A stretch of 64,000 bases of DNA, taken from Acanthaster planci. Taxonomy: Eukaryota. The notes below the pieces were generated by a model. That model saw only the letters and a list, made by a program, of their open reading frames with translations. It had not been told where the DNA came from and ran no database searches. This document shows, one piece after another, positions 1-64,000 of this stretch (within the stretch, counting starts at the first letter, position 1; each line of letters opens with the position of its first letter). The position numbers and the translations under genes were made by a program. Location: NCBI RefSeq assembly GCF_001949145.1, contig NW_019091360.1, positions 3,470,864-3,534,863 on the forward strand, given 5' to 3'.

Positions 1-1057
1 CTCATTTTGGTCACTGTAGTCGCCCCTGAGACCAAAATATCGTTTTACAAACACATCAATCTCCGCTCCCGGTACCATTGCGTCTTCAGGTACGGGATCT
101 TCCGACCTCCAACAGCGATAAACTGTTCTGGTTCATTTTGTAAGTTTCCCCAATTCGGAAGGGCCCAAAGCAATTGACTCATGAACTGAAATGTGTACTT
201 GGACTCCAGCCACATTCCCCCCGGCGATTACAAAAATGTCGGCCTTGACGACTGCCTACGCTCAGTCGTTCTGCTTGCTGTTTTTACATTTGGACAAATG
301 GCCAACTTCAAGTGCAATTTTCGAATCAAGACATTAATGTCTATGTATATTGAAAACACCACGTGTGCCACATCTCTGTTTGCATGACCTGGACTTTTCA
401 TGTCGAATTCTAAGTGGCTATTGTTGCTGGTCGTCTTGATATACCACATAAAATATCGATTTTGAGGTTTGTCTCTGATAATGAAGTCGCAACATAAATT
501 TGACATATTCTGCAGGTTTCTTTTCAAACAGTAACTGTGACCATAATATTAGGTCTATGCCATGTTTTGACATGATTGTTTACGATAAACTTTCGTTAAC
601 AACAAAATAATTCTGTTATTTGACAGATGTTCTTGCCATAATGCTTCGAATTTCGTTTAGCAATCAATCAAGAGGAAGTAATTGTACGTCAGTCTTTCAG
701 TTCTACAAACCTGTTGTTCAGAAATTTAACTCACACAGGCTATTAATGAGACCCGAGGAACCAAGTGCATGGAGCTCCTAGATATGTGAGAGTTTGCTAC
801 AACACATTAGAGGGATCGATTTTTCCGATTCCGTAATCCTTGTTGTTTACAAGACCCCATGATATCGATGACCGCCCAAGAGAGCAGTACATGCAACCTT
901 GGGTGACAGACACCGTCAAGACAACGCGTCCCGCCCGCTGCAAAAACCCGTCCAAGTGAAAAAAAAATTAATGCCGACCAACCGACGTACATGTACTTGA
1001 ATTCGGCAAAACTATTACAGCAACAGCTAAAACACGCAGAGATAAAGAGTGACTTAC

Positions 1058-1470
1058 CACCAAATTCCCGAGGCGTAAACGTGCCCGATTCTCACTGTAA
1101 AACTCCCAAAGATGAGACATATTGACAGCCACGCTTTTAACTCCATTGTGCAGCGGAATATTCCCGTCACAAAGTTCTCCAGAAGTTGAGTTCCACAAAA
1201 ATGCTTCGCTCGTCGCCGTTGAACTCCGGATCTGCTCGGGAAAAACACAACCAACGCGCCCTTGGGAAAAAAAAATAATGACTGCACTCCAGAAGTTTTT
1301 CGCCGACTGATTCTACTCTTCTCGACACAAAGCAGGCAGCCGATCCATAAAGCGACACACAAAACCAAATTTCCTACTGTGTTTGCGATACCAGCGGACT
1401 TTTGGTTTTTATACGCATGGACGCGCTCGATCTCCCGTCGGCCTATCGGTGATCTGAGGGGGTTTCTATA
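1058..1470 (-). promoter_or_regulatory. Possible promoter and non-coding first exon of a minus-strand gene running off the left edge
   Basis: CpG-rich patch, TATA-like TATAGAAA (1463-1470, minus strand) and a strong donor GTG|GTAAGT at 1057/1058. No recognisable protein. Confidence 0.3.
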
Positions 1471-4400
1471 GCGGGCAATCGGCTTAATGCTCGCTATACA
1501 ATTAGAATATCAATAGACTAGCTAGGTATCGAACTCAGTAAGTCACGCGCGGCAACAAAAAAGACGATGACTTGAGTCGAATCACAGGCCGTGCCGCACC
1601 GTCCATGAACAACTTGTCGTCCTGGTCCAACAATGGGTTTTTGTGCACGTGAAAGCCGGCAGAGATGACCACGCTGGCCATAAAATTCAAAAGTAAACTT
1701 GAGATGACAATCAGTGTACCATCCATAAACCCCTGCTTGACACAAGGGGGATAGAACTCGATTGCTGGGCCACAGAGATTTCAAAGAAATGTCGTGGTTG
1801 TGTTGGGACTTGTGTTGGGCCAGTTACACTGTACCGAAAGACAGCCCAATGGCGATTGCAAAACTTGCCACGTGGTAGTCTACAACTTATCGGCCCAATC
1901 TACCAGCTTGTTTCCTCCATCAACAAGGGGATATGTACATGTACATTCCTCAAAACTTTCTTAATCTTTCCAGTCGATCTTGGGCTTAGCCCAAATCCCG
2001 ACGATAATTTTCTGTACCAATGGAGGATTAAACTGTTATATAGTTTCGCAAGGCATTGCTGTTCTGACCCGGCAGTGATTCAAGTTATACCGCATTGCAG
2101 CAATCAAATACATGTACTGTACTGTACTGTACATATGCCCAAGTGACATGCGCGCTAACCCAGGCCCAGCCTATCTGCGCACCTGTGTTTCGGTACACTC
2201 AAAGATCCGCGAGTGTTGTGAAATTTGAACTCTTCTACATATGTTTTTTTCCTCGAGAATTTTTTGCAGATCGGTAGCCTAAATTGTCTTTGTTTGGAGC
2301 ATCTGCAACGCTGAATTCGTTACTGGCTTCTCATCTGATCGATTGTCTTGCAGCAGTCAGCCATGTTGTACCGTGAGCCTGCTCCGCACAATTTTAAGTG
2401 ATATCTCCCTCTGATTATTCGAGTATTATTGTCTAAACAAGCTTTAATGGACAGCGTAAAGGGGTTATACATGTATATCTAGGTGAGCTAATATGGAATG
2501 GACAAAAGATGAAAGATAACGGCAGGTGTTGGGAAATAACTATGCGATGACCATCGTGATAGAAATGTCCCATGTGTATTCATGGTCATCAATCAAGGTT
2601 CTCGTGTCGTGGGGCTCTGTCCAAAACGACACGGCTGTACCTGTATACTATGTTTATTATCAACATGTTCCTACGTAATTTGTAACGGGAGAAAACCTTG
2701 ACCTAGCTCTAGACAACACATTCGGATGCGGCGGTTATCGTTGACGTTCATCAATGGCATGTTAATGATTTACCCTTTTGTAACTACCTGGCAACGATTG
2801 GCACAGCAATCTAATTAACAGTCTACGTTACGACTCGTGGGCACCACTGATCGAAATACTCTTCAAAAATGCGCCAACAGAAGTTCTCATACATGCGTCA
2901 ACACGAGACGAAATTTAGCGTCACATCACACCCTGGCCCCACACCAGTCCTGTGGTATGACGCTGGATTCAAGGCAGAATAGTCTGTGAGGGAGTTGGTT
3001 CTGCACAACAGTCTTAATTGAAGACCGATTTACATGTACTTGTTCATTTGTACTTGTGTGGGAGAAAGACCAGAGGGTTCGGAATGGAGACCTTTCCATT
3101 CATGCAATGGTTACAAGAAGGAAACGTGTAGACTACAGTGTTCATGTTTGCATGCAGTTGCTGATTCGCTGGTTCCCTTTCTTTTAACCCAGCTCCAATT
3201 TTGTTCCTTCTGAGACCTTGAAGTTCCCCTCGTGAACAGAATTTCATTTTAAGGTTATAATGTGCCATCCAAATGTTTATCATGAACTTAAAACAAGAAT
3301 TCCTGATATCAAAATGTTGGATTGAAGTTCCAGGCCAGGCGTAGCATGAGTCATCTGATCCCAGTTACCGCCTTTTCTCTAACCAGCGTACATGTGCATG
3401 CTTCCCTTATCGTCTGCTAAATTCATTAGTGACATGTTTGCCAAATGCTGAACTTGATTCAATTTGATGGGTAATTTTTTTGGGTTGCTTAAACCCGAGC
3501 CTCGAATTGGTTATGCGGAGCCTGGCTTAATGGCGCAGCTGTACCGTGGAGAGGAAAATGTAGCGGGATGACATTATGGTCATGCACCTTGGGCTTTTCG
3601 TCGTCTGTGCCTGGAGCCTGTGACCTCTGGTTGACCTCATCTTATACCCTATGGGTTCTGGAGTATCCATCATGGTCGAGTTGCTACAGGAAACCCGTGT
3701 TTCCCCTGTATCCGTGAAGTGACTATCATATGGAACGGTGGAAGCAAACATTGATGAAGATTGATCGAATATTCAATGAAAAACGAAAATACATCCAGTG
3801 ATGAGGTCAGGCATATGAGTATATTAAAGTGGCAGAAATGGTGTAATTTTCTACCATTTACAACGATTCAAATCACGTTTTTCAAGTCATAACTTCCAAA
3901 CAGATAAGACGTATCTGTCGCTTTAAATTTGACCTACAAATAAGTAGGGAACTACAATTTAAAAAACGCGATCCTTTTTGGAGTTCAGGTTTTTTCTTCT
4001 GCTAAAAATCAGAAAGTTATTTCAACCGAGATGGGAAAATTCCTTCATAACGCAATAAGCTAAAAGCACGGTAAACTGATTTAGCGAACATACAGAGGCA
4101 TTTTGATAAAAAGGTAGTTTTCTCGGGGGAAGAATACAAACAAATAGCAACTTTGATAGTTTTAGAGAGTGTATAAGCAAAATCAGATCTATCTCTCCTC
4201 GACCCAACCAAGATTCGATTTCTTCAAGTCTGCATGGTTTGGTTCCCCGGCTGTCCGCGCATACCCCCGAGAGTGTGGGGAACAGCTGTGACCGGCTAAC
4301 ATTCTTGATTCGCATCGTCCTTCCCGGGGTAATGATCAGTAAATTCAATTTCAGCTCATTAAGACAACATGCACTGGATACCGATATATACATTCAGAGA

Positions 4401-5591
4401 GTTCATCGCCCTTCAAAAGAAAAAAATGGCGGAGAGAAAGTAGGTTACATACTTTCCAATTCGAGCTTGATGTCGTGTTTCAAAAAGTAATATGGAAAGA
4501 TACCGGTACTGGAATTGTATTAATTCGATGGTAATTTCATTTTGAAGTCTGCCATTTCATTTATCACGAGGACAGAGTACAAGATTATAATGAAAGGAAG
4601 TCAATCAAACACATCAACATGCGCACCAACCAACAAGCTAACATATTGAAAACGTATTTCCCGACCAAATTTGGACAAGAGCCGTCAGCCAGTTCTCCGG
4701 ATTTTGACTTGTAGGGCATTGATACCAACAAGCAAACGACTCGACCGACAAATAAGAATACATGTACTCTCAAAGACTAACGAACCTAAAGTCAATGATG
4801 AAACAGGTGAAACAAAACCCATCTTTATTGAAATTATGCCAGTAAAATTGATCCAGAATGCTGACAAGCCATTCAGTCCCATTCCCAAGGCCATGGTCAG
4901 GCTTCGATTCTCCTTGAACTTTTCATTCGTGGAATTCCACGGTAGAAAGTCAAACGCTCACACCGCCCGAATCCGATCGACCCAAAGAAGTCTGACAAAT
5001 TACTTTAATCCCGCGGTTTAGTGAGTTGTCGTCAACAAGCTAACGAGGAGGTCCGTTGAATCTCACCGCACCCTGGGCTCCTCACTTTTCCGGACGATTG
5101 CATTAATTCACCGGGACTTAGGGCGGTTTTGATGACTCCCAAATGCCAAGAACTTGGCACAGAACCTGGTTTAGATTCAATCAAGACAGCCCTCGGAAAT
5201 GTTGAACTTGTTTTTGTTCTAAAAAAATCATTCGGATTTAAATGATCAAAGGGTTTAACCACTTTCTGCTTACTATACGGATATGTTTAAGTAAGTTATC
5301 GATCAATCAAGTAATTGAAACCAGTCCACTTAATTAACCATTAAGTTCGCAAGTTCTGAAAACACACTTCTATTTATCAAGCACCTTGGTTGAGATCGGC
5401 AAAAGAAACGTAAGAACTAGCGCTGCGGTTCCCAGTGTTAAGTGTACATTGTCTGTTCATCCTGTTCTCATCAAAACTGCCAATGGAAAACTGAAGAACA
5501 CTGAGAAGAAGAGTGTCGCACATATGGTTTATTCATTATAACCTAAGTCAACTTCTACGTACCGCGAGGTGGCGCTGTACAACATTTACGC

Positions 5592-6110
5592 TGCGGCTAC
5601 AGACGTATGGGCCGAGTTCGGGCGGCTTGTTCTCGTTTGTTCACGAACAGCTCGATTTGTTGTTCGTGGGTCGGTCGCTCGAACGCCGGGAATGTACAAC
5701 TGGTTATTAGCGCTAGTAGTTATTTGTGGACGTGGCAAGCAACATGCAACATGGCAGCGTCCTTGTGCATTCTTCGAGAGTTAATGTTGGATAATTGGGC
5801 TTACTTCTTTTCCATTAGAAAAATTCATTTCTGTCACGGAAAATTATTGATATTAATTTTGCAAAATTTTCCATAGTCTTCGGCTTTTTAAAGCCATATC
5901 GGTACTTTTTGCGGCTGTTCAAAAATCAAATCTCACGAGTTTTTCCGTGTGTTCGTGTGAAATCCTGACGAGGAGGTGGTGTGCGATCCTGTTCCGAGAA
6001 CAGTGTTCTTGGGAAGTGTTCCCGCCGTTCGAGCGCGAGAACACGCGTCCGTGTCAAGAACGGACCACCCGAACTCGACCATGCATGAACGCATGTCTGT
6101 GGCTACGGTA
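5592..6110. mobile_element. MITE-like element with long degenerate terminal inverted repeats
   Basis: 5592-5695 (GGCTACAGAC..CGAGTTCGGGCGG..GCTCGAACGCCGGGAA) is an imperfect reverse complement of about 6015-6110. Confidence 0.6.
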
Positions 6111-6299
6111 CCAGCAGACTGTGACCAACAGCGCAGCATATACATGTACTTCTGTCTTATTAGTACTCTTCTTAATTGTAATTCTATTAAAACAGCCTTT
6201 CACTCAATAAATGTGCACATGGTCACACAAAATTGCGACGAAATAAAAATGTTGTGGTACCCTGACAGAAAAAGACTTTCCTGCTTAGCAGATTGGACC

Positions 6300-9200
6300 T
6301 CAGTAAGCCTTTAACTGACAGTGTAACATTTTGTTCTTTATAGTTCCAACCAGCATTTGCTGACCGTATGGGCAAGCCACACTGGAACCTCTCAGAAGCT
6401 CGCCGTCATCAATTAACACTTCTCTCACGTCCGCGTTAAGCTCTTCGTCCAAGCTCATTTTTAGAACCTGTAGGTAAGATTGAAAATTGATTACTGTTAA
6501 GGTTAATGTTGAAGAAAACAATTTATTACCAATGTGCAATGTCATAATTATGTTATGGAAATGATTTAAGACTTCGCTCTCAGGCGAATCAGGATTCATG
6601 ACTGATTGCAGAAAACACTGCCAGGGACATAAAAGGCTGCCAAGGGTACAGGCAAAATGCACGTTTCAGTTTTAAGAACGAACAGAGGGTTAGCGGCTTG
6701 GCGTAGCGGTTCTTTCCTCGCTTTGCACCAGTGAGGCTCGGGTTCGAGTCCCGGCTTAGCCCAGGCTTTAAGTGCATTTGGTTTCCAGTCCATATTTGTT
6801 CTCGAGGTTTTCTCCAGGCACTCCGGTTTCCTCCTGCCTCTAAAACTGGACCTTCTTCCTATCTCCGTAATGTGATGCTGATTCATAACAACAAGAACGA
6901 AAATGATAGGGTAGTATATTCAATCTTAGCCGCCCCGCCGAGTTCTGTACCTGCGAAGGTCCTTTGTTGCGGTCGGTTTCGTCTCCCATGAATAATCTGT
7001 AGGGCTGAAAGTGGCAACCAAGCCACAGGGCACCAGTGGCTCTCTCCACTTCGATGTTATCTACGACAGTGTGCATGTCAATTTTCTGTTGGCATGCGTG
7101 AGAAAAACATTGACGAATCTTTAGCGTGAAAACAAATGTTCGGGCAGGCATAGAATACAAAGATGACTTCATTGTAAATGTTTGATTCATGTTGTGCTAT
7201 TTAAAGAAAAATGCAATCACATTATTAAAGAAAGCTTGAAAGCAACTTAAAGATGTCTCTCGTCGTTAACAACACACCAGAACAGACCACACTATTCATG
7301 AAGGGACGAGTTCGCTATTTTAATAAAAATTCACGACTTTATTTCAAGGTCATTCACCTTAAAAAACATTAGATGACCACTCTCCTTTCTTTCGAAAATG
7401 TTGACTTGACTGTCAAAGGCTCCTGCCACGTAGACATACCTGTGAAGATAGGTAAATATTGGTGACAGAAGCACCCTTCTTATCATCTTGCTTTGGGTGC
7501 AATTGCGTTTTCACAAGACCTTAACCAATCATAATTGATGATAGAGAACAAAAAAGCCTATGACACATACTTCCCGTCTGGTGATTGGTTGATTCCGTTA
7601 GCCATTGTAAAGCCCGTAGCCACTATTCGAGCCTTTTCGCCGTCATAGTAAGCCACTGTCCCGGTTGGTATTGGAGAAAATACTTCCAGAAAACTTCTGA
7701 ATTTGAAGTCATTTGTGACGTAGAAACGCCTTTCACCAACTGCCACGACATCGTTTGGACTTTCGGGAAAAAGAGGTGCGAAAAATATTTTGTTTCGCTG
7801 CTCGCAACTGTAATCAACGAAACTAAATGTACACATAATCAAATAAAATGCACAGCAAAATGACAACCAAGCAATGAGCATACAACTTAGGGGCCTAATT
7901 TCAACATGATATCGTTTGAATATAGTCATGCACTTTTTAAGATGAGACCATTGCAAAATTTGTCAATTACTTTAGTTTACCTGTATATATTGTCGCTGGT
8001 AACCGTCTCAACGTGCATCAGCGTGTTAGTGTCCTGCTTGTATTCAAATAACTCAATTGATGACCTTTTCTTCCCGCGGTTTGTTGCATACAGTGTTACT
8101 TTACCTGATGAAAGATGTCGAGAATCGAAGTGTTGGGCTGAAAAAACTTTTCGAACTCGTATTTTGTTGGCGTTTGTTTGTGATAGAGGGCGCTCTATCA
8201 CCAGTGCTGGCTGCACCAGCTGTATGGCAGGTCAGGCAGAACGATAAGCACACAGTGCCTACACTGTCACAAGGCCCCCTATATGCACGTGTAGTGATCA
8301 CGTGACCACACTTACTTACAGACCATTGATATATAATGAAAAGACTAAACCAGTTCATTAATAAATTCTAATTTATGTACGCATACGCATAAATGGCAGG
8401 GTAGGTAACAATTTTGAACGGCCCATTCAAGCAATGCAGGGGCACAAATATCAACATCATTTTTGTCATTGCCTTGTCAGTGAGCAGGTCTATATTACCT
8501 GTCGCCTCGTCCTCCAAAATACTTAAGCCAACGTAGTTGGCGCCCTCCTTGTCAAACGACTCTCCTCGGATGTTAACCTCGCTTACATTCCGGTCCGGAT
8601 AGTTGAAATCAAAAGTAAAAATTCGGGTCTTGATTTCATCTTCCATCTCCCATTCGGCTGGGGTATACTTCAGACCCTAGAAATAAAATGCGACTTTTTT
8701 AATGACCCTGTCACCCAAACATGACGAGTTGTAATGGTGATATATTTCAGCCAGTAAAGCAAACTGTTCCAAAGTGTCATACCATCCCAAAATGTATGTA
8801 ACTTACAATGTTTGGATACGCTTAAGTGCTTCGTAAATTATGTACTTACGGACGAAATGAAAGCGATTCCTTTTGATGTAACAGTGATGTCCTCTGACCC
8901 AAATTCTAAATTATTCAACACAAACAACAAAAGTGGGAGCTGTTTCGGTAAGCCTATTTATACGAGTTTTGGATTTTATGCTTTTTGAAAATTTCATTCT
9001 TCATTTCTGATCAGTTACTGTGGAGCACAGTTAGGTCTTTTTAGTCATCAAATTTAATTCAGATTGAAGCGAGAGAAGACGTCAGGAGTGATACTTACCA
9101 ATTCCAGGTACCAGACGGCATGGCCCTGGTGTGTGGTTGAACACGTGTCTGTGCACGCCCAGCATCGTCCTGTGAAAGGACGAAGTTATTAAGGTCACAA

Positions 9201-10111
9201 ACAGTATAGGCCTACCCTACAAAATGGGTTACAAATTCGCCAGCAGCAACTTTCAAGTATTTATCTAAAGTCTAACCTAGTGATTTTTGTCTCTTTAATC
9301 CATGGTGCTTTTGACGCTGTAAAACTCTATAACGTCAGCCATTGTAAATTTATTCCCACACACCTAAAGGATTATGAAGCAATCTTTGTTTAGACATACA
9401 CTGACACATAGCTAACAAATATGGCTAGCGTTCCGTGATCAAAATTGGCTTAGTGGCAGAATCAGTAAAGAGAATCTGAGAGAGGGGAGGTCGGATGCTA
9501 AAATGACCAGGAAAAGTCCAGCCAATATCGTACAAACTAACAATAGCTGGCGTGTTCACGTTCGACAGCTCCTTTCAACTTCAAGCCCGAGACATTCTGG
9601 AAATCAGGTACAGACGGAGCCAGTTCGTTCGCCCATTCAAAGTAGACTTTTTGACCAGCTGAGGTAACATTACAACATATGAAACGCAAGTAAAATAACA
9701 CCTAATTCGCGGATAATTTCGTAACACAGCAATCAATGCTTTTACCATCCATTTACATTATTCCAGTTTTCCAATTATTGTCAATATTTTCATGTATTGC
9801 ATTTATAATCCATTTTGCCATCCCTGTTTGCTCCTATCCTTAGTAAAGTCCTGCTACTGTACACCCTTCAGTTGACTACCATACACTACTCGTAGAAAAA
9901 GTGTTTCTCACGGTGACTTCCATGTGCTGCCGTGTTAAACACCGCTTGGCTGATTAAAACCCAAGGATTACCCCCCCCATGCCTGCGATGTGCGTACAGT
10001 AAAACTTGCTGAAACTATTCAACGGAATGGCACTCACGCGAGTTTGACGGTGTACCGCACGCATACGACCAGCATGAGCACAAGTGTTGCTTTTCCCAAA
10101 GTCCCCGCCAT
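6300..10111 (-). CDS. PON-like: Paraoxonase/arylesterase (PON)-family protein, copy A, 9 exons, 358 aa
   Basis: Exons 10038-10111, 9099-9169, 8850-8905, 8499-8676, 7981-8104, 7571-7759, 7358-7439, 6951-7085, 6300-6467. All introns are GT-AG, phases agree, total 1077 nt ending in TGA. Hydrophobic N-terminus MAGTLGKATLVLMLVVCV and PON motifs PGPC, GSEDI, AFISSG, PNDVVAVG..FYVTND, ANGINQSPDGKYVYV, VDNIEV..TGALWLGCH, LRGSSVA...MLVGTI..KMLHCQL. Confidence 0.95.
6690..6890 (+). mobile_element. tRNA-derived SINE in PON A intron 8
   Basis: A box TGGCGTAGCGG (6699-6709), B box GGTTCGAGTCC (6741-6751), core GGTTTTCTCCAGGCACTCCGGTTTCCTCC similar to the V/Meta-type SINE central domain. Confidence 0.8.
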
Positions 10112-11405
10112 CGTGAATGTGTTCCTGTCGACTGAGGTTTTGCAATGGCACAATTGCACAGTATCTGGCCAAGTGACGACTCCACCTCGTATACGTGTAA
10201 CCGGCGACGGTTGACTGCTTAAATACACACATAACAGCAACTATTTCGTTCTCAATGCGCAGATCTGACCCCGTATCCGGCCGGCCGCTGAGGTAGCGAG
10301 CAACAGGGTGGTACGGAGCCCCTAAAGGGACACATGATGAAAACAAATTTAGACGCAAAAATAATTTCAGTTCAATCTTCACTATGTTCACTCGAAATCA
10401 TTTCACGAATATGTTTCCACCACATTTCTCTTTAGAGGCTCCGTGGGGTAGTCCGTTTGGACTCAGTTGCAGTTTGTCCCTACCGACTCTATTTACAGAG
10501 TACATGTACTCAATTCCACCTCGTAACCGGTGACACTGAGGGGTGTTTATCAATTGGCGGGGTATTCTGCAATTGCCCCCCCCCATTTATGTACACGTAC
10601 ACAGAGAAACGACTTCATGCATATCAGTATAGCTTTATCGGGCTAGTTGGTCCTATGATTTGCATATGACGTGACCTGATTAAACACCGACGTTCACATT
10701 GTCGATCGTGGAGTAGCTAACGATTGAGAGGATTTCTGGCATGGAACTCTGACTAAATTTTTTTTTAAGTGTCTATAGATTCACCTTGGACCGTGTTCTT
10801 GCTTTTTGACTCTACCCCTGGCAACTCTTTTCAAATGCTCGATAGCTGCAGGCCATTTTACGCTGTGTTAACGAGTGAAGCAACGCGATGGTTCACGATT
10901 CCTCCGTTGAAATTTGAGGAGGGAACCGCACAGTCTCAACATGGAGGAAGGAGGGGAATTTCTCCACAAATGTTGTTGTTCATGGAGTCGATATTGATGA
11001 CAGTGACTTCACTTCGAACAGTCGATGGTCTTTTATAGTACTCTAAAAAAGTTACGTCTCTAAATTATGAACGAAATCGAACCTTTGTAATATTACAAAG
11101 ATTACTCATTTTTTTCCTTGCTTACACTTTGAAAACTAGGCCTACCTTGACAGCGATATGTAGGCATACATGGTTGATGTCTACTAGTAACTCACTAGAA
11201 GCCAATTTCATTTATTTCACTGTTAAACCAATATACTTGAAAGGATCAAATTTTGTACAGTCGACAGGGAAATTCCAGTGTACTTACGTAATGCAGGTCC
11301 GGTCTTCGTTCTAATTCACATGACCTGCTTGGCACCACCAAGAAGGTCATGTAATTAACCTTTGTCTTTTTTTGTTCGTCTTTTATCCAACATAAACATG
11401 CACAC

Positions 11406-11411
11406 TTTATT
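11406..11411 (-). terminator. Probable poly(A) signal AATAAA of PON B
   Basis: TTTATT on the plus strand about 270 nt past the stop, at the same aligned position as in copy C. Confidence 0.55.
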
Positions 11412-11682
11412 TGCAGAAATATAGGTCAAATATTCCAGCATATTCCTTTCATCGATATTGTAATATTTTAAAACAGTGAAAACTGTCATGCTTTATTTCT
11501 AAAACAAAATCAGTTTAACTGAGTATTTACCCACGGACGCAGTCGGAAAAGGTAATTTCCATTAGACCTACTTTTCCTTAAAACATGTAATCTCAATAAT
11601 AAACTAAAAAGATAATCAACAAGTTAATAACCTTTCACAATGTCATTCCTTATCACAATCAAGCCTTCATCTACGCTCTTTT

Positions 11683-14600
11683 CTAGAACGCTAGGAGATC
11701 ACACATCATCATCTGATTGCCAACTGTTCCGACCAGCATTTTCTGACCGTAGACACTGGCCACACTGGAGCCTTTGAGCAGTGTGCCGTCGTCGGCGAGT
11801 ACCTCTCGGATCTCGGGGTTCAGTTCTGCATCGAAGCGCACCCATAAGACCTGTGAAATGACAGTACGAGTATTATGGAATGATGGCCTTTGAAATGTGT
11901 AATAATTGTCTCAGGGCAAAAATTTGCCGTTTATTTTTCCGAATTTTCGTGAAAAACAAAAAGTTAACAAAAGATACCAATGCAAATGATATCAGGACTT
12001 TTTTCCTTCCCTGATGCTTTTAGCTTGTAAGTCCACAATGTGGAGTCGCTGATTAGCTTGCAGCCGCTCACCTGAGTGGTTCCCACCCACCTATCTCCGG
12101 TCATTACATCGAGTTTATAGGGCAGGTAGTGGCATCCCAGCCACAAGTCTCCTTTACTGTCAACGTTGATGTTGTCAACTGACGTGTGCATGTAGATTTT
12201 CTGGGTAAACATTGTACAAAAGATGTCGAATTCAAAGATTTTGCTCAAACGTTTTGGGCGTGTGTGATAATTGTAAGCAATTGCCGATATCGATTACTGA
12301 TTGTCAGTACTGTAACCATTTTCCATTGATAGATTAATCGGCCCTTGTTTTTAATTCAACATTCACAGGATAGAGAAATTTTCACTAGTAATCATGTTCA
12401 TAGCTTATAAAGGTTCATTCAAAACAATTAACATTGTAGTTTCGCTATTCGATCTTTTTGCCCCCATTCGTTAAAAAGCCTTCATATGTACTAAATATTC
12501 GATACTTGTGAAGGCCTTTTTGCGAATGGAATGTTGCACTGCATAATGAATAGATACCACTGCGATGACATGTTCATATTGTATGCTTTAAACTTGCCTT
12601 TCGGAACTCCAATGAACCGCGAGGGTCGTTCACGTTTCTCTCATAAACACTGATTTCGCCATCCAGTAAACCAGAGACATAGATGAACCTGCAATCGCAG
12701 AACAGGGAAAAGAAAACTTAATATTAGATAAAGAAAAAGCCAGAAGTTGCAATCTGCATTCAAGTTTACCTCCCCCGATTTGGTTTTTACCTTCCATCTG
12801 GTGATCGGTTGATACCGTTGGCTACGGCGAACCCACTGGCTACTTGCTCGGCCTTGGAACCGTCGTAGTAAGCCACTGTTCCCGTCGGTAGGGTTAGAGC
12901 GACCTCCAGAAGCCGAAAGCGATCAAGGCGAAGATCGTTGGTGGCGTAAAACGTGTCGGCACTTGTAGCTATCACATCATTGGGTCTGGGAATGATGAAT
13001 GAAATGACCTATCAAGATGTAGCACTCGGTAATTTCCGTTCGGTGACTCGTGCCATTCAAGACCATCAATAACAAGACTTAAGAAAACTTGGGCTTACGC
13101 AAAAATATTGTCGTCTATAACCGTCTTTCGATGGTGCAGCGTTTTAGAATTGTGGTCGTAATCAAACAATTCAACCGACGGTGTTCTTGGGTGTAGTTGT
13201 TTGTTGACCACAAACACGGTGACTTTTCCTGATAGAAAGTAGGCAAACACAATTTTATGGCACGCTTTTCAAACCCGTTTTTTTTTCAATTCACGGACGA
13301 AACTTTCCTTGTAAACCCGAAATCTATTGAGAACAATCATTTGGCTTTCTTTCTCAGGGTGTTCAACATTGATGCAATAGTACGATGTCCAGAGTAGTTA
13401 CCAACAGAAACGGCATGTGAGCCCGAGAGGTGAACGCTTGTACAGTTTATACGCCTATCTGTTTGTTGGTTAAAGGAACAAGGAAATGAGATTTTCTTAG
13501 AATTACTTTTTGTCTATCTATGTACTCTTCTTCCATGAATGAAGACGGTTTGACATCTTTTTTGAGTTACGTGAACTGAGCGGTGCACTTTTTCAATCAT
13601 TAAAAACTGACCAAGCATTTCTGGACAGGTGAGGGCGCTTTTGCTTTGATGTAAATCCAGGAAGACGTGGTTCAGGTTGCATGCTTTACTGGTGGAGGAT
13701 ATTTGAGGGTACTACGAGGCACTCACAGATTCAAATTATTTGCATACCATTCAACTTACACAGGACGACCATAGCTTATCACTTATCTTTTTTTCTTTTA
13801 AGGTTAAATTAAAACTGTGAAAATACCAGTGTTGGGGTCCTCCCAGGCGCTTGTTCCAAGTGGTTTCATGGCCGTCTTGTTGAAGGAGCTCCCCGTGATC
13901 TTTACTTCCTTCACGGCGTCGTCCGGTTTGTTAAAGTCAAATATGTAAATACGGCCTTGGATGGAGTTTATATGAGCCTCAGTGAGGGCCACGCCCTAAC
14001 ATTAAATGAGTTTGGGAAGTATCAGTTTGAAAAATGTGTGTAGATCTCCTGTCCAAGTTGACATTGGTTCGGAACAATTGAATGCCGATTTAACTGAAAC
14101 GTTTGATGGAGTTTATACAATCTGTTCGTTGTTTGTTCGACTAAGATAACATCAAGTAACAACAAATCAAAAGAACCTACCGATGTGATGAAGGCGATGC
14201 CATTGGACAGTGTTGTTATATCTTCGGAGCCAACATCTGTCGATGTACGAGGGAATAACAAAATATCGGTTATTATGTTCCTGGGTAATTTGAAACTAAT
14301 CCTCGGGGACACGTCAAAATTGCAGACCTTAACAAGAATGTGAATGAAGAAAGAAAAGTGTCTCTGGAAACAGATTACAACCCACTTTTCCTCGTTTAGC
14401 AACCGGCTAACTCGTTTAGCAATTGCTTGCGATGTCTTGAAGATATTCACCCATGAGATGACATTTTTTTGGTCTAGATGCGTTATTCAAACTCACCTAT
14501 TCCGGGGACAATGTGACAGGGACCTGGTGTGTGATTGAACATGTGTCTGTGTACTCCCATGATGATTCTGGAGGAAATTGTGAAGAAATTATGATCATTG

Positions 14601-15364
14601 AGACGATAATAATGATTATGCAAAAAGCGTTTTTAAGACTTCGATGATTAGAAGATATTCCAGTGGTAACACTTTTTCCTTGAAGTTAATCAACTCTTCA
14701 TAGGTTTGTCCAATTATAGGGTCTACAAGTTTAGAACTTGCAGTGAATTTTTTTTTCTTGATAAAAATGTGAATGTAATCATTTCTTCTTGGAAGTTCGT
14801 GCAGTCGCAGCGATCGGAAGTACATCGGTCCAAAATAGTTATATGAAGATGTGTAAGGTGCTTTAATGTTTGTTGCTGCTTTGAGACATTTTGCCCGTCG
14901 GAGGGGGGGGGGTCGCTACTTACTCGTGGTTACCCCCTTCATTCAGCTCTGGTATTGAATACGACCTTTCCTCCACCGATCCTTAAGCCTTATAGAATTA
15001 CCTCGAACGTACAGACACCGAGACACACATGCGGGATCATTTGGGTTTCGCCTGACTGTACACTTGGCCCAAACTACATGTACATGTAGGCCTATGTCCT
15101 TGAACCAAAGTGCAGTACGTATAGTCTGTGTGCAAACATCGGTTATACAAACGTGAACGCACGCAGCCCGTGCGCAGTCATATTCTGCATGGATACTTCA
15201 TATCAATGTTTTCTTCGACAAAATTTATAGTTTCAAATGCCCAGCAAGATGTGCCAACCCCGACTCTCTATATGTAGGGTAAGTGCTCACGCCAACTTCA
15301 GAAGTCGTTGAAGCAGAATTACACTTGCGACGAACAAGACTGCCTTGACGATGAAACCCGCCAT
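11683..15364 (-). CDS. PON-like: Paraoxonase-family protein, copy B, 9 exons, 360 aa
   Basis: Exons 15291-15364, 14497-14567, 14181-14236, 13827-13995, 13099-13228, 12791-12985, 12598-12688, 12072-12200, 11683-11850. Total 1083 nt, open frame, TAG stop. Intron 7 has a GC donor (AAG|GCAAGT). Motifs GSEDI, PNDVIA..FYATND, ANGINRSPDG, VDNINVD..LWLGCH, LKGSSVASVY. Confidence 0.94.
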
Positions 15365-16690
15365 GTTGGTTGGTTCAGATGAAAGATAAACTTGGCATAA
15401 ATTTTATTACGGAGCTGTAATCATTGAAATGCACACCGAGGCAAAACTTGACACGAGTCATCCGTGCGGAAATGTGCATTGTGAATCAGGATGCTTGTGG
15501 AAGCGTCCGTTCGGGCCTTTGCAAATGGAGTCCGTGGTACCCATGGCACTGAGACGGACAAAGTTCGACCTTGATCGCCAATCTCAACAGTTCATCAGAC
15601 ATTACTGAACTGATATGACCATTTGTTAACATTTAACCTACTGCAGATTCACAGGTGTATTCAGAACAAACTTGTTCCGGGGGCCAAATTTGAGGCTATA
15701 TTTTGAGGCGTATCGCGTGCTTTTTGAAGGAAGTGAAATGAACCCCCTCCCTCTAAAATCTCCCGTTTTCTCGCATTTGTCTTTTTTTTTGGGGGGGTGG
15801 CCCCATTATACCCTCCGCTCCTGATTGAATTCAGTCTTCAATTTCAGAATTATCAATAAATTCATTCTGAAGATGAGAATTATTTATGGATCTATCTGCG
15901 TGAATCATAAAAACTCCCAATTCGGGCCTTTTGTATTCACCAATAAATTTGAAGAAATGTTGCCGAAACTGATTATCTCCCATATGAATTAACCCACTTC
16001 ATTTTTAATGTTGAACCTGTTCTCGTTTCGTTTGAAACAAATGACAAGTTTATTATTATCCCCAATCATCAGTTTTTATAATATAATATTAATTGTCATC
16101 TATCTTCTAATGCTTGCTTTTATTTCTGTTCCATTCCAACCGACGAATAACAAAACACCCAGTTAGCGACCAGATTTGTTCAATTATAATTTGGCCTTCA
16201 AAGAGCCGGGTTATTTTGGCCCATCTCACACCCGGGGTAGGGGCAGGGGGCGGACTCCCACCAACAAGAACTCGGCTGTGGCAAGTTTAATTTTTTTTTT
16301 TAACTTCGTACGCATGTACAGACACTCCTTATCCGTTATCATTACAACTGAGAAGTTTGAATTCAATCAGACGTAGGTTTTGTAGTTACGGTCGTTTGAA
16401 TTTTCAAGGTTACATGCGTGCCAGCGCAGCCTGAATGGCAGCCTGAAAATAGTACTTCGATCTTTGTTCGCTACTTTGTGAGGTTACTCCACAACGTTTT
16501 ACAAAGAAATTTACTCCATGTAAATTTCATTGACAAGAATGATAGCCAGACTGCCCCGCAGGTGCACCGACCTCTATTCATATATTTAGCTTCGTGACCT
16601 GTGATTTATCGACCACAAATGTATTTAATGTTGCTGAATTCGGAAAACTAGATTGTACAACAACTGTCTTTAGACACTTGAAGTACTTAC

Positions 16691-16764
16691 GCTAGTCTCA
16701 GCAGCCGTTGAAGCAGAACCACACCTATGACGAACAAGACTGCCTTGACGATGAAACCCGCCAT
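16691..16764 (-). CDS. Extra PON exon 1 (ATG plus signal/anchor helix): alternative first exon of copy B, or a duplication remnant
   Basis: 74 nt encoding MAGFIVKAVLFVIGVVLLQRLLRL(A), intact GTAAGT donor in the same phase as the other exon 1 copies. No exon 2 lies between it and B exon 1. Confidence 0.75.
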
Positions 16765-17059
16765 GTTGATTGGTAAAAGTTAAAAGGTGTGGATACCTCG
16801 GAGTTTATTGTGGATCATCAATGATGGAACTGTACATTGTACTTACCGAGGCAAAATGTGTCGGAAGTAATGTATGCGGTAGTATGTATTGTGATCAGGA
16901 GTGCCCTTTGGAATCAGTGATCTGTAATTTACGTGAAAGTTCAACCTTGATCGTGTATCTCAACTGTGCGTCAGCCACATGAAGTATAGTTGTGACCCCT
17001 GGCTGCATTCTTCCAGTTCTAGTGCGCAAGTACGTGAGCATTAAATTGAATATTCATGA

Positions 17060-17460
17060 CTAAAGCACATGGCGGCTGCTTTAATACACCAAACGCGACC
17101 TGAAAGTGAGGTTACGTGAAGACAAGGCACTACTTGAAACGAGAGGCCCTGTGGTGTAACATTGCAATACATGTAAATACACGAGATCAGATTTATGGCG
17201 GGAATCATGTACAGAGCCCTTAACAACAACAATGAACAGAACGGATGCCTTAACCATGTTCTTCGACACCTAAGAGATGGAACGCCAAGACATAGGACAC
17301 TTCAACTATCGGGAGATCGATTACAAGACCATGTAAGCAGGATCAAGCAAATCTGAGGCATTCTCGACGTTGTGCTGGATAATTTATGGTCCTGACATGT
17401 TACCCAACCAACAAGACAAGATGAAATTCTTGCCTCGCTTTCAACCCCGACATGACAGAA
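17060..17460 (+). mobile_element. Degenerate CR1/L2-clade LINE endonuclease fragment
   Basis: Ordered motifs with stops and frameshifts: HGGC, EALWCNI, GIMYR, IGHFNYREIDY (GDFN motif), DVVLDNLW, HVTQPTRQDEIL (QhV.qPTR..ILD motif). Confidence 0.7.
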
Positions 17461-17776
17461 GAAGTGGAGATGACGACACACCTGAGGCAGTTTACACATT
17501 TTAATACTTCTTTGCTCCATTTTTGAAAGCTACCTGCTTCAAGTATACATAATGCCCACGTGGTTGATATCTACTGTAACTCACTAGAGGTCTCGTTTAT
17601 TTCTCTGTTAAATCAATAATTTAAACTCGATGAGATCATTTGTTCAGTAGACCCATAAGGAGATTCAAGTGCACTTAATGAGGTAGGTCAAGTCTTCATG
17701 CATACTTCTTTCCTAGCACCACTAAAACGTATCTATAGCCACTCATTTATCTTTTAGCCAACATAAATTGCGAAAC

Positions 17777-17782
17777 TTTATT
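17777..17782 (-). terminator. Probable poly(A) signal AATAAA of PON C
   Basis: TTTATT on the plus strand in a 3'UTR that aligns with that of copy B. Confidence 0.55.
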
Positions 17783-18065
17783 GCAGAGGTATACGTCAAA
17801 CATTCCAGCATTTCTCTTTAATAATCGGTACTTTAATATTTTGAGGTAGTTAAACTTCTTGTGCCTTATTCTTAGATGACAGCGTCATCTTATTTTAGTA
17901 TTCACCCGCAATCGTTGTCAGAAAATATAATTTACGTATACTTTTGCTTATAAAAACATGTTAATTCGGCAATAAACTCAAAGAAGACTTCGTGGGTAAA
18001 CAGGTATTAGTAACCTTTAACAGTGTCACTTATTATAACAATCAAGCCTCCATCTGCGCTCTTTT

Positions 18066-21000
18066 CTAGAACGCAAGGAGATCACACATCATCATCTGAT
18101 TGCCAACTGTTCCGACCAGCATTTTCTGACCGTAGACACTGGCCACACTGGAGCCTTTGAGCAGCGTGCCGTCGTCGGCGAGCACCTCTCGGATCTCGGG
18201 GTTCAGTTCTGCATCGAAGCGCACCCATAAGACCTGTGAAATGATAGAACATGAATGATGATTGATTATTGAATGATGATGACAATGTGCAATAATTGCC
18301 CAAGTAAAGTTATTCGAAGATATCTCAATATATTCAGTTAACCATAAAATCAACGATAGATACTCATGTTTATCAGGACGCCCCCTTTCCTGACGTGTTC
18401 AGTTCTGAAGTCCACAATGTGGAGTCGCTGATTTGCTGGTAACCGCTTACCTGAGTGGTTCCCGTCCACCTATCTCCAGTCAGTAGATCAAATTTATGGA
18501 GAAGGTACTGACATCCCAGCCACAAGTCTCCTTTACTGTCAACATTGATGTTGTCAACTGACGTGTGCATGTAGATTTTCTGGGAAAACATTGCATGCAA
18601 AGATATCGACTTTAAAGAGAATGTTTTGCCGATATCGATTATTGACTGTCAATACTATCATCGTTTTTATATTGAAAGATTATTCAGCCCTTGTTTTTAT
18701 TTCAATATTCACGGAACAGAGAATTATTCACACGGCATATTTAATCATTGTGTATCAGCGTGACACTCAGTGTTCATATTGTTATTTCCATTTGCAAAAG
18801 GCCCTTTTTACAAGTTACAAATGTATGGATACAGTTGCATCGCATAAATGATAAGCATCACTTCAATGAAGTGTTTGTATTTTTTTCCTGATTTTAACTT
18901 GCCTTTCGGAGCTCTAGTGAACCGCGACGGTCCTTCGGGTTTCTTTCAAAAACACTGATCTCAGCATCCATTACGGCAGAAACATAGATGAACCTGCGCC
19001 ACGCAATACAGGGAAAAGATACCTTAACATTAGATCAAGATCAAGCGAGAACAGTCATTCGTTTTCACCTCTACAGACTTGGTTGTAAATTTTTTTTAAA
19101 CGTCATATTACCTTCCATCAGGTGATCGGTTGATACCATCGGCATAGGCGAACCCACTGGCCACTTGCTCGGTCTTGGAACCGTCGTAGTAAGCCACTGT
19201 TCCCGTCGGTAGGGCTAAGGAAACCTCCAGAAGCCCCAAGCGACCCAGGCGAAGATCGTTGGTGACGTAAAACGTATCGGCACTCGTAGCTACCACGTCA
19301 TTGGGTCTAGGAATATAAATGAAATGACCTGTCAAGAAGTGGCAGTCGGTTATTTCCATTCGGTGACTCATACCATTCAAAACCGTATTATAAAAGTCGA
19401 GCTTACGCAAAAATGTTGTCGTCTATAACCGTCTTCCGATGGTGCAGCGTTTCAGAACTGTGGTCGTAATCAAACAATTCGACCGACTGTGTTCTTGGGG
19501 GCAGTGGTTTATGGACCACAAACAAGGTGACTTTGCCTGACAGAAAGAACAAAACCCAAAATTTATTTCATGCAGTTAAAACCTTAATTAACTTACGGAC
19601 AAAAAAATTCTTTGTAAAACTTGAATCTTTTGGGAACCATAATTTAGACTTCTTTCTCGGGGTGTCCAACTTTAATGCAACAATCATGTCTGGTGGTTAT
19701 TTACCAACAGACGTTCTGGAATAGTTTACGACGTAAATCAGTGCCTGTGAATCTGAAAGGTAAATGTTCTCATGGTTTATACGTCCTCTCGTTTATTGGT
19801 CTATTTGATGCTTTCCCTCCGTTGATTGGTGAAAGATGTTTTGAGGCCGCTAGAAGCCACTCCCTTATTCTCATTGTTCTCCCGCCGTTCAACCCATATG
19901 GCCCAAAAATGGTTTATCATTTATTTTTGTTCTTTCGTTTTGGATGATATTGAAATTTAAAACATAAAATACCCGTTTGGGGGTCCTCCCAGGCGCTTGT
20001 TCCAACCGGTTGCATGGCCGTCTTGTTGAAGGAGCTCCCCGTAATCTTTACTTCCTTCACGGCGTCGTCCGGTTTGTTAAAGTCAAAGATGTAAATACGG
20101 CCTTGGATGGAGTTTATATGAGCCTCAGTGAGGGCCACGCCCTAACATTAAATGGGTTTGGGTAGTATTATTTAAAAAAAATGTGCATAGATCTCCTGTC
20201 CAGGTTGGCATTGGTTCGGAACAATCGCATGCTGATTCAACTGGAAGTTTGATGAAGTTTTACAATCTTGTCGTTGTTTTATTTTACCAAGACAACATTT
20301 AACTTATCATGAGGTAACAACATATCAAGAGAACCTACCGATGTGATAAAGGCGATGCCGTTCGACAACGTTGTTATATCTTCGGAGCCAACATCTGTCG
20401 ATTTACGAGGGAATGACTAATGTCGGTTATTGTGTTCCTGAGTTATTCTAAACAAATCCTCGGGGATATGAAAATTGCAGGACTTGACAAGAATGTGAAT
20501 GAAGAAAGAAAAGTGTCTCTGGAAACAGATTACAACCCACTTTTCCTCGTTCAACAACCGGATGCTATCACTGCGTCATCTCATCATCTTATTATGATTA
20601 CTTGCGATGTCTTAGACATGAACATGTTCACCCAGACATCATAAGGCAACACGTTCTTGATGCATTACTCACCTATTCCGGGGACAATGTGACAGGGACC
20701 TGGTGTGTGATTGAACATGTGTCTATGTACTCCCATGATGATTCTAGAGGAAGTGGTGAAGAAATTATGATCAAATAATGATTACAATCAGTGTGTTTAC
20801 GACATTCATTTTTTGGCTAGAGGTTCCAGTAGGGACACTTTTTCCTCAAATGTTAATCAACTCTCCTTAGGTTTGCCAAAGTAAAGGGTCTACACGTTTA
20901 TAACTTGCAGTGTTTTTCTTGTTTGTTTTTTGTTTTTTCGTACAGCGTACAAAGATGTTTAAAGTGATCAATGTTTGTTGCTGCTTTGAGACATTTTGCC

Positions 21001-21626
21001 CGTGGGGGGGGGGTCGCTAAGTTACTCGTGGTTACCCCCTTCATTCAGCTCTGGTATTGAATACGACCTTCCCTTCACCGATCCTTCAACCTGATATAAT
21101 ATCTGTAGAGTAAAGACACCGAGACACGCTTGCGGGGTCATATGAGTTACGCTTAAATGTGCGCTTGGACCAAGCTGTATATGAAGGCCAGCCAGCCAGC
21201 CAGCCAGCCAGCCAATGTGTCACACAGATACATCAAAAGATGGGTGCAACAGAGGATGGAGGGGTGAGTTACAAAATGGCCTTTCTCTGTGTAGGCTAAT
21301 ACTTTGAACCGCCGTTGCCGTTCTTGACACACACACACAGGTACACGTCGTGTGGGTCCTAATCATTATTCGAGATACTTCATATAAATTTCTTTGACAA
21401 TAATGATAGCGAGATTGCAGGTACACGGACTCCACCTCTCTTCAAGTTAGCTTGATGAGTTCTGATTATCGTCAAATCGTCTGTTCATGTTCCTGTATTT
21501 AGCTCGGAAAACTAGACTGAACAAAAATGGTCGTTACAGTGAAAGTGCTTACGCTAGTTTCATCAGCCGTTGAAGCAGAACCACACCTATGACGAACAGG
21601 ACTGCCTTGACGATGAAACCCGCCAT
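18066..21626 (-). CDS. PON-like: Paraoxonase-family protein, copy C, 9 exons, 360 aa
   Basis: Exons 21553-21626, 20673-20743, 20339-20394, 19973-20141, 19407-19536, 19112-19306, 18903-18993, 18451-18579, 18066-18233. Total 1083 nt, open frame, same exon sizes as copy B, GC donor at intron 7. Confidence 0.94.
21188..21213. repeat. (CCAG)n microsatellite in PON C intron 1
   Basis: About six CCAG units, read directly. Confidence 0.9.
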
Positions 21627-21995
21627 ATTGTTTGGGTCAGATCTTAGATGAATACCTCAGAATTTATGGTGGAGCTTCAATAATGGAACTGTATTCATTA
21701 CAGGGCAAAATGTGTCACAAGTAGCGCATGCAGAAGTAGGCCCTCGTGTGTTGTGATTCAGTCAGTAGGGGTGTACTGAACCATTCAAGAATTCAAGCTC
21801 CATTGAAAAGAGTGTAAAATCAACCAAGTTTGGAGTCCCATGGCAGGCAACTGAAGTCCCAGAGGCATCTCAAACAAAGAACAATGTGTTGTTTGGTCCT
21901 TCAGATTTCATTTGAATTTCAATTTTTAGTAGGTTAACCAATGAATTTTTTAATTATCCGCCCAAAACAAACTCACCCCCCAAAAGTGAATGTTG

Positions 21996-22091
21996 NNNNN
22001 NNNNNNNNNNNNNNNNNNNNNNNNNNNNNNNNNNNNNNNNNNNNNNNNNNNNNNNNNNNNNNNNNNNNNNNNNNNNNNNNNNNNNNNNNNN
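21996..22091. other. Assembly gap (96 N)
   Basis: Run of N. Confidence 1.
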
Positions 22092-22989
22092 TGGCCCAAA
22101 CAGACCCCTCTTTTCGAAACAATATCTGGGGGGTACTTTTTGTGCGCCTCCGCCTGCGGAGAATTTTCCTTGAATTGGGACACTGCATCCTGTAGTCTGT
22201 AATGACATACACTTTAACCTTGACTGTAAACCTCAACAGCCTAGAGTGCGTCGGCCACATAAAAGTTATTTTTCTTTTCTTCATTACTCAACAGGTGCTT
22301 TGCTGGAGTGCACTCTTACGTGTTACACAACGCATTGCAACACTGCAGTATACATTGCGGGAGTCGGTTCACTCTCGGTTGAGAAGCTGTGCCCCGCTTT
22401 CCCTCAATCCGCCCGTCATGTCCCCACAAACAAGCCAGTGACAGGATTCTTTATTACAGACTTGATCGAAAAAGGGGGCATGATCCCCGTCCAACGCCCA
22501 GGTCGCTCCCACGGTTCCTCCACAAGCTGGGGTGGCTACTGAGTGCTGAACTGCAAAGTTCACACTGACGTTGGGCGCCGAACTAGTCTAAGAATCCCCC
22601 GACTTTACATATTCAAGTTCTTTATGAATATTTGGATCACACGTGCTTGTTTGTTTCTAGATTGAAGTTTTATCTTGGGTTAGCCCCTCACGGCATTAAC
22701 ACAAAAGAAAAAATTGCCACAGAAAGCACAGTTGGCGGCTTTGCTGACCTATGTCCACACCGTTTGCAGGTACAGAAAGCCGAGTTTGGACGCTTTCTTG
22801 GTTTCAATATCATCCCATTTCTGGGTACCAGAAGCAAATCTGGTTACTTTGTCGGTTTCATGCCCACCCCATTTGCGGGTATCGAAAGCAACTTTGCTGC
22901 TTCTTCTTCTTCTCCTAAATTCCAGATAAATGGATGGAGCTGTCCGACAGCATCAGCGACCCCAACCTGCGACACGTCGTCCTCAATGA

Positions 22990-23589
22990 TCTTCTCCCGA
23001 CGCTACTCACGTCAGCATGAGCGCCATTCACGACGAAAAAATATCGCTTCCCGGATAGGAGAAAGTGGGAGTTGTGGGCATCCTCCCAGACCGGGGTGCC
23101 AGTCTTTCCAATAGAGCCGCTTGATGATTTCGCCCTGTACATTATCTTCATTCTTCCCAAATATGCAAAAAATCTGCAGCAGTCTTCGCATCAGCCGCAG
23201 TCAACTGGGTTCATAGTTTAACTGGAGTATCATCACCTACAGATAGCCTGTTGGTCAAGATGGCACTACAAGGCTACAGGAGGTTAACAGCATCAACTCC
23301 ACTGAGAAAAGAGCCTGTAACATCCGAGAAAATGGCAAGCTTGTACAGAGCGTACGGGCACTCCGATGCATGGGGCTGGATGACCTACGAATACTATTCA
23401 CTTGCTTTATTTGCTACGCTGGTTTCCTACTTTTTAGCAACATTAGCAATATCCGGAGGACAGGCTAATCACCTATTTAACCAAGTCAAAAACTGACCAG
23501 TACCGCCCAGGTAGTGATATCACTATTGGTAGAAGATTTAAACCATCCTGCCTGGTGATAAATGCCGAACGATACTTCCCAGCCATGGG
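22990..23589 (+). mobile_element. Degenerate tyrosine-recombinase ORF of a DIRS/Ngaro-type retrotransposon
   Basis: Frameshifted pieces TTKKYRFPDRRKWELWA..PVFPIEPLDDFALYI, SAAVNWVHSLTGVSSPTDSLLVKMALQGYRRL..RKEPVT, DLRILFTCFICYAGFL and KSKTDQYRPGSDITIGR..SCLV..ERYF. These are typical of the SAM-like and catalytic N-terminal parts of DIRS-type recombinases. The element probably extends left to about 22400. Confidence 0.8.
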
Positions 23590-25240
23590 ATTCTGGGTTC
23601 AGTTCTGCATCGAAGCGCACCCTTAAGACCTGTGAAATGATATAGAATGAACAACATGCAGTTATTGTCAATGTACAGTTCGCCGATTTCGTAATACTTT
23701 CATCATAACATATTAAAGTCAACAGTAGATACACACGTAAATGGATTAGGAATTTGCCCCCTCTTTAATGCTTTTAGCTCTAAGTCTACAATATCGAGTC
23801 GCTAATTAGCTGGTAACCGCTCACCTGAGTGGTTCCCGTCCACCTATCTCCAGTCAGTAGGTCGTATTTATAGAGCAGGTAATTACTTCCCAGCCACAGG
23901 CCTCCTTTATTGTCAACATTGATGTTGTCAACTGACGTGTGCATGTTGATTTTCTGGGAAACATTGTACAAAAGATGTCGAATTTTAAAATTTTGCTTAA
24001 CCTTTCTGGGCGTGTATCATTAGTGTATATAAGGAATTGCTGATATTGATTATAGACTGCCAGTACTATCATCGCTTTTCTGTTGATCGATTATTCAGTC
24101 CTTGTTTTTGATTCACGAGATAGAGAATTATTCACAAGACAATGCATTCATTGTGTATAAGTGTGACACTCAGCGTTCGTTTTGTTACTCGTTCCTCTTG
24201 CCCATTCGCAAAAGGGCCGTTACAAAAGTTGGGGAGTCAGGTTGGTGTAGAGGCTCTTCCCTTGCCTTACTCCACTGCGACCCGGGTTCGAATCCCACCT
24301 AGGTCAGCATGTGGATTGGGTTTTCAGTCCCTGCCTGACTCCATGGGTTTTCCGTGGCATATTTATTGTGGATTTTCCCCCACCTCTAAAACTGAACATT
24401 TCTTCATTGTCTTCTTAATTATAACTTTGTCCTGTAATTGGCGCTAAATGCGCTGTTGAATGAACAGATAAATAAATAAAAGTTGCAAATGTATAGATAC
24501 TGTTGCACCGCATAAATGATAAACATCACTTCAATGACATGTTTGTGTTTTTCAGATTTGAACTTGGCTTTCGGAGCTCCAATGAACCGCGAGTGTCCTT
24601 CGGATTTCTCTCAAAAACTAAGAGTTCAGCATCCATTAAACCCAACACGTAGATGAACCTACAGCGAACCTACAGATGAACCTACAGAATGGGGAAAAGA
24701 AACCTTAACATTAGTTAAAGATAAGCGAGAACAGACATTTATATTCCCCGCTATATACGGACTTGGTTTTAATCATTTTCTTTGCTCATTACACCAGTTT
24801 ATCTTCCATCAGGTGATCGGTTGATACTATCAGCATAGGCGAACCCACTGGCTACTTGCTCGGTCTTGGAACCGTCGTAGTAAGCCACTGTTCCCGTCGG
24901 TAGGCTTAGAGCGACCTCCAGAAGCCCAAAGCGACCCAGGCGAAGATCGTTGGTGACGTAAAACGTCTAGGCACTCATAGCTTTCACATCATTGGGTCTA
25001 GGAATGATGAATGAAATGACCTGCCAAGAAGTAGCAGTCTGTAATTTCTGTTCGGTGACTCGTGCAATTCAAGACCATCAATAAATAGGGTGAAAACAAA
25101 TCGGGCTTACGCAAAAATGTTGTCGTCAATAACCGTCTTCCGATGGTGCAGCGTTTCAGAATTGTGGTCATAATCAAACACTTCAATGGACTGCGTTCTT
25201 GGGGGCAGTGGCTTATGGACCACAAACAAAGTGACTATGC
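23590..25240 (-). pseudogene. PON-like: Paraoxonase pseudogene, copy D (exons 5-8 and the start of exon 9)
   Basis: Exon homologues 25111-25240, 24803-24997, 24568-24658, 23825-23953 and about 23590-23629. In-frame TAG at 24967-24969. Intron 6 donor is AT instead of GT (24801-24802), intron 7 donor is CC instead of GC (24566-24567). Exon 9 is cut after VLRVRFDAELNPE and exons 1-4 are absent. Confidence 0.92.
24231..24477 (+). mobile_element. tRNA-derived SINE in PON D intron 7, with target-site duplication
   Basis: A box TGGTGTAGAGG, B box GGTTCGAATCC, (TAAA)n tail, flanked by AAAAGTT at 24224-24230 and 24478-24484. The empty site is visible in copy C near 18810. Confidence 0.88.
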
Positions 25241-25885
25241 CTGATAGAAAGGAAAAAACTTAAATTATTTCATGTAGTTAAAACCTTTTCCCGTCAAATC
25301 AGGGACGGAAACTTCATTGTAAAAATGAAGTCTATTGAGAACCACCAGTTAGAGCTCTTTCTTAGGGTGTACCAACAGTGAAGCAGCGCATGCAAACCCG
25401 AGAGGTAAATGTTTTTATGGTTTATACGTCCGTTTGTTTATTGGTTTATTGGATGCTTTCCACCCGTTGATTGGTGGAAGAATGTACAGAGGCTGCCAGA
25501 TCAGAAATTCGGTCTTCATTTACAGAATTATCAATAAATTCTTTCTGAAAAAGAGAAGTATTTATGGATCTATCTGCTTGAATCATTAAAGCCCCCTTCA
25601 GGCCTTTTTTATGAACTCATGAAGTTACAGAAATTTTTCCCCAAACTGATTAACTCCCAGATCAGTTTAACTCACTATATTTTTAATATTGTACCTGTTC
25701 TCGTTTCACTTGAAATCCAGAGAACAAAGAACAAGTTTGTTTTCCACGATCATTCGTTTTTTGTAACAATATTAATTGTCAGATGTTTTCGAGTGCTTGC
25801 TTTTATTTCTATTTCATTCTAACTGACAAAAGTAGAAACGCTCGGTAAGTGACCAAAGTTCACCGCGTCCCTGGGAATTTCAACT

Positions 25886-26485
25886 TAATCCTTAATTATA
25901 GAGCTGGGCTATTTTGGCTCATCTAACACCCGGGGCGGATTCCGATCCCACCAGAACTCGGCTGCGGCTCTCTCGATTTTCGTGAAACGTCGCCTGCATA
26001 TAAAGAAACTCCATATCATTAAGACTGTGACGTTTGAACTCAATCAGACGTTTGTTGTTGTTGTTGTTACGGTAATTTGAAGTTCAAGGCTACATGGGTG
26101 CCAGCCTGCGTGCATTGAGCACCACAGCGGAAAAGTTTACATTCAGGCTGACCTGTCTCGGAAAAATGCAGGCTGCTTAAGAACGGTATGTTCAATTTTC
26201 ACCAAATTGATGTCAGAACGACTGCAAAATATTGCTAAGAAATCCCAGCTCCTTAAAAAAGGAAATGGTGGCAATACTGGTACAAATGGGGGGGGGGGGG
26301 GGGAAGAATTCCNNNNNNNNNNNNNNNNNNNNNNNNNNNNNNNNNNNNNNNNNNNNNNNNNNNNNNNNNNNNNNNNNNNNNNNNNNNNNNNNNNNNNNNN
26401 NNNNNNNNNNNNNNNNNNNNNNNNNNNNNNNNNNNNNNNNNGGGGGGGGGGGAAGCAATTCCGGCCCCGGTTCTTTTAGGGTTAA
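25886..26485. mobile_element. piggyBac-like non-autonomous element spanning an N gap
   Basis: Left end TTAATCCT...GAGCTGGGCTATTTTGG, right end GGTTCTTTTAGGGTTAA (TTAA boundaries). A related 5' piece lies at about 16190-16440. Confidence 0.45.
26313..26441. other. Assembly gap (129 N) between poly-G runs
   Basis: Run of N. Confidence 1.
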
Positions 26486-26504
26486 GGTGTCGCTTGAAAC
26501 GTAC

Positions 26505-27046
26505 CAACATGTCCCAACTACGGCAATGGCCCTAACCACTGGGTCTGCCCCAATCGTACCGGTAGTTGGGACATCCCAAGTGCGCGTATGCGACGCGACA
26601 GAGCAGTCCGGGAATCTAAAGTATGGTAGACAATTAATACTTTAGAAAATAAATTCCTTAAAATTATTGCCAACTCTCCAACGTGTTTTTGAGACAGAGT
26701 TCCTCGAGAAACCTTTATCCAGAATTGATCGTGATCAGTCCTTGGAGATGTTTTGAAGCATTTTGCTCTTCCCACTACTCCTATGGGGCACTGGAAAGAG
26801 CAAATGTCTTTTACAAAATTGTCCGGGGGGGTTACATCACATGCGAATTGTTTTACTGATGGGGGGGCTGCTTCCCCCCCAGCCCTGCAACTAGTTGAGA
26901 CTTTATCGGAAAATTCATCGCCCTGCGGCCGTATTTCCCTTCGCAGCTGGATCGGTCCCAACCACAATTTGCACTTTAGTGGCCGAATTATAGTTGGGAC
27001 GGCCCAATTGTAGTTGGGACCATTGCTTTAGTTGGGGTGTATGTGA
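26505..27046. mobile_element. MITE with imperfect terminal inverted repeats
   Basis: Left CCCAACTACGGCAATGGCCCTAACCAC pairs with right GTAGTTGGGACCATTGCTTTAGTTGGG; several internal TAGTTGGG repeats. Confidence 0.6.
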
Positions 27047-30000
27047 CAGCTGCTCTTACTGCGCACCATTTCTGCGCACTCTCTCAATTGACTCCACTGT
27101 AAATGTTGAACAGCGACCTCTTGGGTCCGATCAGAACACACCTGTTGGAAAAGTGACTTCCGTGCTGTTGGTAGAATCTTAATTTCTCCCCCTGGAAAGT
27201 CCCTCCATCAAGAATTAAGTCCACTTCTTGAAAAATGTGACTCACTGAACAACAGGTACTTTGCATTTTCTTGTAAAGATTGTTGTTTAAAATTTCATAT
27301 TTAGAGTCAGTATTTGTATTTGCTCGTAAAAGAGTAAAAATATTGAGAGTGTTTTTTTGTGTTGTAGGGCGTTGGAAGTCTCGACCAAAGTCCAACTCAG
27401 CAGGCGGTCATTCAAGCGCTAACACTTCAGCATGCAGGCCAAATAACCATATCTCTATCGAGAAAATATATATGTAGGGTCCTATCCTGGTGTTTTCGTC
27501 CTCAGAAGCTGCCAAAAGACGATGATGTAGTGGAAGCATTGGCCTGCAGAAGCTGTGCAGAGGTATCCTGAGTATAGGTAGGGTGCATTTTGTTTGTGAC
27601 ATTTGTTTGGAGTTGCGTAAATTGTGAAGTTAACGTGCATTAAGAGGGCCTAGTTTCATTCATGTCATTACAGCACCGGTACAGTTGGCAATTCAAAGTA
27701 TATTGACGTTTTGTGGGAATGACCATGAGTTGTGGATACTCATGTTAATATAAGATATTTATGAATACTTAGAAAGAATTTTTTCCCTGGACACCAGGTT
27801 AGCCTGTTCACCCTCAAACAGGTAATTTGGTCTCAGGTTTAGTTTGTGTTTTCATTGAGGAAAACTTGTTCATAAATTCGGCTGAGGGAAAACTGTTTAC
27901 AAAGTCAACAGAAAAGTTTGCTAGATGGGAGATTCTTCCTAGTTTGTCTTTATCGAAGGAAAGGATATACTATTTAGCATGTATCAATTCATTTGTAAAG
28001 TGCGTAGGCCCTACGTATTGATATAGACCTAAATAATAATTATTAAAGAAACATTATCAATTTGTAGAAAAATGAATAGGCCTCAATGAGAGGCTACGGA
28101 AATACAGTTATAGGTTATGGGGCAGTGCAGACATCTGGGAGTTTCACAAAATTGTGGGTAGCAACCATACCGCGCTGAAGAAAATAACTACAACGAGCGT
28201 GCGCGTACGTCCTGATCAAAGAAAAATTGATTAACCTGATCCTCGGACTGGCTGGTGCATGCATACAGTAAGTCGCCATGGTCGCTGTTTTCACCGGCAT
28301 GGTACCTACCATTTTGCGAGAATCCCGGATGTCCGCACTGCCCCATATCATGGAGGAATATTTAAAGAACACATGGTTATGCTTATATTGCCCTATACCA
28401 AACAGAAAAGTTGAGTCCATGTATTTGATTACATTATTCAGAAGTATTTGCATTAGATGCAACATGTTTGTCCTGCATCATTTTTCAGCACTGTAGCTGT
28501 TTTTAATGGCTTAAATTAATTGCATATATATCCAAAAGCAAAAGCAAAATACATGTAAATGTGCATTGCATTTGTACATGTAGGCCCTACTTGTTCTTTT
28601 CAAAAAGAAAACAGGATGATGTACTCCAAAATTACGCTCTGGGGTTGTCACTGTAATTTTATTTTGTTTATAATTATTTGAAAAAAATTGACATATAGAT
28701 TCTTTTCTTGGTTAGGAAGGGTACCCTGGAAATGCTAATTTTTTGTTTTTGCCTAACACATTTTAAATTTAGGGAAGGGCAGTTGAACAATAGGTAGTAT
28801 TCCACTAATCCATGTGCCAAGGTTTGGACCTTTTTTTTAACCAGCTTTTCAAAAATCTTTGGTTTTTAGCATGAGCATAAATCCCAAGCGGATAGGGGTG
28901 TATATGCCCCCAGATTTTGACTAGGGGATGAGCTATTAAATAATTCCCCCCCCCCCAAACTTTTTTGCAATGATAGAAAATTAAAGCAGATTGTAAAGTA
29001 TTTTTCACACTTCCCAAGAACCAAAATGTATTCGATATCAGTCAAAAGGAGAACAATAAAAATATGCCATTCTGACGTATTTGAATGAATGTCATACACA
29101 TTACAGATTTATGTCTGTACCATGAGCATTGCCCCCTAATATAATCTCATATGGTGTTATCTCCCCACAGCTTTTCAAATTTCCATGGTAGGGCAAGTCA
29201 TCCTGCACAATTCCCAATCCCCAATTTCTGGCATAGATCGATGCCACTAGTTGTCAGGTGGATTTTGCACAATTTATATGGGACTGCCAAGGCTAAAAAG
29301 TGTAGGCCCTATATTGTATCATGTTTTATATATTTTTTCATTAAAAATGTTCTTTAGCCAAATATGCAAATATGCATACATGTACCTCACAGATCCTTTA
29401 AAGTCTACTGGGAAATTTGAGAAGATTTTAAGGATTTTGGCAAACCTGTAGAAACCAATTTATAAACAAAGACTTTACATTGGCCGAATGGCCCTTGAAA
29501 TTTCAAGTGTAGGATGTGTGTTTAGGTTTCTGTACAGTGGAGCATTTTGGAAAAATTATCAAACAGGCTCCTAACATAAATATTGTGGGAATTGGGCTTA
29601 AACTTAAATCTCACAGTTCAAAGGGAATCACAAGCTCTTTAATGGTTATTTTTTTATAATTGTTTGATTGCATATGCCAGAAAAACTATTGACTTGCAAT
29701 CCCAGCAAAGTGAAAACTCTATTGGACTTTCTGGATTTTGAACGCGGAATGAACAAGAAAATTATTTCAAAGGCAACACATGCTTGTTAATGGGAACGTT
29801 AAACTAGAAACCAGTCGACCAGTCCTGTAAGTTTTTATTCCAAGCAAATTTTCATACAGTAACAAATCCACAGTCAGATGTCGTTTGGCTTGTCCCTAGT
29901 AATATCCAGTTTCAAGCCCTTGTTATACTTGTCTGACCTCCAATCCAACATGGTACCCTCTCAGTACTGGGCTAGGGGTGCTCTGTGAGTACCACACAAG

Positions 30001-30841
30001 TCTATCCTATTGTGTGGGCTGGGGTGTAATTTGCATTCGGTTCACTGGTTCATTGAACAGACATATACCCACAGAGGTTACTCTATTGTTGAGAACCTGC
30101 TTCTATTGACTGCCTGTTCTGGGTTTTATGTGAATGAGCATGGAGGTTAGAGTGCTGAGCATAACTGGTTTCCTTGTGTGGGTGTGGCAGATGTAAAGCG
30201 TGTTGATGATTAAACAACAGTCACAGTTTTGAATATTTTCAACATGTTTCATTTAAAAATGTTCTGTTACAAATCTGCATCGTGTGATTAGACATTCCAA
30301 AGTGTTTACCCATTGGAATGAAGTACATGTAATTATAGCCTCATTCTCCGAGTTGGAACTCCATAACATCCATTGATAAGAAAGTAATGAATATCAGAAT
30401 AAGAGAAAGAGATTTCAAGTTTGTGAGCTGTAATGTCAACCTCAGTTTCAAGCGGTTTACAATCATTGTGTCAAATTACACTATCAGTCTTCTCAAACTG
30501 AAATTTATAAAAAGCCAATGGAATTGTATTTGTAGTTGGAAGAACCGAAACCTGAAGTCTGCTTATTTAGGGCAGAGAAACTTTGAAAAATAAGTGTTTA
30601 CCGCAAGTTGAAAAGTAGGTTGTCCAAGTTGGCAATTTTGAAAATACTTTTTTTTCAGAATTTACAATAGGACGTCCAAAATGGCTAAAGTAATACGAGA
30701 TGTCTAAAAGATGCCCATAGAATATTTCTAGCTAAAACCTTGCTTGAGGTTTTTCTGTTGAAAATTTGTAAACCTTTTTTTTTACCTGCAACTGATTGTA
30801 GTTTTTCTTCCATCCTGCAGTACTTACTGCTGAGTTAATCC

Positions 30842-33800
30842 ATGATGGCTGCCAGTTATCGGAGAAGCAGAGGTGAACGGTATGCTTCAAATCTCAGCTC
30901 AACGTCAGGCATTGTAGAATACAGTTACGTCCATGACGCAAGTGGAACCGATTCCAGAAATGGTGGGGTCTACGCTGTACGCAAGCGTGAGTATGAGTTC
31001 TTTTCCCCAACAGGATGTTTTTATTGTTCCAAAGTTGACAACCATTTAGTGCATCAAAATGGATGATCTTATTGATTTTATGTCCTATAATATGCTAAAG
31101 AGGGACAGATTTCCAGGAATCATTTCATTTTAAAGTTTCAGTCAGTTTGTTGGCTTTCACAAATTTTCTGCTAGGATTGGAATGTCGGGGCCCTGATATT
31201 TTTATTAAATGGTAATTCATTTGGTCAATTTTTCTACATAAAGTGATAACCTATATTTTGTGGCCTTGAGACAAATGGTTCAGTTTAAGAAGAGTTCTTA
31301 ATTATTTTTGAAAAAAACACAGAACCTTTGTTCTACAGTGGTGCATTAGTGCAACAGTAAACCTGATTAGCCATATGTCTGTTGGCATAACTCCAGCCAT
31401 GCTCGTGTTTACACAGTGTCAAAAATAACCATTTGTAACCCAAGTAACATAAGCAGTGTCCATTACATTGTGCTTTAGTTTTGTCGACAGCCCTAAATCA
31501 TTGTTGTCAATGAAAATGCATTCCCTGTGCATGAATCATAAATATGGAGTGTAGGTGTCTCGATTTTTAATGCCTCAAGTCCAAGATCCCAACCTTAAAA
31601 ATAAAGTTTGTTTCCTTCCGGACCACTAACATCTTGGTTTGTGATTTCATCTTGCTTAGTGGGCTTGTAAAGAAGGGTATTAATTTTGGATATTTGACAT
31701 TGCCTTTAAAATAAATGTTTTTTAAGAAAACCACCACTGGTAAAAGACTAATTGTTACACCCGTTATCAGTCGACAGTATGTGCATAGTACGCTGCTTCT
31801 GGGTTAAATTTCAACCTAAACTGCATGGGTTAGTGTCAGGCATGCTATCGGTACCCTGCCTGAACACAAAAGGTTTTCGTTGCTGTGGAGTAAACACTGT
31901 ACATGTTTGTATGCACAGGTATGCCAGGTTATTTTCTTACTGAAGACCATCCAGTCAATTGAATTGAAAAACTTTGAGGAATTTGAAAAAAAAACTTGAT
32001 TGTGGAATGTTGATAAAAATAACAATTGCCTCCAACCCCTCTTCATTTGTTTAATCAAGGCTACTTGCACTTTGAACTTGAGGTTGTTGAACATGCTTTG
32101 TACAGTGTATGCAGAGCTTACATGTAGGTCAGAAAATAAAATAGTTCTGCTTCCAGTTTTCTGACTGACCTTAATTTTTTGGCACAAGCCTGAAATTATT
32201 ATCGATCGGCATTTAAAAAAGAATGAATTGAAAAAAAAGTTGATAATAAAAATTCCTGTCATCTGTCCCCCCAAAATGTCTCTCATCAACTTGTTTTTAC
32301 ATCAAAGACACTTGAATTCAAATGTTTGTCTACTTTAATTCACAACTTTTGAGAAGACATTGTTTCATGAGTTTCCTTTGCGTTTGGCTGTGAAAAAAAT
32401 GTGCAATGATGCTCAAATGCTCAATGCTGTGCTGGTTCCTGCTGCTCCACACTGCCATTGCTAAAGAAATCATGATGGCAATGTGGCAACCAGTATAGCA
32501 TCCCAGCCACATAGTGTTACCGTACATTATAAATAAGTAAAACATTGATGAAGTAAGAAATTCATCAACTTCATAATTCGCTATCATTAAACTTGATTTT
32601 GTCTGTATTATTTTCCATGCTCATGAATTGCTCATACTTGAACCAAGCCCGTTTCATCAAAATTTCTTGTTGCAAGTTGATGTTCATAATCCACCCCACA
32701 GATGCATCCTGCATGCATGGACATTTTTGGCCTGTTTCCAGTCGTGACTAGTGTTGTGCACAATGGTGTGCACAACCTGAATCCTCCATTATTTTAAGAA
32801 TTACAGTCGGTAAATATTTTTCACAGCAATCAATGCAAGTTTATATCATTTTTGGTGGCAATTATTTAATAGTTTATGTTGTGCAAATGGAAATGGTCAA
32901 GGGTGAAATTGGCATATAATTGAATATCCCGTGCAATCAGCACGCACAAAAAATTGCCAAAGATTCAAAATTTCTACCTTGCCACCCTATTTGAGAGGCA
33001 CGTATGTGTAATTGGAAGCAGAAAATTGTTTTTGATCTGCTTATATACATGTAAGTTTAAGCATTTTTTCTTTCACTGCCTAGAATACTTGCATTCAGTG
33101 ATTCCCTAAACCCTCACATAGAAAAAAGTCTGCAGTATGTATGTTGTGCAATGAAAGTCACCACATAAATGAATCGTTACGTTTAAACAAGACTACATTG
33201 CTATGACACTTTAAGGCATTTGTACTTGTAGCATCATGATATCACTTTAATTACATTACAGTTTCTAACTGATAAGTAACATTAATGTACTTAATTTTTT
33301 AATCGCTATCATCGTATCTGAGATTACCAAAATAAAATCGGGTTTGTCAAATATTGGTAATAGAGATGAACGTTGGACGCACCCTCTGTCCTAAAATTAA
33401 TGTAACATGTGATAACCACACACCATTGACAAAATCAACTTCATCTGTAGCTCTGAAATCCCTGAGGAGCTGTTGCATGAGACCTTGATTACAAGACCTC
33501 AGACACAATTATTGATGTACTTCCAGTTGCCTGTGTTTATCCTACCATATACAGCCCTCACCTTTCGGTACCAGATTTTTTTCTCTCGCTTGCTCCTAGC
33601 CTACATGTAACCTCTTACATCTGTTGCTGTGACTCGTAACATGGAATATGTCAACAGCTCTGCCTTCCTGGAGGATTGCATGCCTTTCATAGTTACTCTG
33701 GTTTGGTGACAGCACGTTACAGCCTCTGTATTCTGTCTTCCTCAGAGGTGGGCCATTGCTCGTTGGCTCTTATCAAAACCGTGCCTAGTCTTGAGTGCAC

Positions 33801-36800
33801 TGAGGGGGTTCTCGGTCCTTGGCTTTGGATTTCAGACTTGTTGGTGAGGCTGGATGTCTGGGCACAGCATGGAGACTAGATCATATGAACCTGATGATTA
33901 AGGCCTGGATTACCAGTGCCTTAGTGTGGTTCTTCCAACCACCCCCAGTCCATGCACTTCTCACTTTCGTCTCAAGATCAATACATCTTTGCTGTTTTTA
34001 TTTTCTCAGCTTGCCCTGCATAAAGTGATGTACATACTTATTAGTATTTCCCAGTTTGCCATGAGCAAGGGTCAAATTGAAAACTATGTTGAAGAAGATC
34101 ATTTATGATCAGCTGTTAGTCCTGAATTTCCTTTGTGGAGGAAATTGAGTTGTCGTGGGATTTTTGATATCAGCGTGGATTGCGTAGCATCAGAGTTATG
34201 GCTGTGTACGGTTGGCAACATAAGTCTAAGTCTGAATGCATCGGTGTGAAACTGCCAGGTAGGTTTAGTGTGATTATAATTCCATCCCTCCAACAACTTC
34301 CCTTGACCACACCCACCTCCATGTAATTCAATATCAGCATGCTTTTTGACATAAAATTCCATTTCTAGGCAAATACTGCTGTAGACATGGAAGAATTTAA
34401 AGTGCTTAACACCGAACCCTTATCCATTAAAATCTTACTCCTCGCCTTTGTAGATTTTGATAGATAAGGTGCATCAGAGTACATAACACCTCCCATGCTC
34501 TATGTTTACCATTGTGGGTTAGTATATGGATGTTGTTTCGGATATATTTATCATCAGTGGTACATGTACTGTGTGTAGGGCCTATGTACATGTACATTTC
34601 TGAAAGCTGATGGGCAATGTGCGGTTACATTACAAGTCTTTCCAGATTCCAGTGAGGGATCCAAAATTGGAAACGGAAATGAATGTACTGAATACCTCCA
34701 ATTTCTGCCACCTGTGGGATAGATCCAGGCAACAGGACTTTGAAAAAGTCAGTTTTTAGTTGGATCATACAAATTTGCCCTTCTTCAAATGTACTACATG
34801 TAAGTAACATGGTGTTGCATAAAGTGTGGACTGACTTAAATAGGTGTCCTAATTGTAAAGGTAAAATTAGGAAAACTTCCATTCAAGTCCTTTCAGTAAA
34901 TTCAGGTTTGTCTCCTGACCATTCTGTCCAAGCACGAGTTTATTTGATGGTAGGAAACTGAACAGTTGTTGGGAATATATAATCATGACCTCTGTCCTGA
35001 CCTTGGCTTAGGTTGTCAGTTTGGTTGGCACTCAGCTGATAGGTGGTCATACATCACCTGGCTTGGTTCATTATAATTTGTCAGGGTGAATAGGTGAAAA
35101 GCTTTGGCTATAAAAATAGGTTATGTAAAGTCTGCTGTCCTGGAAAGACCTGTGGTTTAAAGTGTTTTCTACCTGTTTGTTGTAGCAGAGAAAAATGATT
35201 TATATGCCAAGTGCAATTGATTGAGGTGTTACTGGTACACTTAGTGAGAAAAATAAAATAGTTGACAAACTGACTTTCCCATCAACCAACCATTGGAGAA
35301 TTAGCTTCAATCAATATTCTTGATATCAGATTTTGTGCCTGTCACCTGTTTTGGGCGTCTACTTTTCAGAAAATTTATTTGCTCGCCAACTCCACTTTTG
35401 AGTTGTTTGTTTCCCATGTGTACATCTTGGCAGAGTGACAAATTCCACAAAATTATTGACTTCTGAAATAAATCATAGCATACAAGGTATTTTGTTCCAG
35501 CCTCTTTGAATTTAAAAAAGCAACCGTCTTACCGTAAATCATTAAAAAAACAGATAAGAAGAAACAGTCAATGTTCATGTTGAAATATTTCTTTTAGCCA
35601 TCGTGATTATCCACACAAACAAACCCTAAAGTTTATACAGCGCCACATGTTCCCAGTTTCGATTTCTCTCCAGCACAAGGTAACTTGTCAGCCTCTTTTA
35701 GATCCTGCATTTTTGTCCAGTACCTTTGACCCCTGTACTCTGTGTATCCATTACAAGAAATGCCGGTTTGCTTTGTATTGTGGCTAATTCCTGTGGTACT
35801 GGTCATTACAATAATATGTAGTTATTGTTCCCAGGGGAAAGCAGGCCAGAGAGTTTTTGAGTCTTGCATGCTTCCCTCTTTACACCATCTAATAGAGTTT
35901 TAAGGGCTAGCATACATGTACATGTATACAGTATGTGGTTAAGAATATTTTTTTTTCACTTTTCTATCCGTGCTTAATAATATAAAAGAAAATCTGTATC
36001 CTGGTTCAGTCGGAATCTTTAATTTAATGAAATGCTGAGCACATTCATTTGGTACATGTACATGGATTTAGGCATGGATCCAGTCCCCTGTAAAAGTTCG
36101 TGTTTTGAGTAATGTGTAAAATGTACACTCATCTGTACATCATGTACATTTACAAGTACATGTATATGTACCAGTATGTGCTGAAATCATGCTCTTTGAT
36201 CTGTGTGGGTGTTAATGTACTTTTTCTCTGAAACAAAATGGTGAGAGACATAGAGTGTTCTCGGTTCTGAAAATAACCTTTGGACGTGTATTCTGACTCT
36301 GACTTCTTTAATTAAAGAAAATTTGTGTGATATTAAACTAAAATGTATTGTATGGCCATCACATATTCTAAGTTTGGAGTATAGACTTCTAAAAGCTCAG
36401 ATACCTTGTCAACGGCATACTTCTTGTTTAAAGCAAAATTCCGTCCGTATGGTGACCTTTACCTTCTGACCCCTCCTGTGTCATATAACTCAGGATTATA
36501 TCAAAAGCCAAAATGTAAATTACCTTCCCATACCATGCACTTTCAGCAGGCCCAGTCGATCATCATAAAAGCTCTGTACAGAAAATTTATGTATGGCCTT
36601 TCCAGCAGTTCTCTTTTTAGTGACTGCCTGCCATTTGCGTGTGTCGTCTCTTTGGTTCCATTTTATGCTCAAACTGGACTGAATGACCCAGGAAAGTTTT
36701 CTAGGCCTATGCGTACTTGTACATGTACATGTGGGTTCCTGTCAGGATCACAATGGGTAAAGTGGTGCTTGTCGGTGAACTATTGTAACTGAATTCCTCT

Positions 36801-39800
36801 ATTCTGTGAGCTTCAGGGCTCCATTTGAGGAAGCTCTCAAGGTGTAACCCATCTATCATTCTGGAGGCTTTGTGCATTATTTGACAGGAATTGTGTTCCT
36901 GGTCTCTGAAGGGCTTTGATGAAGGAGACACGAAGTGACCTACAGAACATAATGGTGTTGTGACAATTCACTACACTTGATGTCCAGAATCTTTCAGTCA
37001 TGATAGATTTATGTACATGATAGGTACATAACAATGTAAACTTCATGTACATGTCTGTCATTTACTCCTTCGAAATTAGTATTGGAATTTCCTTGCATTG
37101 TTCGTTCACGTCCTTCCAAATTCTCAAATGAATTGTTGGTTGGTTGATCCTCCAACATTCTAGTTATCAATACAGATTTAAGCAGATTTTCACATTTTTA
37201 CATTAAAATGGACCCCTTGTAATGCTACACACAATCCTTTAAAATACAGTTTGGAATTCTTGTAACAGACTAACGGACTCCACCGTCTTTTATACATACA
37301 TGTACATATCAATTTTAGATTTAATTATGGGGATGAGACTCACTAACCCGTTGTGTTCAAATATAATTAAATACCCTGGACAGTACAGGAACCTCATTAT
37401 TCATTTCTTACATGTAAATTTGTATGCAAATCCGCTGAAGCTTCATTTATCACAGGCCCATGCAGTACAGCAGTACAATGTACATGTAGTATTGGAAAGT
37501 CTGTTGATAATTGTTGGATTGTCATTCAAAGTGAATAAACAGTTAACATCCTATGCCTATATGGCATGACACTGGCATTCTGGATGCATAGTGTAGCTCA
37601 GATTCCTCTCAATAGGTTGGTCCACCAATGATTATTCTTGCCATTTCAATCTTTAACCCCCCTGTCTCTGGTTTAAATATTGAATGTTGACACAAGCCCA
37701 GCTTTTATTGTGCATCTCCAACAACTCACCAGTGTTGTACACCTAAGGTCATGGAAACTGCAGTGATATGCTAGTGTGGCTGTCTGCTAGCTTAGATCAC
37801 TATCTTCGATAAAATTGTGGTAGCGGCCCGAATGTAAAACATCTTATCTCTGCAAACATACTCCGGAGCAGCACTTTTTTGGTATCTAAGTTGTGAAAAT
37901 GACTCTGTTGTGCCATAAAAAATTCAAATACACTAAAATAAGGCATTGATTGAATGTTGAAAGAGAGAAAAAATGTATATACAAGTATTAAGAGCAAATA
38001 TGGTGCCATTTTCTTGGAGTTGTTTTGTCTGTGAAGAGTTTGGCTGCGTGCAAGGGAAGAAGCAAATATTGTTCAAGTTGGCTGTTCAGTATTTACGTAC
38101 ATGTATGGTACCATGCAACATCATTTCAAAGAAACTAAATGTCAAGTGCTTCACAAAATACATTTGTAAAATTACTGTCTACCATGTTTGTTTCCTGTGT
38201 GTGTACAATGTTAGGATTTAGTTGGAACCAAATGATGCAGGATAAGTCGGTAAAACGTTCACTGAATATTCTTTGACTGCCTGAACATTTTCTGTGTTGG
38301 CCTTCATGTACATGTACAGCGTGTAAATACTGGTATGGCTGTTTTTGTAGTCTGCATTTTATGTACATATTCTGTTGAATCAGTTGAACATTCTGATCAA
38401 CCTTGAATGCCATAAATTATTTCCTGTTGCCTCCAGCTGAGTGCTTAGCAAAAATATCCAGCCAGACTTAGCATGCCCCAGTTTAGCTTTATCAACAAAA
38501 GACAGTTGTTGTTTTGAACATGTTTGAAATTGTTCAGAGCAGACATGTATCTGTATGAAGAAGAAGGTGCATTAAGTATGTGTGGTTCTGAGAGGAACCG
38601 AGGAATAACTCATTCCCCGGGGAATGAGTTATTCCCCGGTTCTTCTCAGAACCACACATACTCAAGAAAGAGAATGATCCATGGTGTAACCGCAATCGTT
38701 TTACTCGTATAGTTCTTTCACCATGAAAACTTTCAAGTCTTAAGGTGCATTAAATTGACCAGTATCATTATTCATGTATGTAAATGAATGGCAGGTTGTG
38801 GCAAGGGTCTTGGCACATACTCGTCTGTAACTGTAAAATAATATTGAAGTGCTTTATTAGCCTACATGTGCTGACATGTACAATATAAAATTAGCTCACT
38901 TAATGCAGAGAACTTCAAGTGATTTGTTTGACTTTCATTGAAGACAGGACAGATGAGCAGTTTCTTGTGAGTGAGATTTGTAATCATTTTGTTATGGTTA
39001 GTGATTGATTTAGTGTACTGTTGTCTGACTTCTACTGACTTCTACATACATGCAAACTCCAGAAGTATAAACCACTTTTAAATTTTTTTTTACCCGCCAC
39101 AGATCCTGTCATGCAGGCTGTCCAAATATCGGACCTCCTCAAGCGAAGGATTGCTTTTCTCTCAGGTAAAACTCTAATTATTGTTTGAAACTCTGTCTCA
39201 CTTTATCGGGTGTTTTTGAAGTTCCTGTCTACAGGAAGTGTTGGAATGACTATGGGAAGTGTATTGAGGAAGTAGTTGAATCAATATACATGTAAGTGTA
39301 TTTAATCAGATTTGCAGATTAAAATGGGTTAAACAGTGTAATCCAGATAGTGATTCAGCCAATGCATCCTGGGGCGTACATGTACTTTGTACATCATTTA
39401 CGAACTCTTCACCTTGGAAAATACCAGTGCGGCTTTTAAGATCAGGACATTTCTAGTTACATAACCATGCAAACATTATTGTACTGTAGATTTAATTAAG
39501 TATTGTACTTTCATGAAAAACAGTTGGTGCATATGTAGATTTCAAATTGAGACATCAGACTCAAGCTTAATGTAATGCACCATTCCATCTGCAAAAAACC
39601 TACACTTTATATGTAAATGAGATTCATTTATATGTACATGTACCTGGATGCTTTGTTGCAGATAGTGCATTAATTCTTTAGCTATGCACGTAAACGTGTA
39701 CATGCATATAACCTGCTTGTAGTTTGCTGTGTTTGGTGTTTCGTTTTATGACCTGGAGATGCCAGTATCAATTAGGTTTTTTATTACATTTCTGAATCCA

Positions 39801-42800
39801 TGGTGTTGGTGGTCATTTTTCTTCACTAACTGCTACTAGTTATTATTATACTGGTATTTATGTACACATGTCACACTTCTTAACTGATATAAACTGATAT
39901 AAACTAAGTTTTTCATTCATGGCAGTATTTGTTAAACTAGTAATTTTTTGGACGTAGGAAATTGTGTTGGAATTTTCTTTCGATAGATTGATAAATTATT
40001 GGTTAGATGTCCGGAAATGATCTGCAATAATTTTTGCAAACACTGTAAAAGTACAAAGCCATTGGCCAGTTTGAAAATTCCCAGCAGTAATCCATGAAAG
40101 AAAATGACAATTCTTAATCTGCAAAATGGAGTCACGCTAACATAGTTTACAGAAATTTGATTCTTCTTTAGCAGATCTGTGTATACTTTGATACTAAAGT
40201 AACCCAAAAATAATACTTTCACATCCTTCACAATCCATCTTGAGGTTTGTGAGGTTTTTGCGAGATTAAGAAGAGTGCAGACCAGATCACCATCACTTTA
40301 CAGTCACATGATGTCCCTTGAAAGTAAAAGAATGTACCATTGGTGTCCTGCACTATGAAGATCTCTGCAGGGAAAAAAAATCTGTGGGAGTTAAAGTTCA
40401 GAAGAAAAATATTTCTGTTGCTGTATTGAAGAGAAAAGTTCAATCATTTGTATTTTAGTGCTTTGTTTGCATACCTGTACTTGTATGACAATGGACATAA
40501 TGTCTTCACCCACCGATATACTGTAGTTAGTCCATATTTCGCTACTATCAGTGTTTATTGTTGACTGTCTGTCAATGATTACAGGAGGCAAGGACAAGAG
40601 AGGCGGTCCCATCATTTCTTTTCCTACCCAATCCTCCGAGGTTTCTTTGGAAGACATTGCCACATGTGTGTCTTATCTTGCCACTATACCAAGGTGAGGA
40701 AATTCAACAAGTTTCTTTTTAAAGGAGTTGTGAAAACAAACAAATGAAATGTGACATTCCCTCCCAATAAATGTATGATATGAGCACCATAATTTAAAAG
40801 GAAAAGGAAAACCTAGGAAGTGGAAAAAGTAAATATAACAGCTAACCGTTAATCAGAAATGTTGATTATTAAAGTGAATGTAGATTTCTTTGAGAAAATG
40901 TGATCCAGTCAGAAAAATTCATAACTGATGGGAAAAAATTAAAATCAAACATTTATAACTAGTCGCAGCCCAAAACTTGTTCACTTATTTCTGTCTTGCT
41001 GTTCCATCTTATGGACTGCATTTGTTTTCACTCTATCATCAAATCATAAAGCACAGACTGCTTTAGACTAGGCTAGGGACACAATCAAAGATTGCTGACA
41101 TCTGGCTTACGGTCATGTTCCCAGTCAAAGCATTGCATGCATGTCTTGGGAATGTGAAATCTTTCCGTGGAATAAGGCATGTTTGTCACAGCTAGTCTCT
41201 GTTGTGACTGTTTGCTATGGGCATAGTTGATTCCTGGCTTATAAGTGCCTGGTGTAACGTGATCTTTTGAAGTCACAAGAATGTTTTTTGCTTTGAAATA
41301 CTTGTTCGTGATGTATGAAATTGTGTACATACTTTCTCCATACACAGTTGTAACTTGTACACAGTGAACAGGTGCCCCAAGTTTGGTCTACAAAAGTCAA
41401 CTTTATAGGAAGCAGGAGTACCATTTGTGACTGGTTGACATTAGGGAAAGTGCCTTTCTTGTACATGTCACAGGCACTTCTTTTCCCAATCACTGGTCAG
41501 CAAACTATTGAGGGGGTCATCCGACGCCTCATAATTCCAACGCCTCGTAGGTCTTACGCCTCATAAGGCTGATAAATGCATTTAAAAGTTCCATTTTTTT
41601 TGCCCATGGCATAGAGCCAACGCCTCAAAACATCCAACGCCTCGAAAGTCCGATGTTTGATTTGACGCTCGTTACGAGCATATGAAGACGGAGCTAGGAA
41701 CAAGACTGGTTCCCGGTTTCAAGTTTGGTGTACTATTTATGACACACAGCGTCGTGTCACACAGGCTGACACTCCTCCATGTTCCACAGTCTATTGCACT
41801 GACGCCCTGTGTTATAAGTCCGACACCTCATTGGTCCGATGTTGGATTTGTGAGGCATTGGACCTTGGAGGCATCGGAAAAAAAATTGCCCACAAAACCC
41901 AATGGCTCATTACTCTGACGCCTCATTAGTCCGAAAATTCGGACTTTTGAGGCGTCGGACCTACATGTATGGGGCGTCGGACTTATGATACGCATCCTAT
42001 TGTGGGGGCGCTAAACAGAACTCAAACAAGTTTGAGAATGCTAATGTGTTCTTTTTTACACTTGATAAGCAAATAACACTACCCAAATCACTTGATAAAC
42101 CTTCCTCTTTACAACATGCCTAAAATATGCTTGTTTGCTCGGTGTTGATAGACAGAGGAAATGTCTATGAAGGTCTTTACTTATTGTGCTTGTGTTGTGT
42201 ATCAATCACACTGGTAGCATAATAAAAAGACACTGTGGGGGTGATTGCAACCTTTTCTGACTGGTTTTGCTGTGAGGTTGCATCACATTGAAAAGAGTTC
42301 CTCACAATTGCAGTATTCTTCAACACTGGTATTTTCTAATGGTTACAACAACATGGAGCCATTAACAACACCTTGTCCTCGTCATTTTTTATCTTTTGAC
42401 ATACCAGTCCAGTAAGACACCCCACTGTGTTATTTTAAGACTTAACCCAGCAAGGAACTCTTAATGTACATGTTTTTTCTTCCCATACCAGTTTCCTCTT
42501 TACCCAATGGGGGACCAGCTTCAAAGTGGCATTTTTATTGTGCTTAGTACCAACAGTAGTAAAACGCGCCTGGGAATTTACTGTTCTGTTTATCAGTGTG
42601 ATTGCCTTGGACAGGCACACACTGTTTGCAGCAAGGTCACCTTTGAATGGAATAATTTGATAGAATCACAGGTTTAAGCGGCAAACCTAAATAAACAGTG
42701 TGGAGCTCTTCAATTTCAGTAAATTATAGACATTGCAGGTTTATCTGATTTCCAGTCTTTTGAAAAAGCCATTAGAAACAAAAATCATATATTATGCAAC

Positions 42801-45800
42801 TTAGATTAGAATAATTATGAAAATAATTTTAAGCTTATAAATTATTTTATATGAAAGATTGATTTAGAATAGAGAAATAAAAGTTACTTGAACTTTTTAA
42901 ATATATATAAGGAATACATACTATTTCTGGATCTCCCCATGTTTGAACCTGTTTATTTTGAAGAATTCATGACATATGACCATGAATCACCACTTTATAA
43001 ATTTTGAAGCATATATTACAGGTTGCCTTAGTTTGCCTCCTTGCATAATTTCTCTTCTGGTAAGGATTCTTATCTTCCCTTTTTGCTGCATTTTGATCTT
43101 ATCACATCTCAATCAGAGACAGTATGCCTCAGTGCATCAGCCATTAATTACCATGGCAATTCTTGTGTTCATTTCAGTGAGGAGGCAAAAGACCATGGCT
43201 ACAGCATCATTGCTGACATGCGAACGTCCACCTGGCAGTCTCTCAAAGCTTTCTTTAAAGTGCTCCAGGTAACAAGTTAATGTATTAACTGATTATTGTC
43301 ATATATCAACTTCCTGTTTCTCTATCCATGGATCCTGTGCTCGTGTGGTTTTGCCACAAGGTCAGAAATGAGACTGTGCCTTGCCATAACATGCATGATG
43401 TTGTTATGAATGCATAGCATGAGTGAATGATATAATCTGTCAAAGAGCATTAATGTGGAATACCAGGAGGCACAGCAATAAAATCACCTGATTCGAACTT
43501 GGATTTTTTGTGCAAATTTGGTAAGTTTGGTCAGAACAATTCAGATTCATAGAGAACTGGTTATTCTACTGTTACTTAACCATTTCATCTTGGTTAGCAT
43601 TGATGAACATGTCTAGGATTTATCTCATACAGCTGCCGAAACTGCAGTGTTTAATTGGTAAAATGATACCCGTCCATTGAAGCAAAGCTGGATGATAGCT
43701 TGTACATAGATTAAACTTAAATATCTTTGAAGCATTACAAGAAGAGGCTACATAAGTGTATCAAACTCATAATTTTAAGCAGGCAATAAAATCTTTTAAA
43801 AGAAAAAGTCCCAGCTGTAACCTAACATATCAGGTGATTTGACAGAAGTTAACAGATTCCATTTTTGACTTTTGTGTTTGATTTTTTTGTTAGGAATCCA
43901 TACCCAGTGGGATACACTCTGTGTACGTGATCAAACCAGATGCTTTCTGGGAGAGCAAGCGGGCTAGCCTCAGCCTGAAGAAAGACAAGCCTCAGTATGG
44001 GTTTGAGGTAAGCAGACTAAGCCTAAGCCTGTGGAATGTTATCAGCTGGATCACAGTCCTCAGGTCGCAACTTTGCCTGGGGAGATTGTACAGAATCAAA
44101 ACCAACAGTTGTAATTCCTTTTAAGTCTTCCTGTAGGTTTGCATGTAACAAATGCCTCTGGCTTTTTTATCTCATTTGTTTTTTTTTCACAGACTCTGAT
44201 GTTATCCAATGTCTCCAAGCTGACAAAGTTTATTGATGCTAGAGAACTCACTGAAGACTTTGGTGGAACTTTGCCATACAACCATAACGAGTGGGTTCAG
44301 AACAGAATTGTAAGTACATGTACTGTGAGCTTGAAGTGCATTCCTTAAAATCGCCTTGGAACAGACAATTTTTTCCTTCATTAATTGATCTTTAGGTATT
44401 CAGAAACTGTCAACAAAACTCTTTCAAATTTTGTAGAATATGTATAGAGACTTTATCTTTGAATCTGTAACTTCATTCCAAGAAGTTGTTGCGATGTTGT
44501 GATCAATTTCCATTTCCATATCTTATTGTTTCTGCAGGACTTTGAGAAATTCTTGAAGGATTCAGAGGTGGTTCAGCATCGTTTTGACCAGGCAGATGAG
44601 GAAGTACTGTACAGACGACGAGATGAGCAGCTGACTCCAGAAGATCTCCTGAGAAGGCAGAGAAGGCTTCGCGAGGTGGTCATCAACCAGCCTAGCAGTG
44701 TCTTGCAACTTGGTAGGTTCGAGAAGGGTTACTAGTCAACTTGTGATGGTCTAGTTCATTGAAGATACTTGTATGCATGGATATATCTATGTGATGGCAT
44801 CCTTTCTAGTATTTTCTGTTCACAGAGTTTGTATTAAAGGTTTATTTTGATTTCATATGGGGTATTTTGCCCTTCACTGACCTGTATTCATAAACATTTT
44901 GTACTCTGTACTAAGTACCAGTGCAATGTCCTAACCACTCGGCCACAAGTCTTTGCATCGGATGGCCAGAGTGTAAGTCAAATGAGCAATGCAGGCACAA
45001 TGCGAAACGGTGCAACAAGAAAAATGATACACTGTGTCTCTTGAAAGGGTGCAGCTGTGTATTCTTGAGCTTGAGATGAAATACTCAGCATTGTTTTAAT
45101 ATTTATTCCTATCCACTCTTTATGATTGTTGATTTCATACAGCACTGGTAGATTAGGGTTAACTTATTCCGCAAACTGTTGTTCTGAGATTTGGAAGAAT
45201 CTTGTGAATAATTCCATCTTCAGGACATGCATTATTGAGACGTATCAAGGAGGACAGTGAGTCTGGTTTCCGGCGCAACTCCAACGAAGGTCTGACGGAG
45301 GACCAGGTCAGACTCAAGGGCCAGCTGGAGCAAGTCTTGGAGGAGCTCCAGGAGAGGCAGAGCAAGCTGAAGATCTACCTGAGTGAGAAGGACAGAGAGC
45401 TGGGGGTAAACATGGACCTGAGTGACCTGGAGACAGGAATTAAGAAGGTAAAGGGGAAGATCAAGGAACTTTGACATAGTTAGGTTTCAGGTATTGAGGT
45501 TAAAATGAGAGATTTCTTTTGACTTAAATTTTTTACCCCCTAAAATATTTTGACAAGTGTAATACCAGTGGCCCTTCTAAATCGTCAAACCAAATGAGAT
45601 GTAAAATCCCAGTGTTAAAATCTTGTTAACTCTAACAGTTCTGCATACAATTTGGCTTGCAATACTCACTACTACAAAATACCAAGTAGTAGCCTGAGCC
45701 TGAAGGACCTAGCGCTACAAATTACCACTTCTGGCTAGGGCACCCTCCATTGTTACTCGTACAGAGAACAATAAAGTTGTGCATTCATAGTGCCAGAGCA

Positions 45801-48800
45801 CAGTATGGTCCATTCTCTTATCTATTATATTTTATGGCTTCAGTGACCAATAAGATTATATCCTCTTACAAGCGACAGTGTGGAATACTACATTTTACAC
45901 TAAATAGTACTTTGTAGTATTCAGGACTGTTTAGGGTTTATAAAGATTAGACTGGTGCAAGTTGCTTACCCACAAGAATGTCCTGAAAAACACATTTTAA
46001 AAGCAGGAAGAGGTCCAACATAATTATTTTTCCTTACTAAATGGTTCTATTATTTCAGGATCTTTTAACTCAACGCCATATGCCTATTAAGTCAACTTCC
46101 AGAACCTTTTTTTTTGGGGGGGGGGATATTTATGTAGCAGAAGTGAGTTAACTTTATGTGTGTGATGACTGTTTTCTTGTTCAGGTGGTTGATTGGATTG
46201 TTGGTCCCGGTGAGAAGCTCTTGGCATCACAGGTTGACATTGGGGACTCGCTGGCCGCTGCTGATCAACTCAGGAGGGAGCATGAAAAACTGGAACTGAA
46301 ATGCACTGTGAGTCAAGAGAAAGTCCGCCAACAGTCAGGTTCCCGTGGAAGCTTTTCTAAGAAATGAACGGATTAATTGCAATGCGGCTTTAATACGGGC
46401 GATTCACAATACAGCGCATCACCTAGAGTTTGCTGCAGATAGGCCACTTTTCAAGTTTGTGGTTGACACATAATTGGGGATATTTGATTGATTGAGGAGT
46501 TCCCTGCACAACACAAAACCATCATTTGGACTACCTAACACCCACTTGCAATAAGCAATTTTGAATTTTCAACCAAGATGAACAAACATTTGGAAATATT
46601 CAAGTTTTCCACGCGCAGCGCAGTTAGTGAATGAGACTTTGTTGACTATTTATCCCACAAGCACTGAGAAAAGGCCTCTCTGTGGCAACCTCTAGATGGC
46701 ACACTGCATTGTGAGTTGCCAGTATTGCTGTTGCCCAAAGAGTCATTTCATGAACCTCATTATTAATGGCTCAGAACACGAAAGTGTTTGATCTTTACAG
46801 TTACAGGTTTTTGAAGCCATCTTGATTATATTTGGAGAATCAGCTTGTGAAATGTTTTGGGCCTTGTACTTGTGTAATTGTTGAAGTTCCAGTACTCATT
46901 TGATTGGCCCTTGTTCAAGAAACGGTCAAGATTGGCCGCAGGGTCAAGAAAATAATACTCCAAATATTATCTTCAGGAGATGGAATTGTCTTCAGTACAC
47001 TTTTTGTCTGTTATTTTCGCAGTTAACAGACCATTTGATAAGAAACATAACAGCCATTGTTCTTCTCGATTAGGACACCTACGGCAACTTTGCTGAGTTG
47101 AGACATGTAGCAGACAGCATGATCAAGCAGGGTCACCCCAGGGCTGATGACATCAGTGCCCAGAAAGAATTCATGGAAACTGTCTGCCGGAGTTATGCCT
47201 CCAGACTGGAGAAAAGAAGGAACCTGTTGATCTGCTCTGTACGCTTCCATCGTCTGGCAGAAGAGGTATACCTTCAACCCTAACCCCTTAAAAGCCTCTC
47301 TGAATCTGCCAAAATTCAACCCAGTGCACATTCCTGTGGCACATTTATTGGGCTCAGATGGAATGAGTCAGTTGGGTCTTTCAGACCAGCAAGGCCAATC
47401 GGGAACAGAGTACCTTACATCACACCAGCTGAGAAACATTTAGTGCATGTGAGTTGATGTAGGCTGCGCTGACACGGCTGACCTTCTGTTGCTGATTGAT
47501 GTTCTTAAACGACCTTTAACGTGCTTCATTTTGAGTATGTGCTGTTAAACTGGCTGATTGGCACACTCATTCTTTACAGCAAGCTGGAAGACCATAAAGT
47601 GTGGAAGCTACTGAAAGAAGGCAAAAGAAAGCTGTGTCAGATTTGGGTTAATTGGGAAGGCTTAAGGTGGAGTTGTAATCTGGTGACAAGTTAGTCACAC
47701 ATCAACTTTCAATTAAGTCTTACACTTTTTGTTTGAGTTTTATTATTCCTTATTCATCCCAATTTACCTCGATACTTGTGACCTGATTTATGATAACACT
47801 TGTGATGAACTACATACATTAGTGAATGGCTGCATATTCACCTCACAGTTGGTGACCATTTTGTACTTCAATTACACCCAAGTCTTGTCATATCACCAGG
47901 CACATTTTAATCAGTAAAACTACAGATTACAGATATAAATTATTTAACCTTGTTTTACGGTTATTGTGTTTTGAACTAGTGCTTTGGTAAGATGGACATT
48001 CTTCTAGAGCTGTGTGTGACTGAAATATCCATTGAGACAGTCGAGATGGTTGAGATTGCCTTGAGAGAACTGACAGAGCAATGTGAGGCAGTGGGTAAGT
48101 CCAGTTAGCTATTGCAAGAAGTTGTTTCCCATGATTGTGTACTTTATATTAAATGTCATATTTATGTGAATGATACCATGATTTTCCTTCCTGCATTGTT
48201 TTGGGTTCAAAAACTGTTCAGTGTTTTTTACGAGTAGTTTGGTTTTGCATTATTCAGAAATACTGCAAGTCTTTTTTTTTAAATATTTTGTCGTCCGAAG
48301 CCTTTGCAGCAGAGGGAAGTAAGGAGGAAGGTCACTCCCTCCTGAGCATGATGTCTCTTCTGGTCAAGAACGCCTTTGGCAAGGACATCACGCCCAACTA
48401 CACCAAGCAGAAGGACCATGTCGATGAACTCCTGGCTGAACTGGAGGGGCGCAAGGCACGATGCGATGAGATGTCCGACATGAGGAAACTCAAGCTGCAG
48501 CAGATCTTACAGCTCAGGACATGCGAAAGGGACGCTGATCAGGTGGGTGGGAGGGGGTTGTTTGAGTTTGATAAACATCATATCAAATCGTGCTTTCTTT
48601 GTACACGATCTCCTTCAAAAGAGAAGGTCGACAGTTGAATGGCATTCATGCTGTTCACCCAGCAAAGACTCCATTTGGAGACCCCAGGGATTTGTGCACA
48701 TTCGTACGAAATTTGCCAGCACTCATTGCCGTAGACACTCAATCCACTCAATGTGTGTCATGTACTTACCTGATGATACGGTTTGAGGTAATCAAGTGCT

Positions 48801-51800
48801 GTCACTTTGGTATGTGGAGTTCGTATCAGTGTGGCGACTTGCTGATTTCAGAAAACCCCAATATCTGCCTATAAAAACCTAGAAAACTCTAGATTTACGC
48901 AGTCACATGCACGTGTTGTTGTTTCAGTATTTCTAACAGGTAAATTTCATTTACAGTTTGTTGACAGTGGCAATGCTGATCTGTAGGCACTGTCACTTCC
49001 AGTGGTGGTAATGTCAATCCAACCCCCTGATCATTTTGTCTTGCTGTAGGCCATAGAGTGGCTGCAGGAATTGCTGCAGGTGATGCTTTCACAGCATATC
49101 GACATTGGCCGCTCAGCAGCAGAAGCTGAAAACCTGCGTAAGGAACACAACAAATTTGAAGACACCGCCAGGGTAAGTGTTAGTTCTTTCTAAAGAATTT
49201 ATATTTGCAAGTTGCCATTGCTTCAGGTCCAGATTCCATGCTATTGTTTCCCCAAATATATCATATGGATGGGATGTGTTTCAAAAACAGGTTTATCCAA
49301 AGTGAGTATTTCTGTAGAAAAAGGGAATTTGGAACCCTCTCTCTCCTTGCATCCTGATAAGAAGAGACGAGTAGTGCAGCCTTTTGTAAGGCACAAGTAT
49401 TGGGACATTCTCTAGTCCTCTTCTTCGTTAAATAAACTCGTCTCGTTTTCTTCTTGTCTTGTGCTCAGGGCACATACAACTATGGCAAGGAACTTCTGAG
49501 TGCTGCCCTCGTGCTGAGACGATCCCTCCGTTTTGACCCTGAACCCAACCACGAGAAAGCCCAAATCCTGGAGAGAGCCTGGAGGAGGTTCTCACAAGGT
49601 CTTGGAGAGAGGGCTTCCAGGCTGTCGGTGTCGCACATGTTCCAGCGAAATGCTGAGAGGGTAAGCTTTAAGAAAGTCATAATCACCACGATATCTTCAC
49701 TGAATGAAGTATGAACGGAAAGCACATACATTTGCTCAAATTCTTTCTTACAAAAGTTAAGAAATGGGTGTTTTTCACTTCATGTGGTTAATTAGACACA
49801 ATTCATGAATGATAATGGTAGTGAGAAATAGGTATGTGGTAATATGGCCCAATTTACTTTCACATGACTCATGGAGTAGTAATAAGTTGCATTATCCAAA
49901 CCCAGCATAAGGTTGATACTCTTAGAGTCCATGCTGTTAACATTGACCATTCCATAAAAGATAGACATTATCTTATCAATTATTGGAATCTTAATTGCCT
50001 GTAAGAATTAGGCTCAAGCTGAATCACATAAAGCTAAAATGCTCTTCCACAAATCATGAGCTGATTGGCTTCTTCTTCACAGTTGGTTGATCAGATGGAC
50101 AGGATTTGCCTGGAGCTTGCTCCCCAGATCACCTCCTCTGACCCTCACACCAGCCGCAGACTTCTAAACGCTTACAGCCCACGACGTGACTCATTGTTGA
50201 GGGAGTACGGAGATACCATGGCCATGGGCAAAGCTTTGCTGGATCGCATGGTACTGCCTGTTCTCTCACCTGACAGGTAAGGGCAAAAACTGGAGCCAAT
50301 GTCATCGAGTTTACAATTAATATACTGAGACTCTGCAAAATAGCAGGCAGTCACAGGTCCTTCCTTAAGCCTTTTCCCAAGGTTTGAATTTGTGAACAAA
50401 TGAAGAAATTGCTGCCTTCAGCGTCATATCATAAGCTTTTTTTTTTCCTTACTTGTATTCGACAGGTAACAATGGCTTCTATGCAAATCTTTTCTGCACT
50501 TTGTAGCTTTTTGCACCGCATGTTTGCACAGCATCCTTTAAATGAATCTGGAGTCATCTTTATATGCTTTTGCTAAGTTGCATTTCATTGAGCAGGGATT
50601 TTGGAATTAAAATCATCAGGAATTGTAAGTGTTGATGAACACAGTGCCCCATCTCACTGAAGTCCTGAAAGATGTAATTCTACTGTTTATCATGAACCTG
50701 AAAGGATTTATTTTTAAAAAGACCAAAGGTCTCACTTTTATATGATTTCACTGCAGATGTGTTAAAGGGAATGGATTTTTTTATGGCATTAGGTTGTTGA
50801 AATCGTAGGATGGTTAATTGAAAAATTTTAAGAAAAGCAGTTAATGCAAATTCAAGAAAATGTTTATACACTTTTCTTCTGGTTTTTCCTTTTTTTTGTA
50901 CCAGAACTGTTCGGTCTCCTAGCTCCAGTTTTCCTGATGAGCTGCAACCACAGGTCAACAACATCCGTCAGAAATTGTCTGAGCTAGAGGCCAAAAAACG
51001 AGAGATGGACAAAATCTGGGGGCTTCCAGTCAGCTCACCCGAGTGGCAGCGGTCTGGATCTTATCGGTCCATCCCTGATTGGCAGGAGGTCACTCAAAGG
51101 GAAGATGTGATGGAACCGGTGACTCGGACACGACAGGAAGGCAGCCAGATGTCACCGAGCAGGAGAGTGCCATCGTCTGAGAGACTGGATCCCAGACGAG
51201 TTGCCTCTCTTACTGGAAGAATGCCTCAGAGTAACGGACGGATGGGTCCGGGACTGGACAGGATGGATACATCCCCAAGTAGACCCTACGGACAACACCC
51301 AGGTGCTTCAGACAGGTCTCCTCAAAGGATGACCTCACCCCATGATAGCTTGTCTTCCCCCCACAATCGAGTGTCTTCCCCTCACGATCGCATGTCTTCC
51401 CCCAACAATCGCATGACCTCTCCTCATGACCGTTCTGCTTCACCCAGTGCAAGAATAGCCCCACCTGTCAGGGCAACTGCTCACCCAGGTGCTGTGGACG
51501 AACCCATCCGCCCAGTGGCTGTCAGCCAGGTTCAGACAGCCTCTCCTGCATTCCAGCCACCACCACCTAACGGTAGGATGTCTCCTTCCCCCACTGAAAG
51601 AGTCAGTAGTCAGTCGTCTGCACCACAGCTACAGAGGAAGGATACAGCAGAAGATGAAGCGATGAAAAAGCTTGAGGAATTTGAAGCCTTAGTACATGAG
51701 GTAAGTGACAAAAGCTCTGTCTATAGACTCCTAGCAGGAACATGAGATGACATTATTTTGCTATTGACGGCAGTCGAGATTAAGTTAACAAGGGGATTTT

Positions 51801-54800
51801 TCTGTGAGAGTTGAGCAATGAAATGACTCGGAGTATAGTACAGCACTAAACACAGCATAATCTCCATTGTAAGTTGAGCACCCTGTCAATACAAAGCCAA
51901 TCAGTGTTGGCGATGACCATTGCAAGACCAGTCTCAAGACCACTCATGACAGTGACCAAGAAGTGCTGATGTTGCAGTTCACTTTTATTATGAATCCAGA
52001 CATTAGGTCTTGTTTCGGTCTTGTGATGTTTATATGGGTTCTTGTAAAGGTTTGAAGGAGTCTCAACTACGACATTGGAGCCGATCATCATGTTCATCTG
52101 TGAAGCATAATGGCCTCAAAACTGACAAGATGATTTTGTCCAAATCTGGAAAAAAGTTTAATAAGTCAGTGCTCTTTTACATGTGCATGTGAGTAATTTG
52201 TTGAGTATTCAAAGGGATTTAATGGAATAAGGAATTGCATAACAATTTTTTGGTGTAGAGCATCATTTGGTTTGGTTTGTAGTAATTCTCCATTTTGGCC
52301 CTGTCACTGAAAGATTCATGTTTAATGTAGGCATGCCTTGTGAGATGGTTGGAACAGGTATTAGTGGTTACAGTAGGTCTAGATTTTTCTTGCTGGACGT
52401 GGATCTTGTATTTGTCGCTAATCTGTCCACACATTCTACTATTACAGCGCATTCCCACTTGAATTGGGAAAAGGTGGATCTGAATAACCCAGCATGTTGG
52501 TGTAATCGCTATCTTACCGCAATGAAACCGCAAGTCGCGTTCCCACTGGCACTTGATCCACCTGTCAGATGGTAATGTTGAGCCCAAAGGTCACTGAGTT
52601 CGGTATTGGGCATGTGCTAGCTTGCTGAGCACGCGCTCTGTGGCAGTGTGGCATGCAGGGGCGGCATGTGTGTGACCTTGCGGTGTTTTGGGTGCGGAGT
52701 TCTACCATGGAGGAATAAAACATGGTTCTACTGACGTGACGACCTTGAATCGGACCGAATGTTCAGCCTAGTACGTTGTCTCTTCAAACTTTGCTTCCAT
52801 TTTTGATATTCTGTCACACGCTGCGGGCTATACGCTAACATGGAATTAGTTTTTGATGGAAAGCAAGTGAAATTACACAAATGAAAAATTTGAGAAATGG
52901 ACGAATGCGCAATGAAAATTGTGAAAGGGCAAGGTACACATTGCGGCATGTTAAAAATTTCACATGAGCTACACGCCAAAAAACGTATTTCTTTGTTCAT
53001 CCGACCGTAAAAGTTTTGCGCCACTGGACGGATGTAGGCAGGTCAAATTGCCGGATCAGATCCACCTTTTGCGTTCCCATCTGATCGTGATCTGCCAATT
53101 GCAGGATCTGATCTACCAATTGGGGGATCTGTATCCTGCTCCAGAGGAGGATCAAGAAAGGTGGATCTGATCCTGATCCACCTTATAACTGTTAGCATTC
53201 CCACTACACACAATTGGGGGATCTGATCCACCAATTGGGGGATCTGATCCGGCAATTTGGCAAAAGGTGGATCAGGTGGAACGGGCTGTTACATTATCTA
53301 CTGTACAAAGTGGCTGCATGCCCTGCCGCATAAAATAATGCTGCTTGGCCATTTGTTATGGTTAGATGTGTGTATGTATGCCTTTGGAAAATAGTCATTC
53401 AGATTTCTCTTCTGGTGAACACAACATTAAAGATCCTGCTCATTTGTACATTGTTTGAATGAACTGCTCCAGTCAAACACATGAGTGCACACATACATGT
53501 ACATGTGGAATGCACATGTCTATTTGTGCATGTGACAATACTATGTAATAAGCTTGAGTGCTTCAATAGAAGGCCCCTTGCAAATCTTTTGGGTCAATAT
53601 TACCGACTGCTTTCACCAGAGCGGTTTGTTTAATCTCCTAATCAGCATGACATCTATATTACATGTACATGTAAACCAGTATGGTCTCTTGTGTTGTATG
53701 TTGGAGCAGGTCTACACTGATGGAGTCAGTTCAGAGAACGTGATCCAAGATTTCAGGTTTCAAGATAAAACTGTTCCTACAAAAAAAATTCCCTCCTCTT
53801 CAACATACATTTGATCAAATACTGACAGTTGGTGGCGCTATTCCAATCAACTGCACAAGTTTTTTAGAACCAATCGACATCCACATCAAGTGGTGCCCTG
53901 CAGTTGATATTGGAGTAAATGGATTGTAAATCTGTTAAAAGACTTTTGCAGAAATAGCGTATCATTAGGATTTAAGATCTTAAGTGATTTATGAGTAAGT
54001 AGAACCATCTAAGATTCTTAGATTCTTAATAGATCAGTCAACTTTTTTCATTTCCAGTGGAAATTTCCTCATGAAGGACACATCCTGTGTTTCATTAGAA
54101 TTCCAGGATGTCGGGGTTACGTAACTTAATGGAATTTGAGACTTCTCAATAAGTAAATCTTCCTCTTTGCCAACTAATCAGCCCATTGCTTTATTTTGGA
54201 ATATTTTTCTTGTATCGAACTGGTTGAATTCTTTTGTATTTTTATATTGTCAAGGAATTCCTCCTTGTGCAATGCTCTTTTTTCTTGTGATACGGGATGT
54301 CAAACGGTAAATACAAAGGCTTCAGAATTATTACCTGAAGTCCAAATGTTTGGCCTCAGCCAGGCCATCTTATTAATAAACATTCCAGAGAAACCCAACT
54401 CTTTAGCTCTTTTCATGCCTATCCACCCTTCATGAATAATGGTTGGTCCCGCCATTGACACCAGAGTCAATTGGCAAACACAGCCCAACAAACTGAAAAT
54501 TGGCAAGCTGGTGCTTTGCAGAGAGACTTAACAATCTGCTGTGGGCCTGCCAAGGAGTATAGCTATAGCAAGTCATGAAACAAGAGCACAGAGAGTGAAA
54601 ATGGAACACCTTCAACTTGTGCAAATCTAGGAGAGCTCCATCCTTGCTGTATTGGTGTACCACACTGTGCTTGTGTTTGTACCATCACATCAACACCGAG
54701 CTGTATCATCCCTCCCCCCACTCCATCAGCCAATCAGGGACAGCACAGCACTGGTCTAGCTAAATATGGCTTGGCCTCCCCACTAGGAGGGCAGCTTGAC

Positions 54801-64000: not shown

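Follow-up and report, generated by a model that had tools for sequence, protein, structure and literature searches.

The closest described systems to the locus reported here are those of the titin family. An ancestral SESTD1-CCDC141-TTN gene, named 'connectitin', has been proposed (Hanashima et al. 2025, PMC12198301), encoding one SEC14-spectrin-Ig protein that is described as whole in cnidarians and placozoans and as hypothetical for bilaterians, in which the gene 'further diversified into three genes'. That paper cites spanning transcripts only for CCDC141-TTN and zormin-sls and leaves the conserved synteny without explanation; the word 'echinoderm' is absent from its main text. The human SESTD1-CCDC141-TTN array resembles the present locus in order, orientation and domain order (PMC12198301, PMC12657953), but in human SESTD1 and CCDC141 are given as two distinct genes, whereas here they are spliced together in frame. 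The Drosophila series CG15822-zormin-sls has the same three-part order, and zormin and sls share transcripts (PMC12198301, PMC12657953), but CG15822 is treated there as a gene of its own. KALRN and TRIO likewise combine SEC14 with spectrin repeats and produce shorter forms from internal promoters (PMC12198301), but they are paralogues that continue to DH-PH, in contrast to the fused homologues of the present gene that were examined. As to function, mouse CCDC141 binds nesprin-1 through its N-terminal repeats and titin through its Ig domain, and zormin of the fly is located at Z- and M-lines (PMC12657953).

The window analysed here is a stretch of 64,000 nucleotides from Acanthaster planci (contig NW_019091360.1, positions 3,470,864 to 3,534,863), and all coordinates below are those of the window. 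It contains two spliced forms that share exon 60267-60389 and which, with a probability of about 0.85, represent the likely two-promoter 5' end of an echinoderm connectitin (titin-family) gene. Both splice joints are present in RNA, the frame is open, the upstream domains are of SESTD1 type and the start of the short form matches an acorn-worm titin-like protein and an amphioxus spectrin-Ig protein. The likeness to connectitin lies in a SEC14 head followed by unbroken SESTD1-type and CCDC141-type spectrin repeats, and the difference in that here the SESTD1-CCDC141 joint of a bilaterian is found in RNA and is accompanied by an internal first exon. The general idea is in print (PMC12198301), as an earlier note made from the sequence of this stretch had supposed it might be, and public gene models already contain the fused frame; the additions made here are the RNA evidence from a bilaterian, which runs against the three-gene split, and the internal first exon, which shows how such a split could come about. 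A search of titles and abstract openings found no literature report of a SESTD1-CCDC141 splice, subscription studies of sls and of amphioxus connectin lying outside its scope. The features of the two forms are as follows.

30842..30986, plus strand: predicted start exon of the long form, coding from ATG 30842, in-frame stop immediately upstream
39103..44309, plus strand: SEC14/CRAL-TRIO-type region, exons 39103-39165, 40585-40693, 43178-43268, 43894-44007 and 44193-44309
44538-44712, 45224-45447, 46185-46307, 47074-47265 and 47980-48094, plus strand: SESTD1-type spectrin-repeat exons, first five
48310-48542, 49050-49172, 49469-49660 and 50083-50276, plus strand: SESTD1-type spectrin-repeat exons, last four
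50905..51700, plus strand: last SESTD1-like exon, 796 nt, open, with a GAG|gtaagt phase-0 donor
51701..60266, plus strand: intron spliced out in the long form, 8566 nt, GT-AG, joint seen in RNA
54873..55130, plus strand: alternative first exon of the CCDC141/zormin-type form, ATG at 55047, 28 codons, phase-0 donor at 55130
60267..60389, plus strand: shared exon, first spectrin repeat of the CCDC141/zormin part, 123 nt, 41 codons, phase 0-0, Trp at codon 4

Long form and the junction between 51700 and 60267

The long form is a model of 17 exons (30842-60389, plus strand) that joins 3129 nt into 1043 amino acids with 0 stops, every intron being GT-AG, and the earlier claim that the SESTD1-like spliced frame is free of stops thus holds over the whole model. 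Its alignment with Glandiceps SESTD1 starts at residue 14, and the presence of an acceptor at 30821 points to a further exon upstream that would be non-coding. The CAG CAG at 48310-48313 forms a tandem acceptor at which the frame is kept with either choice.

Eight of 23 listed RNA runs were examined, comprising five raw runs (about one fifth of each) and three contig sets. The earlier note had proposed a single transcription unit and a search for reads across 51700>60267; these were found in four of the five raw runs, from two studies, with 2 reads in X14, 3 in X15, 3 in X16 and 4 in X17 (12 in all), and the joint is also present in a contig of X1, one of the three contig sets and from a third study. 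It was not seen in X11, X2 or X3, and since X11 barely covers the exons of the gene the absence of joints from that run says little. Of the 11 introns from exon 6 to exon 17, at least 8 have RNA joints, at a depth that is low throughout (1-4 reads per joint per run). For introns 1-5, of which the examined stretch took in only intron 5, no RNA joint is among those listed, and this part of the model is predicted from homology. No single read or contig in the eight runs extends from the SEC14 exons to exon 17.

Exon 50905-51700 ends, as had been noted earlier, at a phase-0 GAG|gtaagt donor, and exon 60267-60389 is of phase 0-0. Exons 9, 13 and 17 share a length of 123 nt, a phase of 0-0 and a Trp at codon 4, so that exon 17 is built like the internal repeat exons of the gene. 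Exon 50905-51700 runs from the end of the conserved part through about 209 residues rich in Ser, Pro and Arg to a conserved helix of 17 residues, which is the start of the next spectrin repeat. In a profile built from 25 spectrin repeats, none of them at the junction, the joined peptide occupies positions 2-47, whereas exon 60267-60389 alone aligns from position 13; the earlier proposal that the joined exons rebuild the start of a spectrin repeat is borne out in extent, with a small gain in score (17.4 against 16.9 bits). In the homologues from crinoids and amphioxus, too, Pfam has a repeat lying across this junction. Of the 17 residues that lead up to the donor, 9 are identical to those of each crinoid, against 2 of 40 farther upstream, and a conserved helix lying after an unconserved stretch fits selection on the joined repeat.

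The low-complexity linker itself (51020-51650, about 209 residues; S 17%, P 15%, R 12%) contains short Ser-Pro repeats and is much shorter or absent in the amphioxus and Lingula models; it could be flexible and phosphorylatable.

An alternative first exon and the short form

It had been noted that 60267 begins the next recognisable internal exon after 51700. This stands: neither tblastn of six homologues nor a splice-site scan (with crude matrices that missed several true exons too) turned up a further internal exon in 51701-60266 or in 60390-64000. The earlier note had missed, however, an ATG-bearing first exon with its coding part at 55047-55130, which lies within the intron and is spliced to 60267. 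A transcribed leader begins at or before 54873, with contigs over 54873-55047 and 54923-55130. The joint 55130>60267 was found in contigs of X1 and X2 (two of the three contig sets) and in one X14 read, with sides of 30-40 letters and a flag of 'between: not known'; it is not among the joints listed for X15, X16, X17 and X3. A cassette exon at 55047-55130 was considered and rejected, there being in-frame stops upstream and contigs that remain unspliced for 120-170 nt upstream of the ATG.

The peptide of this first exon is conserved. Against the amphioxus protein P0028 it scores 66, a value reached by 0 of 1000 shuffles; among 3792 segments of the window it scores best, and the match stops at the same junction. 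Compared with five N-termini, among them those of a weevil 'CCDC141-like' protein, an acorn-worm titin-like protein and P0028, it shows 9-13 identities in 21 positions, and the arthropod protein P0053 carries the same peptide. A HMMER search with the shared exon returned 38 hits, mostly short single-exon ORFs with the same boundaries; three of them (Saccoglossus XP_006823021, the weevil 'CCDC141-like' protein and a 2519-aa spectrin-Ig protein) open with the first-exon peptide and another is a fused crinoid model, while P0078, for which there was no matched stretch, was left out of account. The short form is 62.5% identical over 64 aa to XP_006823021, a 'titin-like' protein of 6732 aa with 30 Ig domains and a P/E/V/K content of up to about 50% near its end, in which a simple pattern search found no kinase or Fn3 motif. 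The accession numbers of XP_006823021 and of the Sk-SESTD1 of PMC12198301 are consecutive. All this points to the intronic exon being an old CCDC141/zormin-type start, and two spliced entries lead into one shared exon.

The same shared exon, with the same two upstream partners, occurs in Saccoglossus (XP_006823021) and amphioxus (XP_066263903, XP_078700697, XP_035660906 and CAH1249860), and in B. lanceolatum a fused model and a short-start model are both present. The hemichordate and amphioxus models are automated predictions (named kalirin-like, MYLK or uncharacterized), whereas here both joints are in RNA.

Elsewhere in the SESTD1-CCDC141 intron, repeat pieces at 56200-56780 have a very high RNA depth with loose ends, from reads of other loci, and a perfect 48-bp palindrome lies at 56731-56778. 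A MEF2-like match at 54370 is one of 11 in the window and has no weight as evidence.

Homologues and alternative readings

The upstream half is of SESTD1 type, as had been thought from the sequence. The SESTD1-type spectrin repeat PF24915 matches 48312-48542 with 56.8 bits (cut-off 27, E 3.4e-15), and the model is 49-51% identical to hemichordate SESTD1 over about 780 aa, the alignment with Glandiceps SESTD1 being continuous (50.6% over 774 aa). A Pfam scan of 13 window pieces gave no match for 12 of them, including four of the five SEC14-region exons, scanned singly; homologues have PF13716 at the equivalent of 39103-44309, and in Glandiceps SESTD1 it lies at 81-198. By eye, the SEC14 region is nearer to the SESTD1 than to the TRIO rows in supplement 2 of PMC12198301, including a longer loop before the FE motif. 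A tree of 16 rows, without Trio rows, places the model as sister to two crinoids (98/97), in agreement with the deuterostome host that had been supposed. The name CCDC141 for the downstream half is a putative assignment and rests on invertebrate proteins so named, on the DUF7799/Spectrin_7 layout common to the homologues and on the Atlas cluster labelled 'CCDC141' (mostly Chordata), which ranked third for homologue segments (0.94 and 0.95) behind spectrin/kalirin/SESTD1 clusters. No named vertebrate CCDC141 was among the hits of the homologue searches or of the HMMER search with the shared exon. The N-terminus of human CCDC141 is presumably similar.

The junction is crossed in seven automated predictions that bear other names (P0021, P0024, P0004, P0025, P0018, P0031 and P0033), from Anneissia, Antedon, Lingula, Tubulanus and three Branchiostoma records, and thus from four phyla, and it would appear from these models that the SESTD1-CCDC141 fusion is not special to this animal. 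The amphioxus model XP_078700697 holds SEC14, SESTD1 spectrin, DUF7799, Spectrin_7 and I-set in one protein, and that of Tubulanus runs from SESTD1 repeats on to I-set domains. P0033 (XP_035660906), which is the 'Bf-SESTD1' of the PMC12198301 supplement, already reads across the junction, which falls at residue 1015 of its 1268. For B. lanceolatum, one annotation gives a fused model and a second a split pair whose accessions are consecutive. Thirteen other SESTD1-like models, also automated predictions, are without the shared exon; several of these stop at about this donor, and several of them end a few residues past the Val after the junction helix, as read-through of the GT donor would give. 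The earlier view of a single transcription unit is upheld by the junction reads but is incomplete, in that the CCDC141-like half has a first exon, and probably a promoter, of its own and that lophotrochozoan and amphioxus models are fused too.

One alternative to a continuous gene is that there are two separate genes as in vertebrates, SESTD1 ending at the stop reached after translation of 14 residues past the donor (51743-51745) and the joined reads being occasional read-through of little function. This is improbable. It draws on the existence of a separate first exon for the CCDC141-like half, on AATAAA motifs at 52714 and 54375, on the SESTD1 models of Glandiceps, Saccoglossus, B. belcheri and Patella, which stop at about this donor, and on the treatment of bilaterians as having three genes in PMC12198301. 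RNA from X15 points the same way, with depths of 2.4 and 0.8 in 51722-52108, just beyond the donor, exceeding the exon depth of that run, and may reflect a transcript form that ends inside the intron; X15 also covers many other intronic bins. However, the depth in this bin is 0 in X16, X17 and X3, the joined reads of X16 and X17 (3 and 4) are about equal to the local depth, the donor fits the consensus perfectly and has the same phase as the acceptor, the preceding helix shows conservation, and the joint recurs in the models of four phyla. Still less probable, to the point of being very hard to sustain, is that the gene is a Trio/kalirin orthologue, for which SEC14 with many spectrin repeats would be the normal single-gene layout and nothing would be fused. 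NCBI names the fused crinoid and amphioxus homologues 'triple functional domain protein-like' and 'kalirin-like', the sole PDB match of the Glandiceps homologue is the kalirin Sec14 domain and the top Atlas clusters are mixed kalirin/SESTD1. Against this are set the PF24915 match and the naming of the best homologues as SESTD1, the match of P0005 to the Sk-SESTD1 row and the identity of P0033 with the Bf-SESTD1 accession in PMC12198301, and the resemblance of the short form to titin-like proteins and not to Trio. Moreover, the Pfam lists of six fused homologues (P0018, P0021, P0024, P0025, P0031 and P0033) contain no RhoGEF or PH family, and two fused homologues reach Ig domains.

A different question is how far the unit extends. 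It is unlikely, though clearly less so than either of the foregoing, that the gene comprises SESTD1 and CCDC141 only, stopping after the spectrin rod, with the titin-type Ig exons forming a separate echinoderm gene. Neither of the two fused crinoid models (1569 and 2141 aa) reaches an Ig domain, and nothing was found past exon 17 in the window. On the other hand, the Anneissia model stops inside the rod that the Antedon model continues, and in acorn-worm, amphioxus, nemertean and chiton models the CCDC141-like repeats lead into Ig domains. Were the unit to stop after the rod, the SESTD1-CCDC141 fusion would stay and only the link to titin would go.

Proposed expression, significance and neighbouring genes

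SEC14 domains bind lipid. Under the two-promoter reading of the locus, an upstream promoter would give rise to a protein consisting of SEC14, SESTD1 repeats, linker and CCDC141 rod, and the intronic exon, from a putative promoter of its own, would give the rod headed by a short conserved peptide that replaces the first turns of the helix. Both forms are predicted to continue beyond the window into more spectrin repeats and then Ig domains, as in the acorn-worm, amphioxus and nemertean models. The long protein would thereby carry a lipid-binding SEC14 head and extra spectrin repeats on the same rod, which may tie the rod to membranes, and the short protein would be the zormin/CCDC141-like sarcomeric form. 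The continuous state is probably ancestral, and vertebrate SESTD1 and CCDC141 may well have arisen by fission after the appearance of an internal promoter, the joining splice then being lost.

An in-frame, RNA-supported joint offers a direct reason for the synteny of SESTD1 and CCDC141, namely that the parts still share exons. The locus would represent a natural half-way stage of gene fission, in which a probable internal promoter is present while the joining splice is in use, and a titin-family protein headed by a lipid-binding domain is predicted from it. Entries that databases call Trio-like, kalirin-like or MYLK are likely to be misnamed. The published model is refined by these results; no new kind of system is opened. 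A broader and tentative proposal, to which we give slightly less than even odds, is that a full connectitin mRNA, from SEC14 by way of the SESTD1 and CCDC141 spectrin rods to titin-type Ig/PEVK, is made to this day in echinoderms, amphioxus and lophotrochozoans, along with a shorter form from an ancient internal promoter, the vertebrate and fly fissions being separate and late. If this were so, each fission would need little more than the loss of one splice donor.

The remainder of the window is occupied in part by tandem paraoxonase/arylesterase-like genes on the minus strand (6300-25250), directed away from SESTD1, in which PF01731 was found in three of the ten ORFs scanned. Assembly gaps (N runs) at 21996-22091 and 26313-26441 both lie outside the SESTD1-CCDC141 gene model. 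Last-exon peptides that resemble one another lie at about 6300, 11680, 18070 and 23490, so that four or more copies are probably present, and the last exons at 11683-11910 and 18066-18398 encode an identical peptide for some 57 residues, which may reflect recent duplication or gene conversion.
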